Shown here: positions 1 to 64,000 of the stretch, piece after piece
Position numbering within the stretch: position 1 is the first letter of the stretch
How the letters are laid out: the number at the start of each line of letters is the position of its first letter
Virus record (IMG/VR): IMGVR_UViG_3300044701_003953
Coordinates: 124,001 to 188,000 of that record
Direction: 5' to 3' (one strand)
DNA length: 64,000 bases
Notes under the pieces: model-generated
The model's input: the letters and a program-made list of their open reading frames with translations, nothing else
Database searches by the model: none
Told to the model about the DNA's origin: nothing
Program-made: the position numbers and the translations under genes

Positions 1-707
1 CCGACACCAAATCCGCACACTTGAGCAATCATGTGCGTGAACAGGCTGTAACTGGCTATGTTAAAAGGTACGCCCAGGAACATGTCACAACTGCGTTGAT
101 ACATCTGGCAACTGAGTTCATGGTTCTTGTTTACATAGAACTGCGCAAAGGCATGGCAAGGAGGTAGCGCCATGCTATCTAGTTCGCCAGGATTCCATGT
201 TGTGAGTATGTGACGCCGGCCGAATGGATCCTGCTTCAATCCTTCGATCAAAACTTTTAGTTGATCTGTTTCTTTGATGTGTAATGTGCCCTGGCGATTG
301 TATATGCTTCCAAAATCGTCTTTGAATGTTTCCGCTTTGTGTATGACAGGAGTGCGCCACTTGCGCCATTGTACTCCATATACCCTGCCCAAGTCGCCTT
401 CGTATTGTGCCTTTGGTTTCCAGTAAGGCGCTAATGCGTTTGGAGTCCAGATAGTAACTGGGCCTTCCCGTGTGCCGTGTGTAATTTCTGCTAGGCGACG
501 TTCGTCTCCCGACCCTTCAATGAACCAAAGCAGTTCGCCAACACATGCTTTCCATGCTAGTCGCTTGGTAGTGACTGCCGGGAAGCCTTGTCGTAGATCG
601 TATCTTTGTTGGAGCCCGAAAAGGGAGATCGTTCCTACTCCAGTGCGGTCATCTCTGACCTCACCATCATTCAATACTTGGGAGAGGGCGTTTAAATATG
701 CTTTCAT
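1..707 (-). CDS. thyA: Thymidylate synthase (runs off the left edge; absent from ORF track)
   Basis: Manual translation from ATG at 707: MKAYLNALSQVLNDGEVRDDRTGVGT...WNPGELDSMALPPCHAFAQF...YQRSCDMFLGVPFNIASY; catalytic PPCH and QRSCD motifs. Confidence 0.97.
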   Translation of the reverse strand, partial: MKAYLNALSQVLNDGEVRDDRTGVGTISLFGLQQRYDLRQGFPAVTTKRLAWKACVGELLWFIEGSGDERRLAEITHGTREGPVTIWTPNALAPYWKPKAQYEGDLGRVYGVQWRKWRTPVIHKAETFKDDFGSIYNRQGTLHIKETDQLKVLIEGLKQDPFGRRHILTTWNPGELDSMALPPCHAFAQFYVNKNHELSCQMYQRSCDMFLGVPFNIASYSLFTHMIAQVCGFGV

Positions 708-1185
708 ATTTCAAGAAGCTACATTGGAAATCGGGACTGGTGTCACAGCGTTTGACTTGGAATCCAGACAAGAACTCTTTGAGCTGTATACGGACATCGG
801 CTCTATGAGATCCCCTGAACACCGTCATATAGATATAGTCTAGGTAGCCTTGCATCTCCATCAGCAGGGCTGGCCCGCCGATGATGAATATCTTTTGATT
901 CTTATGTGCCTTCGCTACATTGGCCACCGCGGTTGGAAGGTCGCCCGAGATGGGTCTCCCATATAGCGGCAATGTCTGTGGTCTGTGCGTGTACACATAG
1001 CAGATCCGTCCTGGCAACGGTTTTGGAAATGTAGGATCGTCCCATGTTTTTCTTCCCATGACGAGCACATGCCCCATCGTCATCGATTGGAACCATTCCA
1101 TGTCGTACTTATTTTTTGGCCATGGTAACGTGCCAGCGTTGCCCATGGCACCGTTCATGTCGGTTGCGATTATAGCGTTTATCAT
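667..1185 (-). CDS. folA: Dihydrofolate reductase
   Basis: MINAIIATDMNGAMGNAGTLPWP, VMGRKTW, IFIIGG motifs; start moved to the Met at 1185; overlaps thyA start. Confidence 0.95.
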   Translation of the reverse strand: MINAIIATDMNGAMGNAGTLPWPKNKYDMEWFQSMTMGHVLVMGRKTWDDPTFPKPLPGRICYVYTHRPQTLPLYGRPISGDLPTAVANVAKAHKNQKIFIIGGPALLMEMQGYLDYIYMTVFRGSHRADVRIQLKEFLSGFQVKRCDTSPDFQCSFLKYESIFKRPLPSIE

Positions 1186-1186
1186 A

Positions 1187-1531
1187 TCAGAGATTTTTGA
1201 GTAATCTGTCAGTATAAGGTTGTACAGTCTTAGCAACCTTTTCTACACTGATCATAAAATCAACATCGTCGATAATTTCGTCCATTGCCTCGAGCCGATC
1301 ATTGATAGCCATCTCGAGATATTCCGGTTCATTGCCTTCGGAAAGTAACTGTTCTATATCAAGTACGACCTCTGTCCCGTCAGTGAGATTGATCCTGATT
1401 TTATCGATACAATGTAAGGGAACTTCACTTTTTTCTACGTCTTTAAGTATGCGTTCCCAGATCTGTTTGCGGGTATGGTTAAGCCGCTGCCTTTTGTTTT
1501 TTGGTGGTTGTTTTTTTGGTGGTGCGGGCAT
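1187..1531 (-). CDS. Hypothetical phage protein
   Basis: Intact 114-aa ORF in tight operon context. Confidence 0.7.
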   Translation of the reverse strand: MPAPPKKQPPKNKRQRLNHTRKQIWERILKDVEKSEVPLHCIDKIRINLTDGTEVVLDIEQLLSEGNEPEYLEMAINDRLEAMDEIIDDVDFMISVEKVAKTVQPYTDRLLKNL

Positions 1532-2063
1532 TTTTTGGTGACAGCGACATCGCTTCTTTCTCTAGTCGATTGGCTTCTTCTAAAAGTCTTTTTGCTTCGG
1601 CCTTCATCTGCGCGGCCTGTTTTTTCTGCGACTCGGCAAGGTCTCGATCGCTGAGCACACTGACATTTTCTACGATGCTAGGTTCTCCTAGGTCTTTCCC
1701 CATTGGTTCTCCGCTAGAGATTTTGTTCACCAAATCATTGAGTTTGTCTAGCTGGATATCGTTAGCACGATCAGTAGTTGGGGTCACCATCACGGAATTA
1801 GTTGGTACCTTGATCATATACCCGCCTGCGTGTAGACTGGTCAAGATGCTGTTTCCATCAGCCATGATGGTACGGAAAAATACTTCGTTGATGCTGTTGC
1901 TCTGTTGTCCACTAGGACTCTCTAAACAAGCCATCATTTCGTCGTGCAGTAGGCTAGGTAGTTTTTCGGGATAAACTATCAAGGCCTGATCGGATTCCCC
2001 CGGAACTTCACGGAAAACGATCACGGATTTTTTCTTTTTGTGTAATCCCACATGTTTGATCAT
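1479..2063 (-). CDS. Hypothetical phage protein with coiled-coil and Lys-rich C-terminus
   Basis: 194-aa ORF, start overlaps upstream stop. Confidence 0.75.
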   Translation of the reverse strand: MIKHVGLHKKKKSVIVFREVPGESDQALIVYPEKLPSLLHDEMMACLESPSGQQSNSINEVFFRTIMADGNSILTSLHAGGYMIKVPTNSVMVTPTTDRANDIQLDKLNDLVNKISSGEPMGKDLGEPSIVENVSVLSDRDLAESQKKQAAQMKAEAKRLLEEANRLEKEAMSLSPKNARTTKKTTTKKQKAAA

Positions 2064-2311
2064 GATTGATCTCCTTTCACTTCATTACCATCAGTTGCAG
2101 GTGCGGTCCCTGTTGGTGCGGTACCTAAAACCCCTGCCGAGGTCAAAAATACTTTAAGACGGTCGTGTAAAGCGCCGACATTCGATAGTTCGTCGGCACG
2201 GAACCCGCCACGCTGTGCTACTACCTGTATGACCTGGAACATGAGTAGTAAATCCTGTACGCCCAGCGATGGCGCGGCCTGGGCAGTGCCTTGCTGATTA
2301 TTTTCTTCCAT
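2060..2311 (-). CDS. Hypothetical protein
   Basis: 83 aa, GGAG RBS and TAAATA motif upstream. Confidence 0.7.
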   Translation of the reverse strand: MEENNQQGTAQAAPSLGVQDLLLMFQVIQVVAQRGGFRADELSNVGALHDRLKVFLTSAGVLGTAPTGTAPATDGNEVKGDQS

Positions 2312-2381
2312 TTGATTTTTCTCCAGTGTGGGATATCATTGATATAGATATTTAACTTGTTTAACTGAGACTATAATTTTT

Positions 2382-2675
2382 TTACCAAGACGATTCGAGT
2401 CTGGGATTTAGTGAATCCAGCATCAGTGCAAAATAGCTGGCTTCTCCTGGTATTTCAAAAGCAACAGTTTTTTCAAAATAGATCTTATCATGTACATCTC
2501 GATGATAGTGATCACCGTAGAAAAAACGACCTTCTAAGTTAGTCCATATCCAATCCGAAATGCTTTTTTCCGAAGTGCGTAATTGGAAACTGATCTTATG
2601 GAAATGTGGAGGACAGTGATCTAATCTTCTCAGTCCAAACACATTAAGTGGATTAGGTTGTAGATCCTTCAGCAT
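2382..2675 (-). CDS. Hypothetical protein
   Basis: 97-aa ORF in operon context. Confidence 0.65.
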   Translation of the reverse strand: MLKDLQPNPLNVFGLRRLDHCPPHFHKISFQLRTSEKSISDWIWTNLEGRFFYGDHYHRDVHDKIYFEKTVAFEIPGEASYFALMLDSLNPRLESSW

Positions 2676-2988
2676 CTTTATTTGATTTCAATATAGTGAT
2701 CTTCATTGGTCCGCGTTCAGGCTCTACCACAGTGATCTTATTCTGTAGCATTTCGTCGGCCCGACTACGGAATCCATCTACTAACTCAAACTGACGACTG
2801 ATCACAGCGATCTCGATCGCCCGCGATAGATCTTCTAGCGCCGTCTCAAGAGCCATGATGCGTTGTATGGCTGACTCAATATCTTCGGGGGCATTCTTAT
2901 ATTCGGGCACCGGTAGTTGGATATCGTCGAGCTTGTCGAAGATCTCTTGAGTGGTCTTTTCGTCTAATACAGGAGCGATTGAAGTCAT
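2653..2988 (-). CDS. Hypothetical protein
   Basis: 111-aa ORF in operon context. Confidence 0.65.
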   Translation of the reverse strand: MTSIAPVLDEKTTQEIFDKLDDIQLPVPEYKNAPEDIESAIQRIMALETALEDLSRAIEIAVISRQFELVDGFRSRADEMLQNKITVVEPERGPMKITILKSNKDAEGSTT

Positions 2989-2997
2989 GATGTTAGT

Positions 2998-3861
2998 TTA
3001 CTTGAAAGAGTTGTAAAAGTCAATGGATCTTTTTATTGAATCATTGGTTATTTTTTCATCGTACAAGTAAGTGACATGGACTCCAGTAGGTGACTGTTTT
3101 TTAAATCCGTGAAGCTCTTTACAATCCCAACAGTGCCCGGCACCTTCATAGATATGCCAGTCAACTTTGACTTTCTTTTCGATTACTTTCAGTGTCGGAA
3201 CGCAATCCTCGGGTGGTGTTTCTTTGTCATCGGACCCCATGAGCCATAAGACAGGGATGTTAGTGTCGTTGAATAGATATTTTCCGCCGCGGCCATAGTC
3301 ACATCCGCCATAGAGACCACCTACAGCCCGTGGCCTTAATCTACCATCGGCTACTTGTTGATAAACGTCTTGGCTAGCAGCAAGACCACTTACCATAGTA
3401 CCCAGACTGAGGCCAAAAGTGAAAATCCTATTTTTATCTACCCCAGGGATCTTGCTTAAATGTTCAACAGCATCGTACAGGTCTTTAACTAGTCGTCCTT
3501 CGGCTACTGTTCTATATCGAGACCCGCCGCAGTTTTTGCCAGCGTTGCGTGGTTGGTAATGATCGACTACCAATACAGTGTACCCAGCGTCAACGAATGC
3601 TTTAACCCACACTTTCAAATCATTTTCGGCCCGACTGTGTATTCCTGCACAGGCTGGTAATAGGACCATGCCCGGCCCGGGCTTGTTAGTTTTTGTGGTG
3701 GGCGAAAACACAGCGTTTCGTATAAACGACGAAGATTTAAATTCTTCAACTTGCGCAGAAAATTTTAAATCTTCTCCGATGGTTGCTTCTCGTCCATAAA
3801 AGGCTTCGGCCGGTGCTATGAATATCAGAGTTGAAAAAATAATCGCTAATGGTTTAATCAT
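2998..3861 (-). CDS. Exported dienelactone-hydrolase-family alpha/beta hydrolase
   Basis: Start at 3861 with AAGGAG RBS; signal peptide MIKPLAIIFSTLIFIAPAEA; GLSLG nucleophile elbow, GSDDKET and GAGH catalytic segments. Confidence 0.8.
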   Translation of the reverse strand: MIKPLAIIFSTLIFIAPAEAFYGREATIGEDLKFSAQVEEFKSSSFIRNAVFSPTTKTNKPGPGMVLLPACAGIHSRAENDLKVWVKAFVDAGYTVLVVDHYQPRNAGKNCGGSRYRTVAEGRLVKDLYDAVEHLSKIPGVDKNRIFTFGLSLGTMVSGLAASQDVYQQVADGRLRPRAVGGLYGGCDYGRGGKYLFNDTNIPVLWLMGSDDKETPPEDCVPTLKVIEKKVKVDWHIYEGAGHCWDCKELHGFKKQSPTGVHVTYLYDEKITNDSIKRSIDFYNSFK

Positions 3862-3871
3862 AGCATTCTCC

Positions 3872-5131
3872 TTAATGACGTTTAGCGGCTTCTTCGTAGT
3901 GGGCCCAGATACCAAAGGGTGGTTCGCAGTTAGGATTACCTTTGATGATCCAGACGGTTTCACAATACAACTCATCTCCCCAAGACCCAAACGGATAACC
4001 GTCTGTGAACATGATGAACTTTTTGGGTTCGATACCCTGTTCTTTCATGTAACGCCAGTTGGCATCAAAGTCAGTGCCGCCACCGCCCTGGGGCTCATAG
4101 GCCATGATGTCTTCTAGATTGTCGGAAGTGAATATCTGCGGATTGTAGACTTCGGTGTCGAAACTCCACACATGGATTCGATACTCGTCGTAACTGTCCA
4201 TGATACCTTTGATCTCGGTCAAGAACGCACGGATGTCCGATTCACCGATGGAACCTGATGTGTCAATACCGATGCAGACATCGATGGTCTCGCCGGGCTT
4301 CATGCCGGGCAGGATAGCATCGTGGTGCCAGCCTTTGCGGCTGGGACGAGCGAATGTGAAGTCGGATTTGATGGTGGAGATGATCTGTTGCTCCAGCAGT
4401 TCTTTCCAACCGATAACCGGAGCAGTGAGATCTTTGATCAAGCGTTTGACACCTGCTGGGATGTTGCCAGCACCTGCGGCCTGTGCCGATTGTAGCACAG
4501 CCTGCTTGATCTCGTCGCGGATCTGTTTGCGCTCTTCGTCGGTGAGTTTGGGGCGACCACCTTTGCCGTCCTTGTCACCATCACCTTCGCCTTCGCCATC
4601 ACCGTCCATGTGTTCGTCTAGGATCTGCTGGGCGAGTTGTTCGATGTCGATCTTGTCGGCGTTCTCCATCAAGTCGTCGTAGACTTCTTCGGCACTCATG
4701 CCCTTGTATTTGGAATCATAAAGGATGGGCACCACGGTGATGCGCTCGCCTACCCGCTGATCCAACAAGTCGGCGTTGACACAATAGTCGTCGGCGATGT
4801 TCCAGATCTTGGGATCACGGTCACCGCGTCGACCCATATGGTCATAGACAGCGTGGAGCACTTCGTGTCCGAACAAGAACTCGGTCTGCTTGAGCGGAAG
4901 GCTCTTGATGAACTGGGAATTGTAGTAGAACTTGCGTCCGTCTGTAGCGGCAGTGGGGCACCAGTCATCGGCGTTGATCAGCGTCATGCGGGTGGCCAGG
5001 TTGCCGAAAAACGGACTGCGGAGCAAGAGACCGATACGGGCAGTGACCAGTTTCTCGCGGGCCTCTGCGTCCACTTTGGGATCAGTGGTAACCTTGGATT
5101 TGGAACGTTCTGCTAGTGTGGTATCGCTCAT
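3872..5131 (-). CDS. DUF2201-like metallopeptidase + VWA domain protein (partner of MoxR-type ATPase)
   Basis: HEVLH (HExxH), acidic Gly linker, MIDAS DTSGS, GGGGTDF, FTDG. Confidence 0.88.
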   Translation of the reverse strand: MSDTTLAERSKSKVTTDPKVDAEAREKLVTARIGLLLRSPFFGNLATRMTLINADDWCPTAATDGRKFYYNSQFIKSLPLKQTEFLFGHEVLHAVYDHMGRRGDRDPKIWNIADDYCVNADLLDQRVGERITVVPILYDSKYKGMSAEEVYDDLMENADKIDIEQLAQQILDEHMDGDGEGEGDGDKDGKGGRPKLTDEERKQIRDEIKQAVLQSAQAAGAGNIPAGVKRLIKDLTAPVIGWKELLEQQIISTIKSDFTFARPSRKGWHHDAILPGMKPGETIDVCIGIDTSGSIGESDIRAFLTEIKGIMDSYDEYRIHVWSFDTEVYNPQIFTSDNLEDIMAYEPQGGGGTDFDANWRYMKEQGIEPKKFIMFTDGYPFGSWGDELYCETVWIIKGNPNCEPPFGIWAHYEEAAKRH

Positions 5132-5157
5132 TGGGTGCTCCTTAACTGTATATCTAT

Positions 5158-5186
5158 ATTATACAATAATGGGAATTATTGGTCAA
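5158..5186 (-). promoter_or_regulatory. Phage early sigma70-type promoter (conserved family, copy 1)
   Basis: TTGACC-17 bp-TATAAT followed by ATAGATATACAGTTAAGGAG. Confidence 0.85.
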
Positions 5187-5258
5187 CTAGGCGTAAGGCG
5201 TAAAATGGGGGACTTATACGCCCTGAATGCGATGCCCCCGGCCCGTGACGGCCAAACT

Positions 5259-6362
5259 TTACTTGCCTGATGCGGCGATGATGTATTTGCCGAAGCGACT
5301 GTGGAACTCGTCGAAGCTCTTCATCTTGCCGGGAACCATGGGCAGGTTGTAGGTAGTAAGAGCTACTCGGGCACCCATCACTACCAGTTCGGTAGTGAAG
5401 TTATCCATCATGAACCGCAGGAAGTTATCGGCTTGGGCATGCCAATCTGCGATCTTAGAGCCAGCCAACTTTTTATGTTGCTCCTGGAGCTCGTAGCACA
5501 TGGAGATCGTCAACGAGTACATCGCGGACACTTCCTTGACTTTGAGCTCTTTGACTTTGCCAGTGAGCACATCTTCGGGTTTAGGCATCTCGCCAGCGAC
5601 CTTGCGATGAGCCATGAACTTGACAGCGAGTCCTTCACCTACGGTGCCGGCGATCAAGTCAGTGAGTTCTGCGTCAGTGGCTTCGCCATCTTCTAAGAAC
5701 TCAGAAACGAACGTCCAAGAGCGTGGGGTAGCGAAAGAGCGGCTAGCCGAGCGAGGGTCAAAGTCCATCAAGTCTTGTTTGGCGAAGCTCAAGTAACCCA
5801 CCACGTCCTTGTGGATGTTCTTGTTCACAGCCCACTGGAACCAGGAATCAAAGTCCGAGCGCACTTCCAAGTGGACGAAACGGTTGGCCAACGGCGTAGG
5901 CATGCGATAAGAGATGCCTTTGTCGCTTTCGCGGTTACCAGCGGCCACCACCACCACATTGTCGGGCAGAACATACTTGCCGACTCGACGGTTCAGGATC
6001 AACTGGAACGCGGCACCTTGGACGGCAGGCACAGCCTGGTTCATCTCGTCCAAGAATAGCACGATGATGGGATACTGATCAGCCATCTCCTGCGTGGGCA
6101 AGTCGATGGGAGGCGCCCAGTCCATGAGCCCGGTGTCTTTGTTGAAGAACGGGATACCACGGATGTCAGTGGGCTCCATCTGGCCCAAACGCAGGTCGAT
6201 CATATGACCACCCATCTCGCTGGCGAGATCTGCGATCAGTTCGGACTTGCCGATTCCGGGAGGACCCCACAAGAAAACGGGTCGTTTGTTTTTAAAACAG
6301 CGAAGGACACGGCTACGGGTCTCGCTGGGGGTAACGGTACGATTTTCACTTACACTCATCAC
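5259..6362 (-). CDS. MoxR-like AAA+ ATPase
   Basis: Walker A GPPGIGKS, Walker B LFLDEMN, AAGNRESD, PLANRF. Confidence 0.92.
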   Translation of the reverse strand: MMSVSENRTVTPSETRSRVLRCFKNKRPVFLWGPPGIGKSELIADLASEMGGHMIDLRLGQMEPTDIRGIPFFNKDTGLMDWAPPIDLPTQEMADQYPIIVLFLDEMNQAVPAVQGAAFQLILNRRVGKYVLPDNVVVVAAGNRESDKGISYRMPTPLANRFVHLEVRSDFDSWFQWAVNKNIHKDVVGYLSFAKQDLMDFDPRSASRSFATPRSWTFVSEFLEDGEATDAELTDLIAGTVGEGLAVKFMAHRKVAGEMPKPEDVLTGKVKELKVKEVSAMYSLTISMCYELQEQHKKLAGSKIADWHAQADNFLRFMMDNFTTELVVMGARVALTTYNLPMVPGKMKSFDEFHSRFGKYIIAASGK

Positions 6363-6399
6363 GGGCTCCTTGGAAAGGTTGTTGCTTCAGGGTATCACT

Positions 6400-6428
6400 A
6401 TTGTAAGATATCGGGATTTTCAGGTCAA
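6400..6428 (-). promoter_or_regulatory. Phage early sigma70-type promoter (copy 2)
   Basis: TTGACC-17 bp-TACAAT, AAGGAG RBS downstream. Confidence 0.8.
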
Positions 6429-6438
6429 CCACCGTATC

Positions 6439-6696
6439 TTAGCAGTATTCGTAGAACTTGACGCCGGGATCCAGCTTCAAGAGTTGATCGGCGCAACGGG
6501 CGAGGTTGCGGTAACGGGTTTGGACCTGCGAGCGGCTCAGTTCACCATCGCAAGTGAGGTTTTCAGGGCTCAGGGCAGAATCGATCTTGTCGGCGATCTT
6601 CTGGCGATCAGCAGCTGAGTTGAGATCTAGCGGACGCTGGCCAAATTTGGCGCTGAAACGGTTTTCTTGGTCCACGTAGTTTTTGAGTTCTTTCAT
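6439..6696 (-). CDS. Hypothetical early protein
   Basis: 85 aa, AAGGAG RBS and own early promoter. Confidence 0.75.
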   Translation of the reverse strand: MKELKNYVDQENRFSAKFGQRPLDLNSAADRQKIADKIDSALSPENLTCDGELSRSQVQTRYRNLARCADQLLKLDPGVKFYEYC

Positions 6697-6727
6697 TGCT
6701 GGCTCCTTTATTTAACTGTATACCTAT

Positions 6728-6756
6728 ATTGTAGCAAAATGGGAATTTTGGGTCAA
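6728..6756 (-). promoter_or_regulatory. Phage early sigma70-type promoter (copy 3)
   Basis: TTGACC-17 bp-TACAAT followed by ATAGGTATACAGTTAA. Confidence 0.85.
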
Positions 6757-6929
6757 CCACCCCAAAAAACGGGGTTTTTAGGTGTTGTTTTTATGCCACA
6801 ATAAAAATACCTGTTTCTGCTTGGATCGTAGCTGGGTCATAAATATATTGACGGCGCATGATCGATGGATGCCGGCAAAACACACATCGAAAAGACGCTA
6901 TCATCTAAAACTCCAGGAGAAATACAATA

Positions 6930-7898
6930 ATGGAAAAAAGAACTCTGCGTTGGGTACTAGCCCACGAACCAATCGAGATCTTCATCCGCGCCGCAGAAAA
7001 ATTTGCTAAATCCATCAGCGAGAAGACCAACGGTGCTATCAGCATCGAGATCATGACAGCTGAGCAATATGGCAAACAGTATCACGGTATGGAAAAGGTC
7101 GACACACAGTATCGTTACGATCTCATCAAGCACTTAGAAGCTGGTGAACTCGAAATGAGCCAGATGTACACAACCACATTAGGTACACATTATGACCAGC
7201 AACTGCTGGCCCTTGACATGCCTTACATTTTCGCTGATCACGATCATGTAGCTCGTGTACTTGATGGTGAAATCGGCGTTAGCCTCCGTAAGAGCCTCAG
7301 CGAGAAGACCAACATGGCTTCCCTGGCTTTCACATACTCGGGTGGTTTCCGCGTACTGCCTTCTGCTAAGAAGATCACAAGCATCACAGAACTCGCTGGC
7401 GAAAAAGTCCGCGTTGGTAGCCCTGTTTCGTTAGAAACATTCAAGGCCCTAGGTTGCGAAGCCGTTGACGGCATCAAAATCGAAGAGCTGGGCGAAGCGA
7501 TCGGCGACGGTCGTATCGTTGCTGGTGAATCCACATACCCACGCCTCTACGGTACAGAGCAGAACATCGCTCCTTCCAAGACTGCCAAGGCAGTCATCAA
7601 CACAGAGCACAGCCTATTCTTGACAACTATCCTGATCAACAAGGATATCTGGAATAGCTTCAGCGCAGAACTACAACAGTTCATGCTGGAAGCCGCACAC
7701 GAGGCTGCTCTGGAAGAGCGTAAAGAAGCACTGCTTGACATCCAGAAGAACCAGGCTCGCCTGCGTGCCGACGGTGTTGAAGTGGTTGATCTTCCTGCCA
7801 CAGAAATCGACTTGTTCAAGAACAAGACAGCAGTCGTATACGACGTATTAGCTGACATGTTCCCAGCTGGTCTGATCTCTAGCATCAAGAACGCCTAA
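6930..7898 (+). CDS. dctP: TRAP-transporter substrate-binding protein (DctP family), no signal peptide
   Basis: LALDMPYIFADHDHV, LAFTYSGGFRVL, LAGEKVRV motifs; AGGAG RBS; ATAAATA at 6839-6845. Confidence 0.85.
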   Translation: MEKRTLRWVLAHEPIEIFIRAAEKFAKSISEKTNGAISIEIMTAEQYGKQYHGMEKVDTQYRYDLIKHLEAGELEMSQMYTTTLGTHYDQQLLALDMPYIFADHDHVARVLDGEIGVSLRKSLSEKTNMASLAFTYSGGFRVLPSAKKITSITELAGEKVRVGSPVSLETFKALGCEAVDGIKIEELGEAIGDGRIVAGESTYPRLYGTEQNIAPSKTAKAVINTEHSLFLTTILINKDIWNSFSAELQQFMLEAAHEAALEERKEALLDIQKNQARLRADGVEVVDLPATEIDLFKNKTAVVYDVLADMFPAGLISSIKNA

Positions 7899-7915
7899 TA
7901 AGTGTTTTGATAAAG

Positions 7916-7942
7916 AAAAAGCCCGCTTATGCGGGCTTTTTT
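7916..7942. terminator. Bidirectional intrinsic terminator between convergent dctP and phasin genes
   Basis: AAAAAGCCCGC-TTAT-GCGGGCTTTTTT. Confidence 0.9.
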
Positions 7943-7959
7943 GTTGGCTGTGTAGCGTA

Positions 7960-8250
7960 TTACTCAGCGTCAGCTTTAGAAGCCTTCTTAGAAGAAACAG
8001 AAGGAACTTTGAAGAACTTGGTTAGGTCGAAATGAGTAGCCTCATTGATAGCCTTAACGCCTTCTTCTGTCAGACGTGTACCAACTTCTGTAGCGACCTT
8101 AACTGCGCTCTTTGTGTAAGCGGTCTGGCCGTCGATGAAACTATTCATGGCTGTCTTGATACCGTCGTGTTGTACGAAAGTGTTCACGAATTGCTTCTTG
8201 GCGTTTTGTACAGAGTCGATGTAAAAATCAGGGGTTGTATTGTAAAACAT
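7960..8250 (-). CDS. Phasin-like (PHA granule-associated) protein
   Basis: 96-aa amphipathic helical protein of phasin-like size and pattern (FIDGQTAYTKSAVKVATE); AAGGAG RBS; PhaR-like box upstream. Confidence 0.6.
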   Translation of the reverse strand: MFYNTTPDFYIDSVQNAKKQFVNTFVQHDGIKTAMNSFIDGQTAYTKSAVKVATEVGTRLTEEGVKAINEATHFDLTKFFKVPSVSSKKASKADAE

Positions 8251-8349
8251 TTTGCTTTCTCCTTAGGTTAAGCGAGTTAAATCGTCCCTTGACCCGCACC
8301 ATGCGGCATCTTGGGTTTACTGCATTCATTGATTGTAACATTACTTATA

Positions 8350-8363
8350 TTGCGGCGCAACAT
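8350..8363. promoter_or_regulatory. PhaR-like operator (TGC-N3-GCA inverted repeat) upstream of phasin-like gene
   Basis: TTGCGGCGCAACAT; inverted repeat TTGC-GGC-GCAA. Confidence 0.5.
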
Positions 8364-8465
8364 GTAATATGCCCACTTTACGATTTAAGATGTCCAAAAA
8401 GAAATTTTCGCCCGGGACTCTTGGCCCAGTAAATACTACACTAATCGATTAGGAGATTTTTCAAA

Positions 8466-8747
8466 ATGGAAATTATTATCGCACTAGTAGTAATTGCAGC
8501 TCTTGGGTATTTCATTTTTAGAGGCACCGACGCCAACAAAGATGGTAAAGTGACTGTAGCTGAAGTCAAAGCAGTAGCAGACGTCAACAAAGACGGCAAA
8601 GTTGACATCCAAGATGTCAAGGCCGCTGCCACTAAAGCCAAGACCGCTGTGAAGAAAACAGCGACCAAGGCCGGTGCCAAGACCAAGGCTGTTGTCAAGA
8701 AGGCTACCACTGCTCGTAAACCTGCTGCCAAGAAAACAGCCAAGTAA
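8466..8747 (+). CDS. Membrane-anchored protein with two EF-hand-like loops and a Lys/Ala-rich histone-H1-like tail
   Basis: N-terminal TM helix; DANKDGKVT and DVNKDGKVD; AKKTA-type tail; AGGAG RBS, TAAATA at 8430. Confidence 0.8.
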   Translation: MEIIIALVVIAALGYFIFRGTDANKDGKVTVAEVKAVADVNKDGKVDIQDVKAAATKAKTAVKKTATKAGAKTKAVVKKATTARKPAAKKTAK

Positions 8748-8780
8748 ACTAGCAGACGAACCAAAATATAGGTGAAAAAC

Positions 8781-8805
8781 AAAAACGGGCTTCGGCCCGT
8801 TTTTT
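8781..8805. terminator. Bidirectional intrinsic terminator (UUCG loop)
   Basis: AAAAACGGGC-TTCG-GCCCGTTTTTT. Confidence 0.9.
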
Positions 8806-9178
8806 ATTGGCTAAGACTGTCCAAGTATTGTTTTAAGTCACCACCATATAGACTCAGCATAGTGGCTTCTTTTTCTTCAAACACCAAGATCTTCTTCCGC
8901 TTGCCGAACAGGAAGTAGACGCTGGGAAAGTGACGTTCCAGCTGTAGGATGTTGCCGTTGCTGAGTGGCTCGGTGAGTTCGTAGGCGTAGTGCTTGAGCC
9001 CCAAGGTCTTGGCCAGGAAAGTATAACCTTCCATGGTAAGACTCAGGCTATTGGGGTCTGTGGGGTTCGACCAGATGCGGAGACGCAGTTCTCGCTGGGT
9101 TCCTTGCGAGCCCGCCATCTCCCAGAATATCTTAGTAAGTTGAGTCTGGGTGAAATGCTTAGGGGTAGATTTGGTCAC
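8804..9178 (-). CDS. Hypothetical protein
   Basis: Probable GTG start at 9178 overlapping the upstream gene. Confidence 0.6.
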   Translation of the reverse strand: MTKSTPKHFTQTQLTKIFWEMAGSQGTQRELRLRIWSNPTDPNSLSLTMEGYTFLAKTLGLKHYAYELTEPLSNGNILQLERHFPSVYFLFGKRKKILVFEEKEATMLSLYGGDLKQYLDSLSQ

Positions 9179-9446
9179 CGGCTTTGAGCAAGACCACTGT
9201 GAATTTATCGGTCTTGAACAGGGTGTTGAGTTTCTTGGCCAAGTTGATAGCATGACCGGGGTTAGAGAAAGAAACCTTCTTATACTTGGGACCCGGGTAA
9301 GAAACTAAGATGTTGTGTGTTTTAAGGTTGATGGGGCTATTATCGTAGAAGACCGCCCAGATACCTTCACTGTTTAGCACCTGGTCACTTTTGTAAGTTG
9401 TTTTGTTTACATGTTCAACGATTACCGTTGGCTTTGGTCTTGACAT
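9159..9446 (-). CDS. Hypothetical phage protein
   Basis: 95 aa, ATAAATA at 9476-9482. Confidence 0.7.
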   Translation of the reverse strand: MSRPKPTVIVEHVNKTTYKSDQVLNSEGIWAVFYDNSPINLKTHNILVSYPGPKYKKVSFSNPGHAINLAKKLNTLFKTDKFTVVLLKAGDQIYP

Positions 9447-9500
9447 TTCCTAAATTCTCTTTTATGTGCGTACTTTATTTATCATTGATAAAGTGATACT

Positions 9501-9719
9501 TTAAAAAGCTCCGCCGTCTAATTGTACTTCGATTGTGCTTTCTTCAGAGTTTTGTTGAGATTTCGCCGATAACTCGCTGATCATGCTCAACAAAGTAAAG
9601 ATATCTGAATGCAAATTTCTGGCATCTTGGCAGGTCATAATGATGTCTTTTTTATTGGTTTGATTCATGATCTTTACACGCTCATTGAAAGCGTTGATGT
9701 GTGGTCCTGGTATGTTCAT
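9501..9719 (-). CDS. Hypothetical protein
   Basis: 72 aa, ATGA-type overlap with upstream gene. Confidence 0.65.
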   Translation of the reverse strand: MNIPGPHINAFNERVKIMNQTNKKDIIMTCQDARNLHSDIFTLLSMISELSAKSQQNSEESTIEVQLDGGAF

Positions 9720-10201
9720 GATGTTTGTTCCTTTGATTTTTCCAATTCTTTTTGTGCTTCATCCTTTGTCACAAACGGACCTATAAATCGGTGACGGTTG
9801 ATGGAAATGAGTTTGGGGCAAAATTCAATCAACCATTGGTTGCCGTAATCGACTAGATAGTAACCGGCACAGTAATAACTTTTGCTTTTATCGTTGAGGC
9901 TGTAGATTGGGAGTTGCCGACGCACATCAAACACTTCACTATAAGGGGTCTTATGGCAAGGGTAACCATAGATTTCTTTGTGTTTGCTTGCGGTCTTCTT
10001 TTTATTATGTGCTGTCAGTACACGGATATTGTACTGGCGTTTAATAGCCCGGATAGTAGGAAAATATTCTCGAGTCTGATTATGTACATAAGCAAAACCC
10101 CCGTCGTCTTTGGCCTGAATTGAGCCCACTTGACGCCCTTGTGATTCTACTACCCAAAATTTATCTTTGATAACAGGGGTGGCTGTAAGTTGTTCGATCA
10201 T
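9716..10201 (-). CDS. Hypothetical phage protein
   Basis: 161 aa, overlapping start/stop. Confidence 0.7.
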   Translation of the reverse strand: MIEQLTATPVIKDKFWVVESQGRQVGSIQAKDDGGFAYVHNQTREYFPTIRAIKRQYNIRVLTAHNKKKTASKHKEIYGYPCHKTPYSEVFDVRRQLPIYSLNDKSKSYYCAGYYLVDYGNQWLIEFCPKLISINRHRFIGPFVTKDEAQKELEKSKEQTS

Positions 10202-11187
10202 GTTTGATACTCTGCTGAAAGGAAATCTACATATTGTTGGACGTTGTCAGAGATGCGGTTGAGTTCATACTTACCGCAGAACTTGAGAAACTTGGTACCG
10301 ACTTGCCCGACATTTTTAGACACCGAGTTTTCTGCGATTGTCTCTGCTATCTTGGCCTTGACGTCATCCGGCTGTGCTGTGAGATCCACTAATGTGCGAT
10401 TGCGTTCATAATCATCTAACACACGATGCTCTACACCATTATGATCAGTCCAGCGTTGTAGCATGAGGTTGTTCCAATTGAAACCTTTCTTGCCACGATC
10501 TTCATAGGCTTCTTGTAAGCCCACTTTGTTCTTGGTGCCTTTGGTGCGCACACCGGGATAGGCTGAAAACACATTGTCAGTGGGGTCACCACGCATGCAT
10601 TTCTCAAACAAGATCCACTGTGGGTCGGGGATCTTCTTGGGCTCCTTGGTCTTTTTATCGACTACTGGCTTGCCCTTCTTGTCAAAGATACCTTCGATAG
10701 TATGTAACTCGTCGGCGATACCGTTGTATTGGTTCACGTTAGCGGCTAACAGTTGATGGAAGTCAGTGTCGCTGGAAACGATGGTATGATGATCGTCGGG
10801 ATGGCTCTGTATCCACCCTGCGATGAGATCGTCCGCTTCGAGCTCGGGGTGACGCAATACTGTACAATTGGTCTTCTCATACAAGAAAGTCTTGAGCTCG
10901 TCGAAGGCTTCCCAAAAGAGTCGATCCTCTTCTTGCTCGGCTTCTGTGAGCGCGGCCCGGGCCACGGCACGATTCTTCTTGTAAGGCTCATAAAAGTCCT
11001 TACGCCACGAACGACCTTCTAAACAGAAAACAACGTGATCGGCTCGCTGTTCGCGCCATGCTTTGGCCACGCTAGAAAGCGTGACATGGACGGCAAAGCC
11101 CAAGCGATCCCAAGTATCACTTTGTCTATGGGCCGCGTGTCGTGCGCGGAAGAAAGTATTAGCGGTGTCTACGATCAGATATCTCAT
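10198..11187 (-). CDS. T4 RNase H-like 5'-3' exonuclease (FEN/5'-nuclease family)
   Basis: LIVDTAN, FCLEG.SWRK.FY..YKKNR, LEADDLIA, SSDTDFHQL, GDPTDNV; start at 11187. Confidence 0.92.
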   Translation of the reverse strand: MRYLIVDTANTFFRARHAAHRQSDTWDRLGFAVHVTLSSVAKAWREQRADHVVFCLEGRSWRKDFYEPYKKNRAVARAALTEAEQEEDRLFWEAFDELKTFLYEKTNCTVLRHPELEADDLIAGWIQSHPDDHHTIVSSDTDFHQLLAANVNQYNGIADELHTIEGIFDKKGKPVVDKKTKEPKKIPDPQWILFEKCMRGDPTDNVFSAYPGVRTKGTKNKVGLQEAYEDRGKKGFNWNNLMLQRWTDHNGVEHRVLDDYERNRTLVDLTAQPDDVKAKIAETIAENSVSKNVGQVGTKFLKFCGKYELNRISDNVQQYVDFLSAEYQT

Positions 11188-11193
11188 AGAGTA

Positions 11194-11222
11194 ATAGTAG
11201 CAGTTTATAGTATTTTTGTCAA
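11194..11222 (-). promoter_or_regulatory. sigma70-type promoter, probably giving a leaderless RNase H mRNA
   Basis: TTGACA-17 bp-TACTAT, 6 nt before ATG, no SD. Confidence 0.7.
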
Positions 11223-11909
11223 CTGTGGATAGAGGAATTCGGCCCATTTTTGGTGAGCTTCTTTACCAAAATGGTAAGATCCCGGGGATGTTGGTTTGAA
11301 TCCCTGCGCTGATAACCACTCGAAATAAGTGCCGGACCGTTCATAAGGCGAGATATACGAATCTCCCCAATCGTATCTAGGAAAATCATTTGATCTGATC
11401 CAGTGGAAATGGCTATAGCAGTTGAAAAACAGATGTGGTATCTTTAAGCCAGAAAGTTTAAGATGGAAATCCCAGATCCGTTCGTGCCAGATCATTTCGC
11501 ATTCATTTAAACGCCGGCTCTGGGAAATGATCCAATCCCGATATCTATCCCTGAGCTCGGCCGGCACAGAGTCTCTTCCCGAGCAATTGATTTGTAACCA
11601 TTGACCGTCGTGGAACCATTCTTCTCTTTCCCAAGTAGTCCATCCGATCACTATAGCGTCGGGCCGATTAGTTGAAAGATATTCTAGTGTGGTCCTGATG
11701 ATACGATCGTTTCCGCCTGCTGATTCGGAATCGTTGAATCTTTCCCAACCGAGTTTTTCGGATAATATCGTCCCAAAGCAGACTTTTTCATTCTCTGGGT
11801 GAGGGCGACGGCCTAGATGTAAATATCGTCCGTCGTCTTCAGCGAACGCACAAGGATTGGCAGCTTCGGCACCGGCAGAATTACTGTCGCCGTTGATATA
11901 AAGGATCAT
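11205..11909 (-). CDS. SGNH/GDSL-like hydrolase-fold protein
   Basis: N-terminal INGDSNSAG; C-terminal SYHFGKEAHQKWA. Confidence 0.6.
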   Translation of the reverse strand: MILYINGDSNSAGAEAANPCAFAEDDGRYLHLGRRPHPENEKVCFGTILSEKLGWERFNDSESAGGNDRIIRTTLEYLSTNRPDAIVIGWTTWEREEWFHDGQWLQINCSGRDSVPAELRDRYRDWIISQSRRLNECEMIWHERIWDFHLKLSGLKIPHLFFNCYSHFHWIRSNDFPRYDWGDSYISPYERSGTYFEWLSAQGFKPTSPGSYHFGKEAHQKWAEFLYPQLTKIL

Positions 11910-12283
11910 GACACGGAAGTTTTGCCGCGGCCTATATCTTCTTTATCTACTCGGCGTTCCATGGTGTAATTGGCGTCCCACTGTTCGTAGTTTTCTTGTA
12001 CGACATTACGACATACGTCCTGGAACCAACGGTCGACGATAACAGATTCATCTTCGTTAGGCTTTTTTTGGTATCCGGCGCGGACTAAATTCGTGATAAA
12101 CTTGTCGTTCCAATCTAGTTCAAAAGCACCGTTACCGATGTTGTCGGGGTCTAGTTCTACCGCCACTACAGAGATATAAGGTTCACCTTTTTCTGTAGCG
12201 ATATCTTTGTCGGATTTTTTCTTAGGTGTCGCTTCTGTTTTTTTAGGTTCTGGTTTTTTCTTGAATCTATCGAATAAACCCAT
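11906..12283 (-). CDS. Hypothetical phage protein
   Basis: 125-aa ORF, operon context. Confidence 0.7.
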   Translation of the reverse strand: MGLFDRFKKKPEPKKTEATPKKKSDKDIATEKGEPYISVVAVELDPDNIGNGAFELDWNDKFITNLVRAGYQKKPNEDESVIVDRWFQDVCRNVVQENYEQWDANYTMERRVDKEDIGRGKTSVS

Positions 12284-12515
12284 GATGGGATCCTCTCATT
12301 ATCTTTATCAATGCTTCGTGTCGGTGATACCAACGATCCTCGATGATAGGATCACCGGGACCTGTGATGATCCTGCGCCCACGCACCGCTAATTCGCAGA
12401 ACAACCATCTGCGTGACATATAGCAACGCCGTGGAAGCCAACACCACACATATTGGAAGTCGGCACGGTCATCGAAGGGATCGTAAATGTGTAGGTCCAT
12501 AAACGGTATCGGCAA
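12267..12515 (-). CDS. Hypothetical protein
   Basis: 82-aa ORF immediately after queE. Confidence 0.55.
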   Translation of the reverse strand: MPIPFMDLHIYDPFDDRADFQYVWCWLPRRCYMSRRWLFCELAVRGRRIITGPGDPIIEDRWYHRHEALIKIMRGSHHGFIR

Positions 12516-13406
12516 TCAAGTGCCCCAAGCGTTACGCCAGATATCAACTTGTAGACGTGGACTGTAACGCCATCCACGTTCCATGGCCAATTTAGCGACT
12601 TCTTGTGTGTTAAGATTGTAAACTTGCGGAACACCGCCCATTGGCATGAGATACACTGGCCCACCGAATCCCGCCTCACGGAACTCAGCTACGGCACGTT
12701 CTGCGTCCTCTACGTCTTTGCGAGTAGCCACTACGAACTTGACATAAGTGTAACCGATCATCTCATAGCTCTTGATGACCTTGGGATTGATCGCCTTATC
12801 CCAGCTTTCGCCCGAGCATGGTAGTTTTGGACTCACAGAGAATGTGAGCTTGTCGTAGTCTCTACCGTTGCGTGTAAATTCTTGGAACAGGTATTCTTCC
12901 ACTTCAGGATACAAGGCTTGGCTACCATTGGTCTCAAACGTGAGATTGCGGAGTCCGTTGTCTCGACAGCGTTGGATCATGTCGGGATATAGTCGCTGAT
13001 AGCCCAGCAAAGGTTCACCACCAGTTATAACCAAATGTACATCATCATTGGCCCACTCGCCCGACCACTTTCCATTGGGAATCAATGCTTCCATTTTGTC
13101 CACGATCACATCCGGATCGTCTTGCTCATTGAACGACTTAAACTCGGGATAGATGCTCGCGTATGTGTCGCACCCCGTGGTCACTAGTGGTAGATCTTCG
13201 AACTTTTTATACTTGTCGGGATCTGCCTTGACCATGTTGATGATATCCACGACTTCTGGGTTGTGCCCTTCGAAGTCATCTGTACGGCCGAACTTCTTAC
13301 AACGGAAGTTACAACCATATGTTCGGAAGAACACGCTAGGCACACCTGCCCACTTGCCTTCGCCTTGTAGACTATAAAATATTTCTGTGTATGTGATTTT
13401 TTCCAT
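12516..13406 (-). CDS. queE: 7-carboxy-7-deazaguanine synthase (radical SAM)
   Basis: [10 protein letters not shown]...[16 protein letters not shown]...[34 protein letters not shown]; start at Met 13406. Confidence 0.93.
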
Positions 13407-13747
13407 CAATGATTCCTTTTGCCTTGGAACACGCAATTAAACAGCATGTGACTATCTCCATCGTTGATCACACGATGGAACGCACCGTCGGGGATCAATA
13501 CTACATCGCCAGGTCCCACACTAAATGGTTCGCTGGTCTCCTCTCCTACTATCATCTGCCCACGGCCTTGTACGAAAAAGTAAACTTCTTCTTGTCCGAC
13601 ATGCCTATGACCACGAGTCTGTTGATTACGATACAGCCATGTAGAACTCAGCACGAGATTATCGAGGTCGTGGTTATCCCGGAGCACATAAACTTCGTTG
13701 TCCTTGACTACTTCGCCACCGATATCATGTATGTGATATTTCTTCAT
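13406..13747 (-). CDS. Cupin-domain protein
   Basis: [16 protein letters not shown] and [14 protein letters not shown] cupin motifs. Confidence 0.85.
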
Positions 13748-14147
13748 TTAAATATCTCTTCAGTTCTTTGTCAGTGGGCTCAACGGCATAGTTATGTTTG
13801 AAAAAGATCTCATAACTGTCCGAGCCGTATTTGCCGATACCATATAACATTTTAGCATCACTGCCGTCCCAAGTCAAGTAGTCTTCGGTCATACCAAACA
13901 ACCTTTTAGTACGCACATTGACCATCCCCAATGGCCGGATCACTTCTTTGACCATCTCGGGGTCTGCCAATGAAAAGAATGCCGGGACAGGCCAGCGTTC
14001 TAGGAACTCTGGCAGCACCCGTTTCACGGGCTTGCGACCAGTTTGGTTCAGCATGATCACTGCCACCATGTGTTGCCAACGACGGACCCATTCTTCGCGG
14101 CCCGGCAGTTGTTGCTGGACCATCAGATCATCGCGCAATGGCTCCAT
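13725..14147 (-). CDS. MBD4-like HhH-GPD DNA glycosylase
   Basis: VAVIMLNQT, LYGIGKYGSDSYEIF...PTDKELKRY resembles the MBD4 catalytic domain; TAATG overlap at 14145-14149. Confidence 0.8.
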   Translation of the reverse strand: MEPLRDDLMVQQQLPGREEWVRRWQHMVAVIMLNQTGRKPVKRVLPEFLERWPVPAFFSLADPEMVKEVIRPLGMVNVRTKRLFGMTEDYLTWDGSDAKMLYGIGKYGSDSYEIFFKHNYAVEPTDKELKRYLNEEISHT

Positions 14148-14515
14148 TATCGTGTCAGGAACGGTTTGAGTTGTGGGGGAGTCCAACCTTCTGGTTTGAG
14201 AACTTTACCATCTTCGCGTTTACGGACTTTACCGGTGGCTGAGTCGATCTTAGCGAAGTTGGTGCGCATGACTTCGTTCCATGCTCCCTCTGCGTCCATC
14301 CCTGCGGAATGTATGGCACCGATAGTGACGACCAGGATATCGATCAGCGCATCGAGTTGTTCGACCGGGTCAGCGTCCACTAGAGCATGGATGAGTTCTT
14401 GATGCTCTTCGTTGATCAATTTGAGATACATGTTATATTGATCGAGATCGAACTTGCCGACTGTTTGGTCGCAGGCTCGCATGAACCGCTCTTGGTCTTG
14501 GAAAGGATTTGTCAT
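14147..14515 (-). CDS. MazG-like / PRA-PH-like NTP pyrophosphohydrolase
   Basis: LINEEHQEL, EQLDALIDILVV, EVMRTNFAK, KREDGKVLKPEGW. Confidence 0.85.
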   Translation of the reverse strand: MTNPFQDQERFMRACDQTVGKFDLDQYNMYLKLINEEHQELIHALVDADPVEQLDALIDILVVTIGAIHSAGMDAEGAWNEVMRTNFAKIDSATGKVRKREDGKVLKPEGWTPPQLKPFLTR

Positions 14516-14518
14516 TTT

Positions 14519-15043
14519 TTATCCTTCGTAGATGGCTGAGTTGGCTTCGTGCTCAAATACTTCCACAGAGCGTAACTTTACACCTTGTCCCACTGGATAA
14601 CGGGCAGAAAATGTTTTTCCATTGGGCAAGGTATATTCGCGACCTTGTTGATAGGTCTCAAGGATGTCTTGCATGGTGTTGTAGGCCAGTTCGGCGAATT
14701 TTTCGCAGCCCACTGCTTCCACGATGCGTAGGTCGCAAATGCCACCTTGCTCCTGGAGCCCCAACTTGGCCATGTTTTTAAAGATCTCAAGATGGGGATC
14801 ATCTGAGGCCACTACCAAAGTGTGATCGAACATGTATTCGCTCCACTCTTTGAATGCTTTCAGTCCACCGAAGTCCATAACCCAATTGCGATCATCAAGG
14901 GTAGTAGACTCAAATGCAAGACGAATGCCAATGCTATAACCATGCAATAGGCTGCAATGACTGTGAGTGCTACGCCATTGACGGAAACAGCACGAAAGGC
15001 CGCGGTCATTACCATAAGTTTTTGTTGAAAGGAATTTTGCCAT
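14519..15043 (-). CDS. queD: 6-carboxytetrahydropterin synthase
   Basis: HSHCSLLHGYS, WVMDFGGLK, FDHT, GCEKFAE, VEVFEH. Confidence 0.92.
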   Translation of the reverse strand: MAKFLSTKTYGNDRGLSCCFRQWRSTHSHCSLLHGYSIGIRLAFESTTLDDRNWVMDFGGLKAFKEWSEYMFDHTLVVASDDPHLEIFKNMAKLGLQEQGGICDLRIVEAVGCEKFAELAYNTMQDILETYQQGREYTLPNGKTFSARYPVGQGVKLRSVEVFEHEANSAIYEG

Positions 15044-15067
15044 CTCTAGTCTCCTGTGTAAGGGGCA

Positions 15068-15124
15068 AGTTTGATGACACGCAGAATTTATAAAGCGGGA
15101 TGAGCGTCATTGAAAGGCCGCTGG
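15068..15124 (-). ncRNA. Candidate cis-regulatory pseudoknot (preQ1-I-like riboswitch variant) in queD 5' UTR
   Basis: AGCGG/CCGCU stem, AUGACGC/GUGUCAU pseudoknot, CAUC-CC junction and A-rich 3' linker; lies between ATAAATA (15134-15140) and the AGGAG SD. Confidence 0.45.
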
Positions 15125-15148
15125 TTGAACAACTATTTATCGCAGTAG

Positions 15149-15967
15149 TCAATTGAAGAGAAAACGTCGATACCAAGGCGACTGTCCTTCTTGACGATCT
15201 ACTTCTATGTCCATGAGTTGATTATACACTATCTTCCTAGTGATATCAAGTCTTTCTTGTTTACTTTTGGCACCTAAAACTACCACAACGAAGTTTTGTC
15301 CGTTCTTTTCCACCATGAGTGCCACACACCACCCCGCGGCAAACGTGAAACCGGTCTTAGAGATCATGATTTCGTCAAACTCAAACAGCAGTGGACGATT
15401 GGTGTTCTGTAACTCTATGGTCCGGACCTTTTGTCGGAGTTTGATATCAAACAACGCCTGTTTCTGTACAGATGTTTCCACGATGAATGGGTAGCGAGCC
15501 GCGGCCTTCACCATTTCGGCTACTTCCGCAGCCGCGGCCATGTTGCCGGCATTCAGTCCCGATGGATCAACGAACTTAGCGGTAGGCATATTCAATTTCC
15601 GGGCGTGTTGATTCATGTCACGGACGAAGGCCTTTTGGCCCCCGGGATAATCGGCGGCTAGCGCATCAGCGGCTCGATTGTCGCTACGGATCAGCATGGC
15701 TCTCATGACATCTCGCCGTGTATGTGATCCTGCGGGTAATTTGCTTCCTCGGCGCACTGTGATGCGACGATCTAAGTCTTGGTCATGATCTAGTGCTACC
15801 ATAGCGGTCATGAGCTTAGTGATGCTGGCTATGCTCTTAGGAACATTAGAATCACTGTCTATCACTATTTCGTTTTTAGTGATATCATGTAACCAAATGG
15901 AAGGCGTCGATTCTTTGGCTAGTGCTGGAATACAAACCAGCGCCAAAGACAGTATCAATGATTTCAC
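15149..15967 (-). CDS. Peptidase S11 D-alanyl-D-alanine carboxy/endopeptidase (PbpG-like)
   Basis: Signal peptide; SITK (SxxK), SDN (SxN) and KTG motifs. Confidence 0.9.
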   Translation of the reverse strand: MKSLILSLALVCIPALAKESTPSIWLHDITKNEIVIDSDSNVPKSIASITKLMTAMVALDHDQDLDRRITVRRGSKLPAGSHTRRDVMRAMLIRSDNRAADALAADYPGGQKAFVRDMNQHARKLNMPTAKFVDPSGLNAGNMAAAAEVAEMVKAAARYPFIVETSVQKQALFDIKLRQKVRTIELQNTNRPLLFEFDEIMISKTGFTFAAGWCVALMVEKNGQNFVVVVLGAKSKQERLDITRKIVYNQLMDIEVDRQEGQSPWYRRFLFN

Positions 15968-16356
15968 GGTTGTTGGTAATCTTTTTTACGATAGTTGGCT
16001 TGCCCGGGTATGACCCCGCGCACACCGCCTACCGGGTCTTCTATATCGCCTTTGCGTCTCGGGATAAGATGTATGTGTGGATACATGACGGTCTGGCCAG
16101 CAGCCTCGCCCATGTTCATCCCAATGTTGAAAGCGTCGCACTCTCCGAGTTCTACCATCTGTTGACCTGATGCCCATGCCTCGTATAGCGTAGTGCTCAT
16201 CGATACTGGGTCCGTGCTCTTTGGGATAAAGAGTAAGTGACCTTTTGTGACTGGGTAAAGATCGCGGAACACGATATAAGTCATGCCTTCGCGGACCCAA
16301 TTGTCCCAGGGTGCTCTTCCTTCTGTTTTAGCGATGTAGTAATTGTCGTAGAACAT
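15964..16356 (-). CDS. HIT-family nucleotide hydrolase
   Basis: DLYPVTKGHLLFIPK, AGQTVMYPHIHLIPR. Confidence 0.9.
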   Translation of the reverse strand: MFYDNYYIAKTEGRAPWDNWVREGMTYIVFRDLYPVTKGHLLFIPKSTDPVSMSTTLYEAWASGQQMVELGECDAFNIGMNMGEAAGQTVMYPHIHLIPRRKGDIEDPVGGVRGVIPGQANYRKKDYQQP

Positions 16357-16363
16357 GATGTTA

Positions 16364-17002
16364 TTATATATTTACGGGTGAACGTTTGTCGAATAATTGC
16401 TTGACCACATCAATGGGCTGATAGAAATGTATACTAAACCAAACTCGAGGGCCTTGATTGTGTACTCTATGATACTGGGTGATGTTGATTATCGTGGGAG
16501 ACATGCTCCTCCCTGAGTAAAAGAAATCGTTTTGGTTATCGGGATCGTATACTACTCCTACAGAGTCACATATATGTAAAGGATAGACTAGACTGGCCTG
16601 ACCATTCTTGATGCTGTCGCGGTGCCTTGGTACATCATGACTAGAAAAACATACAGTGGCAGGCGTGAATGTGAGTTCAGGAAATGCCCGTTTAAATCGG
16701 TCTTCAAGGTCTTCGGTCTCATCGATGCCGCCCATGACGAAGAAGTCTTTGCTGGGACCACTCTTAGAGATCCAACCTCCCCCGGGTATCTCAGCGACTA
16801 CACTAGCGCCATCTTCGTAGAGGATATATTCTCGGTATATGTCAGTCTTGATAAAGTTATTGGCTATATCAGTGACGGTAGTCTTTAGTGCATCCCAGTC
16901 ATGATCGATATAGAGAGCAGGATGGAATCCCAGTAGCATCAGACATGCTCCTCGTTGGGATTCCAACGTCTCCACCATTCTTCCCAAGGAAACACGATCC
17001 AC
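16364..17002 (-). CDS. Possible 2OG-Fe(II) oxygenase-fold protein
   Basis: PRHRD (HxD) followed by YHRV and a distal Arg (RVWFSI). Confidence 0.45.
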   Translation of the reverse strand: MDRVSLGRMVETLESQRGACLMLLGFHPALYIDHDWDALKTTVTDIANNFIKTDIYREYILYEDGASVVAEIPGGGWISKSGPSKDFFVMGGIDETEDLEDRFKRAFPELTFTPATVCFSSHDVPRHRDSIKNGQASLVYPLHICDSVGVVYDPDNQNDFFYSGRSMSPTIINITQYHRVHNQGPRVWFSIHFYQPIDVVKQLFDKRSPVNI

Positions 17003-17514
17003 TGCGGGTCTTCGAATTTGTTGATAGTCTCGGCTGAGTAAGTTGGATGTAGTGTACTTTCACTGCTTTCGTTATCGTAAAGCACAGCCACACGCACATT
17101 ATCTCCCCAGATGCTATTCCAAACGGGATCATTGGGCATACAGCCGCCGGGCCAATCTTGCTTGATCCAGTTTAGTGTAGCACCCGAGTCATTGATATCA
17201 TCGACGATAAGGATTTTCTTTCGAAGTTCGGGGTTGCTATAGCCTGGCATGTCATCAGTGCGATGATACCCAAATGCTTCTTCGGCCATCCAAAGATTGC
17301 TTTCGCAATCACCGTCCTCGCCGCCATCACGCAATTTGACCTTAAGAGTTTCCATTGGGCAATCAAGATATTGGCTGATGAGGTTAGCAGGAACCAACCC
17401 ACCGCGAGTGATGCCTACCACATAGTCGGGCACCCAACGATCCTGCCACATCTGTCTTATCAGTTCTTGGACTTGGCGCTGGACATCTCCCCAGCTCACG
17501 TATACTTTTTTCAT
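16939..17514 (-). CDS. Type I phosphoribosyltransferase (purine-salvage, Gpt-like)
   Basis: VVGITRGGLVPA, ILIVDDINDSGATL, WIVFPWE. Confidence 0.9.
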   Translation of the reverse strand: MKKVYVSWGDVQRQVQELIRQMWQDRWVPDYVVGITRGGLVPANLISQYLDCPMETLKVKLRDGGEDGDCESNLWMAEEAFGYHRTDDMPGYSNPELRKKILIVDDINDSGATLNWIKQDWPGGCMPNDPVWNSIWGDNVRVAVLYDNESSESTLHPTYSAETINKFEDPQWIVFPWEEWWRRWNPNEEHV

Positions 17515-17915
17515 CGTTTCAATGTTTCCCAGATTTGTCGTTTTTCCAACATGCGCTTTTCAACAGCGCGATATTCGTCGCCTATCCGGCGGAGTTCTTC
17601 GAATTCTGCTTCTAGTTCGGGATTGAGCTTGACCAATCCCAGTTTACGCTCGATGGCATCCAAGATAGACATGAGGCTCTTGTCCCCGATCTCAATGTCG
17701 GCATTTTCACCCTTGAGCGAGATCTTAGCCGAATTGGGTCCCACCATCCCGGAATCGTTGAAAGTCCATGGACCATTGGTGTTGTTGGTGACAGTCACTT
17801 TCCCAAGATAAGGGGTAGCCGGTAAAGACACCGATGTGGTCATGGTGCTGTAAGTGAGATCGGTAGCCGCGTCAGTGTTCCACACCGGTGGCACGTTCTT
17901 TGAGGTATTGGTCAT
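17511..17915 (-). CDS. Hypothetical phage protein
   Basis: 134-aa ORF, operon context. Confidence 0.65.
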   Translation of the reverse strand: MTNTSKNVPPVWNTDAATDLTYSTMTTSVSLPATPYLGKVTVTNNTNGPWTFNDSGMVGPNSAKISLKGENADIEIGDKSLMSILDAIERKLGLVKLNPELEAEFEELRRIGDEYRAVEKRMLEKRQIWETLKR

Positions 17916-18339
17916 GCTTGATCCATTTATTGTTTACTAGGAATCCCCATTCTCTCTTGTGCGGTCCGGGCATAAACAACGTCCAGGCCGTCACACCTTC
18001 TTTTAGTTCGATGCGATGGTAAGAGTCGGGAGAGCAGATACGGAAATGACCGGGGCCGCGCCAGTGTCGGGTTTCCCCAATCTGTAGGCCTTGGGAATCG
18101 AAATCAGGAGTCCATTCATAGTATCCGCCACGTAAGATCAGAGTAGCATAAGGCCATGGATGGTCATGCACGTCATCGGGATCTGACTTAAGAAATTTGT
18201 GGACGAATACATTAAAAGGGAACCACTTTCGGTCGCGAAGAAAAACATAATATCTCTCCAAGTAAGGTTCGGTATCCACGCGATCCATGATCACGCGGTA
18301 GCGTCCCAACCTTTGCATGATGCTTTTAAGCAACGGCAC
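17872..18339 (-). CDS. Cupin-like phage protein
   Basis: HKFLKSDPDDVHDHPW, GGYYE, HRIEL; start uncertain (GTG 18339 or ATG 18318). Confidence 0.6.
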   Translation of the reverse strand: MPLLKSIMQRLGRYRVIMDRVDTEPYLERYYVFLRDRKWFPFNVFVHKFLKSDPDDVHDHPWPYATLILRGGYYEWTPDFDSQGLQIGETRHWRGPGHFRICSPDSYHRIELKEGVTAWTLFMPGPHKREWGFLVNNKWIKHDQYLKERATGVEH

Positions 18340-18538
18340 TTTTAAGGTTTTCCCCGAGTTCACGGATCTGTTCTGCGTTAAGGAAGAAATCATAGCTACT
18401 CTCATCGATCTTTTTACCATCGTTGTCGTATTGTTCGCCTGTGAATCTTAAGTGCTTGAGATCCGCTGGCATCACGCAATCATTGATCGTGACACGGATT
18501 TTAAAGGCTTGCCCGTCATTTGCTAAGAACTGTTTCAT
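18326..18538 (-). CDS. Hypothetical protein
   Basis: Start MKQFL at 18538 by ATGA overlap with the small upstream gene. Confidence 0.65.
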   Translation of the reverse strand: MKQFLANDGQAFKIRVTINDCVMPADLKHLRFTGEQYDNDGKKIDESSYDFFLNAEQIRELGENLKSAVA

Positions 18539-18681
18539 TTCTCTGAACCTTTCACCGAGTCGAATACATGTGGTAACCAGCCGGTTAATCCAACCAACCA
18601 GCCATATACGGCAGGAGTGCCCCAACTAACATACATCATGAAAATACAAGAAATTGTGATAAACATAGCGGCTATCTTCAT
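18535..18681 (-). CDS. Small membrane protein, 48 aa (absent from ORF track)
   Basis: MKIAAMFITISCIFMMYVSWGTPAVYGWLVGLTGWLPHVFDSVKGSEK; ATGA overlaps at both ends. Confidence 0.75.
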   Translation of the reverse strand: MKIAAMFITISCIFMMYVSWGTPAVYGWLVGLTGWLPHVFDSVKGSEK

Positions 18682-18878
18682 TCTGGTCTCCCCGAAGTAC
18701 ATGAATCATTCCATAAATCTTGTGCTTGCTGACGATATTGATCTAGTTCCCATTTGTTCTTTTTGATCAGATAGTCGTCTTCGGTAAGCCCATGCCAACC
18801 GATACATTTTCCTGTTGGACTGCGGCCACATCCACATGGCACACCACCGTCCTTGAATTGATCTACTCTTACTTGCAT
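18678..18878 (-). CDS. CDGSH-like iron-sulfur mini-protein
   Basis: PCGCGRSPTGKCIGWH resembles the CxCxx(S/T)xxxPxCDGxH ligand set. Confidence 0.55.
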   Translation of the reverse strand: MQVRVDQFKDGGVPCGCGRSPTGKCIGWHGLTEDDYLIKKNKWELDQYRQQAQDLWNDSCTSGRPE

Positions 18879-18889
18879 GATCGTTTCCT

Positions 18890-19636
18890 TTATCTAGGTG
18901 CGTAGTCTTGCTGGAGTTTGATGTTGTCGATGAACTCTTTTTTCACGGCGGAGTCCAACTTAAATGCTCCATGTAGAACAGTAGTCTGGGTCAACGAACT
19001 ATGTGCCATGATGCCACGATTCTCGCAACAGCCGTGTGTGGCTTGGATATATACACCAACATCTTTGCTGTCAGTGGCCTTCATGATCTCACGAGCGATA
19101 TCATTACAGAGTTCTTCTTGTAAGGTTCCTCGGCGAGCACACCACTGTGCGATGCGAGTGTATTTGCTGAGGCCGATCAGTTTCTGTGCGGCAAGGATGC
19201 CAATATAAGCAACCCCAACAACGGGTTGATGATGATGGCTACACATACTACGAAGTTCACTACGAACCACGAGCATGCCCTCGTAACGGTCTTCCGAATC
19301 GTTTGGAAACGCTGTGCAATCTGGTGCTGGGTCATATCGACCTCCCATTATTTCGTTGAAGTACATCTTGGCCAATCGACGTGCTGTGCCCTTTGAATTG
19401 GGGTCGGTTTCCCTATCGATGAGCAAACGGTCTAGCACTAGTTCAAACGCTTCGGTGGCTTCGTCGATCAGTCGCGCTTTATCTTCTTCGCTTACATAGT
19501 CGCTGACATTATCGCCTGCCCAGAAACGCTTGTTATCACGTTTCATCTTGAAGCGGATAGCATCGCCTAAGTATGCTTCTTTGTAACCACTGTCGCCTGC
19601 CATCGCATCAAGTGCTGTTTGTTGTTTATCTGTCAA
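18890..19636 (-). CDS. folE: GTP cyclohydrolase I
   Basis: TARRLAKMY, SMCSHHHQP, GLSKYTR, LQEEL, HGCCENRG. Confidence 0.95.
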   Translation of the reverse strand: MTDKQQTALDAMAGDSGYKEAYLGDAIRFKMKRDNKRFWAGDNVSDYVSEEDKARLIDEATEAFELVLDRLLIDRETDPNSKGTARRLAKMYFNEIMGGRYDPAPDCTAFPNDSEDRYEGMLVVRSELRSMCSHHHQPVVGVAYIGILAAQKLIGLSKYTRIAQWCARRGTLQEELCNDIAREIMKATDSKDVGVYIQATHGCCENRGIMAHSSLTQTTVLHGAFKLDSAVKKEFIDNIKLQQDYAPR

Positions 19637-19669
19637 TTTTATTTCTCCGAGTTATTGTCGTGGATGACG

Positions 19670-20248
19670 TTAGATTATTCTTATTTTCCTGAGGTCAGGA
19701 TACATTTTAGCACGAGGCTCTTCATTATGCGAGCCCAACATTACCAAACCTTTTTCTGCTTCTTCGGGTGTGGGTCTGTAATGATATCCCACTTCGAATA
19801 CTTGCTGTTCCTGCCATGGTGATATATTTAGGTCGCGGCCGTCATATCGTTGGCGGATCACTTTATTATAGAACTGTTCGTCGTCTGTGAGGATAGCACC
19901 ACCACGGCCGATCTCGAGTGGTTTGTCGAAACCAAAGCTCAGGCATTGTAACATACCCGGACGATACATATCACGTCTGAGCAAGCGAGCCGAATCCCAT
20001 ACACGTGAAGAACGGAAGCGATACTCTCCTACCCATTCTTCGTCAATGAGCTGATACTCTATTCCTAATCTTTTAAAAATCATAGGGACAGACAGATAAG
20101 TGAATGCTGTGAACTCTACTTTGCTGGGCTGGTCGTAGCGGAAACAAAGTTCGAGAGCGTGTGTACAACAGTCAGTCATGATAACATAAGGCGCCCCGGT
20201 GTAGTGCGCCAATGCTTGTTCGAAATCTGCTATGCTCTTAAACGACAT
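19670..20248 (-). CDS. Compact DegT/DnrJ/EryC1/StrS-like PLP aminotransferase
   Basis: DCCTHALEL, WDSA, LSFGFDKPLEIGRGGAILTDD (PLP Lys), YDGR, GYHY. Confidence 0.75.
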   Translation of the reverse strand: MSFKSIADFEQALAHYTGAPYVIMTDCCTHALELCFRYDQPSKVEFTAFTYLSVPMIFKRLGIEYQLIDEEWVGEYRFRSSRVWDSARLLRRDMYRPGMLQCLSFGFDKPLEIGRGGAILTDDEQFYNKVIRQRYDGRDLNISPWQEQQVFEVGYHYRPTPEEAEKGLVMLGSHNEEPRAKMYPDLRKIRII

Positions 20249-21209
20249 CTCGGCGATACCATTCCCATGCGTGTTCGATCATTTCATATAGATCGTATTT
20301 AGGCCGCCAACTGCTGGCACTCATCAACTTGTCAGCACTGGCCGTCAGCAAAGCAGGATCGCCGGCACGCCGATCTCCATACTTTTCAGGCCAGCGTGTG
20401 CCAGTGACTTGTTCAGCAGTCCTGACCACTTCTAAGTTGCTGGCACCACGATTGGTGCCGATGTTGTAGACACCATCGAGATCTTCTTCGATAGCCACAC
20501 GGATGGCCGACGCGATATCTGCTACATGGATGTAGTCACGGACGCAAGTGCCGTCGGGCGTGTCAAAGTCAGTGCCATTGATCACGAATTCTTTTTCGTG
20601 TAGCACGGCTTCTAGGTATCTCGCGATGATGTGCGTGGCTTCTTTTTCTTGACCATGCCTGCTTCCAGGATCGGCACCACATACATTGAAGAAACGGAAT
20701 GCGGTATACTTGAGCCCATACGCCATCTTGTAGTCGGCGAGTATCTGTTCAAACATTAGCTTGCTCCAACCATAGGGAGAGATGGGCACAGTGGGTCCAT
20801 CTTCCTTTAGCGGGACGATGCTGGGGTCGGGATTACCATATGTGGCCGCTGAACTAGCGAAAACGATCCTGGTCTCTGGACTGTGTTTACGGACCATATC
20901 CAAGAAACGGATGGAACGTGCCACGTTGTTTTCGTAATATTCGCCGGGGTCGGTCATGGAAGGACCTACTAGGCTAGTTCCAGCACAATGCACGATAGCA
21001 CGTGGTCTATGTTCTTTAATAGCATGTTCAACAGCCGCACTATCAAACCCATCCACGATGGTCTGGTGCCAGTTATTGGACACCGGGCGGCTGCGTCGAT
21101 CTACACCGATGACCCAGTATTTTTTCTGGTCCGCTAGTTCCAACCCAACCTGGCCACCGATGTATCCACCGGCGCCAGTGACTAGGATAGTATCAATACT
21201 TTGATTCAC
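20238..21209 (-). CDS. galE: UDP-glucose 4-epimerase-like NAD-dependent epimerase
   Basis: TGAGGYIG, SSAATYG, YGWSK (YxxxK), FRFFNVCGA, GTCVRDYIHV. Confidence 0.9.
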   Translation of the reverse strand: MNQSIDTILVTGAGGYIGGQVGLELADQKKYWVIGVDRRSRPVSNNWHQTIVDGFDSAAVEHAIKEHRPRAIVHCAGTSLVGPSMTDPGEYYENNVARSIRFLDMVRKHSPETRIVFASSAATYGNPDPSIVPLKEDGPTVPISPYGWSKLMFEQILADYKMAYGLKYTAFRFFNVCGADPGSRHGQEKEATHIIARYLEAVLHEKEFVINGTDFDTPDGTCVRDYIHVADIASAIRVAIEEDLDGVYNIGTNRGASNLEVVRTAEQVTGTRWPEKYGDRRAGDPALLTASADKLMSASSWRPKYDLYEMIEHAWEWYRRDVV

Positions 21210-22371
21210 TAGTATGCTTTCTGTAGTCTACGGTGTTGCGTAACCACTGCTCGCCTTGTCCTTCCAAGATGTCACAGATGCGATCGATGGTGCCATCGTT
21301 ATAGTCTGAAATCTTGCCCATGTCTGGATGGGGTGCTTCTAACAATGGCTTCAGTTTGTTGATAGCATCATCTAGGCTCCATGGAACGTAAAGTCGGCTA
21401 GCATCATTTGAAAAAGTTTCAGGAAAGCTACGATATGCAGGGTAAAGAACATTACACCCCAGAGTGTCGGCTTCGGATACAGTGTTAGATACCCAGTCTT
21501 GAAGAGCACAATTAAAGAGAACACGACTATCATTAAGAAGGGCATAGTAATCATTTTTTTCCAAGTCCTCGTGTAATGACAGCAATCCGCGGGCCTGTAG
21601 GTCTCGTGTCCGCTTCATGTATGAATCGTTGTTGCTACGCAATTTAGCGCCCGAGAAGATGGCAAACTCCACACCCGAATCGGGATAACGGCGATGCCAT
21701 TCTTCGATGAGATCCATGTAAAAGTCAGGTTGCTTTTCTTGGTCCCAGCGAGCGGCAAAGCCAACCCGTAAGGCACGGTCCTGGAAAGGTTTCAATTCAC
21801 CTGGCACACGGCCACGCACTTCGTCCTTGCCAAAAGCAAGTCCGGAGATGTTGTAGATTGGGGCTTCCCAGCCAGCGATTTTCATGTGTGCCACCATCTC
21901 TTCGTTGGTAGCCAGGACCGTGTCTACGAATGAGTCCACCATCTTTTCATAAGTTGACATCCACTTCTGCATGCCCCAGACATGAACGAAATCATCGGGG
22001 TCAATAGTTTGTGCAAGACAACGAACGGCGATACGAGGGCGAAGAGCAGGATCGATTTGATCCATAATGTAAGGCAAGCTCTCGATACCGGGCTGGAACA
22101 TATCTTCAAAATAGATGACATCTTCTCCATTGACTTCTCCTGCTTTCATCTTTTTAACGAGATTCATGAGTTGGCTCATACCAAAGTAGGTTCTGCCATG
22201 AGCATCCAGGACCTGGCCAGTGACGATGGCCTTGTCGTTACTGAGTGTTTCACCTTCGACGATTTCGTAATCGATACCTCGACGCTCAAACACCGCACGA
22301 TTCCACTCTTGTAACTGTAGAGTGTAACGTGCCTTGTAGGGCTCTAGGCCCATGTACCATAACTTACGCAT
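21193..22371 (-). CDS. GT-B (GT4-like) glycosyltransferase
   Basis: VGFAARWDQEKQP, ALQDWVSNTVSEA, YPAYRSFPE; probable start MRKLW at 22371. Confidence 0.75.
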   Translation of the reverse strand: MRKLWYMGLEPYKARYTLQLQEWNRAVFERRGIDYEIVEGETLSNDKAIVTGQVLDAHGRTYFGMSQLMNLVKKMKAGEVNGEDVIYFEDMFQPGIESLPYIMDQIDPALRPRIAVRCLAQTIDPDDFVHVWGMQKWMSTYEKMVDSFVDTVLATNEEMVAHMKIAGWEAPIYNISGLAFGKDEVRGRVPGELKPFQDRALRVGFAARWDQEKQPDFYMDLIEEWHRRYPDSGVEFAIFSGAKLRSNNDSYMKRTRDLQARGLLSLHEDLEKNDYYALLNDSRVLFNCALQDWVSNTVSEADTLGCNVLYPAYRSFPETFSNDASRLYVPWSLDDAINKLKPLLEAPHPDMGKISDYNDGTIDRICDILEGQGEQWLRNTVDYRKHTSESKY

Positions 22372-22939
22372 TGTTTTTCCTGTAATTTCCAATGGTTAAT
22401 TGCCTTACCACAAAAGGTTGATCCAACACCGAATGCACGATGTATTTGGCCATCTTGTCGGAGTCGATCTTTGAAAGTCTAATACGATCATCAGTTGTCC
22501 TGGGAGTATCAACCAGTCCAGGCTTCACTAAGACCACATCACATCTTGCTTCGAGATCGTTCCACGCCCATTGTGATGCCATTTCTAGAGCAGCTTTTTC
22601 GGAAGCATAATGAGCCCGCCCTAAAGGGTGTTGTGGACTGTCGGGGCCCGATCTCATGTCGTTAACTATGCTGCCAATATTAACGATCTTCTTCGGCTGG
22701 TCTCTCCAACTACGCCAGAGCCTAGTAAAAATCTCAACCTGGAAAAAACGTTCATGGGCATTGTTAACGAACATGTCAGCATCGGCTGACATTTCCACGA
22801 TTCTTTTTTGGGTTTCAACATCTGATATATTAAACCCAGCACTCCGAGAGATACCGACCACGTCGTGACCGCGCTTACAAAATTCTTCAGATAAAGATTT
22901 TCCAATCCCCGAAGTATTTCCGGTCACGATGATTTTCAT
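22364..22939 (-). CDS. Short-chain dehydrogenase/reductase
   Basis: IVTGNTSGIG, FVNNA, IVNIGS, YASEK (YxxxK), VKPGLVDT. Confidence 0.88.
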   Translation of the reverse strand: MKIIVTGNTSGIGKSLSEEFCKRGHDVVGISRSAGFNISDVETQKRIVEMSADADMFVNNAHERFFQVEIFTRLWRSWRDQPKKIVNIGSIVNDMRSGPDSPQHPLGRAHYASEKAALEMASQWAWNDLEARCDVVLVKPGLVDTPRTTDDRIRLSKIDSDKMAKYIVHSVLDQPFVVRQLTIGNYRKNNA

Positions 22940-23190
22940 CTCGGTTTCCTCTCAAAACGAGGTTTGTTAGGATCACGTGGCTTCCAGTACCACATATCGC
23001 GGGCCCAGCCTTTGCCACCAATCTTGCGCTGGAACTCGCCCCAGGGACCAAACTCTTTGTAGAGCTTGGCTTCGTCGAACGGGTGGCCGTGCTCCACACA
23101 AAACGCACGGTATTGGTCGAGATCGTCAAAGATCTGGCTGACCTCAGGTTTCATCTTAAGGTATTTTTCCAACCACTTAGGATTAGACAT
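22936..23190 (-). CDS. Hypothetical protein
   Basis: 84 aa, AAGGA RBS. Confidence 0.7.
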   Translation of the reverse strand: MSNPKWLEKYLKMKPEVSQIFDDLDQYRAFCVEHGHPFDEAKLYKEFGPWGEFQRKIGGKGWARDMWYWKPRDPNKPRFERKPR

Positions 23191-23207
23191 GCTACTTTCC
23201 TTTATAT

Positions 23208-23702
23208 TTAGACAGAAAGGGTTTGTGGACGGTGAGTTTCATATTTGATGAGGGCGCCGTTCTCACCATCTTCGGCAACCTCAATCCAGACGCTACGGCC
23301 AGGATACTTTTGTGCGATCTGGAGATACAGATCGTCAGCGATCATTTCACAGGATTTGTAGTTAAGGCTTAGAACTCCACCCTTATTATCGGGATTGGAG
23401 GGATTTCCCTGGGTATACAGGTTCTCCAGCCATCTTTTGAACTGGATGAACTCGATGTCTCGGTCGTTGTGGAACACATCGATCCACACCCTGAAATGGA
23501 AGATATGACGATGAGGATAACCAAGGAACGAAACATCATATTCATCTCCGGTAGCGAGTTGTGGATCTTCGAGTGCCGCTGGGTATTTATGTATGCCTTC
23601 TCGGCGGAAAGTGACCCAGATTTTGCGATCTGCTCGATCCATGATGCGTTCTACTGTGGCTCTTTGTTCTTGATTCATTTTGTTTCCGTTGGGAACGGCC
23701 AT
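23208..23702 (-). CDS. Second T-fold (QueD-like) protein, DpdL-like candidate
   Basis: EGIHKYP, FLGYPHRHIF (LxxxHRHxF), DRDIEFI, SCEMIA, EVAEDGENG. Confidence 0.6.
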   Translation of the reverse strand: MAVPNGNKMNQEQRATVERIMDRADRKIWVTFRREGIHKYPAALEDPQLATGDEYDVSFLGYPHRHIFHFRVWIDVFHNDRDIEFIQFKRWLENLYTQGNPSNPDNKGGVLSLNYKSCEMIADDLYLQIAQKYPGRSVWIEVAEDGENGALIKYETHRPQTLSV

Positions 23703-24184
23703 CCGTTGTTGGGTTTATGTTGATAGGGTTTGATGTTTTCTTCTATAACTGTATTGTATGAATCTGCATCTACGATGTCAATCTTTACTGGACCCAAAAT
23801 GTAGACACAGTCGTCTTCGATCTCCCAATCGTGTTCTCCATCAAACAACCAGGCTGTGCCCCAACGCCCATCTTCATCTTCTACACCATCCCAGAGGCTT
23901 TGGATCTCGGCCTTTTCTTCTTCGGTGAAATCACCAAACCAAGAAAAATATACACTACACAGATCATCTAGCTCGCAACCCCACCCTACCCCGGGATCAC
24001 ATCTCACACGATCCACTTCGTTCGCCCAGACTTCGTCGTCCATGTCGCGGAAGCCTTGCCCCCAACGATAGGTCTCTGTGACATCAAATCCGCGCACGGT
24101 GCCATCGGGTAGGGTTTCGTAGACATCCACGAAGAACTCTACGCTTTTCTTTTCTAAAGGAGTGATGCGATATAGTTGTGCCAT
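23675..24184 (-). CDS. Hypothetical acidic protein
   Basis: 169-aa ORF in operon. Confidence 0.65.
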   Translation of the reverse strand: MAQLYRITPLEKKSVEFFVDVYETLPDGTVRGFDVTETYRWGQGFRDMDDEVWANEVDRVRCDPGVGWGCELDDLCSVYFSWFGDFTEEEKAEIQSLWDGVEDEDGRWGTAWLFDGEHDWEIEDDCVYILGPVKIDIVDADSYNTVIEENIKPYQHKPNNGWPFPTETK

Positions 24185-24705
24185 TATTCTGAGACTTTGT
24201 CGTCTTGATATTTAGACCACGGCGTGAACACCGCACGATTTTTCAAGTCATGTAGGCTGTGGCACCACACACCAGGATTGGTGGCCTGGAAATCTCGGTC
24301 ATCGATCTTGATGGTGGTGTTGTAATTCCAGAGTTTGGCGTAAGGCAGTTTCACGGAGATCATGGGGATGAACAAGTCATGTTCGGTGAGTTTGCCCTCC
24401 AGCAAGCCCTCGGCACAACGAAGATCGAGATCTAATGTGCAGTAGTAACCTTCTTCCAAGAAAGGCCAGATCATGTTTTCCCAATCTTCCCAGGTCTGGA
24501 AATCGTCGAATTCGGGATTGGGGAAACTCTGATTGGCACCAAAGTAGATGTGCTTGATCTCGCGCTCAGCCATGGCCACTTGCACAGTGATCTCGCTAGT
24601 TGGCCGCAAGCCAACCACGAATAGTGTCTCCATGCCCAAGGCAGGTGTGTGTTCTACTTCGCGACCATAAAAGTAAGTCGCTGTTTCGTGTCCTGGTCTA
24701 TCCAT
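24184..24705 (-). CDS. Hypothetical protein of the deazaguanine cluster
   Basis: GREVEHTPALGMETLFV, HIYFGANQSF, ATNPGVWCH; lies between the transglycosylase and the T-fold gene. Confidence 0.65.
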   Translation of the reverse strand: MDRPGHETATYFYGREVEHTPALGMETLFVVGLRPTSEITVQVAMAEREIKHIYFGANQSFPNPEFDDFQTWEDWENMIWPFLEEGYYCTLDLDLRCAEGLLEGKLTEHDLFIPMISVKLPYAKLWNYNTTIKIDDRDFQATNPGVWCHSLHDLKNRAVFTPWSKYQDDKVSE

Positions 24706-24708
24706 TTT

Positions 24709-24915
24709 TTACTCTTCGTCGAAGTTGACTCGTTCGTGCTCTTCTTCCCATTGCTTCTTCTTCATTTTAGCGATTTCGTCTTTTAAGAGCAACTTCTTTT
24801 TCTTCAGAGTCTGGAGATGTTCGTCCGAAAAGTTTCCAGACGTCTCAAGTTTAACAATTTGTTCGTCCAAAAGGCGGTGTGCTTCTTCTAGATGGGCGAT
24901 CCGATTTTCATACAT
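24709..24915 (-). CDS. YdcH/DUF465-like small coiled-coil protein
   Basis: LEEAHRLLDEQI...LKKKKLLLKDEI; GAGGAG RBS, start 24915. Confidence 0.7.
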   Translation of the reverse strand: MYENRIAHLEEAHRLLDEQIVKLETSGNFSDEHLQTLKKKKLLLKDEIAKMKKKQWEEEHERVNFDEE

Positions 24916-26464
24916 TTGGGTTCTCCTCGAGTTGATCAAGTTTCGATTCGTCAAGTTCGGGTTCTTCGGAAACCTCTTCTTCTACAGTCTCAAATAAAGC
25001 GTTAAACATGGTCATGGAGTTCTTGGCTTTCTTTCCAGAGAAGCCGCGTGTGCCTACGATCTCCATCCAATATTTGTCATACTTTTCGATTATAGCTTCG
25101 CTGGTAGCGCGATCCGGTGCAGTGAAGATCTCTTCTACGATGTCTTGGAAACGATCATGGCTGGGACCTGAGTAACGCATCATGGCAGGATATTCGCCGG
25201 CGTCAAAGCGTCTATTGGCTTCTTGGACGGCAGTGATATGCTGATAGACATTATGTCCCATGAGCAAAGCATACGAGAAACTATCCCAGGATGTCTTACC
25301 TTCTTTGCCCACTTTGTTGAGATCACCGGGCTTGTAGATACAGATGTCTTTCATGCGCAACAGGTCGCTGACTGGACTGTCTTGCCATATGGGATAGATG
25401 CCGTCAGCTATCACTCCTTGCCGCCACTGTCGGGTGTCGGTGGCGTATTTTTTGTCATCGGCTGAAGGAGCCATGCGGTACGACCATTTGGAGTCGTGTT
25501 CGAAGACGTTTTCGAAGTAGACTTGTCCGTTCGCTGTTGCGAGGAATGGACTGGCGCAGTCAAAAGAGATGGTAAACGATGGGTTGACATATTTCCTCAC
25601 GGCACGTTGTAAGATAGTGAGCAAGACTGCCCACTCCAATTTTGATGTTCCCAAGAAGTGCATCCAGTCATGTTTGCCCTCCTGTAGGAGTCCATCGTAG
25701 CGCAATGCCACCAAGCGTCGTAATACTAAGTGGACATCACACATATTCTGACCACCCATAGCCCAACCGTTGAAATGCGTGTCGGGATACTTTGCGGGAT
25801 CACAATATTCTTTCATCGTTTCATACCAATCATCTGCTTCAGCGTGATTAGCACCTTGTAGCACGTTGAGGAATTTCACTCCACCGTTCTTGACACCCCG
25901 ACGGTGGGTCATGAAATACTCGTTGTTGTATTTTGTAGCGTTGACTGCTTCTTCGTGTGTGGTGATACCACAGGCCCGAGATGCTTTTTCATCATGCACT
26001 ACCCAGGTCGGGATATCAAGGATCATGCCGTAGTCGGCGATGCCATCCAACCATTTCAGCACCGCTTCTCGTTTCTTCTGCGCTTTGGGACAACCAGAAC
26101 CGGCCTTCCAATCGCCTTCCCAGAGTCCTTTAGCGATCTGGAATCCACCCGAGTCACCTAGGATCAATGTGCCAGGATCACGGTTACGCACCATGTCCTC
26201 CGACCAGTCCTGCTTGTTGAGATCTAAGTTAGCGTGTCCACCCGAGTATAGACTCCACTTATAAGGGAAAAGTCCTTTGGCATCGTTGAGCCAGTTCAAC
26301 TCTTCCATGTCCTTCATGCCCGGCGGGAAACGAGCAGGATCTACATAAGGGCCGTTTACAGGGTCGCGTTGCTTGCCTATGAACGTGGCATAGAAGCCCG
26401 AGATAGCCGGCAAAAACACAGCATAGTCATTTTGTTTGGAAGTCAGGTTATCTCGGTTTGTCAT
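24908..26464 (-). CDS. dpdA: TGT-family guanine transglycosylase, probably DNA-directed (DpdA-like)
   Basis: LGDSGGFQI, LDIPTW, NVLQG, GWAMGG, HFLGTS, SFDCASP; no CxCxxC Zn motif seen; near queE/queD/folE. Confidence 0.7.
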   Translation of the reverse strand: MTNRDNLTSKQNDYAVFLPAISGFYATFIGKQRDPVNGPYVDPARFPPGMKDMEELNWLNDAKGLFPYKWSLYSGGHANLDLNKQDWSEDMVRNRDPGTLILGDSGGFQIAKGLWEGDWKAGSGCPKAQKKREAVLKWLDGIADYGMILDIPTWVVHDEKASRACGITTHEEAVNATKYNNEYFMTHRRGVKNGGVKFLNVLQGANHAEADDWYETMKEYCDPAKYPDTHFNGWAMGGQNMCDVHLVLRRLVALRYDGLLQEGKHDWMHFLGTSKLEWAVLLTILQRAVRKYVNPSFTISFDCASPFLATANGQVYFENVFEHDSKWSYRMAPSADDKKYATDTRQWRQGVIADGIYPIWQDSPVSDLLRMKDICIYKPGDLNKVGKEGKTSWDSFSYALLMGHNVYQHITAVQEANRRFDAGEYPAMMRYSGPSHDRFQDIVEEIFTAPDRATSEAIIEKYDKYWMEIVGTRGFSGKKAKNSMTMFNALFETVEEEVSEEPELDESKLDQLEENPNV

Positions 26465-27074
26465 AGAAATGTGTAGAATTTATTAGTTCATAATCGATCG
26501 AAAAAGCATTTACTAATTTTGCCACCAATGGCGGATTCTGTTGTAACCGCTCTTTCATGAATTTTGAAATCTGTTTCGTGTCATAGTTATTCTCCGAAAC
26601 ATTATCCTCGACGCTGATATCATTGATCTCGACACCAAGAAGCCATCGTATCTGATCGAGTAAGTTATGATTATACTTGAGTAATATCGGGTCAGTCAAC
26701 TGTGATATATAGATGCTTTGTGGCGCGGTATGATCATCAAAGTATACGGTGTCAAAGATGATCCTTTCAGTGAGATCCGTGTAGTCTTCAACGAAGTGGT
26801 CACTACCGAAGTTCTGGCTACATAAGTGTAAGGTAGCATATGTGGCGAAACCACTGACCCAGCGATCTACAGGATCTCTCACGAAGGCGAACATTTTTTC
26901 AAAGTGATCGCTGTCCTTGAGTATATGTAGTTCCCACCCGTTCGCTAACAAAACATTCGTGAGATAAGTGCTGGCATTCTTAGGTATGTTAAGACAAAAG
27001 GCCTTCCCATCGGGCGATCTCATCCCTCCTCCGGGCTGATAGCCTTTAGTCTTTAACCAATCGAATGATATCAC
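26448..27074 (-). CDS. Sulfotransferase-family-2-like protein
   Basis: LNIPKNAST (5'-PSB-like) and FVRDPVDRWVSG (3'-PB-like). Confidence 0.7.
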   Translation of the reverse strand: MISFDWLKTKGYQPGGGMRSPDGKAFCLNIPKNASTYLTNVLLANGWELHILKDSDHFEKMFAFVRDPVDRWVSGFATYATLHLCSQNFGSDHFVEDYTDLTERIIFDTVYFDDHTAPQSIYISQLTDPILLKYNHNLLDQIRWLLGVEINDISVEDNVSENNYDTKQISKFMKERLQQNPPLVAKLVNAFSIDYELINSTHFYDKPR

Positions 27075-27802
27075 TTAGTTTGGGCTGGGATGATGTAAGA
27101 GTAGTCAGCGATACCAGAATCTACAGTGATCATGGCAGCACCTTCGTCGCTGATTTTGAAAGTCTTGTCTCCGGGCAAGCTCAGGATAGCAATCACCGCC
27201 GACACAGGCCAGCTCCATGCTTTGGTCAATGAGCCCGACACACCTTGTTCAAACACGAATTCACCAGCGTGGCTGGCAGCATCGCCAAAGTAGAACTTGA
27301 GCTTGTCACCGTCGGTCTTGGCCACGAATGTGGTCTCCTCGCTGTTGGCTTGTGCCTGGAACTTGAGACGTTGGATGGATGCGGCACTGGGAACGATGTC
27401 TACGTTCCACTTCACGCCACGGAATTTCACTGCCTTGAGTTTTTCGTTGATGATCTCAGCAGTCATGAAACGATAGTCGTTCTTGAAGTCACCGGCTTTG
27501 TTTTCAAAGTGGATACCAACAGGAACTTTTTCTCCGTTACGATCCTGGCGCGTCACAGAGATACTGGCGTCTTCGCGATACTCGCTGATGTTGAGAACTG
27601 TGTTGAGTTTGGCCAAGTTGGGCATGCCGAATGTGCCTACGAATTCGGCCACAGGCTGTTTGAAACTGGCTTCCAGTATTACGCTACGATCTTCTGCGAT
27701 AGCGTTGATGGCAGTACCAGCAGAGTCGCCGGTGACTTTGACCAGGTCGATGTTGCCTAAGCCATGTGTGTGTTGAACGATGTCTTGTAAAAAGTCTTTC
27801 AT
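27071..27802 (-). CDS. DNA polymerase sliding clamp (gp45-like)
   Basis: 243 aa, two-domain clamp-like pattern (FGMPNLAKLNTVL, KNDYRFM); strong own promoter; near the polymerase. Confidence 0.7.
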   Translation of the reverse strand: MKDFLQDIVQHTHGLGNIDLVKVTGDSAGTAINAIAEDRSVILEASFKQPVAEFVGTFGMPNLAKLNTVLNISEYREDASISVTRQDRNGEKVPVGIHFENKAGDFKNDYRFMTAEIINEKLKAVKFRGVKWNVDIVPSAASIQRLKFQAQANSEETTFVAKTDGDKLKFYFGDAASHAGEFVFEQGVSGSLTKAWSWPVSAVIAILSLPGDKTFKISDEGAAMITVDSGIADYSYIIPAQTK

Positions 27803-27825
27803 ATAGAGCCTCCAGTGATAGTTAG

Positions 27826-27855
27826 ATTATAGATGATTGTATTTAGATTTGTCAA
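27826..27855 (-). promoter_or_regulatory. Composite promoter of the clamp gene
   Basis: TTGACA-18 bp-TATAAT with TAAATA inside the spacer; GGAGG RBS. Confidence 0.7.
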
Positions 27856-27858
27856 TGA

Positions 27859-28962
27859 TTATACCAATAAAATTCTTCGTTTGGCGAAATTTTGGACTTC
27901 TTTGGGCAATAGATCAAACATTCGATCTCCTCGTAGTTTATCCATCATCAACGTATGTGCAATGGTATGGTGGAACAGATCTTCTGTGTTGCCTATCATT
28001 GATCGAGCCTGCTGATAGACACGTCGATTGTGATTTTGATTTCTGTCCGGCGCAAAATCAATTTCAGGCAGGAGGTCCTTTAACTCATAGGGCAAAGTCG
28101 ACAAAGAAAGGAAATCCGGTCCTTCTAATACTGATGTATTTAGAGTTATAGATTTATCTCGGCACCAATCTACCAATTCTTGTAGGAACCATATATTCAG
28201 TAGTCCCAGTGTGCAAAAAACAAATATTTCTGTGTCGGGTCTTTGCTTCCGATATGCCAGTAGAGATTCTATATTTTTTTCTGCACGATCCCAGTCTAAT
28301 CCCGATCTTACCATCTGCCCGGGCTCTCCGATAGCTTCCAGACTGGCATAGACTCTTGTCTTCTTAAAATGTTTCCAAAGTTCGGTGACTTCTTTTCCTC
28401 GGTAGTTTAAAGTAGTGAGGTTGGTATTGTATCTCAATGAAATGTTTCTGCTCCGACCATTTTCGATCAATGTATCTAACAATTTCCAATGATCGGGGTT
28501 TAGCATAGGTTCGCCGCCAGTGAAATAGATTTCTGTAAGTTCTTCGTTAGTGATTCCCTCTAACATAGGCCATACATTGAATCTTTCAAATTCGAGATCT
28601 CCGACCAAACTAGTCCAACTGCTACTGAAGTTGGGACTACAGATACGGCAAGTGAGATTGCAGGTGTTGTTGTTTCTGAGGTCGAGATATTTTATCGAAT
28701 CTCTTTGCCCAACATCGTCACCATAGTTTTTCCTGTAGGATTCTAAACCATTTTGCTCGTCTTCCCAACAACCTCGACAGCCTTGGGGACATGACCCCGA
28801 TAACATCTCTTGCTGTAGATCCTTAAAAGTATCTACCCCTTGGAAATTTTCCCCAGATCTGGCTAACTTGTAATCATAGATACAGCAAGGAGCAATCTTA
28901 CCGTCGGGGTAGACAGTGATGCTATTCCAAACGGCATTACAGATAAAAGGCTTGCCTGTCAT
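27859..28962 (-). CDS. Radical SAM protein with Cys-rich (SPASM/twitch-like) N-terminal region
   Basis: CNLTCRIC (CxxxCxxC), FTGGEP, YNTN; N-terminal C...PCC...CxxC. Confidence 0.85.
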   Translation of the reverse strand: MTGKPFICNAVWNSITVYPDGKIAPCCIYDYKLARSGENFQGVDTFKDLQQEMLSGSCPQGCRGCWEDEQNGLESYRKNYGDDVGQRDSIKYLDLRNNNTCNLTCRICSPNFSSSWTSLVGDLEFERFNVWPMLEGITNEELTEIYFTGGEPMLNPDHWKLLDTLIENGRSRNISLRYNTNLTTLNYRGKEVTELWKHFKKTRVYASLEAIGEPGQMVRSGLDWDRAEKNIESLLAYRKQRPDTEIFVFCTLGLLNIWFLQELVDWCRDKSITLNTSVLEGPDFLSLSTLPYELKDLLPEIDFAPDRNQNHNRRVYQQARSMIGNTEDLFHHTIAHTLMMDKLRGDRMFDLLPKEVQNFAKRRILLV

Positions 28963-29895
28963 TTAATTGTTAGGTTTGATTGTACCCAAGACTTGGTGTG
29001 CTTTAACAGTAGTAAGTTCGCCGGGTCGTTTAAGTTCTATCCAACTTACAGCCGGTTCGAAGTCTTGGTGATTGATGATCTCAAAACCCAACATCTCGCA
29101 CATAGGTATCAGCAGACTTTTTGGCATATATGTCATGTAGTATCTTTCGGCATATTCGGCCGCGGCCGGTAAGTCTCCGTTGTTGTAACTGAACAAGACC
29201 TTACCACCCGGCTTTAGCAAGTTGTATATCTGTTGTAGATAATGCTTGATGGTGTCGAGACTAAGATAGTTAAAATGGTTCCAACTAAATACGAACCCAA
29301 ACTGTTCCTGTGGTAACATAGAAAAATTTTGATCCTTAATTAGATATGGGCGTATGCGACGCTGATAATCCGTGTTAAACGCTTTGACGGTAGAGTCAAG
29401 GAATTCTTGGTGAACATCTGTGACATACAAAGGGTCTCCAGCCACCAGATGTTTAGTGAACTCTCCGTCTCTGCATCCAATCTCTAGAGTGGCATATCTC
29501 CAATCAAGGTTAGCATCGATTCTGCTCATCAATATGGGCTCAGCATGTTGCGGTATATAAAGAATACGAGCTTGCCTTACACCTTCTGCTTCGTTGTAAA
29601 CAAATTCAGTTTCGTAGTTAGCGGCAAAAAACTTTTTAGTGAGTTCTTCGATATCCTGCAAGAGATTATTTGTCAGCAGGGTTTTTCTTGATTCAATGAT
29701 ATCAAGTTCAGCAAGTTTGATATCAATAAGCTGTATGGTGTTATTGACTATGCTAGAATAATTTTCAGTGAGTTCATATCGATCGATGATCAATTCTAGT
29801 TTCTTTCGCAGATCTGCCATGGCAGCAACGACTTTGCTAACATCAAAAGCTAGATCGGCGTCGTTTTTTAGTGAGACTAGTTTATTGAGTTTCAT
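28963..29895 (-). CDS. Class I SAM-dependent methyltransferase with coiled-coil N-terminus
   Basis: LEIGCRDG, YVTD, FVFSWNHFNY, LLKPGGKVLFSY. Confidence 0.8.
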   Translation of the reverse strand: MKLNKLVSLKNDADLAFDVSKVVAAMADLRKKLELIIDRYELTENYSSIVNNTIQLIDIKLAELDIIESRKTLLTNNLLQDIEELTKKFFAANYETEFVYNEAEGVRQARILYIPQHAEPILMSRIDANLDWRYATLEIGCRDGEFTKHLVAGDPLYVTDVHQEFLDSTVKAFNTDYQRRIRPYLIKDQNFSMLPQEQFGFVFSWNHFNYLSLDTIKHYLQQIYNLLKPGGKVLFSYNNGDLPAAAEYAERYYMTYMPKSLLIPMCEMLGFEIINHQDFEPAVSWIELKRPGELTTVKAHQVLGTIKPNN

Positions 29896-29910
29896 AATAT
29901 ACGCCGTTAT

Positions 29911-32571
29911 TTATTGCCACTCAAACAAGCTGTCGAAAGTTGTTTTAATCTGTGTGTGTTCTTCTATCTTCCAATCTAGCACACCTAGCAGATTCTCTAC
30001 CTTTTGATCCACGATAGTGGACTCCATGTTATCGTCGTCGAAGGGCAATTCTTTGAACCAATTTGGGATATGTAACTCGTCGGTAGGGTAAGCTACGGAA
30101 GTATATCCGAGTGGATTATCTCGGAGTTTACAGACGATGACTTTCATGCCGTCCACGATCTGCATGGAATAATTGTCTCCGTGCATTCTCTTGAGGTTAT
30201 TCCAATTCATACCGGCTCTCACGTGTCCTGGCATGTTGGCTTTGCCCAGGCGTGCTTCTTCGGCTGTGTATTTGGTCAAGTTGTTGACACGCTTGGGTGT
30301 ACCTTTTTCCCAAGCCGGCCTTTCTGTGAATAACAGTTTAAAGTCCCGGACCTTCTCAATGATCTCGTCCCTGCCGGATCCTGTTAGGACCATAGTGAGC
30401 AATTCGCTGAGGAACTCTTGTACCACCTTGGGGGTGTCTGAACGCTTGAGGTCCAAGCCCATGGCCTTGACCTTGCCGGGTTTGCCGTGCGTATCCAGTC
30501 GCACACCTTCGAGATCGTAGATCAGAACAGCGTAGCGTTTTTTCTTGATGAACAAGCCCTTGGATGCCACTAGTTCACGACCGGCAGCGATGATGGCCCC
30601 CATGTCTCTGGGACAATGGCAGGCACGTTCCATGAACGCCGGGAACGAAGCGTTTACAGAATCGGCGATAGTGTCATACAGTTGTACGCAGATCTCGCGA
30701 TTCCATTCCATGCGCCCGGCCTCGACCTCGTCCTTGATAGCGGGCCAAGCAGAGAAGTACACCGAGTCGGTGTCTCCGTAGATCACGCTCTTGCCCACGT
30801 GGTCATATTCGCCAGTGATACATTCATTGACGAACGAGTCCATGTGCTTGGCGATGATACGGCCTGTCAGTGTCGTTGATTGTCCGATACGATGGTCGAA
30901 AAAGCGACAGCCCGGATTCAAGATAGCGCCGTATAGCGAGTTCAAGTTAATCTTCTTGACTAACTGACGCTTGTCCCAGAACGCTTTGTCTTCGGGAGTC
31001 TCGGCATCTTTTTTCTTGGCTTGTAGTTCTTTGCGTTCAGCATACCATCTTTCTAGCAAACCGGGGACGATACCTTTAGCATCGTACTTGAAAATAGTGC
31101 CGTTGGCACTGAGAGTCCAGGGCTGATTACTGTCGAATACCAAGCGCCATACATTGGCTGCCGATGTGACATCCGTGGTCCCATCCTCCCAGTCGATGGT
31201 GATCTCGGTGCCAGGCTCCATATTCATGACTGATTGATATTCGAGACTTCCGAACATGTTTTCCCAGGCGTCTGCGAAACTGCTGCCGCCAGCCATCTTG
31301 TCCTTGATATATCGATCCGTCATGATAGGCCGCAGTTGGCCCACGATGGTCTCGGGTCCCATGTTTAAAGCACGGATGGTAGAAGGATACAGACTGTTCA
31401 AGTCGATGGCGCCGATGTATTCGTGTATGCCACGCTTGGGGTAGGCCACATAAGCACCCGCGGCTTGTGTCTCACCTTGGTCATCACGGCTGCGACGATT
31501 GGGCACCACCATGCCGCGTTGGTGTGCTTCATTGATGATGGCTTGTTCTGTGACTGCCACTGCGCCCATGGTAGTGGGCAGTAACACGGTGTTGTCGTGT
31601 GCTAGTTCGTTGGCTAGATCCAGGAACCGGAGCTTCTTGTCGATTTTGACCAAGAGCATGACGTCTTGTCGGTTGTAGTCGATGAACTTGGGGAAGTCTT
31701 TGTTGTAGAGTTGGTCCAGAGTTCCTTCATAGGCCACCTTTGATTCACCGACTTCGTATTCTCCGATGGCATCCAGACTATAGGAGTGTCGTTCTTCATA
31801 AGTGTATTTACGATACAGTTGCATATAGTCCATATGTACTCGACCGATGATGTCAAAGGTCAAGTTCTCAGCACCAAAACGTTCGAAGGTACGTTGCTTA
31901 GGATACTGTCCCCACAAGCAGAATCGTCGCGTGTCGTCTTTGCTGAGAACACGATTCACTCGCATTACGGTATACGGGATATCAAAGCCTTCTGAGTTCC
32001 ACCCTGTCAGGATATCTGCGTCTTCGATGAGATCAAGGAATGTATCTAACATATCCTCTTCTCGCTCAAACAAGAAGCAATTATCAAACCCATCACAGAT
32101 CTCTTGCGCCGTCTCCCAGGAATAACTCTTAGGCGGGACCACTAGCGTGACGAGTCGGTCCAACCAGTCTAAGTAAACCGTGATGGATGTGATAGGATTG
32201 AAAGGATCTTCGGGTTTGGAATATCCGCGTTCGGGGTCGAAGTCGACCTCGATGTCGAAGAAACAAGTCTGTAGTTTAGGAGATGTCGCTCCTAGATAGT
32301 TTTCTTCGAGGCAGCGGAAGATGGGATTGATATCTGATTCCCAGAGACGTTTTCCGGAGTTGATCCGCATCTCTTTGTGGAACTCTTTGCTGTTGCGTGT
32401 GGAAAATCTACTGACAGGAGTGCCGTAGATAGTACGGAACTTGCCTTTGTTATCGTCGTAATAGAACACATACTTGGCCGGGAACTCGCGATATTCGCGG
32501 CTACCGTTTATACGTTCCACGACATGGATAGTATCACGCTCTCTATCAAAGAGCGCATCAATATAACTCAT
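29911..32571 (-). CDS. Family B DNA polymerase (T4 gp43-like)
   Basis: Exo FFDIE, GWNSEGFD, YNRQD; pol DLNSLYPS, KINLNSLYG, YGDTDS, KKRY; no intein apparent (886 aa). Confidence 0.97.
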   Translation of the reverse strand: MSYIDALFDRERDTIHVVERINGSREYREFPAKYVFYYDDNKGKFRTIYGTPVSRFSTRNSKEFHKEMRINSGKRLWESDINPIFRCLEENYLGATSPKLQTCFFDIEVDFDPERGYSKPEDPFNPITSITVYLDWLDRLVTLVVPPKSYSWETAQEICDGFDNCFLFEREEDMLDTFLDLIEDADILTGWNSEGFDIPYTVMRVNRVLSKDDTRRFCLWGQYPKQRTFERFGAENLTFDIIGRVHMDYMQLYRKYTYEERHSYSLDAIGEYEVGESKVAYEGTLDQLYNKDFPKFIDYNRQDVMLLVKIDKKLRFLDLANELAHDNTVLLPTTMGAVAVTEQAIINEAHQRGMVVPNRRSRDDQGETQAAGAYVAYPKRGIHEYIGAIDLNSLYPSTIRALNMGPETIVGQLRPIMTDRYIKDKMAGGSSFADAWENMFGSLEYQSVMNMEPGTEITIDWEDGTTDVTSAANVWRLVFDSNQPWTLSANGTIFKYDAKGIVPGLLERWYAERKELQAKKKDAETPEDKAFWDKRQLVKKINLNSLYGAILNPGCRFFDHRIGQSTTLTGRIIAKHMDSFVNECITGEYDHVGKSVIYGDTDSVYFSAWPAIKDEVEAGRMEWNREICVQLYDTIADSVNASFPAFMERACHCPRDMGAIIAAGRELVASKGLFIKKKRYAVLIYDLEGVRLDTHGKPGKVKAMGLDLKRSDTPKVVQEFLSELLTMVLTGSGRDEIIEKVRDFKLLFTERPAWEKGTPKRVNNLTKYTAEEARLGKANMPGHVRAGMNWNNLKRMHGDNYSMQIVDGMKVIVCKLRDNPLGYTSVAYPTDELHIPNWFKELPFDDDNMESTIVDQKVENLLGVLDWKIEEHTQIKTTFDSLFEWQ

Positions 32572-32580
32572 AGTCCTCCT

Positions 32581-32640
32581 GTGGTTTATGGCCCACTGGC
32601 CGTTCTACATGCTGGTTGAGCCAGCGACTCTATTATAACA
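32581..32640 (-). promoter_or_regulatory. Extended -10 promoter and structured leader of the polymerase gene
   Basis: TGTTATAAT (32632-32640); hairpins GCUGG-CUCAA-CCAGC and GGCC-AGUG-GGCC ahead of the AGGAGG SD. Confidence 0.55.
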
Positions 32641-32647
32641 GGATCGT

Positions 32648-32908
32648 TTACAGCGTACGACCAACAGTCTCAAGGATGGTGGTCAACTCTTCGTGTTCGT
32701 GAGTGGTTTCACCGAACTTGCTCTTTTGTGCGATCTTGATCGCTTTTTTCAAGATAGCAGGTTTGACTTCTAGTTCTTCTGCGATGGCCTTGATGGTGTC
32801 ATTGAGGCCGGCGCTGAGGTCTTCGACTTCTTGTAGCACAGCGATGCCTTCATTGATGAGTTGTGTGAGCTTGGCTTTCTGTTCGCCGGAAAACATTCTT
32901 GAGGACAT
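32648..32908 (-). CDS. Small helical protein, T4 DsbA/GapR-like dsDNA-binding candidate
   Basis: 86 aa, LNDTIKAIAEELEVKPAILKKAIK pattern; AAGGAG RBS and TTGACT-17-TATACT promoter (32933-32961). Confidence 0.5.
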   Translation of the reverse strand: MSSRMFSGEQKAKLTQLINEGIAVLQEVEDLSAGLNDTIKAIAEELEVKPAILKKAIKIAQKSKFGETTHEHEELTTILETVGRTL

Positions 32909-32957
32909 TCAAATCTCCTTGATAAAAAACACAGTATAGATACTTATTTTAAGATAG

Positions 32958-34127
32958 TCAACCCTGGAAACTTTCTAATAGTTCCATAGCCGCTTCAGTG
33001 ACTCCGGGTTCCCAGGTATGGTATCCTACCCAATCATGATCGTAATACATCGGGGAGATCCACACTATTCTGCGCTCGAAATCGGGACTTTTAGATGCCA
33101 CTTTGATTTTTTGGTCGGCATAAGAACGATTGCCATCAAACTCGAAAATATATCGTTTAGCTTCGAGTTTCACACCGGCACGGCCCTTGTGTACATGTTC
33201 GAAATGATGCTGTAAATTACTGTAACTCCATTGCACGAATTCGTCTGTATTAAAATAACTGTACTGTGCATAATCACTATGGTGTTTTCTGTCGATCGGC
33301 TTCTTGAAATCTTTGCGAAGGTGCATAAATGGTCTCACTATTGCGGTAGCCCATTTAAAATTTACATAATGCCACCACCACCAATCTGAGATAGTCTTGA
33401 CATTTTCGGGATTGACTTCTATGAGGTTTTCGGTGATCCTTCTTACATACCATTGACCGAATTCTGGATCGGCATTGATGCTTTGATCACGATCAAAGAA
33501 ACTAGCGATGAGATGCTGATTGTCTTTAAATGGTAGGAGATGTTGATCGTTATTGACCAGATGCTTGAACGCCGGAAGAGTTGGCCCAAACACAGCGTCG
33601 CCTGGATCGCCATGTATGAGTATGTATTTTTCTAAGGTTTCATTGCACATCTCAAAATCTAACAGTTGTATGTATCGGAATCTTCCTGATATATATTTTC
33701 TAAAAAAGTCAAAGTTTTCGATGATCGATTCGGTGCTCATGACTATATCAATGATCCCTAAATCGGATTCGGAAAGATTCTTTAAGAATGAAACTAATAC
33801 AGCAGTAGAATCAATTCCGCCGCTCCACATCAGTGCTATTCTTTTGTTTGCCTTTTTAGCGTAGTTAAAGACTTCTATAGCTCGTTGATCAAACAAGTCG
33901 TGTAACTTATAGTCGACAAATTTAAGTTCAGGCATAGGATAATGATGATCGTATGGTGCTTGCCATGGAGTGGAAAAATTTCCAGTCCTGGCACGCAGAT
34001 CTTTAGCGCCTATCACCAAGTGCGCAAACTTTGACCATAGGTGCCCGCTTCGGTGCTTGATATCAAGTTCGGCTACTAGATGATTGTCAACAGCTAGGCT
34101 GTTTTTTATACCTTCAACATGGTTCAT
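32958..34127 (-). CDS. Asparagine-synthetase-C-terminal-like ATP pyrophosphatase (copy 2)
   Basis: PP-loop WSGGIDST; HGDPGDAVFG aligns with the AsnB GEGADE.FG motif; no N-terminal Cys glutaminase domain. Confidence 0.7.
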   Translation of the reverse strand: MNHVEGIKNSLAVDNHLVAELDIKHRSGHLWSKFAHLVIGAKDLRARTGNFSTPWQAPYDHHYPMPELKFVDYKLHDLFDQRAIEVFNYAKKANKRIALMWSGGIDSTAVLVSFLKNLSESDLGIIDIVMSTESIIENFDFFRKYISGRFRYIQLLDFEMCNETLEKYILIHGDPGDAVFGPTLPAFKHLVNNDQHLLPFKDNQHLIASFFDRDQSINADPEFGQWYVRRITENLIEVNPENVKTISDWWWWHYVNFKWATAIVRPFMHLRKDFKKPIDRKHHSDYAQYSYFNTDEFVQWSYSNLQHHFEHVHKGRAGVKLEAKRYIFEFDGNRSYADQKIKVASKSPDFERRIVWISPMYYDHDWVGYHTWEPGVTEAAMELLESFQG

Positions 34128-34797
34128 TTTTTAGAAGTTCAATTGATTTATTGATCGATTCGGTGAAATAGTATGCACTAATAGGTATCAGTCTGATCTT
34201 TTTCTCGATGTCTGCTTTAATCTCATTGAGAGGACGACTATAATCTAGATCCGATAAAATGCGAAAAAGTATGCCTTGGAATTCTTCGAGTATTTTTTTC
34301 GGTACATCTTTGTTGATTATTTCTCGATCGACAAACTCTTGTACAGCGACATCATTGGGCACTGTCAAGGATATAAACTTTTTAAACACTCTTAGACCTT
34401 TTTTGAGAGTCTCGACCTGTCGTAGATCCCTATCAAGTATATGATAGTTATGATCTCTAGATTTTTGTATAAAATCAAAAAGGAAATGCATTTTTTCTTT
34501 ATACTCTATATCGTCCTGCGTGAACTTAGTCCTTGCTGGCACGAGCCTATATGAAGGATTTGTAAAATACATGTCGATCTCTATCCGTATTTTTTCTCCA
34601 TTGGCTATAGTGACGTTCATGCATCGATCATTGTTCAGGAGATTTGGTCGGTAGTTAACGATGCCGTTTAAATCTACTAGATACAGCAATTCATGGTTCA
34701 TGGTTATCAACTGCAAATATTTTAAACTTTCGTAATCACTGTTAACCATAATGAATCTATTACGAAACGTATTGAACAATGCATATTCATTTGACAT
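34114..34797 (-). CDS. Hypothetical partner protein (copy 2)
   Basis: Start MSNEY at 34797 with AAGGA RBS; homologous to 35962-36699 (TVPND...FVD.EI). Confidence 0.7.
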   Translation of the reverse strand: MSNEYALFNTFRNRFIMVNSDYESLKYLQLITMNHELLYLVDLNGIVNYRPNLLNNDRCMNVTIANGEKIRIEIDMYFTNPSYRLVPARTKFTQDDIEYKEKMHFLFDFIQKSRDHNYHILDRDLRQVETLKKGLRVFKKFISLTVPNDVAVQEFVDREIINKDVPKKILEEFQGILFRILSDLDYSRPLNEIKADIEKKIRLIPISAYYFTESINKSIELLKNEPC

Positions 34798-34804
34798 AAA
34801 ACTA

Positions 34805-35965
34805 TTATCCTTTAAAAGTTTCAAGTCGATAACAAACTTGCTCATTGAGATAGTCTTCCCAACGAAAGTAGCCTTTCCAATTTCGATCAAAGCATATCGG
34901 GTTGTCGGATGAAGTGCGAGTAATGACGTCGGGTGGGGCACCGGCTAACTTTGGTTTATTCTCAAAATAGAATTCATTTTTATCGAGCTCGAAAATATAT
35001 CGTTTGGCTTCGATCTTGTGAGACTTCATGCCGTCCTTTAAAAGATTTTTGAGATTGCTATAACTCCAATGCTGGAAGTATTCGGTGTTATAGAAAGTAT
35101 TTTCTGCGAACGTTTTTTGATTTTCGATGCTGATGCCTTTTTTTACATCTTTTTGGGAAAAGATAAAAGGTCTCTGGCAGCTGAATTCCCATTTGTAATT
35201 GTAATATGTCCACCACCACCAATCACTGACGGTAGTCACGTTGTCGGGGTTCACTTCTTCGATGTTATCGGTTATTTTTTTGACTATCCAATTTCCAAAA
35301 TTTGGAACAGAGTACGGCAGATGTTTACCGGGCTGACAGAGATCAATGAGTTTTTTAAAATGTTTTTTATAACTTTCTTTATGTTCGCCACTGATTATCA
35401 ACTCTCGATATGCAACAGTAGTTGGGCCGTAGAGACAATCTGCTGGGTCGCCATGCACTAAAATATTTTTATCAAGAAAATCGTCATTAAGGTCTAACAA
35501 CGAGTAATGGAAACATTTTATTTTATTAGAAATAAATTTCATATAAAATTCAAAATTTTCCACCATTGAGCCAGTGTTCATCACCACAGTCAATAATTCG
35601 AGATCTGTGCTACTTAGATTTTTAATAAAAGACGCCAAGACTGCGGTAGAGTCAATACCACCACTCCAAAGTACAAATATTTTTTTATTTGTTTTTTTGG
35701 CCACAGAAAATATTTCTAATGCTCTTCGATCTAATAGATCTGAGAGAGAATCGTTGATGAATTTGAACTCGGGCGCAGAATAAAAACTATTGCTAGGAGC
35801 ATTCCACGGAGTAGTGAAAGTACCCAATCGTGCTCTTAGGTCGTGTACTCCGATAAAACTATCTAGAGTCGATTTCCACATTTTTCCGTAGGGATTTTTT
35901 AGGTTGCCGGCAATGTTGAAGTTGCGCACGTCAACCATGATGGAATCTTCTATTTTTATAGTCAT
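34805..35965 (-). CDS. Asparagine-synthetase-C-terminal-like ATP pyrophosphatase (copy 1)
   Basis: WSGGIDST, HGDPADCLYG, SDWWWW, WSYSNL, EAKRYIFE shared with copy 2. Confidence 0.7.
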   Translation of the reverse strand: MTIKIEDSIMVDVRNFNIAGNLKNPYGKMWKSTLDSFIGVHDLRARLGTFTTPWNAPSNSFYSAPEFKFINDSLSDLLDRRALEIFSVAKKTNKKIFVLWSGGIDSTAVLASFIKNLSSTDLELLTVVMNTGSMVENFEFYMKFISNKIKCFHYSLLDLNDDFLDKNILVHGDPADCLYGPTTVAYRELIISGEHKESYKKHFKKLIDLCQPGKHLPYSVPNFGNWIVKKITDNIEEVNPDNVTTVSDWWWWTYYNYKWEFSCQRPFIFSQKDVKKGISIENQKTFAENTFYNTEYFQHWSYSNLKNLLKDGMKSHKIEAKRYIFELDKNEFYFENKPKLAGAPPDVITRTSSDNPICFDRNWKGYFRWEDYLNEQVCYRLETFKG

Positions 35966-36699
35966 TGTTCTTTTAACACTGATAGTAAGGTTTTTTTAAA
36001 AACATCAGATAAGAATATTTTTTTCCAATTGGTATTGACGTAGTCCAACTTACCAAATTCCAATGAGTTTATTTTTTCTTCGATGATTTTTTTTGCATCG
36101 TCTTTTCGATAGTTTACGTTAATCAATAAATTTATTATATCTGATTTAAATGGTCTTGCTCGTCGAATAGCGTTGTTTCTAATTTCAATTTCCCAGTCAA
36201 CAAAGTTATCGATGTTTTCGTCGTTTGGTATAGTGAGTTTTACAAACTCTTTTAACTCGATAAACCCGTTGATTTCATCGCGGAACCTTCTTTTTTCTTG
36301 TTCCTCAAATTCGTCGACGATTTTTTCCAGGACGTGCAAAATTTTCTGCAATAACAATAAGTTGGATCTCAATATAGGGTCTGGAGGCGAATGCGAGTCC
36401 ACGATTTTAGTTAGATGCATACCGGGGTCGGCGTCGAGTTTGATGTGTTTTACTGCTTTTGGTATACAGCCGAACTCATGACAGTTGTTATTGTCTATAT
36501 TGGAAGTATCTTTTTCAGATTCGAATTTTGATATGTTGATACAGAAAAAAAACTTCTGTTTCATAAGCACGAACTGTAACAGCTTCATGACTTTATGATT
36601 ATCATCTATTAGATAAAAGCAATTTTCGGGCAACCCAAGAAGACCATATACGTCGGCATCGGATTCGAATCTTCTAAAAAAGGGAAAATGTGCTGTCAT
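35962..36699 (-). CDS. Hypothetical partner protein (copy 1)
   Basis: 245 aa; TIPND...FVDWEI; preceded by TTGACT-17-TAAAAT promoter (36728-36756). Confidence 0.7.
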   Translation of the reverse strand: MTAHFPFFRRFESDADVYGLLGLPENCFYLIDDNHKVMKLLQFVLMKQKFFFCINISKFESEKDTSNIDNNNCHEFGCIPKAVKHIKLDADPGMHLTKIVDSHSPPDPILRSNLLLLQKILHVLEKIVDEFEEQEKRRFRDEINGFIELKEFVKLTIPNDENIDNFVDWEIEIRNNAIRRARPFKSDIINLLINVNYRKDDAKKIIEEKINSLEFGKLDYVNTNWKKIFLSDVFKKTLLSVLKEQ

Positions 36700-36828
36700 T
36701 TAATTTCTAACTCAACGGTAGTTTTCTATTTTACTATCTTTTAAAAGATTAGTCAATAGACTTATGGTAGATTGTGCTGGGCCCGAGGGCCCAGGTTATG
36801 CTAAAATGGTTTTTCTAATACGACTTGT

Positions 36829-38112
36829 TCAGTGGAACTGCTCTTCCTCTGTGGAACCTTTGAGGGCTTGTGTGGATGCGTCAGCTTCGATGGTCGTAGT
36901 GACAGCGTCGAAGTAACCTGTGCCTACTTCCCTTTGATGCTTAACAGCTTCAAAACCACGGCTCGCATCCGCGAACTCACGTTCTTGTAACTCCACGAAA
37001 GCAGACATACCGTTCCTAGCATAACCATGAGCAAGGTCAAACATGCCATGATTAAGAGCATGGAATCCAGCAAGTGTGATGAATTGAAAACGGTAGCCCA
37101 TTGCTCCAAGTTCACGTTGGAAACGGCTAATTGTGTCTGCATCTAAGTTCTTCCTCCAGTTGAATGATGGCGAGCAGTTGTAGGCTAACATCTTACCTGG
37201 ATGGTGCTTGTGTACTTGCTCTGCGAATTCCTTCGCGAATTGTAAGTCGGGCTTTCCTGTTTCACACCACACGAGGTCTGCGTAAGGTGCGTAGGCGACG
37301 GCTCTGCTGACTGCTTGATCGATTCCGTTACGGGTTCTGTAGAATCCTTCAACAGTTCTTTCACCAGTAAGGAAAGGCTTGTCGTTGTCATCAATATCGC
37401 TAGTGATAAGGTCACCGGCTTCGGCATCAGTTCGTGCAATAACAAGAGTAGGCACGCCCATAACATCACTAGCGAGGCGAGCGGCAACAAGTTTATTGAT
37501 GGCTTCTCTGGTTGGTACAAGGACTTTTCCTCCCATGTGTCCGCATTTTTTAGCAGACGCTAATTGGTCTTCGAAGTGTACACCAGCGGCACCAGCTTCG
37601 ATCATGGCCTTCATCAGTTCAAATGCGTTTAACACGCCACCAAAGCCGGCTTCGGCATCAGCTACGATGGGTGCGAAGAAGTCGTGATCATCTTTACCTT
37701 CCATCCACTGTATCTGATCGGCACGACGAAACGTGTTGTTGATCTTGCGGACCACGGCGGGCACAGAGTTCACTGGATACAAGCTCTGATCAGGATACAT
37801 CTCTCCGGCCAAGTTGGCATCACCTGCCACTTGCCAACCGCTTAGGTATATGGCTTTGAGTCCTGCTTTGACTTGCTGTAACGCCTGCATGCCTGTCAAC
37901 GCACCCAAGGTGTTGACATAGTCCTCAGTGGTCAGTAGGTTCCATAATTTCTTGGCTTGGTCTATCGCGAACTGATCGGGATATACACGACTGCCTTGCA
38001 AGCGAACTACATCATCGGCGGTGTAGTCTCGTTTGATGCCCAACCACCTTGGGTTGGTACTCCAATCCTGTTGTATCTGATAGGCTTTCCAGCTACGAGT
38101 GTTTTCAGACAT
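36829..38112 (-). CDS. aceA: Isocitrate lyase
   Basis: KKCGHMGGK signature, [43 protein letters not shown]; GAGGAG RBS. Confidence 0.98.
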
Positions 38113-38138
38113 TAGTTGATCTCCTCAGTGTTCTTAGA

Positions 38139-38146
38139 TATTTATA
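38139..38146 (-). promoter_or_regulatory. T4-type late promoter upstream of aceA
   Basis: Exact TATAAATA about 27 nt before the ATG. Confidence 0.7.
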
Positions 38147-38230
38147 TTGCTCTGCAATAGCAAATTTCAATGTTGGCCGTACGGGTTTTTTCCGAACCCA
38201 GGAGCAGGCCATACCAAATATAGATCAGGG

Positions 38231-38383
38231 TTACTGTTCTGCTGATTCTCGGCAGCTAGGACACCCGCATTCTGTACAGGAGTCGCAGTCGAGGCAACTG
38301 TGTCCGCAGTGTTTTGTGCATCCACAGGGGCATTTTGGCAAGAGTCGTTGGTAGGCTTCGATATCATCGATGTAATTCTCCAT
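38231..38383 (-). CDS. Metallothionein-like Cys-rich protein, 50 aa (absent from ORF track)
   Basis: MENYIDDIEAYQRLLPKCPCGCTKHCGHSCLDCDSCTECGCPSCRESAEQ: 10 Cys + 2 His; AAGGAG RBS; TAAATA at 38402-38407. Confidence 0.75.
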   Translation of the reverse strand: MENYIDDIEAYQRLLPKCPCGCTKHCGHSCLDCDSCTECGCPSCRESAEQ

Positions 38384-38423
38384 GTCCGGCTCCTTTTTGT
38401 TTATTTACCGGGACACTGGACTA

Positions 38424-38963
38424 TTACTCGACTTTACCCCAACCCGTTTTGGCACGGATGGCAAAGGCCAACTCTCGCATACGACCATATTCGGGACTGC
38501 CCTTGGGATGTGGCCCTGACTTTTTAAGTGCGTTGTAGGCTTTGACAAGTTCCGATTTGGTCTTGCCAGCATACTTGCCACGCTCTTCGGGGCCGACTTG
38601 TGTGTCTGTGCCCCATTTTTCTGCTAATGCCTTAGGGTTCTTGGCTAGAGCGATGCGATCGGCGAAAGTGACACGATCCTTGGGCGGGGCCAGTTTCGCG
38701 AGTTGTTCGCGGTCTAAGGCTTCTTGGGGTTTCTTTTCAGGGAGACCTTTATGTGGTGTCTTGGCGAAATCCTTGACATCACTTTTCTTCATGGTGCGAG
38801 CAGTTTGTTTGAGTTCCTTGCTGGCGCCTGGAATACGCTCGCCTTTTTGCATGGCATGCACCATGCCCATGTAACGCTGTTGGGCTTTGCTGACAGCACG
38901 CTCGGCCAGAGCGATTGCAGCACGCAGTTCGCGTGCCTCGTTGATGAATTCTTGGCTTTTCAT
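38424..38963 (-). CDS. DUF3008-like basic protein, candidate internal head protein
   Basis: AVSKAQQRYMGMVHAMQKG and VKDFAKTPHKGLPEKK; N-terminus MKSQEFINEA; AAGGAG RBS. Confidence 0.6.
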   Translation of the reverse strand: MKSQEFINEARELRAAIALAERAVSKAQQRYMGMVHAMQKGERIPGASKELKQTARTMKKSDVKDFAKTPHKGLPEKKPQEALDREQLAKLAPPKDRVTFADRIALAKNPKALAEKWGTDTQVGPEERGKYAGKTKSELVKAYNALKKSGPHPKGSPEYGRMRELAFAIRAKTGWGKVE

Positions 38964-38981
38964 TACGCCCTCCTTGGCGTG

Positions 38982-39416
38982 TTATTTGAGACTTGCTCTC
39001 AACATCCAGGAGTGTTTGCGGTGTGCGTCCATGCGCTCGGCCAGGAAGTTGGCAAGACCGTCTTCCCCAGCTTCAGTGGCCATGTCAAATACACGCTTAA
39101 GGATCTTGACCATCTTGTCAGAATCTTCTAGCAGTTCTTGGCACATGTCTTCAGCGGCTAGGATAGCAGTCTCGTCATCGACCATGCTGAGCATGGAGAA
39201 GCGGGTGAACGAGCCCGGGGTATAAGAATCTAGCTTGCGTATGTTTTCCGCGAACAGATCGATGCTACCGTATACTTCTTCGTAGATACCTCCAAACAGT
39301 TCGTGGAACTGTGCGAAGTGTATGCCTTCCACGTTCCAGTGGAAGTTGTGTGCTTTTAGATAAAACGCGAACTCGGATGAGAACGCGATCTTCATGGCTT
39401 TTTTAAGCTCGTCCAT
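38982..39416 (-). CDS. dps: Dps/ferritin-like protein
   Basis: KAHNFHWNVEG..F...HELF...YEE...D..AE; HRKHSWML. Confidence 0.93.
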   Translation of the reverse strand: MDELKKAMKIAFSSEFAFYLKAHNFHWNVEGIHFAQFHELFGGIYEEVYGSIDLFAENIRKLDSYTPGSFTRFSMLSMVDDETAILAAEDMCQELLEDSDKMVKILKRVFDMATEAGEDGLANFLAERMDAHRKHSWMLRASLK

Positions 39417-39428
39417 AGTAATCAGTCC

Positions 39429-40217
39429 TTAGATGTCGTAGCCGGATTCTTTCATCTCGGCCAAGTATTTACTGACCTCTTCAGCTGTGACACTACGGCT
39501 TTCGTTGGATCGTACTGACCAGTCTACTTTGATGTCTTTGACAGTCTTGCCTTGTTTGGCGAAATGCTGTTTGATCATGTCTGTGTAGCCTTCGTCACTG
39601 CGAAGTCTCACTGTGACTTTGCTACCATCGTCGAAAGTGACTTCGGCTTCATGATGTTCACCGGGGCGCAGGCTTTCGTTGGTTTCGATGTCACCCTCGC
39701 TATATTCGTCTACGATTTTATCCCAAAGTATCTCGATCATCTTGTCGTGGTCGTTGATGACATCCGTCATGCCTTTTGCGGCCAACTCGTCTTTGAGTTC
39801 TTCCATCATGTTTTGTAGGACATCTGCTGTACCTGGTCCTAAGTCACCTTCGAGAGCAGCGATCAGATCTTCTTCATCACCGCGTGTAGCCAAGGCATGT
39901 AGATCGATATCGATTTCGCTCATAAAGCCTTCCGCTACACCTTGCTCTGCGCTTTCCCTTGGGCCCATGCTCTGTAGTGTGCGTTCCACTTGTTTGACCC
40001 ATCCGCTGACGTCGGAGGTGCCGATCTCTTCAGTGTCACCCACGAAGTCTGCTACGTCGTCGATGGCAGCGATCACTTTGTCGACGCCATAGGTCTTGAT
40101 GAGGTCAAGGTGTTGACCCATGATGCGACGTGCTACAGCACCGGCTACAGCATCACGGTCTTCCTTGACCACTACTCGAGTCTTGAGTCTGAATGGTCCA
40201 AATTCATCTAAAAGCAT
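39429..40217 (-). CDS. Acidic hypothetical protein, candidate internal head protein
   Basis: Modular, segments bounded by VKE/VAEG/TNES/SNES-like motifs. Confidence 0.6.
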   Translation of the reverse strand: MLLDEFGPFRLKTRVVVKEDRDAVAGAVARRIMGQHLDLIKTYGVDKVIAAIDDVADFVGDTEEIGTSDVSGWVKQVERTLQSMGPRESAEQGVAEGFMSEIDIDLHALATRGDEEDLIAALEGDLGPGTADVLQNMMEELKDELAAKGMTDVINDHDKMIEILWDKIVDEYSEGDIETNESLRPGEHHEAEVTFDDGSKVTVRLRSDEGYTDMIKQHFAKQGKTVKDIKVDWSVRSNESRSVTAEEVSKYLAEMKESGYDI

Positions 40218-40219
40218 TT

Positions 40220-40564
40220 TTATTGTCCTGTCTTCTGTTGTGCTTTTTGTAGTGTATTCTTGATCTGTGGAGCAAGGGTAGGATCGGCTAATGCTTTTTC
40301 TACCGCCCCAGCGATACCTGCGGCATTGGCGGGATCTTCAGCATCTTTGTTGGGATCGATTTCGACACCAGCTCCTTTGAGTTGGTTGAGATTTTGTTTG
40401 AGTTTCTGTGCTTGCTGTGCAGCCTGCGCGGGATCAGAAGTCGTAGTTTGAGCATTGTCTGCTCCAAACTCACGCACACGCTTGATGGGTTTCTTGAATA
40501 AAGGTGTGGCTACTGTAGCGATAGCGCCGGAAGTTGTTTCTTTGATGATGTCGGTGATTTTCAT
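40220..40564 (-). CDS. Hypothetical protein, candidate internal head protein
   Basis: Probable start MKITDIIKET at 40564. Confidence 0.6.
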   Translation of the reverse strand: MKITDIIKETTSGAIATVATPLFKKPIKRVREFGADNAQTTTSDPAQAAQQAQKLKQNLNQLKGAGVEIDPNKDAEDPANAAGIAGAVEKALADPTLAPQIKNTLQKAQQKTGQ

Positions 40565-40586
40565 AACAATATTTATAATCCCAGAA

Positions 40587-40892
40587 TTAAATAGAAAACT
40601 CGAAATTTGCTGGTTGATCATTGATACGCACATTACTGATTCTCAGCATATCTCGTGGATCATTAAGTTTTTCTACCTTTAAGCGATGCGCCCCTGGCCC
40701 CAGCTTTACTGTGATCAGTTCTTCAACATAAGTGTCTTCGTGTTGCCAGACATAGGTACGTTCAGTCAAAAGATCCGAGTCCACATATATGCGATAGGCA
40801 GGTCGATACACATAAGCACCAGTTAACCCATGGGGTATATCTTCGCCGGACCAGCGTACATCAATACGTATCTCTATCTGCCGGTCATTCAT
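40587..40892 (-). CDS. Hypothetical beta-rich protein
   Basis: 101-aa ORF overlapping upstream stop. Confidence 0.6.
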   Translation of the reverse strand: MNDRQIEIRIDVRWSGEDIPHGLTGAYVYRPAYRIYVDSDLLTERTYVWQHEDTYVEELITVKLGPGAHRLKVEKLNDPRDMLRISNVRINDQPANFEFSI

Positions 40893-42222
40893 CGCTGAAA
40901 ATCCCTGGTGGGATTCCTCGTGCTCCTACTCCGCCTTTTTTCCTAAGAGCGGATAGGTCTCTGTAAGCCTTTAGCAAAGCATCGAGCATGACGGGCATCG
41001 GAGATTTCTGTAACAGATATTGTGCCTGACGAACTTGGTCGGCATCCATGCTAGACATCCTGTCTGACAGATCTTTAAAGTTATTTGCCAGTTTTTTATG
41101 TAATGTCGCGATAGTCAGGCGTCCGTACCCGGGTATCAATACTTCACTGTCGGACATTGGATTTGTGGGATCCTTAGCGTATAAACTTTCGATAAGGTTG
41201 AACGCTTTCATCATCTTTTTCAATGTATTTGTTTTTACATCAACAGTCATCGAAGTGCTGTATCTTGGATCGCGGGCCATCTTTTTATTTGATGCTACGA
41301 CACCGACTCCGGCCGCATCTTCATTAGAATGACGTCGATTTAGCCAATCTTTTTCTTGGTGGGCATCTCGACCGTTTCTTCCTAATATCCTGCTGGCATT
41401 CCGGTCCCCGCGAGCTATGGCCCGGATTTCTTGATCTATCTCGCCCTTTACTGAGTCTTTGCTGATATTTTGAATATTTTTCGCTGTGCGTAACGCGATT
41501 AATGCATCACGTGCTGTACCGGCATCAGTGGTGGCACAGCCCGGAGTTCCTGCGACGCATGCGGCCACTGCCGCGGCACCGAGAGCTTGCTTCCATCCTT
41601 CGGTAACGACCAGTTTCTGGTCCATGATGTGCTTTGCTTCTTCACTATAGCGTCCAAACAAGTCGGCGATTATCTGCTTACGAGTCGCAGGGTCGGCATC
41701 TTTGTACTGCTGTCGCACTTCTGTTGCTGACCGCATAGGCGCCCCAAGAACGGTGAAGTCCACCGTAGGTACCGTTAGGATATAGCCCGTCTTGTCGAAT
41801 GTATCGGCATCTTTTAGATCTGCGGGCAGAGGCTGGAAATATGTTGGGCTACCGTCTTTTTTAGTTCCCATACGGAAACGAGGATCTTCGGCCATGTCTT
41901 TTTCGCTGACCGCGAAGATCAATATAGTCGATTCTGCTGGATAATTTGCTGTTAGCTCAGGGACCTTGTAGGGTTCACGGCTTTCGATCACACGATCCAT
42001 TGGCACCCCTGTGAGCGCCATGAACACGGATTTGTCTGAAAAGTTGAAAGGACTCTTGGGGGGATCTACTTTGTTGCTGGTAGCGATGTAGACGCGATCT
42101 CGGCCAAATTTCTTGACGAGATAGTCATACACCGCTTTATGCCCTTTGTGGAAGGGTTGGAAGCGTCCGGGGTAGACTACGACAAGATTTTGCGTGTCTT
42201 CAAATAAATCAGCAACAAACAT
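40885..42222 (-). CDS. HxGH nucleotidyltransferase (cytidyltransferase-like) with extra C-terminal modules
   Basis: YPGRFQPFHKGH, MRSATEVR; ATAAATA at 42244-42250. Confidence 0.8.
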   Translation of the reverse strand: MFVADLFEDTQNLVVVYPGRFQPFHKGHKAVYDYLVKKFGRDRVYIATSNKVDPPKSPFNFSDKSVFMALTGVPMDRVIESREPYKVPELTANYPAESTILIFAVSEKDMAEDPRFRMGTKKDGSPTYFQPLPADLKDADTFDKTGYILTVPTVDFTVLGAPMRSATEVRQQYKDADPATRKQIIADLFGRYSEEAKHIMDQKLVVTEGWKQALGAAAVAACVAGTPGCATTDAGTARDALIALRTAKNIQNISKDSVKGEIDQEIRAIARGDRNASRILGRNGRDAHQEKDWLNRRHSNEDAAGVGVVASNKKMARDPRYSTSMTVDVKTNTLKKMMKAFNLIESLYAKDPTNPMSDSEVLIPGYGRLTIATLHKKLANNFKDLSDRMSSMDADQVRQAQYLLQKSPMPVMLDALLKAYRDLSALRKKGGVGARGIPPGIFSDE

Positions 42223-42252
42223 GTGGATTCCATTTCGTTGCTGTATTTATGG

Positions 42253-42765
42253 TTAGAGATTCTCTAGCAACCAGATATAAAAAGGGCTACCGAACTTGAT
42301 ATCGTACGATCCGTTCCATCCCATATGCCGTATACCGGGTATTTCTGTGACTCCGGATTCACCTTTGTAAGTGACTGGCTGATCGAGTTTGTAGATGCCA
42401 TATCTTGCTTCGTCACCGTAATCTGCACCAATTGGAATATCAACGGTATCTATTTCAAGATTTTCAACGACTAATAACATGTCTTTGGCTATAGACATAT
42501 TTTCTTCGGTGTAGTCATCGGCTTTAACTGTTTGATCGGGAGTTTTATTTAAAAAACGTATCGATAAAATATGATCAGTTGATTCCCGGAATTCTTTTGC
42601 AAATTCGTGATATTCAACTTCCCCACTGGGCGCAGTTATTTCTGATTCCTTGATAACTTCACCGTTAACGAGTATCTGGAAGAGTGGCTTTTTATCCCAG
42701 TATATACCCGATAAACCTATTTTTATTAAAAGTTTTTCTGAAAATTCTTTTGACATTTTTCTCAA
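42253..42765 (-). CDS. Hypothetical protein
   Basis: 170-aa ORF, GMGWNG/GWNG-type C-terminus. Confidence 0.65.
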   Translation of the reverse strand: MRKMSKEFSEKLLIKIGLSGIYWDKKPLFQILVNGEVIKESEITAPSGEVEYHEFAKEFRESTDHILSIRFLNKTPDQTVKADDYTEENMSIAKDMLLVVENLEIDTVDIPIGADYGDEARYGIYKLDQPVTYKGESGVTEIPGIRHMGWNGSYDIKFGSPFYIWLLENL

Positions 42766-43583
42766 TCCTTGGTATTTTGCTGCGACATAGTCATGGCTAG
42801 TGCTGCCGGTAAAGATACGTTATCGGGGTTCTGAGACGCATCAATTTTTTGGAATTTAGGCATCTGGTCGAGATTTCCGGCGAATTCGTGATGCCCGATA
42901 TGATTCAACAACACTTTTCCGTGTGCCCATATTTCTCCACCTAGGGCTTGCCAACGACGACAAAAAGTCCAATCCTCACTGAGATAGTGTCCTTTTTCGT
43001 CGATGATAGTATCGAAGATAGAATACATGTAAGGCTCGTACTGTTTGCCCAGATTCACATCGTCAACGTATTTACATTCGGGGTGTGCGGAGCAAAGTTT
43101 TTCATAAACATGACGTTTGAATAGCAAGAACCCGGTGCCGGCGGTATCTACAGTAAACATATCTCCGGATACTTTAGTGGTCTCGGCAAGATTGATCACA
43201 TAGTTGGACGGAAGACTTTTCTTGGGATATAATCCTGCGACGACGTCGCGATCCTGTATTATCATCTGGAATATCGACTCGGGCTGGAATCTGATATCGG
43301 CGTCAATGAACATGAAATGGGTCGCTTCTGTGTTGGACATCATTTTCGCCATGAGATTGTTCCGGGCTCTCGTGACCAGACTCTCATTAACCATAGTATC
43401 AAGACTCCATCGCATGCCGATGTTCTGGGCGAACAACACAAATTTCAAAAAACTTGTGAATGTGGGTTCGCTAATTTGCCCACCATAGCACGGTATTCCA
43501 ACATGGAGATTTATTTTTGAAAAATCAAAGTTGGGGGTATTGGGCACAGCCGCAGGTTTGCTAGATTTACTCTTTTTAGACAT
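42762..43583 (-). CDS. GT-A-fold glycosyltransferase-like protein
   Basis: VGIPCYGG, SLVTRARN, FMFIDADI (DxD), AGTGFLL, LSEDWTFC. Confidence 0.75.
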   Translation of the reverse strand: MSKKSKSSKPAAVPNTPNFDFSKINLHVGIPCYGGQISEPTFTSFLKFVLFAQNIGMRWSLDTMVNESLVTRARNNLMAKMMSNTEATHFMFIDADIRFQPESIFQMIIQDRDVVAGLYPKKSLPSNYVINLAETTKVSGDMFTVDTAGTGFLLFKRHVYEKLCSAHPECKYVDDVNLGKQYEPYMYSIFDTIIDEKGHYLSEDWTFCRRWQALGGEIWAHGKVLLNHIGHHEFAGNLDQMPKFQKIDASQNPDNVSLPAALAMTMSQQNTKD

Positions 43584-43600
43584 TCGGTGACTTTGGGGTA

Positions 43601-43765
43601 TTAAGCGATTTGTAGTTCGACCAATGATCTTTCACCGGCGAGCTCTTGGACCACTTGTTCCAAGCTCCTTAGATCTGGGTTGCCCAATAAAGGATGCTCT
43701 TCTTCGGTGTCTTTGAGTAGTCGGCTGATTTTAATCACCAACACTTGTTCTTGGAGTTTTGCCAT
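43601..43765 (-). CDS. Hypothetical 54-aa protein (absent from ORF track)
   Basis: MAKLQEQVLVIKISRLLKD...ELQIA; AAGGA RBS; ATAAATA at 43790-43796. Confidence 0.7.
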   Translation of the reverse strand: MAKLQEQVLVIKISRLLKDTEEEHPLLGNPDLRSLEQVVQELAGERSLVELQIA

Positions 43766-43792
43766 TTTGCGTTCCTTGAATAATAGTAGTAT

Positions 43793-44539
43793 TTATTCTA
43801 CCGTCACGATCTCGTGGACATTTGTGATTATGCCCGGGCTGATCAACTCAACGAATGTGTTTATCGAAATATCGTTGGTGTAATAATATACTCCCCAAAA
43901 TGAAGAGTAAGACGAAGACAGCATTTTCCTTGGTGCCGCGGGCAGGCTGACAAGGTCCTCCATCGAAAGCAGGTAATTCAATAAGCTAGATTTCGATGCG
44001 GTATCTAATCTACCATCTCGTAACAATACTTTATAACGGTATTGGTTCCTTCGTGATTTCCTGAGTATCTTGTTTTCTTGTAACATCGGGATATGTTCAG
44101 GGCGTGGCACGCTGATAGAAAACACTCGCGACTGATCGACAGCAGTAAAATGCTCGATCACTTTTTTCAATGAGGTTTCATCCTCTGCGTAGACTTGTAT
44201 GTACGGTTCTTCGACCCTTAACTTGATAGTGTCATCTTTGAGCAGATCCTTGAACACTTCAAGCTGTGCGAGACTAGATTGGTCGAGCGATTTATTGTTA
44301 CGATATATCCAGCTACCGCCATGGTTCCTATGTACCACTCGTGTGTTTATAGATGATGATATATCCTCGTCGTGGATGGCCCTGCCGCCGGGGCAAAACA
44401 CCCTCATGCGGCACAGATATTTTTTAAAAAATATTTTCCGTGTCTCTTCGAAGACGACGACGGAGTTAAGATTGATCCAGTACAATATATCCATTGTTGT
44501 CCACGGCTGGTTGTAGTTTATAGTCGCCTTTAACATCAA
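43793..44539 (-). CDS. Hypothetical phage protein
   Basis: Long ORF following clpA; true start probably downstream of 44539. Confidence 0.65.
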   Translation of the reverse strand: MMLKATINYNQPWTTMDILYWINLNSVVVFEETRKIFFKKYLCRMRVFCPGGRAIHDEDISSSINTRVVHRNHGGSWIYRNNKSLDQSSLAQLEVFKDLLKDDTIKLRVEEPYIQVYAEDETSLKKVIEHFTAVDQSRVFSISVPRPEHIPMLQENKILRKSRRNQYRYKVLLRDGRLDTASKSSLLNYLLSMEDLVSLPAAPRKMLSSSYSSFWGVYYYTNDISINTFVELISPGIITNVHEIVTVE

Positions 44540-46751
44540 AGACTACTTCATGATCGACGACACTAACTACTACTGTTGATCCCGGCGATAGCTTTTCAAA
44601 CAAGATCTTCTTGCTAAGTGGGACCTTCACCATTTCGTTGATTTTGCGAGCTAACGGACGAGCACCCAACTTGGGATCATACCCAACCTCTGCGAAATAA
44701 TTAACCGCGGTCTCTGTGAAATGCACACGCAGATTCTTATCACTGAGCAGTTCATTCATTTCCGACATGAGCTTGATCACGATCTTCTTCATGCTGAGAT
44801 GATCCAATTTGCCGAATTTACAGATGCCGTCGAGTCGATTGCGGAACTCTGGCTTGAAAAAGTCTTTGACTGCTTTATCATCTTCGCCGACTTTCTGGAA
44901 ATTCCTACCTATACCGATGGCATTCTTTTCTGAGTCTGCGGCACCCAGGTTGGAAGTCAATATCACGATAGTGTTGCGGCAATCGGCTTTCTTACCATTG
45001 CTGGAAGTGATCATACCCTCATCCATGAGGTTCAGTAAGACATTAGTGACATCGGGGTGTGCTTTTTCGATCTCATCAAACAGGATAACAGAGTTAGGAT
45101 TCTTCTCTACATCGCTGATCAAGAGTCCGCCACCGAGATTACTATCGTCGTAGCCTACATAGCCCGGGGGAGCACCAATCAGCTTAGATGCCGAATGCTT
45201 CTCTTGATATTCGCTCATGTCATAGCGTAATAATTTCATGCCCAAGTTATCAGCCAGGGCTTTCGCTAGTTCTGTCTTACCTGTGCCAGTGGGGCCGATA
45301 AACAGGAAATTGCCAATTGGTTTGTTGATAGCCTTGAGTCCGGCTTTGCTGACATAGATCTTTTCCAATACTTGGTCAACCACCGAATCTTGTCCAAATA
45401 CACGATCTTTAATACGATTTTCAAAATCATCGACGTCCTTGATCTCGTCGCTATCTCCGATCTGATCTGCAGGAATCTTGGTAAACTTGCTGATGGCTTC
45501 TACGATCTGGCTCTTGCCCACGATCCAATCATTGAGATGTATCTTGGATTTGGCGCAGGCTGTGTCAATAAGATCGATAGCCTTGTCTGGTAGTTTCTTG
45601 TCAGTCTGGTATCTCACGCTGAGATCTACAGCGGCATCGATAGCTTCGTCGGTAATCTTACCTCCGTGAAATTCTTCAAAGTAATTACGCAATCCTCGTA
45701 ATATGTCTTTGGCCACAACCGGACTTGGCTCCTCGATCGCCAACCTATGGAATCTGCGCATAAGAGCTCGATCTTTCTCGAAACTCTGTGTGAATTCTTC
45801 CCAGGTAGTAGATGCGATTACTTTGATGTGACCTTTGCTTAGGGCCGGCTTAATCATGTTAGCAAAGTCTACGCTGGAGTTAGATCCCGAACCGGCACCT
45901 CTCATCTGATGCGCTTCGTCAATGAATAGTATGCACTTACCGATAGCATGTAAAGCCGCGATTACTTCTTTGAGTTTTTCTTCGAATTCGCCACGATATT
46001 TGCTGCCGGCTAGTAGTCCGCCGATGTCGAGATTGTAAACAGTGAAGTCTTTGAGATAATCAGGCACTTCACCGTTGATGATGTTTAATGCTAACCCTTC
46101 GGCTATCGCGGTTTTGCCTACACCAGGATCGCCCACCATCAAGACATTGCTCTTGTTGCGCTTGGCTAGGATTTGTGTAATTTCGGCTATCTCGACTTCG
46201 CGACCAATCACGGGATCGATCTTGCCTTTTTCTGCCATCTCATTGAGATTGTCACAGAACTCCTTTAGTATTTCTGCTGCCTTGGCCTTGTTTGATGCCC
46301 CGGCTTCTTTTCGTTTGTCTTGCCAATTTTCGTTGTAATAGTCGACTAATCCGCTGCGGTCGATGCCGTACTTCATCAGAAAATAAGTAGCATGGCTGTT
46401 GCCTTCTTGCCATATGCTCAACACCAAATCGATGACTTGTATATGAGTGCGTCCCGAGAATAACACCTGAGTGAATGCTCGATTAAACACACGCTCGAGC
46501 GCATGTGTTTTTTTAGGAACATCGTCTTTGTCTGCCGAAGCTAGATGCTCTTGTGTTGTCAAGTACATCAACAACTCGTTGGACATGCCCTCGACGTTTA
46601 CACCATAATTGTTTAGAAATTCATTAAAAGGTTTATAGGTCAAAAGACCCTGTAATAGATGCTCTACAGTCACGTATTTGTGTCGTAGTTGGCGTGCTGC
46701 TGTAGTGGCATATTCTACGATCATTTCTATTTCAGGATTGGGTTGTATCAT
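44466..46751 (-). CDS. clpA: ClpA-like Clp ATPase (Hsp100)
   Basis: Clp-N domain, GDPGVGKT, FIDEAH, GPTGTGKT, LFDEIEKAHPDV, FKPEFRNRLD, GARPL. Confidence 0.93.
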   Translation of the reverse strand: MIQPNPEIEMIVEYATTAARQLRHKYVTVEHLLQGLLTYKPFNEFLNNYGVNVEGMSNELLMYLTTQEHLASADKDDVPKKTHALERVFNRAFTQVLFSGRTHIQVIDLVLSIWQEGNSHATYFLMKYGIDRSGLVDYYNENWQDKRKEAGASNKAKAAEILKEFCDNLNEMAEKGKIDPVIGREVEIAEITQILAKRNKSNVLMVGDPGVGKTAIAEGLALNIINGEVPDYLKDFTVYNLDIGGLLAGSKYRGEFEEKLKEVIAALHAIGKCILFIDEAHQMRGAGSGSNSSVDFANMIKPALSKGHIKVIASTTWEEFTQSFEKDRALMRRFHRLAIEEPSPVVAKDILRGLRNYFEEFHGGKITDEAIDAAVDLSVRYQTDKKLPDKAIDLIDTACAKSKIHLNDWIVGKSQIVEAISKFTKIPADQIGDSDEIKDVDDFENRIKDRVFGQDSVVDQVLEKIYVSKAGLKAINKPIGNFLFIGPTGTGKTELAKALADNLGMKLLRYDMSEYQEKHSASKLIGAPPGYVGYDDSNLGGGLLISDVEKNPNSVILFDEIEKAHPDVTNVLLNLMDEGMITSSNGKKADCRNTIVILTSNLGAADSEKNAIGIGRNFQKVGEDDKAVKDFFKPEFRNRLDGICKFGKLDHLSMKKIVIKLMSEMNELLSDKNLRVHFTETAVNYFAEVGYDPKLGARPLARKINEMVKVPLSKKILFEKLSPGSTVVVSVVDHEVVFDVKGDYKLQPAVDNNGYIVLDQS

Positions 46752-46833
46752 TGGGTTCCTATTCCGTTGAAAATTTAAGATAGCGTTGATTGATTTTACG
46801 ACAAATCAAAAAAATACACAACCTTTGTGATAT

Positions 46834-47682
46834 TTATTGACCTTTTTTGAGTTCTTCTAACAATTCTTTCCGGTGGTGATCGGTCTCTTTGGGAATATAG
46901 ACTTCGACTTCAACTAAGAGATTCCCCCGCGCCCCATTAGTTGAGTATAGTCCTTGATCTTTGATCCTTAATTTAGTTCCGTATTGTGTGCCCGGTGGCA
47001 CTGTTAATAAAAAAGTCTTGTTTTCGAGATTGGTTATTTCTCTCTGTGTGCCCAGGATCGCATCGTAGGCTGATATTTTAAGCGAGCAAACGATGTCTGA
47101 GTGATGTACTCGGAACCTTGGGTGCGGAATTAGGCGCACCAATACATAGAGATCTCCGCGCGGCAAGGTACTAAAAAAGTTGTCGCCTAACCCGGGATAT
47201 TTGATCATTGATCCGTCTTCGACACCGCGGGGGATATTGATGTTGATTGTTTCTCGGTAACCATTGGTAGTTTGTATCTGTATGGTTTTTCCGACGGGAT
47301 TTAAAGTTTCCTCAAGACCCAATCCCATTTCTATCCTGATGTCTTTGTTGCGCCGCGGCTGACGCATGCGTTCAAAGGGATCTTCAGAACGATTCCGGAA
47401 CCCGAAGTTAAATTGAGTGAATATGTCGTCGAGATCGGGCATACCGTCGGTGTCTTGATTCCAACGAAATTGCGGACCGCCGCCAAAACCTTTTCTTTCG
47501 AGATCGTATCGTTGTCGAGATTCGGGATTACTAAGCACACGATATGCTTCTTCGATACGCTGGAACTCATCCGTATTACCACCTTTATCGGGGTGATGTT
47601 TGGACGCTAGGCGGCGATAGGCTTTTTTAATCTCTTCGGGCGTAGCCGTTTCGGTTACTTTAAGGGTGTCGTAGTGAGACAT
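46834..47682 (-). CDS. dnaJ: DnaJ/CbpA-type co-chaperone (no Zn finger)
   Basis: J-domain with HPD, G/F linker, C-terminal GDLYV and PGTQ motifs. Confidence 0.9.
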
Positions 47683-47705
47683 CCATGTATTTTATGACAA
47701 AAGAT

Positions 47706-47731
47706 GTGCGGAAGTCAACAAACTTCCGCAC
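47706..47731. terminator. 10-bp hairpin after the holin, overlapping the -35 of a dnaJ promoter
   Basis: GTGCGGAAGT-CAACAA-ACTTCCGCAC; minus-strand TTGACT-18-TAAAAT (47689-47718). Confidence 0.6.
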
Positions 47732-47740
47732 GATCTTGAT

Positions 47741-48208
47741 TTACTTGATACCAAAATCCATTGGCGCTGGCTTAGCGACTGGTGGAATCGTTGGTGCTGG
47801 GTCTGCCGCTGGCATTGGTGCTGGCGCTGGTGCTGTGCTCGCCGTGTTGCCACCTAGCGGTGCGCTACCACTACCAAAGCTGGGTTTAGGCATAGCTGGT
47901 GCGTCTGTGGCTGATGAACCACCGGTGACTCCGGCCATCTTCTCTTGACCGCGGCTCCAAGCAGTGATACCAAGTACGGCACCCATAGCCATATGGAATA
48001 GACCTGCGCCTTGTAGCGTCAGTGGCTGCCATTGGCGGAATGCGTCGTTGGCCGCTTGTGTCTCCCAGAATTGGACGATGGTGAACATAACTGGAAATAC
48101 TATGAAGTCGAAAGCGCAGACTGTCATGTACATCATGGCCATCATTGGACGCCATTTTTTCTGCATCCAGTCTTCGGTTTTCTTGTCGGGTTTTGCTTGA
48201 TCGCTCAT
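47741..48208 (-). CDS. Holin of the GTA 3TM-like family
   Basis: KWRPMMAMMY...FDF..FP, WQPLTL.G.GLFH.AMGAVLG..AWSRGQEK; end of lysis cluster; TAAATA at 48229-48234. Confidence 0.7.
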   Translation of the reverse strand: MSDQAKPDKKTEDWMQKKWRPMMAMMYMTVCAFDFIVFPVMFTIVQFWETQAANDAFRQWQPLTLQGAGLFHMAMGAVLGITAWSRGQEKMAGVTGGSSATDAPAMPKPSFGSGSAPLGGNTASTAPAPAPMPAADPAPTIPPVAKPAPMDFGIK

Positions 48209-48245
48209 TGAATAGCTCCTTTTTTTAGTATTTACTAAAAATGGG

Positions 48246-48488
48246 CTATTTGTCGCTCGTGAGGGTGTAAGTTATGGGGCGATCGCTTTTGATGATAGTG
48301 GCTTTTTTAGTGCCATAATCTTGGTATATTATACAGTTATCGGCCTTTTCTTTGAACGCCGACACCCATACTGTGTAGAGCTCTCCGTTGAGCCAATACT
48401 GTAGCAAGAAGCGACTGCGGAACAGTTTCGCTAACCATCCCAACTCGGGGATCTCTGGGATGCTGATCGCTTCTTGATTGTCGCTCAT
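48246..48488 (-). CDS. Hypothetical protein
   Basis: 80 aa, overlapping start/stop. Confidence 0.6.
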   Translation of the reverse strand: MSDNQEAISIPEIPELGWLAKLFRSRFLLQYWLNGELYTVWVSAFKEKADNCIIYQDYGTKKATIIKSDRPITYTLTSDK

Positions 48489-48733
48489 AGTAGTGCTGGT
48501 AAATTAGTGACCAATTGGAATATCTTGGCTACTTGATACTCTTCGTCGGCGGTACGGCACATGCCTTTGAGAGTCTCGATGTCTGCCATCAAGTCGTTGT
48601 ATTCGTTTTGCGAGATTTCGCGATTAGCCAATGCTTGACCATAGATTATAGCCTTCCCGGCGAATTCAGCGATAGCTGAATTTTCATGTGCGCAGAATAT
48701 GTTGAGTTCTGCGATAGTCTGTTCAAAGCTCAT
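48485..48733 (-). CDS. Hypothetical protein
   Basis: 82 aa, overlapping start/stop. Confidence 0.6.
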   Translation of the reverse strand: MSFEQTIAELNIFCAHENSAIAEFAGKAIIYGQALANREISQNEYNDLMADIETLKGMCRTADEEYQVAKIFQLVTNLPALL

Positions 48734-49131
48734 TCTCTTTTCTCCCCACTAGATGATCGCAGTATCTCTGCGGCCTTGACTATGTTCTTGCTACGCTCTT
48801 TACAAAAGAATGCTGACATGGTTTCTCGCTTGGCTGTGTCCTCGACCATGCTCAATAACTTGCCATTGAGTTCTAAGGTGCGTTTGTTATAAGGACGACC
48901 TTCTAAGTATGCTTGGTGATACTTTAACTGGGAAGCCATGTGTGTGATAGTGGCTTTATAATCACCGGGCGTCGAGCATTTGGCTTCTAGTCCACGGGCT
49001 GTGACTAACTGTGCTACCGCACGATCATACTCGATGGGATCATAGTTGTGATAGTTGCCCATGATACCATCGATCAATGTTGAGCAACCTGTCAGTACTA
49101 CGAATATTGGGACGATCAACAGCTTTTTCAT
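48730..49131 (-). CDS. Lipoprotein
   Basis: MKKLLIVPIFVVLTGC lipobox. Confidence 0.8.
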   Translation of the reverse strand: MKKLLIVPIFVVLTGCSTLIDGIMGNYHNYDPIEYDRAVAQLVTARGLEAKCSTPGDYKATITHMASQLKYHQAYLEGRPYNKRTLELNGKLLSMVEDTAKRETMSAFFCKERSKNIVKAAEILRSSSGEKRE

Positions 49132-49141
49132 TTTTCTCTCC

Positions 49142-49300
49142 CTACCAATGTCTTATAACACCAGCGATAATAAAAATATTAGTAACAATATAGAATAGAA
49201 CGATAACAGTTCGTACCAGCGCCACCCTGTCTGCTTCTTGTTCGTCCTTGCCACTCTTTTCTCCTAGAGCCTTGGCCCACACACGCCAGAGAGATTTCAT
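49142..49300 (-). CDS. Small phage membrane protein, 52 aa (absent from ORF track)
   Basis: MKSLWRVWAKALGEKSGKDEQEADRVALVRTVIVLFYIVTNIFIIAGVIRHW; ATGA overlap. Confidence 0.8.
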   Translation of the reverse strand: MKSLWRVWAKALGEKSGKDEQEADRVALVRTVIVLFYIVTNIFIIAGVIRHW

Positions 49301-49719
49301 TTCTTGGAGTCGTCTTTTTTAGGCTCGTAATATTCTTTGTATTTGATGATGATAGCTCTTTGTGTGTTAATCAGATTCCTGAGGTCACCGATCGTCATCG
49401 CTAATTGCTGATAACCATCACTGGTTATAGCGAATAACACTACATCTTGGCCTTTTTCTTCGAGTTTCTTGAAAACGGCATCTGCGTTCTCCGGTGTGAC
49501 TACCATCCATTCGATCGGCTTGGTCTTGATCGGATCAGGAAGAGGAATATCTAGGTTGGTTCTTTCGACCGGCTTGGTCGTTATCTCAATAGGCTTTTCT
49601 CTCTTACCGAAGAGATCAAAACTGGCGCATCCGCTGAGACTACTGACCAGAAACAGGCTGGTAGTTAGGATTAGCCAACGAGGGACATTCTTTGTTGATT
49701 TCACTTGGTTTAGTTGCAT
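49297..49719 (-). CDS. o-spanin-like lipoprotein
   Basis: LSGC lipobox, Pro-rich segment, overlaps the i-spanin end; exact start uncertain. Confidence 0.7.
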   Translation of the reverse strand: MQLNQVKSTKNVPRWLILTTSLFLVSSLSGCASFDLFGKREKPIEITTKPVERTNLDIPLPDPIKTKPIEWMVVTPENADAVFKKLEEKGQDVVLFAITSDGYQQLAMTIGDLRNLINTQRAIIIKYKEYYEPKKDDSKK

Positions 49720-50140
49720 TTTTCTCTGTGTCCGTTAAAGGTGCGCCGCTGGCTATTTCTAGACAACGGAGTGCGTTTACGGTACCTCGGTTGATAGCAC
49801 GTTCTAGACTAGACGGCTTGGCCGCGGCTGTCTTTCCGAAGTCTCGTTTTTGACCATTGGCACTAGTATTGAATCTGTCAGAGAGATTCTGTAGATCCTT
49901 GTTCTGTAACTTTATGGTCGTGTTGAGTTCGGAGTTGATATCTTTTATTTTTTGTGCGTCTGCCTGGACTTGTTTGATCGCTTCTTGCTGTTGCTGTACA
50001 GCCTCGGTGAGTTTTTTAGTGTTCTCTTGGCTGATGGCCAGATCCGCACGAAGTCCAGTGACGTACCACAAACCACCGGCGCATACTAGCACGATGACTA
50101 GTGCGACGATGGCTTTGACGACGGCACTTATCCCGAACAT
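49640..50140 (-). CDS. i-spanin-like protein
   Basis: Single N-terminal TM helix, long coiled coil, C-terminal Cys residues; directly after the endolysin. Confidence 0.7.
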   Translation of the reverse strand: MFGISAVVKAIVALVIVLVCAGGLWYVTGLRADLAISQENTKKLTEAVQQQQEAIKQVQADAQKIKDINSELNTTIKLQNKDLQNLSDRFNTSANGQKRDFGKTAAAKPSSLERAINRGTVNALRCLEIASGAPLTDTEKNATKPSEINKECPSLANPNYQPVSGQ

Positions 50141-50142
50141 GA

Positions 50143-50772
50143 TCAGACGTTATCGTAAAGTATGTTCAAGCAATGGATCAGATGCTGTTTGCGATCTTCC
50201 AAGCCAATGGTGCCACCGTTGATTCGTTTGGTCATCTTGGTGTTGTCACGCTCGTCGGCCATAGCATTGAGACCGTTCTTGTACCAGAACCAGCAAGCAG
50301 ATTCTACGGCACCACGTAATGTCTCTAGATACTCGACTACGCTGTCGATGTCTGCTCCGATGTCGGCAGCAAATCTTGCGTAATTGTCATGACCAGTCAA
50401 TTGGATAGCACCACGTCCGCGATACTTCCAACCATCACCGGACGCTTCGTCGCCGTTGCCCATGCGGTTAGCATAAGCGCGGTTAGCGATAGCTTCTGGA
50501 TTGCGATTATATTGATCCTTGTTGGATTCATTGAAGTAACGTGGCCATACGCGGCAAAGCGAATCACCAGAGTAGTTCAAGTTTTCTTTAAGGATAGTGA
50601 AGTCGGCACTCTCGTGCCCGCATTGTGCCAAGAAGGCGGCTACGCGGTCGCGTGTGACGATTTCGTATTTAGGGAGCAGTTCGCACATGACGGCATAGAG
50701 TTCTGTGACGTCGGGGTTACGATGTAAGCATTCTGTTAGTTTTTCTTGGGTAAAGTCAAAATCGAAGCTCAT
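50143..50772 (-). CDS. Glycoside hydrolase family 19 endolysin
   Basis: AAFLAQCGHES, YRGRGAIQLTG..NY, SACWFW, INGG.IGL.DR; TAAATA at 50806-50811. Confidence 0.92.
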   Translation of the reverse strand: MSFDFDFTQEKLTECLHRNPDVTELYAVMCELLPKYEIVTRDRVAAFLAQCGHESADFTILKENLNYSGDSLCRVWPRYFNESNKDQYNRNPEAIANRAYANRMGNGDEASGDGWKYRGRGAIQLTGHDNYARFAADIGADIDSVVEYLETLRGAVESACWFWYKNGLNAMADERDNTKMTKRINGGTIGLEDRKQHLIHCLNILYDNV

Positions 50773-50800
50773 GTTTGTATACCTCAGGTTAAAATTTTGA

Positions 50801-51613
50801 TTAAGTATTTAGCCCTTTTGTTGCGAGCCAATGTTTCCAACGATCGAATTGGTCAGCCGTGATGAGTTTGCGGGCTTCTCGGTGTATGCTGACAGTCAGC
50901 GTATCTTCGCGTTTCATTTCCTCAAATAATCTTTCAAAATCGTGTTCTTCGCCATGTGTGATATTGACCGGGCGGAATCGCTGTGTCTGGCTATAAGGGC
51001 TGTAATCTTTGTGTATCATCAATACCATGGCAGAATAGAGATTAAACTCAGTTATGAAGTTTGGCTCCATGACGTTTTCGCAGAAAAATTCTACCAAGTT
51101 GGGTTTGGCGTAATGTCCGATGGTGTTCACGACCCGCCGATCCATGAGATACGGGACACCGCCCGGGCCGACTATCTGATCGATATAAGGTAACCCAAAG
51201 TGCTCGAGCAAAAACCTCCAACCATGCTCAAACACTGGCTGTATTTTTTGTGTCCTTATGTCGATCTTGCCATCGGGCCCGATGAAGGTATCTAAAGAAA
51301 ATTCTCGCACGAACCAAGTCTTGGTGTCTAATACCAACGCCCACTCAGTCGATTCTTTAGCGGCCATGATCTTAGAGATCTGTTGTTGATCCCAGCCAGA
51401 TGACATTTTAGGTATGCCGTAATATGTGTAATGCTTTATGTCTACGCGGTCTTGATATCTACCCCACCATGCGGGGTCTATCACGTAATCGTCGTCGTCA
51501 TTGATGACCACACGTATGCGATTTATATCACGTGCGTATAAGTGTATGCTTTGTGCTTGTGTTTTTAATAGATCTAGTTCGTCACGGAATACTACCGTGA
51601 CTAGGTCCATCAT
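50801..51613 (-). CDS. Glycosyltransferase-like (DUF6492-like) protein
   Basis: GWDQQQISKI, LVLDTK, ITEFNLY. Confidence 0.5.
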   Translation of the reverse strand: MMDLVTVVFRDELDLLKTQAQSIHLYARDINRIRVVINDDDDYVIDPAWWGRYQDRVDIKHYTYYGIPKMSSGWDQQQISKIMAAKESTEWALVLDTKTWFVREFSLDTFIGPDGKIDIRTQKIQPVFEHGWRFLLEHFGLPYIDQIVGPGGVPYLMDRRVVNTIGHYAKPNLVEFFCENVMEPNFITEFNLYSAMVLMIHKDYSPYSQTQRFRPVNITHGEEHDFERLFEEMKREDTLTVSIHREARKLITADQFDRWKHWLATKGLNT

Positions 51614-52176
51614 CGGATACCGGCGGCGATCCTTAGACTCTCGGTATATTCGTTTTTAGGAGCTTGAGATTCTACAGGTAGGCCGGCCGCCAGCTTGATG
51701 TCATTGATTTCTTTTTCTCCAACGCGACTAGCGTATTCGTCAGCGGTAGTTGGCACCACTTTAGAGATTTCTTCGCTAGTGACAGCGAATTCGCCGGGAA
51801 CTCGATGATAATGGAAATGCCATTCGCTGATGTCTTGGGATGTGAGATTAACGAGATCATTGAGCAGGCTCACGATGTTGTCGGGCAAGTCTGCGTCTCG
51901 CTCGATCTCAACGAATACCAAGTAGTCACCGTCGTCCATCTCACCAGAGCTGACATCGGCGTCGATGACCCAGCTGTAGCCTTTTTCCACGAATGATGCC
52001 AGATCCTGTGCGGGGTCTTTGCCTGAGACTTTGAAACTGAGCACACAGACATCTTCGTCGCGGCCCATCTTGCTGCGGAACTCGTCGATGTGCAGTTCGG
52101 GATGGACTAGTCGAGCTAGGTCGCCTTGCTCGTTGCCTTCGGTGATGATGTTAGGCTGCTGGTTGTTGCTCGGCAT
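51610..52176 (-). CDS. Hypothetical phage protein
   Basis: Probable start MPSNN at 52176. Confidence 0.65.
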   Translation of the reverse strand: MPSNNQQPNIITEGNEQGDLARLVHPELHIDEFRSKMGRDEDVCVLSFKVSGKDPAQDLASFVEKGYSWVIDADVSSGEMDDGDYLVFVEIERDADLPDNIVSLLNDLVNLTSQDISEWHFHYHRVPGEFAVTSEEISKVVPTTADEYASRVGEKEINDIKLAAGLPVESQAPKNEYTESLRIAAGIR

Positions 52177-52690
52177 TTTCCTGACCTTCTTCACTTTGAT
52201 AGACATCCTCGTCGGCACCAGTTTCGTAGGCCTGCTCGATGTCCTCGGCGTCGATGCTTTCGCCTTCGAGCTCGAGGCTACCACGGTGTATCTCTTGCAT
52301 GAGACGCTTGGGCATGACTATCTCGACCAGCCACACAGGAACGTGCTTCATCTTGGGCATCTTGGTGCCGGCTTCGAAATCGTCGAGGGATTCTATTTTT
52401 TGTGGCACTTCCAGCTGATCTTTTTTGTAAAACACTTCGCAGCCGTACTCTAAGAGACGCTCGCCGCCCCTGGGGTCGGGCATCATCTTGTAGGGCCACA
52501 TGAACACACAAGTCACGAAATACTTTTCGTAGTGTGGTCCCTGTACCAGCTCACCTTTTTTCCAGTTGTCAAAAACATAGATGTCGAGCTCGTCGATCAC
52601 ACGCTCAAAATCTAGGAGCGTGTTGAGACTGCTGTCGGTGAGATAGATCTCTCGGGTGTTTTCAATGATGTCTGCGATACTTTGTGCCAT
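52151..52690 (-). CDS. Hypothetical phage protein
   Basis: 179 aa; ATAAATA at 52698-52704. Confidence 0.7.
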   Translation of the reverse strand: MAQSIADIIENTREIYLTDSSLNTLLDFERVIDELDIYVFDNWKKGELVQGPHYEKYFVTCVFMWPYKMMPDPRGGERLLEYGCEVFYKKDQLEVPQKIESLDDFEAGTKMPKMKHVPVWLVEIVMPKRLMQEIHRGSLELEGESIDAEDIEQAYETGADEDVYQSEEGQENAEQQPAA

Positions 52691-52728
52691 AGTACTGTAT
52701 TTATGCTGATCTAGTTTTTGTCAAGCAT

Positions 52729-52756
52729 AAAAAAATGCCCCTTGCGGGGCATTTTT
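52729..52756. terminator. Intrinsic terminator after the tctC-like genes
   Basis: AAAAAAATGCCCC-TTGC-GGGGCATTTTT. Confidence 0.88.
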
Positions 52757-53591
52757 ATTTGGCGACATAACTCTTGATATATCGATCAATCCACACTTCG
52801 ACACGATCTAGCAGTGCTTTATCGCTGGTGGTGGTTCTTGCTACATAATTTCCTTGGTCTAGTAGACCCACAAATCCCTTGGACTCTAGTGCCGACTTGA
52901 CTCGAGCACGTTGATCTGCGCTGTCAACGCCATTGACTAATACCGTGACAGGGATACGCAAATCGGGAATTTTCATCTTAAGCTGTTTTCCGATGTAGTT
53001 TTGATCCACAGGATTGGTACTGGCCACACATTCAATGGCACCCGAGGACTCTTGTTTCTGCGCAGCAGAAGCACCCAATAGGCCTAGGTCAAGGTCGCCG
53101 CTCATGATCTGCAGCAAGACATCCTTGCTGCCTGAAAATGGTAGAGCTTTGATGCTGGTGCCATTTTGTGCATTGATGTCAGCCACGATGGGTCCGGGTT
53201 GCATCACTGATGGAATACCAAAAGTGGCATTGGCAGAACGGAAATTCTTGCCGGATCCTTTTTTGGTGCAGATCTTGAAAAATTGTTCGCCGTAAAACAC
53301 GATGTTCTTTTCTGTGATCTGTGGTTTGCAAATCTGCCCTTTGGCAACAGATGCAAAAGCCAGGCTGGTGCCATACACCAGAACACTGTCCTTGGTATCC
53401 TGGAACTTCTTGACGCCGTCGAGACAACTATCAGCTTGGTAAAACTTCGAGCCCGCAAGATTTTCTTGAAGAGTCATAGCAACAGTAGTGGTTGGACTGT
53501 TCCTTGATGAAGTAGAAATCACTGTGATGTCGGAGGCTTGAGCCATCAAGGGCATAAAGGCAGCAATTACAGCCAATTTGATTTTTTTCAT
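52755..53591 (-). CDS. tctC: Divergent TctC/Bug-like periplasmic binding protein (copy 2)
   Basis: Signal peptide; LPFSGSKDVLLQIMSGDLDLG resembles Bug VPY.G....DLL.G.VD; follows tctA. Confidence 0.6.
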   Translation of the reverse strand: MKKIKLAVIAAFMPLMAQASDITVISTSSRNSPTTTVAMTLQENLAGSKFYQADSCLDGVKKFQDTKDSVLVYGTSLAFASVAKGQICKPQITEKNIVFYGEQFFKICTKKGSGKNFRSANATFGIPSVMQPGPIVADINAQNGTSIKALPFSGSKDVLLQIMSGDLDLGLLGASAAQKQESSGAIECVASTNPVDQNYIGKQLKMKIPDLRIPVTVLVNGVDSADQRARVKSALESKGFVGLLDQGNYVARTTTSDKALLDRVEVWIDRYIKSYVAK

Positions 53592-53594
53592 TTA

Positions 53595-54422
53595 TTATTT
53601 CCCGTAGTTTGAATGAGATCGTTGGATATATGCATTTACATTCTTTACCAGTTCCTCGGAACCTTGGTAAGTCACATTTGCATACTCACCTTTATTTAAT
53701 AGAGTTTTTACGTCGTTGGAAATAATTCCTTGTTGTACCAGAGACAGAGCCTTGCTATCTTTGATGTTGTGAAGTATCAAAGTTTGTATGCGGATATCGG
53801 GCTGTTTCATTTTCAAAGCACTACCTAAAAACTTCGAGCTTTTGGGATCTGTGGATGCGATACACTCGATGGTGCCTAGTTTTTCCTGGGAGGCTGCGGT
53901 GCTGGTTCCGATCAGACCGAGATCAAGGTCGCCGCTCATGATCTGCAGCAAGACATCCTTGCTCCCGGCAAAAGGCACAGGGCGTAGCGTAGTGGCGTTT
54001 TGTGCATTGATGTCGGCCACGATGGCGTCTACAGGTTGCACAGAGGCCATCCCAAAAGTGGCATTGGCAGAACGGAAATTCTTGCCGGATCCTTTTTTGG
54101 TGCAGATCTGATAGTACTGCTCGCCATAGAACAAGATATTATTGGCTCGGATACTGGTGTCACAGGGTTTGTTTTTTCTCAAACCCGTGATGGCCAAATT
54201 GGTTCCATAGACTAGTAGACTGTTGTTGGTGCTTTCATATTTGGCCACAGCAGCCTGGCAGCTTTCGCCCTGATGGTACGCACTACCAGGGATATTTTTT
54301 TGCACAGTCATGGCCAAAGTGGCCACCGGCGATGTTTTTGCTTGTGGATTGATTACAAGGGTTTCAGCAGCTACCGAGACCAGCGGCAGGCATGCTAGAG
54401 CGGATAAGATGATTTTTTTCAT
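53595..54422 (-). CDS. tctC: Divergent TctC/Bug-like periplasmic binding protein (copy 1)
   Basis: Signal peptide; VPFAGSKDVLLQIMSGDLDLG. Confidence 0.6.
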   Translation of the reverse strand: MKKIILSALACLPLVSVAAETLVINPQAKTSPVATLAMTVQKNIPGSAYHQGESCQAAVAKYESTNNSLLVYGTNLAITGLRKNKPCDTSIRANNILFYGEQYYQICTKKGSGKNFRSANATFGMASVQPVDAIVADINAQNATTLRPVPFAGSKDVLLQIMSGDLDLGLIGTSTAASQEKLGTIECIASTDPKSSKFLGSALKMKQPDIRIQTLILHNIKDSKALSLVQQGIISNDVKTLLNKGEYANVTYQGSEELVKNVNAYIQRSHSNYGK

Positions 54423-54440
54423 GGTATTTTTCCTTTTGAA

Positions 54441-55727
54441 TCAGATAGTGGAGATGACCTGTAGAGCAGTCCATATGACTTTGTCCCCCAGGATAAACGC
54501 GAATAGCATGGGAATAGGATCGATGTTCTTTTTATCTAGTGCATAACCGATCGCGCTAAAAAACAAGAACAAGCAAACATATTTCAATGCTCCCAACTCT
54601 GAATAGTAGAAATCTATCAACCCCAGGCCTGCTATCAACAACAACAGTATGAATCTAAATCTCGACTGTAGAAACAACAGGGCACGAGCATAGACGTCCA
54701 ACAAACTGGTACTCAGGAAGTAGTAGATCACAGCCAGCAACACACAGGCCAGTTGTATGGTCAACAACATACGACCCACTTCTTCGAGATTGGCCAGGTC
54801 CGGCCAGTCAATGAGTTTGGTCTGCAGGATCTGTAACACTATGACTTCACCCACAGTGATGGGTATGCCCACGATCAACAACGGTAACATGCTAGTGATC
54901 ATGGCCGAGTTGTTGGCCGATTCTGCCGAAGTGACTTTTTTACTCAAATCTTTTTCGGTGTGGAACGCCAAGTTGCTGCTCAAAGTCGCCGACGGTCCTG
55001 GTATGAGCCCGATCATGCTGCCAATGACGCCGCCTTTGACAGCACTGGTCCATGGCATATCACCAATCACAGATTCAGCATTACGAGATTGCCATATTTC
55101 ACTGTCATATTTTTTAAACAGCTCGGGCACGATCAACAAGCCCAAGGCCATGGAAAAAAACGTGGTGTTCTGGAAAGTCTCTTGTAAGTGATACCAGGCT
55201 TCTGGCAAAGCATAATTGTTTTTTGGGCCCAGTAGAATACCAAACATCACTAACACCAATGCCACCGGTCTGTTTTTACTGAGTAATACAAAAAACAACA
55301 ATGCGAATCCGAAGATCACGGCCTTGACCCAGATTTTGTTGAACCAAAACATGAAATCGTACGACCCCAGCACAAACACAGCCACACATGCCACTGATGC
55401 AGCCACAGATGCTACCACTGATCCACGTGCGGTGTATTTGATCAGTTTGATACGATCTTTGATGCCCAAGGGTTTGATCGAATTCAAGTAGATCAAACTC
55501 GACGTTTCGCCAGGTACACCAGTGGTTATGGCAGCCACGCTGCCAAAATACTGCGACCCAATGATCACGGCTGCCCAGTATAGGAATATGTCAAACACCG
55601 ACATGAATTCCACAAACGGGAACATCAACATCATGCCCAAAGCAATAGGCATGGCCGGGAAAAGTCCTACCAACATCCCGGCCATGATTCCTGAAACAAA
55701 AGTTATGATTGTTGAAAGTTCGATCAA
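54441..55727 (-). CDS. tctA: TctA-family tripartite tricarboxylate transporter permease
   Basis: GSQYFGSVAAITTGVPGETSS, GLIPGPSATL, SAESANNSA, LIVGIPIT; polytopic; TTG start. Confidence 0.85.
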   Translation of the reverse strand: MIELSTIITFVSGIMAGMLVGLFPAMPIALGMMLMFPFVEFMSVFDIFLYWAAVIIGSQYFGSVAAITTGVPGETSSLIYLNSIKPLGIKDRIKLIKYTARGSVVASVAASVACVAVFVLGSYDFMFWFNKIWVKAVIFGFALLFFVLLSKNRPVALVLVMFGILLGPKNNYALPEAWYHLQETFQNTTFFSMALGLLIVPELFKKYDSEIWQSRNAESVIGDMPWTSAVKGGVIGSMIGLIPGPSATLSSNLAFHTEKDLSKKVTSAESANNSAMITSMLPLLIVGIPITVGEVIVLQILQTKLIDWPDLANLEEVGRMLLTIQLACVLLAVIYYFLSTSLLDVYARALLFLQSRFRFILLLLIAGLGLIDFYYSELGALKYVCLFLFFSAIGYALDKKNIDPIPMLFAFILGDKVIWTALQVISTI

Positions 55728-55785
55728 TTGATTTCTCTATTCGATGTAAAAATTTATCAATGGAAAATCACTGGTGCGCCCCACT

Positions 55786-56475
55786 TCAGTGGGTGGGTTT
55801 GAGAGCGCCGGTCTTGCTGGCCAAGATGAGTTGTGTGCGGTTCTGCACACCGTATCGTCGAATGATGGCCGATACATGACCTTTGACGGTGTCTTCGCTG
55901 ACCTGTAAGATCTCAGCTATCTTGCGATTGGGCAGGCCGCGTTGTGTGATCAACTTGAACACTTCGGCCTGGCGATCCGTGAGACCGATCTCTCGCTTGC
56001 GCACCACTGCTCGCTGGAGTTCGGGTTTGACCACGATGCTGGGCCAGTGGCTTTCACCGCGGGCCAGAGTCTGATATGCTGTCACTGAATGTTCAGCATC
56101 AAAGAATCGCATGCCCGGAATCACGCCTAGAACATCGTTGCGTTTGAGTTTGGCCAAGAGATCGGCGTCCAGGAGTTCGGGTACTACCACAGCGATGTCC
56201 ACCCGCTGGCGCTCGGCCACGAAGCGCGACAACGATGACAGCATGCTCAACACTTCGTCGATCATCATGTCATTGCGTTCCAGACAGTCCAAGCGGAACA
56301 CCACCAAGGCGTCCTCGGGCTCTTCGAGCTGGCGCATGAGATTGGGCCAGCCGGCTGTGATGGTTATGGCGATGCCTACCGCGGCATGATGGTCGACCAC
56401 ACGCTGGATAGACTCCAACTCGACCTCAGAATCGGTGCTGGGCGAGAAGTAAATGATTTTTCGGGATTTGGCCAT
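55786..56475 (-). CDS. LuxR/NarL-type HTH transcription regulator with degenerate receiver-like domain
   Basis: LTDRQAEVFKLI..GLPNRKIAEIL.VSEDTVKGHVSAI.R..GVQNRTQL. Confidence 0.88.
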   Translation of the reverse strand: MAKSRKIIYFSPSTDSEVELESIQRVVDHHAAVGIAITITAGWPNLMRQLEEPEDALVVFRLDCLERNDMMIDEVLSMLSSLSRFVAERQRVDIAVVVPELLDADLLAKLKRNDVLGVIPGMRFFDAEHSVTAYQTLARGESHWPSIVVKPELQRAVVRKREIGLTDRQAEVFKLITQRGLPNRKIAEILQVSEDTVKGHVSAIIRRYGVQNRTQLILASKTGALKPTH

Positions 56476-56619
56476 TTTGTTGATTTTACTATGACCTGGT
56501 GTTGCCTGTCAAGGCCGTAAATGCGGGTATGGAGGAATTTGGTTAGCCAAATATTTAGTAGTCAGTGACAAAAAAGAACTCTTCTGTTTTTATACGAGCA
56601 TATGGGTACCTAAATATCT

Positions 56620-57390
56620 GTGTCACTTCCGCCAAAGGAGGCACACTTGACCAAAAGAAAACATCGCGACTCATATTCGCATCATCCGCAAGCCCTTCAA
56701 CAACAGCACATAGACTACGAACATTATCGATCAAATCGACAAAATATACAGCTCATCCCTAAGAGTCTTGGGCAAGAGAGGTATATAGAGTTGCTGACCG
56801 ACCCAGCACGAACGATCATATTCGCCACAGGCCCAGCCGGTACTGGCAAGACCATGTTGGCGGTGTTGGCAGCACTGCGAGCACTCAAGAATGGCGAGTG
56901 CAAGAAGATAGTGATCACTAGACCGGCAGTGGGTGTAGATGACGAGAAGCACGGTTTCCTACCCGGAGACTTGAACCAAAAGATGGAACCCTGGACCCGT
57001 CCCATATTCGACTACATGGGCGAATATATGAGACCCCAGGAAATCGCAAGGATGCTAGACGAACAGATCGTGGAAATTTCCCCACTGGCATTCATGAGAG
57101 GACGCACATTTAAAAATGCGTGGATCATCGCAGACGAAATGCAGAATGCCACGCCCTCGCAGATGAAGATGCTGCTTACGCGACTCGGCGAAGGTTCCCG
57201 TATGGTAGTAACTGGTGACACGAAACAAGCAGATCGCCAGGACCCTGACAACGGACTACTTGATTTCAAGAAAATAGTAGCAGATTATGATGGAAAATTA
57301 CTACATATTTCCGGTGTAGAGTTTGATTATCGTGATATAAAGCGCCACCCAGCGGTGTCAGAAGTACTAAAACTTTACGGTGAAATCTAA
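56620..57390 (+). CDS. phoH: PhoH-like ATPase
   Basis: GPAGTGKT, ITRPAV, GFLPGDL..K..PW, PLAFMRGRT, DEMQN, GD.KQAD; TAAATA at 56611. Confidence 0.95.
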   Translation: MSLPPKEAHLTKRKHRDSYSHHPQALQQQHIDYEHYRSNRQNIQLIPKSLGQERYIELLTDPARTIIFATGPAGTGKTMLAVLAALRALKNGECKKIVITRPAVGVDDEKHGFLPGDLNQKMEPWTRPIFDYMGEYMRPQEIARMLDEQIVEISPLAFMRGRTFKNAWIIADEMQNATPSQMKMLLTRLGEGSRMVVTGDTKQADRQDPDNGLLDFKKIVADYDGKLLHISGVEFDYRDIKRHPAVSEVLKLYGEI

Positions 57391-57447
57391 AGGTTTTTGC
57401 CATAATCATAAATAAAGTTATCATATCACTCAATGGAGACTTCCCCA

Positions 57448-58536
57448 ATGACACAATTAACTGGAAAAAATGGACGTAGAAAAGTCCGTTGGATCATAGC
57501 TCACTTCCCACTAGAACTGTTTGTTCGTGCGGCCAAGGCATTTCAGCTCGAAATTGAAAAACTTTGCCCCGGGCAGTTCGACATCGAGATCCATACTATC
57601 GGTTCTTATCTAAGAGCTTACGGTAACGAACTCACTGAAGAACAGAAAAAGAATCTTGGATTCGTGGCCCCACGTATTCCTGGACTCGAAGATCCCAAGA
57701 ACACAGTTGCAACTAAAAACCCAGACAGCCTAGTTTTTGCTAAAGACTTCAACCAACTCAAAGTTTGGTGGAAGACATTGTTTGAGGTGATGAAAGAGCA
57801 GAAGTTTGAGATGAGCCAGACACAGGTCAACATCGTTGGTAGCCATCTGCACACCAACTTCCATGCCATCGATCTTCCTTACCTTTTCAAAGATCACGAT
57901 CACGTAGCTAAAGTACTCGACGGCGAAGTCGGACAAAAGATCAGCGACCAAGTAGCAAAAGACACTGGTGTAAAAGCACTGGGTTACACATACTCGGGCG
58001 GATATCGAATCATCGGTAGTACCGAGGGTATTACAAAACTTGATGATCTTAAAGAAAAGAAATTCATCAGCTTTACTGCACCTAGCAATATGTTGTTCAG
58101 ACTCGCAGACGTACCACGTCTTCCACGTTACCTCACAACAGCAGAAGACCTCGGTGATATCGCTGAGCAAGGTGGTGCCATTGAGACCACATATCTGCGC
58201 TTTGCTGGTAAGAATGTTCTTAAAACAAACCACAGCATGTTCATGACATCGATCCTGACCAGCGAAAACTTCATAAATTCGTTAACAGAAGACCAGCGTG
58301 CCGCTTTTACAGAAGCTGCACATCGTGTTGCCAAAATCGAAAGACTTTGGTCTGTTGAAGATGCCGCCAAGTATGAGCAGGATGCTGAAAGCCGTGGCGT
58401 TACTATCGTTCCAGTTAACGAAGAAGACGACACAAGACTCAGAACAGCAGCCAAGGAAATTTACAAGAAAGAAAATCTTGAGAAGATTGGTATCGACTAC
58501 ACATTAGTAGAAGAAATCATCAAACTCGGTAAGTAA
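57448..58536 (+). CDS. dctP: Second DctP-family substrate-binding protein, no signal peptide
   Basis: AIDLPYLFKDHDHV, LGYTYSGGYRII; GGAG RBS favours the start at 57448; ATAAATA at 57408-57414. Confidence 0.82.
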   Translation: MTQLTGKNGRRKVRWIIAHFPLELFVRAAKAFQLEIEKLCPGQFDIEIHTIGSYLRAYGNELTEEQKKNLGFVAPRIPGLEDPKNTVATKNPDSLVFAKDFNQLKVWWKTLFEVMKEQKFEMSQTQVNIVGSHLHTNFHAIDLPYLFKDHDHVAKVLDGEVGQKISDQVAKDTGVKALGYTYSGGYRIIGSTEGITKLDDLKEKKFISFTAPSNMLFRLADVPRLPRYLTTAEDLGDIAEQGGAIETTYLRFAGKNVLKTNHSMFMTSILTSENFINSLTEDQRAAFTEAAHRVAKIERLWSVEDAAKYEQDAESRGVTIVPVNEEDDTRLRTAAKEIYKKENLEKIGIDYTLVEEIIKLGK

Positions 58537-58551
58537 TATTCTTGCACTAAT

Positions 58552-58577
58552 AAAAAACCGCCTCCGGGCGGTTTTTT
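58552..58577. terminator. Bidirectional intrinsic terminator
   Basis: AAAAAACCGCC-TCCG-GGCGGTTTTTT. Confidence 0.9.
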
Positions 58578-59163
58578 ATTGGCCGACTACTAGCTCGTAT
58601 ATCTCTCGCCAGTCCTTGACTTTAGGAATGTCTTCGTGATAGTAGTGCATATTATGACCGTGCTCGACTAGTATCGGTTTAAGTCCTAACATCCAGCCCA
58701 ATTCGGCATTTGTGACTTTGTCCTCGATCCACCACAGCCCGGTCTTGCGATAAGGTGCCAGTGCTTCGTCTTTGTCAGCACCAGTATCCAAGCACACTAT
58801 CTTTTCGAAAACAGTCTCCCCAAACAGTTTGGCGAGATTCATCTCGCGGAGTCTCTGTGCGTTCCTGTCTAAGCTCAATGACGTGATACAGTGGAATACG
58901 AATCCGTGTTCTTCGTGTAGCCTCTTCACGTAATACATAGCATCACGGAGTGGTGGGAGGAACCCAATAGCGGCACTTTCGTTGAACATCTTGATCAGCT
59001 TCTTGCCTTGTGTTTTCGTGATGCCGTAACGTTCGCCGATGTCATAGTTGAGTTCTCCACCGGGCACCATCTCGAAGCCATGGTCCTCCATCCAAACAGA
59101 AAAGGCATACTCCCAGTTAAGGAGCACGCCGTCGCAGTCAGTTAAAATAATCCTATTCGTCAT
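58576..59163 (-). CDS. HAD-superfamily 5'(3')-nucleotidase-like phosphatase
   Basis: ILTDCDGVL (DxDGV), ITS, WIEDK. Confidence 0.82.
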   Translation of the reverse strand: MTNRIILTDCDGVLLNWEYAFSVWMEDHGFEMVPGGELNYDIGERYGITKTQGKKLIKMFNESAAIGFLPPLRDAMYYVKRLHEEHGFVFHCITSLSLDRNAQRLREMNLAKLFGETVFEKIVCLDTGADKDEALAPYRKTGLWWIEDKVTNAELGWMLGLKPILVEHGHNMHYYHEDIPKVKDWREIYELVVGQ

Positions 59164-59915
59164 AACACCTTTACACGATTGAGTTGGGTTGAGTCGTCAC
59201 GATGTGCTTTCACCGTGCCTTGTATTTTAAGTTTCGCTCCAGCGGCCAGTTGCTCGCGGTAGCTGAAGAAAATCATTTTGCCATCGCCGGTGATAGCATT
59301 GTTGAACCATACGTTCCACTTCTGGCTGTAATTGCTACGAATCACTTCCACATCCAGCGACACCTTGTCACCTTCGGCACCGATGTGCCCACCGGTGCTA
59401 CGCTCACGGGCATCTTCTTCCCGGCGTCCGTGCGTATACGAACGGATCTGGCTGGGCACCAGGCTCAGGGCATAGCGATCAGCACGGGTGTCAAAGTTGT
59501 CAAGATTGATCATATCCATCATGGAGCGATCAAAGTCTGACAGATTGCCTTTGAGGCTCTTGAGCGTGAGATTCTTCTGGTGCCACTCGCGCACGGCACG
59601 ACCTTCGGCCTGGTCTGCTTCTGACACACCGGTGTTCAGGGCATCTAGCATGAGATCTCGGTTGGTACGATTTTTGGTCACATACTGATCGTTCTCGATC
59701 TGTACATTGGGCACCTTGTAATAGTTGCCACCATTAACCCTATCAGCCACTACTGCCGCACCCCAGACTTGATCCGCGGTGTAGAGAACGCTCACGGGCT
59801 TAGCCGATGCTCGACGGCTTCTTTTTTCTGTGGGAGTATCTTCGTCGTCGTCCATCTGCCCGAGACGTTTGATCTCGAGCGAAGTCCAACCAGTCACGTC
59901 AACGAATCCAGACAT
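59160..59915 (-). CDS. Hypothetical protein with C-terminal OB-fold-like domain
   Basis: HIGAEGDKV.LDVEV...LKIQGTVKAH. Confidence 0.55.
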   Translation of the reverse strand: MSGFVDVTGWTSLEIKRLGQMDDDEDTPTEKRSRRASAKPVSVLYTADQVWGAAVVADRVNGGNYYKVPNVQIENDQYVTKNRTNRDLMLDALNTGVSEADQAEGRAVREWHQKNLTLKSLKGNLSDFDRSMMDMINLDNFDTRADRYALSLVPSQIRSYTHGRREEDARERSTGGHIGAEGDKVSLDVEVIRSNYSQKWNVWFNNAITGDGKMIFFSYREQLAAGAKLKIQGTVKAHRDDSTQLNRVKVL

Positions 59916-59928
59916 AGTTGCTCCTTGA

Positions 59929-60285
59929 TTAATCTAAACGGCTACCAGCATAAGCACGGAAACCATATTTCTCGAATACCTTCTGGGCCGCGTATGCGCC
60001 AGCCTCTTTGGTATCGACATTCTGTACTGGCATACCACTCGGGTCCCAGATCGAAAAACATTTTTTATAGTCTGAGCGGTCAACACCAGCGGCTTTCAAC
60101 ATCTTGCCTAATCGGGTGTTGCCTTTGATGCCATAGATATCAACCCAGGCGAAACCACAGGCATATTGATCTTGGCCGTTCAATTTCTCTTGGAAGAATC
60201 GATCAGCGGCTTTACGTGCGGCCACTTTGGCCTCGGCTACTATATCGTTGATTTGCTCTTGTGTATATTCCATAATCTGCTCCAA
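59929..60285 (-). CDS. Hypothetical early protein
   Basis: ACGFAWV motif; own early promoter and GGAG RBS. Confidence 0.75.
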   Translation of the reverse strand: MEQIMEYTQEQINDIVAEAKVAARKAADRFFQEKLNGQDQYACGFAWVDIYGIKGNTRLGKMLKAAGVDRSDYKKCFSIWDPSGMPVQNVDTKEAGAYAAQKVFEKYGFRAYAGSRLD

Positions 60286-60304
60286 TCTTTTACTGTATGC
60301 TTAT

Positions 60305-60333
60305 ATTGTAGCAAAATGGAAATTTCTGGTCAA
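60305..60333 (-). promoter_or_regulatory. Phage early sigma70-type promoter (copy 4)
   Basis: TTGACC-17 bp-TACAAT followed by ATAAGCATACAGT; spacer nearly identical to copy 3. Confidence 0.85.
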
Positions 60334-60338
60334 CCGGG

Positions 60339-61508
60339 CTATTTTTTGGTGAAAATATAGATTCCTTCGTGCTTGAAACCATTGGATTTTTTATTATTAC
60401 CTTGCCCTGGGCGCACATTCAACATCATCTTGATTTCACGTTGATACTGAAATCCACACTTTTCGCTTAATTCACGCCAGCGATCTACTATTTCAAACTT
60501 TTCTTTACCAGTACGATAATCTGCTATGTTTACAGCATATACACCATCATCATCAAGAGCACGATGGATCATATTAAGAGTGGGTTCTACATAGAGTTCA
60601 AACCAAGCGTCAAGATTGCTACAACGATTCATACACTGGGTAGGTTCGTCGCTATAGGTTTCAAGATTAAAATAAGGTGGGCTACTGAAAGCGGCCTGAT
60701 AAAATCCTGGTTCGGGATCAAAATCTTCGCTAGGCATGCAATTCATATCATATCCGTTGCCCTGCCCGCATTCGGTTAGAAGTTCTCCTAACGCTACCAG
60801 ACCTTCATAGGTTTTGGTATTTGGGTCGATACCTGTGTAATGGTATCTCATGCGGCTAGTCATGGCTCCCATCATACGACCGCCATATCCTGAACTGAAG
60901 TCTAATAGATTTCCAAACAATGTAGGACAGATATATTCCCACACCGCCCGAGCATTCATAGGTTTGAAATTCTGTATACTACCGCCTGATACCAAATCAA
61001 AGGCTCGACGCAGATTTTTCGGCACTACCGCCAAATCTCCTTCATCTCTATGTTTGTAACAGAGATTGATAGCACGACGTAGTTTATTGTCATTCATGAA
61101 TCTACCACGCAGACTGACCTCTGTATTGTCTCTGGTATATGCATCTTGAATGTTTTCGAACCAGAACCTGCCCAAGGTTAGTCCTTCATTGTTACCAACC
61201 TGCAGGATGCCATTGTCTATCCTTTTTTGTTGTCGGGCTAGATCAAATATGGCCTCCTGGCAACCTTCGAGATTGAAGTAATATATGGGAAGGATGTTCT
61301 TGTTGCGATAGATATCAAAAACTTCTTGTTCGATATCCTCCTTGCCAGCATCGTCTGCAGCCAGCCATGCTTCTTTGCTCAACTGATGCAATCTCGGCAT
61401 TTCAACTTCGTAGCCGGTACATATCTTATCCGTGGGAGTATAACCCCATCGTTGGCACAGTTGGTTGTAATAATCTAGTATTTTTTGATTAGTTGTAATA
61501 CTTGTCAT
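60339..61508 (-). CDS. Amino (N6-A/N4-C)-type DNA methyltransferase-like protein
   Basis: Motif I LLDFSSGYGG, motif IV FSSPPYF; probable start MTSITT at 61508. Confidence 0.75.
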   Translation of the reverse strand: MTSITTNQKILDYYNQLCQRWGYTPTDKICTGYEVEMPRLHQLSKEAWLAADDAGKEDIEQEVFDIYRNKNILPIYYFNLEGCQEAIFDLARQQKRIDNGILQVGNNEGLTLGRFWFENIQDAYTRDNTEVSLRGRFMNDNKLRRAINLCYKHRDEGDLAVVPKNLRRAFDLVSGGSIQNFKPMNARAVWEYICPTLFGNLLDFSSGYGGRMMGAMTSRMRYHYTGIDPNTKTYEGLVALGELLTECGQGNGYDMNCMPSEDFDPEPGFYQAAFSSPPYFNLETYSDEPTQCMNRCSNLDAWFELYVEPTLNMIHRALDDDGVYAVNIADYRTGKEKFEIVDRWRELSEKCGFQYQREIKMMLNVRPGQGNNKKSNGFKHEGIYIFTKK

Positions 61509-62691
61509 ATATCTCTTTGACTTTGGCAAGATACTTAATGTTAGGTATCTTGCTCCAAAAATCTTTGGTATGGGTTTTGACCAACACAGTTTTGAACAGT
61601 ATATTGTAGCACAGTTCGTTGTTGATTGCATCCGTCAGTTTGTCGAATTCTCTTTTACTCATAGCGACCCAGGGTACTTGAGCACTACAAGCTAGTTCTC
61701 CTTTGGCATCATAATAAAAGTTTGGAATACGACCGGGATTTCCATTTTTTGGTACCATGAGTTTAGGAACACCATACCCCATCCTATCAGTGACATCACG
61801 TTTACTGATCATCATGATTTTGACTTTGTGCTGTTTGTTATAAGTAGTTTTTAGTTTTTTACCACTAATAACATCATCTAACCATTCACGAAATACTAAT
61901 GGAACAGATCCCGCTGCGGGATTGAATTTTGAGTTATCTTCAGGGCCTGATTCAGAACGATAACCTTCAAACCCTGTCTGTAAAACTTCTTGAACAAACT
62001 CGAATCCAGCAGCATCTTCAGTGGGCACTGTTTTTGGATTATCGATTACCAGAGAATTTTTTCCGCAGATGAATTTTACTTTTTTATTCTTTTTAATGGC
62101 AGGTACATGGATCAGGCACATAGGAGTCATTTTGACTCGACGAAGAAACTGATAGGTGTTGATTTCAGTTAATTTGCTTTCGACATATCGATGCGAATTT
62201 GATTTTGTGATTACGATAACATGTTCACTTAAATTTTTATAGTGTTCAATAAATTCATTTGTTGTGTCAAAATCGATGGATCCAAATGTATAAGTGGTTT
62301 TCTTTTCATTTTGGAAACAATCTTGTACCTCGATATTAGGCTCAAAAGACATATCGCCCACCGCATGCTTGATATTGGCTCGGGCGATCCTGGCCTGGAT
62401 AGGTTCTTTATCGCCCAAGAAAATCTGATTCTTGAAAATATGCCATAACCTATCCTGTTCATCGGGGATGGCATCCTGGAGATCGATCATCAATTGTTCG
62501 GCTAAGATCAGGGCATCAAGACCCGTGCCGCATTGACTGTCCTGGTATGTAGTAGCAAGATTCCGTCGATCCTTCACTGGAATCATCGCCACTAGTTTAC
62601 GAGCATCACCTTCGTTGGTGATGCTCTGTGCACCGGACCTGTTGAAGTACGGAATCTTTTCGATCTGCCGAGAAATCTTGTTAGATAGCAT
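61489..62691 (-). CDS. Eco57I/TaqI-like methyltransferase-fold protein with degenerate catalytic motif
   Basis: YQDSQCGTG (DPxCGxG-like) but SIDF where NPPY is expected; specificity-domain-like C-terminus. Confidence 0.45.
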   Translation of the reverse strand: MLSNKISRQIEKIPYFNRSGAQSITNEGDARKLVAMIPVKDRRNLATTYQDSQCGTGLDALILAEQLMIDLQDAIPDEQDRLWHIFKNQIFLGDKEPIQARIARANIKHAVGDMSFEPNIEVQDCFQNEKKTTYTFGSIDFDTTNEFIEHYKNLSEHVIVITKSNSHRYVESKLTEINTYQFLRRVKMTPMCLIHVPAIKKNKKVKFICGKNSLVIDNPKTVPTEDAAGFEFVQEVLQTGFEGYRSESGPEDNSKFNPAAGSVPLVFREWLDDVISGKKLKTTYNKQHKVKIMMISKRDVTDRMGYGVPKLMVPKNGNPGRIPNFYYDAKGELACSAQVPWVAMSKREFDKLTDAINNELCYNILFKTVLVKTHTKDFWSKIPNIKYLAKVKEIYDKYYN

Positions 62692-64000
62692 TGAATTGTC
62701 CTAACGCAAGATCCATACCGATCACATCAATAGCAGGCAAAATCGTCTTCCATTCTCTGGGCATCAATCCTGTGATCGCTACTACCAGTCCGGGATCCTT
62801 GAAGTTCACGACATCATACATGGATCCTATTTTTAATCCATCGCCTTGCGCTATCTGAGATAGCTCATAGACTTGTTTCAATGCGTAGCGTATCCTGAGT
62901 TCGGTGAGATCTTGTTCTTCTTGTGTTGTGGTGCCACCGGGTTTGTTCTTTTTGCCTTTCTTTTGATTGGAGCCCCGTACGAGATCATTTTCATTGAGCT
63001 GTGTGGTAGCTGACACAGAATTTGAGTCTTTGTTCTTATCGGCCATCAATTGTTTGATCTCGTCGGTGATGCAGGCGGATTTCACGAAACTACCGATTCG
63101 TTCTATGTAATTTCCTATGTTACTGAGGAATCTCTGCTTGAGATCAACACCGTCGACAATGTTCCAACCATTGTCAGTGTAGTCATAGATGTCACTGCAT
63201 TCGCCAAACTCAGCGGCCACTTGCTCGGGATCACGACCGGTTGCGTCGGCCTTTCGTTGTATATGCTGATACATCACGCTCACGAAGCGTTCGGGGTTGT
63301 AGTCAAACACGATGACTTCTTGTTTGTCGCCGTCGGACCATGGAGTCTTGCAACGGAACGAACCTTGGAAATAGTCTTCGGCGCTCTTGGCATCATTGAT
63401 CTGATGTACAGCCCACCATTGCTTAATGCTGGTGCCTTCCAGGAAACGTCCACAGGTAAGTGTGATGGTCCCGATGAAGTCGCTCTTACCTGATTCTACA
63501 GCATCGATACGGGTCTGTACGTCACCGATATCACTTACACTTGCTATATTGTCTTTGTTGCCTTTATCTGTGGCCAGAATGATGTCATACTTCTTGAAGT
63601 AAGGGTGTTCCTGTAGCATCCGAGCCACTGCTTTGATAGCCTTTACATTTTTAGGCAGGACCCATAGCGTGTGCTTGGTGACTTTTTCCACAATGTTTTC
63701 AAACTTTGGTGGCAGATTTTTATAACCACGTAGCCGGACATGATTGATGAGTTCGTTTACCGCGTCTCGATATACCAGCTGATCGCCTTGGGTAGAAAAG
63801 ATACCACGGGCGCCGAGATTGAAGTTCTCGTCATTGACCAGAGATCGGATCTTTGCAGGTACAGAGATCAAGGCCCAATTGATACGAGACTTGTAACGGA
63901 ACTGTCGAGTCTGTTCGTCATCAAGGTCATTGACAGCCAGTAACTCATCACGGATTTTCTGCTCGTCGATGTAATCAAAACTGTAGATGGATTCTTCTGG
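62681..64000 (-). CDS. SF2 helicase / restriction-subunit-like protein (C-terminal part; runs off the right edge)
   Basis: Frame open to the window edge; TLTCGRFLEGTSI and YFQGSFRCKTPW resemble SF2 motifs V/VI. Confidence 0.65.
   Translation of the reverse strand, partial: PEESIYSFDYIDEQKIRDELLAVNDLDDEQTRQFRYKSRINWALISVPAKIRSLVNDENFNLGARGIFSTQGDQLVYRDAVNELINHVRLRGYKNLPPKFENIVEKVTKHTLWVLPKNVKAIKAVARMLQEHPYFKKYDIILATDKGNKDNIASVSDIGDVQTRIDAVESGKSDFIGTITLTCGRFLEGTSIKQWWAVHQINDAKSAEDYFQGSFRCKTPWSDGDKQEVIVFDYNPERFVSVMYQHIQRKADATGRDPEQVAAEFGECSDIYDYTDNGWNIVDGVDLKQRFLSNIGNYIERIGSFVKSACITDEIKQLMADKNKDSNSVSATTQLNENDLVRGSNQKKGKKNKPGGTTTQEEQDLTELRIRYALKQVYELSQIAQGDGLKIGSMYDVVNFKDPGLVVAITGLMPREWKTILPAIDVIGMDLALGQFNAI

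Follow-up and report, generated by a model that had tools for sequence, protein, structure and literature searches.

Riboswitches of the preQ1-I class (Rfam RF00522, types I-III) are minimal H-type pseudoknots linked to 7-deazaguanine metabolism, in which the loop of a short P1 hairpin pairs with the 3' tail to form P2 (PMC11625349). The closing G-C pair of the 5-bp P1 forms the floor of the pocket and a conserved cytosine lies immediately 5' of the P1 3' strand. The 2-3 nt L1 is led by a conserved U (U6) that reads the ligand, L2 has about 5 nt, and an A-rich L3 runs up to P2, where an adenine also reads the ligand, preQ1 or preQ0. The P2 3' strand overlaps the Shine-Dalgarno (SD) sequence or promotes a terminator, so that the ligand turns expression OFF, although one preQ1-I riboswitch is reported to repress translation even when separated from its SD (PMC10018353). 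The preQ1-II and preQ1-III riboswitches are pseudoknotted OFF switches tied to the same pathway, in which a cytosine reads the ligand, but they adopt HLout-type folds with extra helices and a ten-nucleotide shared pocket (PMC11625349). Translational ON riboswitches that work by strand competition include the Vibrio vulnificus add adenine riboswitch, where one strand of an aptamer helix is also complementary to the ribosome-binding region, so that ligand binding holds this strand in the aptamer and frees the SD or AUG; its aptamer is a three-way junction with a known ligand. In phages, the T4 gene 32 leader contains an H-type pseudoknot at the 5' end of the mRNA that controls translation as a nucleation site for a protein, and it lacks a densely conserved junction core or a strand that mimics the start region. 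Only a few riboswitches have been reported in phages, and we found none described that controls a DNA-modification pathway.

We analyzed a 64,000-nt stretch of viral DNA (the window; positions 124,001 to 188,000 of IMG/VR record IMGVR_UViG_3300044701_003953) that comes from a freshwater metagenome and belongs to a jumbo phage distantly related to Sinorhizobium phage Phosso and Agrobacterium phage Atu_ph07 (DNA polymerase 49-51% identical). A megablast search found no match to cultured phages. The original prediction placed a preQ1-I-like riboswitch variant, with a 5-bp P1, a 7-bp P2 containing one G-U pair, a CAUC-CC junction and an A-rich tail, between an ATAAATA motif and the SD of queD. The minus strand reads exactly as described, in a 105-nt gap between an upstream Peptidase_S11 gene (15149-15967) and the downstream queD gene. 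The features of the locus, all on the minus strand, are as follows.

15134..15140 (-), ATAAATA promoter-like element, 11 nt before P1
15074..15122 (-), whole candidate aptamer, an H-type pseudoknot of 49 nt
15118..15122 (-), P1 5' strand, AGCGG, pairing with 15094-15098
15111..15117 (-), L1, CCUUUCA: N-C-U followed by a spacer of variable length
15104..15110 (-), P2 5' strand, AUGACGC (conserved core 15104-15108), which imitates the start-codon region
15099..15103 (-), L2, UCAUC, with C15099 as the putative specificity base
15094..15098 (-), P1 3' strand, CCGCU
15081..15093 (-), L3, UUAUAAAUUCUGC, 13 nt
15074..15080 (-), P2 3' strand, GUGUCAU (core 15076-15080); 7 bp with one G-U
15073..15079 (-), anti-start segment, UGUCAUC, sharing 6 nt with the P2 3' strand
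15051..15055 (-), SD, AGGAG, 7 nt before the AUG
15038..15044 (-), start-codon region, GAUGGCA, partner of the anti-start segment
14519..15043 (-), queD (start codon at 15043), encoding a PTPS-family, 6-carboxytetrahydropterin synthase-like protein of 174 aa (Pfam PTPS E 6e-13, PHROG QueD-like E 5e-35); the putatively regulated gene and first of a same-strand run, followed by MazG-like, HhH-GPD-like, cupin and QueE genes at 12516-14515

On its own, the window leader folded no better than shuffled sequences (minimum free energy z-score of -0.16), a result that tells nothing either way. In order to evaluate whether the element is more than a chance inverted repeat, we therefore turned to relatives. 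A protein-only search with QueD in IMG/VR found at least 597 relatives. Of the window and the best 80 loci, 73 of 81 carried one copy of the motif, always on the sense strand ahead of queD or of a PTPS paralog just before it. A DNA pattern taken from the conserved core found at least 120 more viral stretches, about 115 of 120 being complete motifs, and a second, unbiased protein search with a diverged QueD clade gave the motif in 78 of 80 loci. In total, the element precedes QueD/PTPS genes in about 190 of the IMG/VR viral contigs that we retrieved, and more exist. No second copy was found in the window, and none in the loci whose queD lacks the leader.

Covariation among phage queD leaders, which had been proposed beforehand as a test, was found in both helices. 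In an alignment of 68 diverse copies, P1 and P2 paired in 91.2% of cells, compared with 38-54% when the partners were slid, and 149 cells were changed on both sides, compared with 47±9 in shuffles (0 of 500 shuffles reached the observed value). P1 pair 3 was C-G in 35 sequences, A-U in 17, and U-A in 16, and pair 1 was A-U in 57 and U-A in 6, whereas the three G-C pairs never varied. All five core pairs of P2 covaried, with three to six standard pair types each. Only these inner 5 bp are conserved, the two outer A-U pairs of the window's P2 being specific to its lineage. RNAalifold recovered P1 on its own. A covariance model built from the alignment hit the window once, at 15071-15125 (62.7 bits, E 9e-22), the next best hit scoring 9 bits. 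The L3 DNA (TTATAAAT) looks like a -10 box, but we rejected this as the main explanation because the covariation is at the RNA level. Indeed, compensatory changes in both helices and strict strand- and gene-specific recurrence in hundreds of contigs cannot arise from a DNA site or by chance, and we consider that reading refuted. Thus, the original observation is confirmed.

In 136 unique copies, the consensus is [A]G[N]GG for the P1 5' strand, N-C-U plus 0-6 variable nt for L1, about 5 nt for the P2 5' strand, U-C-A-H-C for L2, CC[N']C[U] for the P1 3' strand, N-U-A-H-A-N-A-Y-U-C-U-G-C for L3 (always 13 nt), and about 5 nt for the P2 3' strand. The first base of L1 was A in 48, U in 45, and C in 43 copies, while the C-U at positions 2 and 3 was essentially invariant although no search pattern imposed it. 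In samples picked by protein only, the U, C, A, and final C of L2 never varied and H was never G, and A3, A5, A7, and UCUGC of L3 were likewise invariant. In all, about 20 unpaired positions never vary. Some P2 helices carry a bulged A or a mismatch next to the junction. From the sequence alone, one may imagine that C-A of L2 and U-G of L3 extend P2 by two invariant pairs across a U-C mismatch. A scan of the whole viral collection for a base other than C at the putative specificity position gave 84 hits, of which only one is a true lineage, with U (UCACU|CCACU; locus L441, positions 1960-2040, identical in loci L459 and L480). The rest of the motif and the anti-start helix are intact in this lineage, which lies upstream of a divergent 194-aa PTPS paralog and may represent a natural change of specificity.

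We then compared the element with described families. Rfam 15 returned nothing at gathering score on the whole window, and at E≤10 on 301 nt of the window and on 201 nt of a second, different leader it returned only noise such as mgtC leader, a miRNA, and BaMV CRE, without any preQ1 class. The element nevertheless shares with preQ1-I the H-type topology, a 5-bp P1 whose top two pairs are G-C in all 68 aligned copies, a 5-nt L2, and a cytosine just before the P1 3' strand that is invariant in the 136 unique copies. L3 starts A-rich, with three invariant adenines that could line the P1 minor groove by analogy with preQ1-I, and six invariant or near-invariant bases, YUCUGC, then separate this part from P2. 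In contrast to preQ1-I, the first L1 base is not the conserved U, L1 carries a variable spacer, P2 is longer (5-7 Watson-Crick pairs, sometimes with a bulge), and the P2 3' strand does not contain the SD, which lies about 20 nt downstream. The element would thus work like a preQ1-I aptamer, but membership in the class is not shown. The preQ1-II and preQ1-III classes are excluded both by Rfam and by the fold, since the element has only two helices.

Examination of the gene context showed that a QueD-family match follows the motif in 189 of 189 instances, a median of about 80 nt downstream. The first downstream ORF belongs to the PTPS/QueD family in about 186 of 189 cases, the exceptions being a cupin and two unknown proteins of about 240 aa. 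These ORFs span at least five strongly diverged clades (seen, for example, at loci L005, L081, L094, L098, and L130), most with CxxxHGY instead of CxxxHGH, plus one canonical CxxxHGH QueD. In L005 (2426-3530), the leader precedes two PTPS paralogs in tandem, one of which may be a DpdL-like enzyme. In loci with enough flank, FolE is upstream in every locus where it was found (41-42 loci), a HIT gene is upstream (42 of 42), and QueE is downstream (28 of 32). The motif follows the gene and not the phage lineage, since it occurs in jumbo phages and in shorter contigs (up to about 65 kb) of the second QueD clade. A blastn search with the leader gave only chance matches of 22-30 nt, and no isolate with the motif was found. 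A pattern scan of 185,579 cellular genomes gave at least 120 hits, of which 119 of 120 were chance matches lacking P1 or the L1 C-U. The single true motif (L251, contig CAIJZG010000002.1, 5.5 kb, labeled as a Bacteroidetes MAG) has a phage-type leader and PTPS gene and is probably a mis-binned phage fragment.

The tie to almost a single gene family is compatible with a protein-binding translational operator, in the manner of the T4 gene 32 leader, with a phage or host protein, for example QueD itself, binding the pseudoknot or its alternative fold through the invariant loop bases. This possibility cannot be excluded, but we consider it unlikely. The same invariant bases are kept in front of at least five strongly diverged PTPS clades and in unrelated phage types, which is hard to reconcile with a coevolving protein partner, and no conserved candidate regulator gene accompanies the motif, as the neighboring genes vary between loci. 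Furthermore, its size, the density of invariant junction bases, and the preQ1-I-like layout of the pocket are typical of small-molecule aptamers.

Promoter-like elements lie just upstream of the motif. In 134 homologous leaders, 44 have a sigma70-like promoter, with the -10 ending 6-9 nt before P1 in 27 of them, and 60 have an [AT]TAA[AG]TA element within 35 nt upstream of P1, commonly ending 5-11 nt before it. The candidate aptamer therefore probably starts the transcript, promoter function being inferred. The T4 late promoter TATAAATA occurs twice in the window, no more than expected by chance. The shorter ATAAATA is not more frequent than chance either, yet all 12 copies (including 6839(+), 9476(-), 29908(-), 38139(-), 42244(-), 52698(-), and 57408(+)) lie on the coding strand of the adjacent gene, mostly shortly upstream of a start codon, so that it is likely a phage promoter element resembling the T4 late promoter. 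In lake metatranscriptomes, contigs of relatives run from queD into the leader, including L3 and the P2 3' strand, but this evidence is weak, as such contigs show presence and not transcript ends and DNA carry-over is possible.

To evaluate how the element might act, we folded the part from the end of L3 to 15 nt past the start codon, leaving out the 5' half of the aptamer. In 110 of 135 unique leaders, 4-5 of the first five bases of the P2 3' strand paired with the SD or start region. The AUG was fully paired in 89 of 135 leaders, and the SD was at least half paired in 109 of 135. In the window, UGUCAUC (15079-15073) pairs with GAUGGCA (15044-15038), and the SD lies inside the loop and inner stem of the resulting hairpin. 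The arrangement was found in 81% of the leaders, compared with 30% when this strand was shuffled, and the median duplex energy was -9.0 kcal/mol for this helix and -5.3 for P2. The pairing persists through at least six platform designs: UGCCAU or UGUCAU opposite AUGGCA; AAGUCAUC opposite GAUGACUU, where the P2 5' strand is GACUU; UUGCUAUC opposite GAUGGCAA; GCCAUUG opposite CAAUGGC; UGUCUUC opposite the SD GGAGACA; and a CCUAUG...CAUAGG hairpin over the SD. At each position, the base on the P2 5' strand usually equals that of the ribosome-site partner, for example, C:G:C in 69, G:C:G in 24, and G:U:G in 11 at one position. This three-way covariation shows that the P2 5' strand mimics the start region and that the two pairings exclude each other.

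We propose that the element is a cis-acting riboswitch at the 5' end of the phage queD mRNA, a reading to which we assign a probability of roughly 0.65. In this view, a small-molecule pocket forms between the G-C top of P1 and P2, and the invariant C probably pairs with a guanine-like face of the ligand, as in preQ1-I. Without ligand, the more stable hairpin would win and hide the ribosome site, and queD would not be translated. With ligand, the pseudoknot would be locked, the ribosome site freed, and QueD made, probably with the products of the downstream genes, including QueE. The structure, its covariation, conservation, and position, and the competing pairing are shown by our comparisons, whereas ligand binding, the nature of the ligand, and the ON direction are inferred. 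The ON direction rests on the assumption that the effector stabilizes P2, as in all known H-type riboswitches, and in view of PMC10018353 a steric OFF effect cannot be excluded. In mechanism, the element would be closest to strand-competition ON switches such as add. An effector-free RNA switch, such as a folding timer, a thermosensor, or a device that opens the ribosome site only in transcripts from the nearby promoter, would also be consistent with the two competing helices and the upstream promoter-like elements. However, it does not explain about 20 invariant unpaired nucleotides, an L3 fixed at 13 nt, or a base before the P1 3' strand that is C in all but one lineage, none of which a simple competitor helix would need, and we regard it as improbable.

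The invariant C suggests a compound with a guanine-like face, i.e., a 7-deazaguanine, guanine or deoxyguanosine, or a pterin. The original prediction had noted that no queC was visible and proposed CDG, 7-deazaguanine, preQ0, or guanine as ligands. A tblastn search with phage Iggy proteins found no QueC or DpdA homolog in the window, where Pfam was run on only about 20 neighboring ORFs, and QueC appeared in only one of the roughly 200 viral motif-bearing loci searched, so preQ0 and preQ1 may not be made. Phages with FolE, QueD, and QueE but no QueC are proposed to make 7-deazaguanine or CDG (PMC10516641). A true preQ1-I OFF switch, sensing preQ1 or preQ0 as end-product feedback on the phage pathway, would fit the shared topology, pocket features, and gene context. 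However, it conflicts with the absence of Rfam hits, the first base of L1, the YUCUGC end of L3, the scarcity of QueC, and an anti-start strand that predicts ON, and we consider it unlikely. Conversely, an ON switch in front of a biosynthetic gene is unusual if the ligand is a pathway product, and end-product ligands fit the ON logic poorly. Together with FolE lying outside the switch, the ON logic would fit feed-forward control by a precursor better, but this is conjecture. Altogether, the original interpretation is partly supported: the conserved H-type pseudoknot at the 5' end of the queD message and the riboswitch reading stand, the latter as the best one, whereas membership in preQ1-I does not find support.

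Our literature searches found no description of this element; the 2023 paper on phage 7-deazaguanines does not mention a riboswitch, and a 2026 preprint on noncoding space does not mention queD or preQ1. The motif is thus an apparently undescribed and strong riboswitch candidate, almost confined to viruses. It is possible, although we hold this only tentatively, that it represents a new phage-specific class that reuses a preQ1-I-like pocket to sense something other than preQ1, for example, a pterin precursor such as dihydroneopterin triphosphate or CPH4, CDG or 7-deazaguanine, or a guanine-type signal, and that switches ON the genes that build a 7-deazaguanine DNA modification. The C-to-U variant may then point to a second ligand specificity. 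If the element binds a ligand, it would show that phages regulate their anti-restriction DNA chemistry with their own metabolite sensor, it would add either a new ligand or a new ON-type architecture to the smallest known riboswitch fold, and it would give a ready-made 49-nt ON switch for engineering. Hundreds of natural variants, one of them changed at the putative specificity base, make the ligand question directly testable.

The minus-strand gene set at 12516-19636 of the window comprises FolE, PRTase, HIT, QueD, a MazG-like pyrophosphatase, a small HhH-GPD-like protein, cupin, and QueE. HIT and PRTase recur beside the leader in many loci, which, with the absence of a tblastn match to QueC or DpdA, hints at a noncanonical route to a 7-deazaguanine, perhaps at the nucleotide level. 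A cysteine-dioxygenase-like protein (PHROG 4786) is encoded near these genes (17872-18420, minus strand). A DegT/DnrJ-type aminotransferase ORF (19670-20248, minus strand) has only 192 aa, its best match covering profile positions 24-92 of 360; it lies beside epimerase/dehydratase and glycosyltransferase-like genes (20238-22939) and may be truncated or split. Finally, a ClpA-like ATPase (44466-46751, minus strand) is 42-43% identical to those of the jumbo phages Phosso, Atu_ph07, and PA5oct.

What the first reader, a model, noticed from the sequence alone, without database searches (positions are those of the whole stretch)
32958..36756. Tandemly duplicated AT-rich module: unknown partner + glutaminase-less AsnB-like ligase
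The order is promoter-A1-B1-A2-B2. B1 and B2 share the SGGIDS PP-loop, the GDPxD motif, an unusual SDWWWW block and E(S/T)F(Q/K)G ends. A1 and A2 are mutual homologs of unknown family. This fold adenylates carboxylates to form amides, as in AsnB, lasso cyclases and beta-lactam synthetases; QueC uses a related PP-loop (established). The block is visibly more AT-rich than its flanks. Inference: an undescribed two-component amide/isopeptide ligase system. It might amidate CDG in place of the missing QueC, or modify proteins or peptides, with the two copies diverged in specificity.
Basis: partly seen in the sequence, partly recalled or inferred. Interest (0 to 1): 0.75.

Follow-up and report, generated by a model that had tools for sequence, protein, structure and literature searches.

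The report
Phage ligase-plus-partner gene pairs
A large freshwater phage carries two old copies of an undescribed gene pair, a stripped-down asparagine-synthetase-like ATP enzyme plus a fast-changing helper protein of unknown fold. The same pair occurs in hundreds of uncultured phages and some bacteria, and there is no support for it replacing the queuosine enzyme QueC.

Summary
Four minus-strand genes lie in the order A1-B1-A2-B2 behind a promoter-like site. B1 and B2 are 42% identical (E 4e-113). A1 and A2 are 20% identical (E 4e-8), and both match one family profile. The block is 37% GC against 46% for the window.

B has no Pfam match. Its confident model (pLDDT 93) is an AsnB-type synthetase domain without a glutaminase domain (Z 10-12.6 to TsnB9, ASNS, beta-lactam synthetase and CarA; other PP-loop enzymes score 5.8 or less). 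A (model pLDDT 89) has no structural relative and no invariant residue, so it is probably not an enzyme.

A sits directly upstream of B in 32 of 43 lineages and often overlaps it. The pairs were duplicated and inherited as units. One phage fuses A and B. Candidate-phyla-radiation (CPR) bacteria keep an A-like protein upstream of B.

My best reading is an ATP-dependent carboxylate-adenylating amide ligase (B) with a non-catalytic specificity or acceptor partner (A). The substrate is unknown, though carboxylate-binding and transport genes recur nearby.

The QueC-substitute idea is not supported. B shows no QueC features, no TGT was found in any of 16 records, and B occurs in a complete genome that lacks FolE. 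The module is new within a known enzyme kind.

The parts
36728..36756 (-). Sigma-70-like promoter candidate TTGACT-17-TAAAAT upstream of A1. It follows a GC-rich palindrome (GGGCCCTCGGGCCC, about 36779-36792) that lies after the isocitrate lyase stop codon.
   Evidence: This is a consensus match only. The region holds no more such sites than shuffled sequence.
35962..36699 (-). A1, the partner protein of pair 1 (245 aa). It has a small N-terminal beta/alpha domain and a helical bundle.
   Evidence: model pLDDT 88.9. No structural relative was found. Its stop codon overlaps the B1 start (ATGA).
34805..35965 (-). B1, an AsnB-type PP-loop synthetase domain without a glutaminase domain (386 aa).
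   Evidence: pLDDT 93.2; Z 12.6 to TsnB9, about 11 to ASNS and BLS. It belongs to paralogue clade I.
34114..34797 (-). A2, the partner protein of pair 2. The start is revised to ATG 34797 (227 aa). The mechanical ORF runs from GTG 34941.
   Evidence: It overlaps the B2 start by 14 nt.
32958..34127 (-). B2, the second AsnB-type PP-loop synthetase domain (389 aa).
   Evidence: It belongs to paralogue clade II, which groups with the single-copy lineages.

Best explanation
Each pair is a two-gene module. B is an ATP-dependent, AMP-forming enzyme of the asparagine-synthetase (AsnB) synthetase-domain type. It binds ATP at the PP-loop (SGGIDS), adenylates a carboxylate, and lets an amine attack the acyl-adenylate to form an amide. 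B has no glutaminase domain, and most of these phages encode no separate glutaminase. The nucleophile is therefore free ammonia or, more likely, an amine on a second substrate. A is a non-catalytic, fast-evolving protein made from the same transcript and translationally coupled to B. It binds B and either sets what B acts on (adaptor) or is itself the acceptor. The two pairs in this window are ancient paralogues kept side by side, which points to two specificities.

Most likely substrate class: a small carboxylate metabolite, possibly ligated onto a protein amine as in Cap9/QatC-type conjugation. A peptide is the next option.

Shown: homology, fold, gene coupling, co-inheritance and one fusion. 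Inferred: catalysis, complex formation and the substrate.
For: Fold and motifs. The B model has pLDDT 93.2. VIA-align gives Z 12.6 to TsnB9 and 9.6-11.1 to ASNS, beta-lactam synthetase, AsnB and carbapenam synthetase. The next tier, NAD and GMP synthetases and LarE, scores 5.8 or less. Across 56 B proteins the SGGIDS loop, G172-D173-P174, K317, K337, R46 and R81 are invariant.

A is not an enzyme. Its 49-sequence alignment has no invariant column and 19% mean column identity. The fold has no match in PDB, AFDB or by VIA-wide.

A-B coupling. Of 86 A genes, 80 are followed by B within 200 nt. Of 43 lineages, 32 have an A-B pair. The stop and start codons overlap in this window. Three of three distant A hits found through A alone lie beside a B-type gene (directly upstream of one in two; flanked by a 376-aa gene and a cut ORF in the third). 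The best A match and the best B match between genomes belong to the same pair in 112 of 139 comparisons, against 58 expected. L075 encodes the C-terminal part of an A protein, a collagen-like linker and a full B in one ORF, while its sister lineage L076 has two overlapping genes.

Conservation beyond phages. In 13 candidate-phyla-radiation (CPR) bacterial loci, B is preceded by a 189-253 aa protein. One of these proteins (L101) has an Atlas predicted structure that matches, at TM 0.76/0.82, what appears to be the same viral cluster (same size and membership) as phage A.

Ancient paralogy. See the tree. Ten positions are type-specific, including two in the W-rich helix.

Carboxylate theme near B in independent contexts. 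These are signal-less DctP-like proteins, TctC-like proteins and TctA in phages, an SSF symporter directly downstream of B in 6 CPR loci, and isocitrate lyase next to A1 in this window.
Against: No activity, complex or product has been observed, and I could not run a multimer prediction. A is not recognisable upstream of B in 11 of 43 lineages, so B may work alone or with other partners such as cupins. A has no conserved terminus or conserved nucleophilic residue that would mark it as an acceptor. The link to carboxylate-binding genes rests on about three independent DctP clades and a few TctC cases. DctP-like genes occur about once per 100 kb in these phages anyway. In the largest clade the module sits beside the DNA polymerase gene, which would equally fit a nucleic-acid target. 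PP-loop enzymes also catalyse sulfur transfer and other chemistry.
Confidence: 0.5

Rival explanations
1. DNA or nucleotide hypermodification. B amidates a carboxyl-bearing base in phage DNA or in a nucleotide precursor, as CmoY ligates glycine to 5-carboxymethylcytosine. A acts as a DNA-binding or targeting subunit.
For: A phage AsnB-like amide ligase that acts on DNA is known (PMC12783734). In 28 of 47 lineages the module lies one small gene away from the DNA polymerase gene, near a methyltransferase, a twitch radical SAM enzyme, a sulfotransferase, dCMP-deaminase-like genes and GT4 glycosyltransferases.
Against: No C5-methyltransferase-like gene is in the record. The neighbouring methyltransferase is only generically similar to CmoA (E 0.001). 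B matches SpCmoY over only one 45-column motif at 40% probability. A and B have near-neutral pI (medians 6.25 and 6.9). Cellular homologues sit in metabolic or RiPP-like (ribosomally made, modified peptide) clusters, not DNA-modification contexts.
Confidence: 0.12
2. Peptide or protein maturation enzyme of the RiPP type (ribosomally made, post-translationally modified peptides). B forms a lactam, an isopeptide or a C-terminal amide on a peptide or on A itself. The conserved N-terminal 40 residues of A would act like a leader, and the variable remainder like a core.
For: In candidate-phyla-radiation (CPR) bacteria the A-like/B pair lies in a same-strand cluster with a YcaO enzyme (167 bits) and a nitroreductase-family protein. 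Lasso cyclases and beta-lactam synthetases share this fold, from established knowledge. The most conserved part of A is its N-terminus. The phage record holds 11 radical SAM genes, and the one examined with NCBIfam (window 27859-28962) is a twitch-domain type with weak matches to SPASM peptide maturases.
Against: No precursor peptide, leader peptidase or RRE (RiPP recognition element) domain was seen among the annotated neighbours. No YcaO gene is in any of 16 phage records. A is predicted to be a well-folded protein of 180-250 aa. No acceptor or donor residue is conserved in A.
Confidence: 0.2
3. QueC substitute. B converts 7-carboxy-7-deazaguanine to the amide or nitrile in a phage 7-deazaguanine pathway that lacks QueC.
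For: FolE and a PTPS/QueD-like gene lie in the window. FolE is in 10 of 15 relatives' records. No QueC is in the window's own record.
Against: No TGT/DpdA is in the own record or in 15 relatives' records. All radical SAM ORFs are 326-544 aa, larger than the roughly 210-250 aa I recall for QueE, and the one in the window is a twitch-type enzyme. B is AsnB-like by fold, and no QueC-type structure is listed. B has no invariant cysteine for the zinc site. A complete 69.6 kb phage has B without FolE, QueC or TGT. Candidate-phyla-radiation (CPR) and other bacterial homologues lie in unrelated contexts. The own record is only 59% complete, so absence of pathway genes there is weak evidence on its own.
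Confidence: 0.03
4. A is a dedicated inhibitor or regulator of a potentially harmful enzyme B, with toxin-antitoxin-like logic, rather than a specificity factor.
For: The upstream small gene overlaps the downstream enzyme gene. The upstream partner evolves much faster. Cognate pairs are multiplied.
Against: No AsnB-type toxin is known to me. A lacks a recognisable DNA-binding domain. A fusion of A and B is hard to reconcile with an inhibitor that must be released. B persists without A in several lineages.
Confidence: 0.05

Closest known systems
Asparagine synthetase B family synthetase domains (AsnB/ASNS, beta-lactam synthetase, carbapenam synthetase, TsnB9)
   Same: They share the PP-loop, the G-D-x-x-D motif region and the overall synthetase-domain fold (Z 9.6-12.6). 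The expected chemistry is carboxylate adenylation followed by amide formation.
   Different: B has no N-terminal Ntn glutaminase or pseudo-glutaminase domain. It does not match Pfam PF00733. Profile comparison with E. coli AsnB finds only the PP-loop. B has a conserved 70-residue N-terminal segment and a W-rich helix of its own, and a dedicated partner gene.
QatB-QatC and Cap9 (QueC-family enzymes that bind a partner protein and modify its N-terminus; PMC13279940, bioRxiv 10.1101/2025.04.06.647259)
   Same: A PP-loop adenylating enzyme is paired with a mostly helical protein of orphan fold that has no active site, as QatB is described. This is a precedent for ligating a small carboxylate onto a protein amine.
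   Different: B is AsnB-type, not QueC-type. A lacks the conserved N-terminal MG(T/G)S motif and the long disordered tail. The module is phage-encoded, not part of a defence operon with an ATPase and a nuclease.
CmoY of Synechococcus phage S-B43 (PMC12783734)
   Same: It is a phage-encoded, glutaminase-less Asn-synthetase-like ATP-dependent amide ligase.
   Different: CmoY is 271 aa, matches PF00733 (52.5 bits), lies between CmoA and CmoX and has no A-like partner. B aligns to it over only one motif. No CmoX-like gene is in this record.
QueC (7-cyano-7-deazaguanine synthase)
   Same: The PP-loop only.
   Different: B gives no family match, has no zinc-binding cysteines and has a different C-terminal half. 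The pathway lacks QueE and TGT in these records.
Lasso peptide cyclases (McjC type)
   Same: They are AsnB-derived enzymes that act with small partner proteins on a macromolecular substrate.
   Different: No precursor, leader peptidase or RRE (RiPP recognition element) was found near B in phages. Cyclases keep an N-terminal domain that B lacks. I did not compare structures directly, because none appeared among the PDB matches.

Membership tests
Asparagine synthetase B family (class II amidotransferase, PF00733) | PP-loop ATP pyrophosphatase motif SGGxDS | tested here: met
   WSGGIDS is in B1 and B2. S101-G-G-I-D-S106 is invariant in 56 sequences.
Asparagine synthetase B family (class II amidotransferase, PF00733) | Synthetase-domain fold | tested here: met
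   Z 12.6 (7ylz), 11.1 (9b6c), 11.0 (1mc1), 10.5 (1ct9) and 10.4 (1q19). Other PP-loop families score 5.8 or less.
Asparagine synthetase B family (class II amidotransferase, PF00733) | Sequence match to the family model above its cut-off | tested here: not met
   There is no PF00733 hit at E<=1. The own-genome scan gives 9.5 bits on 20 positions. hhalign against E. coli AsnB finds only the PP-loop.
Asparagine synthetase B family (class II amidotransferase, PF00733) | N-terminal Ntn glutaminase domain with catalytic Cys | tested here: not met
   B is 386 aa. Its model aligns to residues 150-611 of TsnB9. No GATase family was hit, and the N-terminus reads MTIKIE.
QueC (PF06508) | Family model match | tested here: not met
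   Nothing appears in Pfam. The own-genome scan finds nothing. The PADLOC QueC model gives 14.7 bits on residues 90-115 only.
QueC (PF06508) | Zinc-binding cysteine cluster (from established knowledge of QueC structures) | tested here: not met
   No invariant or nearly invariant Cys is found in 56 B proteins. B2 has a single Cys.
QueC (PF06508) | Pathway context: FolE, QueD and QueE upstream, TGT/DpdA downstream | tested here: not met
   FolE and PTPS are present. TGT is absent from the own record and from 15 relatives' records. All radical SAM ORFs are 326-544 aa, larger than the size I recall for QueE. The own record is 59% complete, so this test is weaker than the others.
CmoA-CmoX-CmoY DNA hypermodification | Adjacent Cx-SAM synthase and C5-methyltransferase-like CmoX | tested here: not met
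   There is no PF00145 match in the record. The neighbouring methyltransferase matches SpCmoA only at E 0.001 over the generic SAM-binding region.
CmoA-CmoX-CmoY DNA hypermodification | Orthology of the ligase to SpCmoY | tested here: not met
   hhalign gives 40% probability over 45 columns around the G-x-x-D motif.
QatBC / Cap9-type protein N-terminal conjugation | Partner protein of orphan fold beside the PP-loop enzyme | tested here: met
   A lies directly upstream of B. The A model has no PDB or AFDB relative. QatB is described in the same terms.
QatBC / Cap9-type protein N-terminal conjugation | Conserved N-terminal Met-Gly motif on a disordered tail of the partner | tested here: not met
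   The N-termini of A proteins are not conserved, and the only column at 90% or more is L20.
QatBC / Cap9-type protein N-terminal conjugation | Stable complex of enzyme and partner | not testable with these tools
Indirect support comes from the A-B fusion in L075 and from co-inheritance.
Lasso peptide biosynthesis | Precursor peptide, leader peptidase and RRE (RiPP recognition element) near the cyclase | tested here: not met
   Pfam scans of neighbours in the window and in related loci showed none. I did not search for small precursor ORFs.

The most novel reading that the evidence does not exclude
A-B is a new kind of metabolite-to-protein (or metabolite-to-macromolecule) conjugation system used by phages. 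B adenylates a small carboxylate, supplied or held by the phage's own cytoplasmic DctP-like or TctC-like binding proteins. B then ligates it to an amine on A, or on a host protein that A recruits. The fast evolution and multiplication of A would reflect an arms race over targets. This would be an AsnB-fold counterpart of QueC-family deazaguanylation, on the phage side.
Probability: 0.2. Interest if true: 0.85.

Novelty: new variant of a known kind. Interest (0 to 1): 0.6.

Why it matters
The module is common. At least 500 stretches in IMG/VR encode a B relative, and the A family forms 335 clusters at 50% identity. In a large clade of freshwater and marine jumbo phages it sits next to the DNA polymerase gene in one to three ancient copies. 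It recurs in candidate-phyla-radiation (CPR) and other bacteria.

None of Pfam, PHROGs, NCBIfam or PADLOC gave A or B a family-level match; the only hits were weak ones (E 1e-5 or worse, far below the curated cut-offs) around the PP-loop. None of 50,697 deposited phage genomes has a match, and I found no paper describing the module.

Working out its substrate would assign a function to a widespread orphan enzyme-partner pair. It could also reveal a new amide-forming modification of a metabolite, protein or nucleic acid during phage infection.

Tried and rejected
- **Sequence libraries.** Pfam, PHROGs, NCBIfam and PADLOC gave only weak PP-loop matches for B (best PHROG E 1.4e-5) and nothing meaningful for A, whose only Pfam hits were at E 0.016 or worse.
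- **Deposited phage genomes.** Megablast and tblastn against 50,697 records found no match.
- **PDB by sequence profile.** Only the PP-loop matched.
- **Fold searches for A.** PDB Foldseek, VIA-wide, AFDB clusters and the Atlas gave only generic helical hairpins and A's own viral cluster.
- **A as a diverged glutaminase domain.** Rejected. A is a beta/alpha domain plus a helical bundle, and its best GATase-like Atlas row has TM 0.24.
- **A as a DNA mimic or nucleic-acid binder.** The median pI of 6.25 gives no support.
- **A separate glutaminase as ammonia donor.** Class I GATase is in only 1 of 16 records, although it lies near A-B in two distant lineages.
- **YcaO partnership in phages.** Found in 0 of 16 records.
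- **Unrecognised upstream ORFs as divergent A.** hhalign was negative for most clusters.
- **Expression evidence.** Only DNA runs from freshwater metagenomes hold the sequence, so I did not lay reads.
- **Multimer modelling.** Not possible, because the two prediction jobs went to the single chains.


Full report
**Setting.** The window is bases 124001-188000 of a 207,520-base IMG/VR viral record that CheckV rates 59% complete. One B protein of this phage also lies on a 339,769-base contig. The DNA polymerase is T4-like. Its closest cultured relatives are Sinorhizobium phage Phosso (51% identity) and Agrobacterium phage Atu_ph07 (49%), followed by Rak2-like jumbo phages. The sequence occurs only in freshwater metagenome runs. 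The nearest hits in genome collections are short contigs binned with Polynucleobacter MAGs. That is a weak host hint at most.

Four minus-strand genes lie in the order A1 (36699-35962), B1 (35965-34805), A2 and B2 (34127-32958).
- A1 and A2 are 20% identical, E 4e-8. Both match a family profile at E below 1e-56.
- I place the A2 start at ATG 34797, 8 nt after the B1 stop and behind AAAGGA. This gives 227 aa and the N-terminal pattern of the orthologues.
- A1/B1 overlap by ATGA and A2/B2 overlap by 14 nt. Each A is therefore translationally coupled to the B that follows it.
- One of three 10-of-12 promoter-like sites in the region, the best score there, is TTGACT-17-TAAAAT at 36756-36728. It lies after a GC-rich palindrome that follows the isocitrate lyase gene. 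It is only a consensus match.
- The block is 37.4% GC, against 46.3% for the window.

**The duplication is ancient and the low GC is inherent.**
- Relatives keep the order Dps ... [A-B]n, a conserved 84-88 aa protein, DNA polymerase, methyltransferase, with n = 1, 2 or 3.
- In a maximum-likelihood tree, B1 and B2 fall in two separate well-supported clades of 8 lineages each. A third paralogue clade exists. Single-copy lineages group on the B2 side.
- Between genomes, the best A match and the best B match belong to the same pair in 112 of 139 comparisons, against 58 expected. The pairs were therefore duplicated and inherited as units.
- B is lower in GC than the polymerase gene in 28 of 28 lineages, and A in 23 of 23. 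AT-richness is a trait of the module, not a sign of recent transfer into this phage.

**What B is.**
- B matches no Pfam or NCBIfam family. PHROGs and PADLOC give only weak PP-loop hits.
- None of 50,697 deposited phage genomes has a match.
- The large protein collection holds 168 relatives. All are from metagenomes and almost none are named.
- Across 56 B sequences the PP-loop S101-G-G-I-D-S106, G172-D173-P174, K317, K337, R46, R81 and several tryptophans are invariant. No cysteine is invariant.
- The AlphaFold model is confident (pLDDT 93.2, pTM 0.91).
- VIA-align gives Z 12.6 to the hydroxyamidotransferase TsnB9 and 9.6-11.1 to human ASNS, beta-lactam synthetase, E. coli AsnB and carbapenam synthetase. 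The alignments cover residues 5-383 of the model and start at about residue 150 of those proteins.
- NAD and GMP synthetases and LarE score 5.8 or less, and no QueC-type structure is listed.
- Foldseek agrees weakly. BFVD and AFDB hold full-length predicted relatives at TM up to 0.81, some auto-named 'asparagine synthetase domain'.
- Profile comparison with E. coli AsnB finds only the PP-loop. Comparison with phage CmoY finds only the G-x-x-D motif.

B is therefore a very divergent, glutaminase-less member of the AsnB synthetase-domain fold, and its ATP-binding signature is intact. That it adenylates a carboxylate and forms an amide is inferred from the family's established chemistry.

**What A is.**
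- The A family evolves fast. Orthologues are 29% identical where the matching B orthologues are 50% and the neighbouring 86-aa protein is 86%.
- A 49-sequence alignment has no invariant column, and only L20 reaches 90%. The best-conserved part is an N-terminal motif of about 40 residues.
- The model (pLDDT 88.9) shows a small beta/alpha domain followed by a bundle built on a 49-residue helix.
- Nothing significant is found in PDB, in AFDB clusters or by the Foldseek-independent search. The Atlas returns only a viral cluster of hypothetical proteins.
- An exhaustive profile search finds 335 clusters. The 150 best listed are all 82-302 aa, with no added domain among them.
- The pI is near neutral.

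A is thus a stand-alone protein that is probably non-catalytic.

**A and B belong together, but not universally.**
- In 83 loci (47 lineages), 80 of 86 A genes are followed by B within 200 nt, four more after a gap of about 290 nt, and two directly follow a B gene.
- Seventy-three of 119 B genes have a recognisable A upstream, and 32 of 43 lineages have at least one A-B pair.
- The remaining B genes often follow an unrelated ORF of 130-250 aa. hhalign does not link most of these to A.
- Three distant A hits, found through A alone, each lie beside a B-type gene: directly upstream of one in two cases, and between a 376-aa gene and a cut ORF on a short contig in the third.
- In L075, one ORF encodes the C-terminal part of an A protein, a collagen-like linker of about 50 residues and a complete B. 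The sister lineage L076 has two genes that overlap by ATGA. Such a fusion is the usual signature of physical partnership.

**The module is not confined to phages.**
- B relatives at 24-30% identity lie on long contigs of candidate-phyla-radiation (CPR) bacteria, including a complete Kaiserbacteria chromosome. Others lie in Verrucomicrobiota, Thermoanaerobaculia, Planctomycetota, Myxococcota and Bacteroidia.
- In 13 CPR loci, B is directly preceded by a 189-253 aa protein with no Pfam family. One of these proteins (L101) has an Atlas predicted structure that matches, at TM 0.76/0.82 over 202 residues, what appears by size and membership to be the same viral cluster as the phage A model.
- In a Haliscomenobacter MAG the upstream protein is a phage-type A (E 3e-10).
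- The CPR pair lies in a same-strand cluster: YcaO, a nitroreductase-family protein, a beta-propeller protein, the A-like protein, B and an SSF symporter.
- In other bacteria B is flanked by a cupin, and in two Verrucomicrobiota loci also by a canonical 564-aa asparagine synthase. Cupins also flank B in some phage loci.

**Clues to the substrate.**
- Outside the polymerase-linked clade, phage A-B arrays lie next to DctP-like TRAP binding proteins (7 lineages, about 3 independent clades) and TctC-like proteins, with a TctA membrane protein within a few kilobases in two loci. Other neighbours are D-glutamate cyclase, a beta-keto-acid cleavage enzyme, a Rieske oxygenase, diiron-oxygenase-like proteins and, in two lineages, a class I glutaminase.
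- The DctP-like proteins have no signal peptide, so they are probably cytoplasmic. The TctC-like proteins do have one.
- This phage has three DctP-like genes, though none is adjacent to A-B. It has an isocitrate lyase gene directly upstream of A1.
- DctP-like genes occur about once per 100 kb in these phages. Adjacency in 7 of 47 lineages exceeds the few percent expected by chance, but it rests on few independent events.
- Together with the SSF symporter in CPR loci, the recurring theme is binding or uptake of a carboxylate. All the solved structural neighbours also act on small carboxylates.
- This favours a small carboxylate as the adenylated substrate. The YcaO context and the nature of A keep a peptide or protein acceptor in play.

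**The QueC idea.**
- FolE and a PTPS/QueD-like gene are in the window, and FolE is in 10 of 15 relatives' records.
- No TGT/DpdA is in any of the 16 records.
- The 11 radical SAM ORFs of the record are 326-544 aa, larger than the roughly 210-250 aa I recall for QueE. The one in the window is a twitch-domain type (277 bits).
- B has no QueC sequence or structural features.
- A CheckV-complete 69.6 kb phage has B but no FolE, QueC or TGT.

I rate this idea at about 3%.

**Comparison with known systems.**
- In chemistry, B most resembles AsnB-family amide synthetases. It fails family membership on the sequence model and on the glutaminase domain.
- In architecture, the closest analogue is QatB-QatC/Cap9. 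There a PP-loop enzyme is paired with an orphan helical protein, binds it and modifies its N-terminus. B is not QueC-type, however, and A lacks the N-terminal glycine motif.
- CmoY shows that phage AsnB-like ligases can act on DNA. B is not its orthologue, and CmoX is absent.
- I found no paper that describes this module.

**Verdict.**
- The module is real, conserved and undescribed. I classify it as a new variant of a known enzyme kind with a novel partner.
- The mechanism is inferred at about 0.5 confidence for the general scheme (adenylating amide ligase plus non-catalytic partner).
- The substrate is open. I rank a small carboxylate first, possibly transferred to a protein, then a peptide, then DNA.
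- Interest is 0.6.

Noticed in passing
L075:18-1814 (IMG/VR UViG 3300021962_009815): This is a natural fusion: the C-terminal part of an A-family protein, a collagen-like Gly-X-Y linker of about 50 residues and a full B domain in one ORF of 598 aa, cut by the contig end. The sister lineage L076 has the two as separate overlapping genes.
   Followed up: partly
G000:C1:106050-112862 and 63284-67747 (same record, outside the window); window 27859-28962: The record holds 11 radical SAM genes of 326-544 aa. Six are in one tandem array and three in another. The one in the window is a twitch-domain radical SAM protein (NF033640, 277 bits) beside a methyltransferase and a sulfotransferase-like gene next to the DNA polymerase gene.
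   Followed up: no
window 36829-38112 (-): A phage-encoded isocitrate lyase (PF00463, E 8e-108) lies between DUF3008/Dps and A1. It is absent from that position in the related loci L001, L003, L005, L007 and L009.
   Followed up: partly
window 6930-7898 (+), 57433-58536 (+); G000:C1:16408-17250: There are three DctP-like TRAP solute-binding protein genes. The two in the window have no signal peptide, so they are probably cytoplasmic; the third was not checked. Such genes occur in 10 of 16 related records. In some relatives they are split by TAA stops and sit directly beside A-B arrays.
   Followed up: partly
window 18890-19636 (-) and 14519-15043 (-): GTP cyclohydrolase I and a PTPS/QueD-like gene are present, with no QueC, no ORF of the size I recall for QueE, and no TGT in the record. 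The same pattern holds in most relatives, so the pterin or deazapurine product is unclear.
   Followed up: partly
window 32648-32908 (-): An 86-aa protein is 71-86% identical across lineages, far more conserved than A or B. In the polymerase-linked loci it lies between the last B gene and the DNA polymerase gene, and it has its own promoter-like site at 32961-32933. It gives a weak match to T4 DsbA (PF11126, E 0.024).
   Followed up: partly
L101-L112, L116, L123 (CPR bacterial MAG contigs): A conserved same-strand cluster holds YcaO, a nitroreductase-family protein, a beta-propeller protein, an A-like protein, a B-like protein and an SSF symporter. One Saccharibacteria contig has two copies 19 kb apart. 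I know of no description of this cluster.
   Followed up: partly
L101:4207-4881 (CPR partner protein): The helical C-terminal half of its Atlas structure resembles clusters that carry Pfam HI1402_helical and Caudo_TAP (tail-fibre assembly protein) families at TM about 0.5. This is a lead only and was not seen for the phage A1 model.
   Followed up: no
window 19670-22939 (-), 40885-42222 (-): Nucleotide-sugar-type genes lie here: a short DegT-like fragment (192 aa), a GDP-mannose-dehydratase-like epimerase, a short-chain dehydrogenase fragment and a 445-aa cytidylyltransferase-like protein. The window also holds a D-Ala-D-Ala carboxypeptidase (15149-15967), a HIT protein, a phosphoribosyltransferase and a MazG-like protein.
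   Followed up: no
L078 (G005:76007-81104): Two further PP-loop proteins of about 306-311 aa flank the A-B pair and match only the N-terminal part of QueC at about 20-24 bits. They may form a third viral PP-loop family associated with B.
   Followed up: no

What the first reader, a model, noticed from the sequence alone, without database searches (positions are those of the whole stretch)
36829..38146. Isocitrate lyase under an exact T4-type late promoter
A full-length aceA has all catalytic motifs and TATAAATA just upstream, so it appears integrated into phage late regulation rather than being host contamination. With TctA/TctC (tricarboxylate uptake family) and the phasin, it suggests a dispersed module routing citrate or PHA-derived acetyl-CoA through the glyoxylate shunt (inference). 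No malate synthase is seen in the window.
Basis: partly seen in the sequence, partly recalled or inferred. Interest (0 to 1): 0.6.

Follow-up and report, generated by a model that had tools for sequence, protein, structure and literature searches.

The report
Jumbo-phage isocitrate lyase with late promoter
A large bacteriophage carries a working-looking copy of the host enzyme isocitrate lyase behind the phage's own late-gene signal and a retained host control site; such phage genes are already known, so only the control region is new.

Summary
Window 36829-38112(-) encodes a 427-aa isocitrate lyase. It passes NCBI's ICL equivalog models, and every motif stretch, KKCGH included, is identical to solved ICL 3i4e. 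TATAAATA lies 26 nt before its ATG.

The exact 8-mer is not enriched: 2 in the window (1.65 expected), 6 in the 207.5-kb virus record. Its core TAAATA is the phage's real upstream signal:
- It is 11.6-fold enriched before ORF starts, including tail sheath, tail tube, baseplate hub and lysis-like genes.
- The record encodes a gp55-type late sigma factor.
- 24 distinct relatives keep TAAATA 19-31 nt before their ICL ATG although the flanks differ.

The ICL belongs to a 46-member phage clade nested in Burkholderiales ICLs, with dN/dS about 0.08.

Malate synthase is absent here and in three 91-100% complete relatives. TctA is real. "TctC" was not found (a DctP-type protein instead), and no phasin was found.

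New here: a palindrome abutting the TAAATA box matches the PHB-responsive PhaR/PhbF operator. It is homologous to the region upstream of host aceA. This suggests host PhaR gates the phage ICL, which is inferred and untested.

Phage ICLs are already published (98 huge phages), so the gene itself is a new member of a known kind.

The parts
36829..38112 (-). Isocitrate lyase (aceA-type) coding sequence, 427 aa, intact
   Evidence: It passes ICL equivalog cut-offs, and every catalytic motif stretch is identical to solved ICL 3i4e. dN/dS against phage relatives is 0.06-0.10.
38121..38126 (-). Shine-Dalgarno-like GAGGAG, 8 nt before the ATG
   Evidence: Read from the sequence. An AGGAG-like block is kept at the same place in relatives.
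38139..38146 (-). TATAAATA. Its core TAAATA (38139-38144) is the phage's late-type promoter box, 26 nt before the ATG.
   Evidence: One search gives the position. Searches show the genome-wide enrichment upstream of ORFs. Searches show it upstream of structural and lysis-like genes. Searches show it kept 19-31 nt before the ICL ATG in 24 distinct relatives.
38147..38159 (-). Palindrome TATTGCAGAGCAA (arms TTGC/GCAA around 3 nt), directly abutting the TAAATA box. It is a PhaR/PhbF-type operator candidate, one mismatch from TG[N]TGC[N]3GCAA.
   Evidence: It is the only intergenic copy in the 207.5-kb record. The arms are kept while the centre varies in relatives. It is homologous to the host aceA upstream region. 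The same motif lies before phasin genes of Burkholderiales. Published PhbF footprint: PMC3206438.
38165..38170 (-). TTGAAA, a -35-like hexamer 18 nt upstream of TATAAA (basis of the sigma-70 rival)
   Evidence: Read from the sequence. The consensus scan did not call a sigma-70 promoter here.
36777..36794 (-). G+C-rich hairpin 35 nt after the ICL stop codon, without a T-run. A possible 3' end of the unit.
   Evidence: centroid -15.7 kcal/mol, z -2.2.
36728..36756 (-). Sigma-70-like promoter TTGACT-17-TAAAAT for the next gene downstream, which marks ICL as a separate unit
   Evidence: 10 of 12 consensus positions.

Best explanation
This is a functional isocitrate lyase carried as an auxiliary metabolic gene by a jumbo myophage of about 320-350 kb that is distantly T4-related. 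Its DNA polymerase is nearest to Sinorhizobium phage Phosso, Agrobacterium phage Atu_ph07 and Rak2/GAP32-like phages. The gene appears to have been captured once from a Burkholderiales bacterium, together with part of the host aceA 5' control region. It has since been inherited in the phage lineage under strong purifying selection. In this phage it looks like a single-gene unit, read from the phage's own late-type promoter (core TAAATA, presumably recognised by the phage's gp55-like sigma factor). The phage has no malate synthase. The enzyme would therefore add isocitrate-cleaving capacity to the infected cell and rely on the host's malate synthase, pushing acetyl-CoA carbon into C4 acids instead of CO2 while virions are built. 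Shown: gene identity and integrity, phage clade and donor group, selection, motif statistics and conservation, gp55 homologue, absence of malate synthase. Inferred: transcription start and timing, enzyme activity, metabolic benefit. More tentative: host PhaR binds the palindrome abutting the promoter, so the phage ICL would be made only when PhaR is titrated by PHB.
For: Identity. Phage context: T4-family DNA polymerase, terminase, tail sheath and other phage genes on one 207.5-kb IMG/VR record. Spread: 67 viral loci carry ICL at 60-90% identity. Tree: 46 phage ICLs form one clade (SH-aLRT 98), nested among Burkholderiales ICLs that are 74-79% identical. Selection: dN/dS median 0.076 with synonymous sites near saturation. 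Promoter: TAAATA is 11.6-fold enriched upstream of ORFs. It lies 19-34 nt before tail tube, tail sheath, head-tail adaptor, a structural protein and the baseplate hub, and 5-7 nt before the called starts of terminase large subunit and a virion structural protein. It also precedes holin-like and Glyco_hydro_19-like genes. A gp55-type sigma factor is encoded at G000:69517-70467(-), phrog_234 E 1e-23 and phrog_12791 E 1e-83. The same sigma family is in all three near-complete relatives. TAAATA is kept 19-31 nt before the ICL ATG in 24 distinct sequence contexts. Where it is missing, ICL is a distal gene of an operon headed by a TAAATA box. Malate synthase PF01274 is absent from this record and from relatives that are 91%, 93% and 100% complete. 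Operator.
Against: There is no expression data. The only public runs holding related sequence are weak and contain fragments of relatives about 91% identical. The exact T4 8-mer is not enriched. TAAATA also precedes genes that are not obviously late, such as a methyltransferase, Dps and PhoH, so 'late' timing is by analogy with T4. gp33 and gp45 co-factors were not looked for. The record is only 59% complete by CheckV, so a malate synthase on the missing part cannot be excluded for this phage itself. The host is unknown. The window's palindrome departs from the PhbF consensus at one position. One sublineage (L033, L038 and L047 types) has no operator. The phages encode neither PhaR nor phasin.
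Confidence: 0.6

Rival explanations
1. The TATAAATA is incidental. ICL is transcribed by unmodified host sigma-70 RNA polymerase from a host-like promoter, or by read-through, so it is an early or constitutive gene rather than a late one.
For: The exact 8-mer is at chance frequency. TTGAAA lies 18 nt upstream of TATAAA in the window. TTGTCA lies 17 nt upstream of ATAAAT in L006, L007, L013, L022 and L025. The region descends from a host aceA promoter.
Against: The would-be -10 lacks the conserved final T, and the sigma-70 scan did not call it. Several relatives, such as L004, L019 and L020, have no -35 at proper spacing yet keep TAAATA at the same distance from the ATG. TAAATA is the top enriched upstream word of the genome and heads structural genes.
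Confidence: 0.2
2. The enzyme's role is not the glyoxylate shunt. It could act as a methylisocitrate lyase (propionate detoxification), or supply glyoxylate or succinate for other uses, which would explain why no malate synthase travels with it.
For: No malate synthase in three near-complete relatives. From established knowledge, some bacterial ICLs such as M. tuberculosis ICL1 also cleave methylisocitrate. ICL1 is among the close solved relatives.
Against: The protein scores far above the ICL equivalog cut-offs and far below the prpB ones: 107 bits against a 354-bit cut-off. The likely hosts, Burkholderiales, commonly have their own malate synthase (general knowledge, not tested here).
Confidence: 0.12
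3. The palindrome next to the promoter is not a PhaR site. It is a relic of the captured host promoter (its -35 region), or a site for some other regulator, and it has no role in the phage.
For: The motif is short. TG[N]TGC[N]3GCAA occurs 47-165 times per Burkholderiales genome, mostly in coding DNA. One phage sublineage lost it. The window copy has one mismatch.
Against: The arms are kept while the 3-nt centre and the flanks vary, across phage ICLs whose synonymous sites are saturated. 11 of 49 distinct phage upstream regions have a perfect TGC-N3-GCA core against about 2.4% expected, always abutting TAAATA. The same extended motif flanks the -35/-10 of 8 of 8 phasin genes in the same host group.
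Confidence: 0.4
4. The ICL is host DNA: a mis-assembly, a mis-binned contig, or a host gene beside a prophage.
For: It is 74-79% identical to Burkholderiales ICLs. A few database 'phage' hits are really bacterial contigs.
Against: It is embedded among phage genes on the same strand, with similar G+C. It is closer (up to 90%) to 46 other viral-contig ICLs that form their own clade. It sits in 316-337-kb phage genomes, one with terminal repeats.
Confidence: 0.02

Closest known systems
ICL (and malate synthase) genes of huge phages (Huge Phage Genome Collection, bioRxiv 10.1101/2025.02.27.640493)
   Same: An ICL carried by phages over 200 kb from freshwater and other habitats. Most lack malate synthase: 98 ICL against 22 malate synthase genes.
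   Different: The passages found there by term search cover gene presence and adjacency only. Shown here in addition: one Burkholderiales-derived phage clade, purifying selection, the TAAATA promoter and the operator-like palindrome.
aceBA operon of a 179-kb marine T4-like environmental viral genome (Nishimura et al. 2017, PMC5332604), and aceAB reads in Pacific viromes (PMC4053976)
   Same: A glyoxylate-shunt enzyme carried by a T4-related phage as an auxiliary metabolic gene.
   Different: Those carry malate synthase next to ICL, as do the distant loci L064-L067 here. The present clade has ICL alone, from a different donor.
T4 late transcription (gp55 sigma factor, TATAAATA at -10)
   Same: A gp55-family sigma factor is encoded, and an A/T-rich box containing TAAATA lies before structural genes and before ICL.
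   Different: The sigma protein is 316 aa against 185 aa in T4 and is best matched by another PHROG. The conserved word is (A)TAAATA(C/T), not the full 8-mer. gp33 and gp45 were not examined.
PhaR/PhbF/AniA regulon of PHB-accumulating bacteria (PMC3206438; bioRxiv 10.1101/2025.02.17.638283)
   Same: The palindrome type is TG[N]TGC[N]3GCAA, or YGCRNYGCR, overlapping a promoter. An ICL-family protein lies in the PhaR-repressed module of S. meliloti.
   Different: Here the site sits in a phage genome in front of a phage promoter box. Binding is untested, and the phage encodes neither PhaR nor phasin.
Cyanophage pstS/phoA controlled by the host PhoBR system
   Same: A phage auxiliary metabolic gene whose expression depends on a host regulator that reports host nutrient status.
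   Different: A different regulator, signal (phosphate against stored carbon) and phage group. Here it is only a prediction.

Membership tests
Isocitrate lyase (AceA, EC 4.1.3.1) | Whole-protein match to curated ICL models above their cut-offs | tested here: met
   NF011645 scores 776.5 bits (cut-off 562). TIGR01346 scores 619.8 bits (cut-off 275.9). PF00463 E 8e-108.
Isocitrate lyase (AceA, EC 4.1.3.1) | Catalytic loop K-K-C-G-H and the Mg/substrate-binding stretches | tested here: met
   These stretches are all identical to solved ICL 3i4e in the alignment. The roles of the residues are from established ICL structural work, recalled rather than re-derived.
Isocitrate lyase (AceA, EC 4.1.3.1) | Cleaves isocitrate to glyoxylate and succinate | not testable with these tools
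   Needs an enzyme assay or aceA complementation.
Methylisocitrate lyase (PrpB) | Match to prpB equivalog above its cut-off | tested here: not met
   TIGR02317 scores 107 bits against a cut-off of 354.
T4-type late gene (gp55-dependent promoter) | TATAAATA-like box a short distance upstream of the gene | tested here: met
   38139-38146(-), 26 nt before the ATG.
T4-type late gene (gp55-dependent promoter) | The box is the genome's recurrent signal before late (structural or lysis) genes | tested here: met
   Met for the core TAAATA. Not met for the exact 8-mer, which occurs 6 times in 207.5 kb.
T4-type late gene (gp55-dependent promoter) | The phage encodes a gp55-family sigma factor | tested here: met
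   G000:69517-70467(-), phrog_234 E 1e-23 and phrog_12791 E 1e-83. Also found in relatives.
T4-type late gene (gp55-dependent promoter) | gp33 co-activator and gp45 sliding-clamp activator | not tested
   Not searched.
T4-type late gene (gp55-dependent promoter) | Transcript starts just downstream of the box, late in infection | tested here: inconclusive
   Public runs hold only weak fragments of relatives, kept as contigs, so they show neither starts nor timing.
Glyoxylate-shunt module (aceA plus aceB/glcB) | Malate synthase encoded alongside ICL | tested here: not met
   PF01274 is absent from G000 and from G002, G009 and G010, which are 91-100% complete. It is present only in the distant loci L064-L067.
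Tripartite tricarboxylate transporter (TctABC) | TctA membrane subunit | tested here: met
   Window 54441-55727(-), PF01970 E 5e-34, covering the full profile.
Tripartite tricarboxylate transporter (TctABC) | TctC binding protein | tested here: not met
   No PF03401 match in the record. The binding protein at 57433-58536(+) is a DctP/TRAP type. TctB was not searched.
Phasin (PhaP) | Match to the Phasin_2 family | tested here: not met
   No PF09361 match at E <= 1 in G000 or four relatives. None appeared among the 50 window ORFs scanned with Pfam. Other phasin families were not searched on their own.
PhaR/PhbF operator | Sequence TG[N]TGC[N]3GCAA (core TGC-N3-GCA) overlapping a promoter | tested here: met
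   The window copy has one mismatch, with a perfect core and perfect TTGC/GCAA arms. Exact matches occur in L019, L028, L035 and L036. The consensus is from PMC3206438.
PhaR/PhbF operator | Same motif before bona fide PhaR targets (phasin genes) in the donor group | tested here: met
   8 of 8 phasin genes in five Burkholderiales genomes have 1-2 sites flanking their -35/-10.
PhaR/PhbF operator | Bound by PhaR and released by PHB | not testable with these tools
   Needs EMSA or footprinting and reporter assays.

The most novel reading that the evidence does not exclude
When the phage lineage captured aceA, it kept the host's PHB-responsive PhaR/PhbF operator and fused it directly to its own late promoter box. 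The phage would then read the host's carbon-storage state. Free PhaR (no PHB) would block the late promoter. PhaR titrated onto PHB granules would free it, so ICL is made only in cells with a PHB reserve whose acetyl-CoA can be routed through the shunt. This would be a phage late gene gated by a host storage-polymer sensor. It would also place aceA in the PhaR regulon of many Burkholderiales.
Probability: 0.35. Interest if true: 0.72.

Novelty: new member of a known kind. Interest (0 to 1): 0.5.

Why it matters
Phage-borne ICL genes are now counted in the hundreds, but nothing is known about when or why they are expressed. This locus gives a concrete, testable control region of about 50 bp. 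It combines a late-type promoter box shared with the phage's structural genes and a palindrome that matches a footprinted host repressor site. If the repressor link holds, a jumbo phage would tune an auxiliary metabolic gene to the host's stored carbon. That would parallel the phosphate-sensing control described for cyanophage genes, and it would add aceA to the PhaR regulon in Burkholderiales. If it fails, the locus is still a clean example of a single capture of a central-metabolism gene, kept for a long time under selection without its pathway partner.

Tried and rejected
1. Expression evidence: the look-up of sequencing runs gave only two weak holders, a lake-water and a wastewater 'RNA-Seq' metagenome with word shares of 0.05 and 0.04. 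Laying them showed short contigs about 91% identical to the 3' part of ICL, so they come from relatives. This says nothing on transcript ends or timing.

2. The exact TATAAATA as a genome-wide promoter was rejected. There are only 6 copies in 207.5 kb.

3. The palindrome as a genome-wide phage regulon was rejected. The ICL copy is the only good intergenic one. The other intergenic TGC-N3-GCA is a terminator stem.

4. A genome-wide pattern search in five host genomes was not discriminating, because the 13-mer occurs 47-165 times per genome. I replaced it with direct inspection of phasin and aceA upstream regions.

5. Phasin and PhaR genes in the phage were not found. TctC was not found.

6. Conserved gene order around ICL was rejected. 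Only L005 and L019 share the window's neighbours.

7. A sigma-70 promoter call at the ICL upstream region was not made by the scan.

8. The large protein searches, structure prediction and complex prediction were not used. The family scans and a solved close homologue left nothing open for them.

Full report
**What is in the sequence**

The minus-strand ORF 36829..38112 starts with ATG and encodes 427 residues. It is an isocitrate lyase by every sequence test available:
- Pfam ICL matches at E 8e-108.
- NCBIfam equivalog NF011645 scores 776.5 bits against a cut-off of 562, and TIGR01346 scores 619.8 against 275.9. The methylisocitrate-lyase model reaches only 107 bits against 354.
- It aligns over its full length to solved ICLs, best to 3i4e at E 8e-221. 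The catalytic KKCGH loop and all other motif stretches are identical.

TATAAATA lies at 38139-38146(-), 26 nt before the ATG, and GAGGAG lies 8 nt before the ATG.

**Is the TATAAATA more than chance?**

As an exact 8-mer, no. There are 2 copies in the window against 1.65 expected. There are 6 on both strands of the whole 207,520-bp record.

As a member of the phage's own motif class, yes. A k-mer screen of the 80 nt upstream of 212 ORFs put TAAATA first, in 47 ORFs against 4.1 expected. ATAAATA appeared in 22 against 1.5 expected. Of the 106 TAAATA copies in the record, 47 lie within 60 nt upstream of a same-strand start, most often 20-30 nt.

The box lies 19-34 nt before the tail tube, tail sheath, head-tail adaptor, a structural protein and the baseplate hub. 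It lies 5-7 nt before the called starts of the terminase large subunit and a virion structural protein, where those starts may be miscalled. In the window it also precedes a holin-like ORF and a Glyco_hydro_19-like ORF. I chose these ORFs because they carry the box, so this shows that structural genes have it, not that only late genes do.

The record encodes a gp55-type late sigma factor at G000:69517-70467(-). T4 gp55 belongs to phrog_234 and also hits phrog_12791. The phage ORF matches these at E 1e-23 and 1e-83.

**What the genome is**

The window is bases 124001-188000 of an IMG/VR virus record. The record is linear, and CheckV estimates it at 59% complete. Most of its ORFs (163 of 212) lie on one strand, and 95% of it is coding.

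Its family-B DNA polymerase is closest to Sinorhizobium phage Phosso (51%), Agrobacterium phage Atu_ph07 (49%) and the Rak2/GAP32-type jumbo phages (42-43%). Relatives that carry the same ICL clade and the same sigma family are 316-337 kb long. One has terminal repeats and is rated 100% complete. This is therefore a jumbo myophage with a T4-like core.

**Relatives, origin and selection**

Sixty-seven IMG/VR loci encode an ICL 60-90% identical to this one. The nearest cellular ICLs (74-79%) are almost all from Burkholderiales, such as Caldimonas, Inhella, Rubrivivax, Aquabacterium, Undibacterium, Pandoraea, Ralstonia and Burkholderia. A few come from Lysobacteraceae.

In a maximum-likelihood tree of 141 rows, 46 phage ICLs including the window's form one clade with SH-aLRT 98. 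That clade sits inside the Burkholderiales radiation, and its exact sister is unresolved. More distant phage ICLs (L056-L067, phage C48C1) fall outside it. The bacterial rows are the 80 best hits to the query, so sampling is biased towards near relatives. The tree used the quick search without the mixture model.

Within the phage clade, dN/dS is 0.06-0.12 (median 0.076), with synonymous sites near or at saturation. The gene has therefore been kept working in phages for a long time.

Flanking genes are shared only with the two nearest relatives, L005 and L019. The gene sits in a variable part of these genomes.

**The promoter is conserved with the gene**

In 33 loci, giving 24 distinct 80-nt contexts, TAAATA lies 19-31 nt before the ICL ATG, while the surrounding intergenic sequence is largely unalignable.
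- L004 has a clear intrinsic terminator just upstream of the box.
- L053 has a tRNA there.
- Several others have a divergent gene there.

The box therefore travels with ICL as its own start signal. In the sublineage without a box next to ICL (L033, L038 and L047 types), ICL follows one to three ORFs closely, and a TAAATA box heads that group.

In the window, a G+C-rich hairpin follows the stop codon. The next gene has its own sigma-70-like promoter. This is consistent with a single-gene unit.

**A host operator retained at the promoter**

Directly abutting the box, the window has TATTGCAGAGCAA (38147-38159). The TTGC and GCAA arms are inverted repeats around 3 nt. It is the only good intergenic copy in the whole record.

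Relatives keep the arms while the centre varies (AGA, GAA, ACT, ATA, TCT, ATC, GGG, AGC). Eleven of 49 distinct phage upstream regions have a perfect TGC-N3-GCA core against about 2.4% expected, always next to TAAATA. Fourteen of 24 box-bearing contexts fit a slightly relaxed pattern.

The motif equals the site of PhbF, the PhaR homologue of Herbaspirillum seropedicae, which is itself a member of Burkholderiales. That site, TG[N]TGC[N]3GCAA, was found by MEME and confirmed by DNase footprinting, and PhbF represses the promoters that carry it (PMC3206438). L019, L028, L035 and L036 match it exactly. The window has one mismatch.

Three comparisons tie this site to the host:
- Upstream of bacterial aceA, 29 of 76 Burkholderiales loci carry the core against about 5% expected. 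In Oxalobacteraceae it follows a second conserved palindrome, GTCTTATATAAGAC.
- The upstream region of phage L020 aligns with that of Undibacterium aceA over 38 nt, covering both elements. The score has z = 10.7, and 0 of 200 shuffles reached it. The phage region is therefore homologous to the host control region. The phage TAAATA sits where the host has AAAATAT.
- In five of those host genomes, all 8 phasin genes carry one or two copies of the same extended motif. In the clearest cases these flank a TTGAC / TAGAAT-type promoter, the classic PhaR arrangement.

In Sinorhizobium meliloti, an ICL-family protein belongs to the PhaR-repressed module, and the PhaR motif there is YGCRNYGCR (bioRxiv 10.1101/2025.02.17.638283).

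The phages encode neither PhaR nor phasin, so any control would have to come from the host protein. This part is inference from sequence. No binding has been tested.

- TctA is real (54441-55727(-), PF01970 E 5e-34), but it lies 17 kb away.
- No TctC (PF03401) was found in the record.
- The solute-binding protein at 57433-58536(+) is of the DctP/TRAP type.
- No Phasin_2 match exists in this record or in four relatives, and none appeared among the 50 window ORFs scanned.
- Nothing links TctA to ICL by shared motif.
- Malate synthase is absent from the record. More tellingly, it is absent from relatives rated 91%, 93% and 100% complete. It is present next to ICL only in the distant clade L064-L067.

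**How it most likely works**

The phage makes its own ICL from a late-type promoter and relies on the host's malate synthase. The extra ICL would pull isocitrate away from the two decarboxylating steps. Carbon from acetyl-CoA (acetate, fatty acids, mobilised PHB) would then be kept as C4 acids for amino-acid, nucleotide-precursor and sugar synthesis while particles are assembled.

If the palindrome is a working PhaR site, this would happen only in cells whose PhaR is tied up on PHB. The gene, its integrity, its history, the motif statistics and the sigma factor are shown. Start site, timing, activity and benefit are inferred.

**Comparison with what is known**

Phage ICLs are established in the literature:
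- aceAB reads in Pacific viromes (PMC4053976);
- an aceBA operon in a 179-kb T4-like marine genome (PMC5332604);
- 98 ICL and 22 malate synthase genes in 98 huge phages, with malate synthase confined to marine, soil and plant samples (bioRxiv 10.1101/2025.02.27.640493).

The window's gene is thus a new member of a known kind. The passages I retrieved from those papers do not describe the single Burkholderiales-derived phage clade, the conserved TAAATA promoter, or the PhaR-type operator inherited with the gene.

**Limits**
- No transcript data could be obtained. The two public runs found hold only fragments from relatives.
- ORF calls for the motif statistics come from a simple longest-ORF caller of my own.
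- The host is not identified.
- gp33 and gp45 were not searched.

Noticed in passing
host loci L083-L162, 60-200 nt upstream of aceA: A 14-nt palindrome, GTCTTATATAAGAC, is conserved upstream of aceA across many Burkholderiales (Sphaerotilaceae, Oxalobacteraceae, Ralstonia, Burkholderia, Pandoraea). It looks like an operator for an unidentified aceA regulator. A degenerate half survives in phage loci L020, L023 and L024.
   Followed up: partly
window 18890-19636(-), 14519-15043(-), 27859-28962(-), 667-1236(-): GTP cyclohydrolase I, a 6-pyruvoyl-tetrahydropterin synthase (QueD-like), a radical-SAM protein and a dihydrofolate reductase lie in the window. This set is reminiscent of 7-deazaguanine or folate pathways used by some phages for DNA modification.
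   Followed up: no
window 38982-39416(-): A Dps/ferritin-like protein (PF00210 E 3e-21) lies two genes upstream of ICL, with a TAAATA box 49 nt before its start. Homologues sit near ICL in four related loci.
   Followed up: partly
window 54441-55727(-), 55786-56475(-), 56620-57390(+), 57433-58536(+): An orphan TctA, a LuxR-type HTH protein, PhoH and a DctP/TRAP-type solute-binding protein are clustered together. A one-mismatch copy of the PhbF-like 13-mer (TGTTGCCTGTCAA) lies at 56500-56512, between the LuxR-type gene and phoH.
   Followed up: no
window 44466-46751(-), 46834-47682(-): A 761-aa Clp-type ATPase (phrog_4871, E 2e-244) lies next to a full DnaJ (J domain plus C-terminal domain). 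The phage carries its own chaperone and unfoldase pair.
   Followed up: no
G000:80976-95126(+) (outside the window): A single ORF of 4,716 aa lies in the structural region, with a TAAATA box 22 nt before its start.
   Followed up: no
window 40570-40577(-): The only other exact TATAAATA in the window lies inside the long reading of ORF 40220-40633, 5 nt before an internal ATG. The true start of that gene may be the internal one.
   Followed up: no
loci L064-L067 (records G019-G022): A separate, more distant group of viral contigs (ICL 60-67% identical) carries malate synthase close to ICL. This matches the published marine aceBA type. These records lack the phrog_12791 sigma family.
   Followed up: partly
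L001 (phage C48C1, OQ984149.1, 44175-45416): A deposited 156-kb Kyanoviridae-classified phage genome has an ICL homologue (58.6% identity) that is annotated only as 'hypothetical protein'. It sits on a very long branch in the tree.
   Followed up: partly
loci L043, L045, L046: Three 'viral' contigs carry ICLs that group with Burkholderiaceae MAG sequences rather than with the main phage clade. They could be separate captures or mis-classified bacterial DNA.
   Followed up: no
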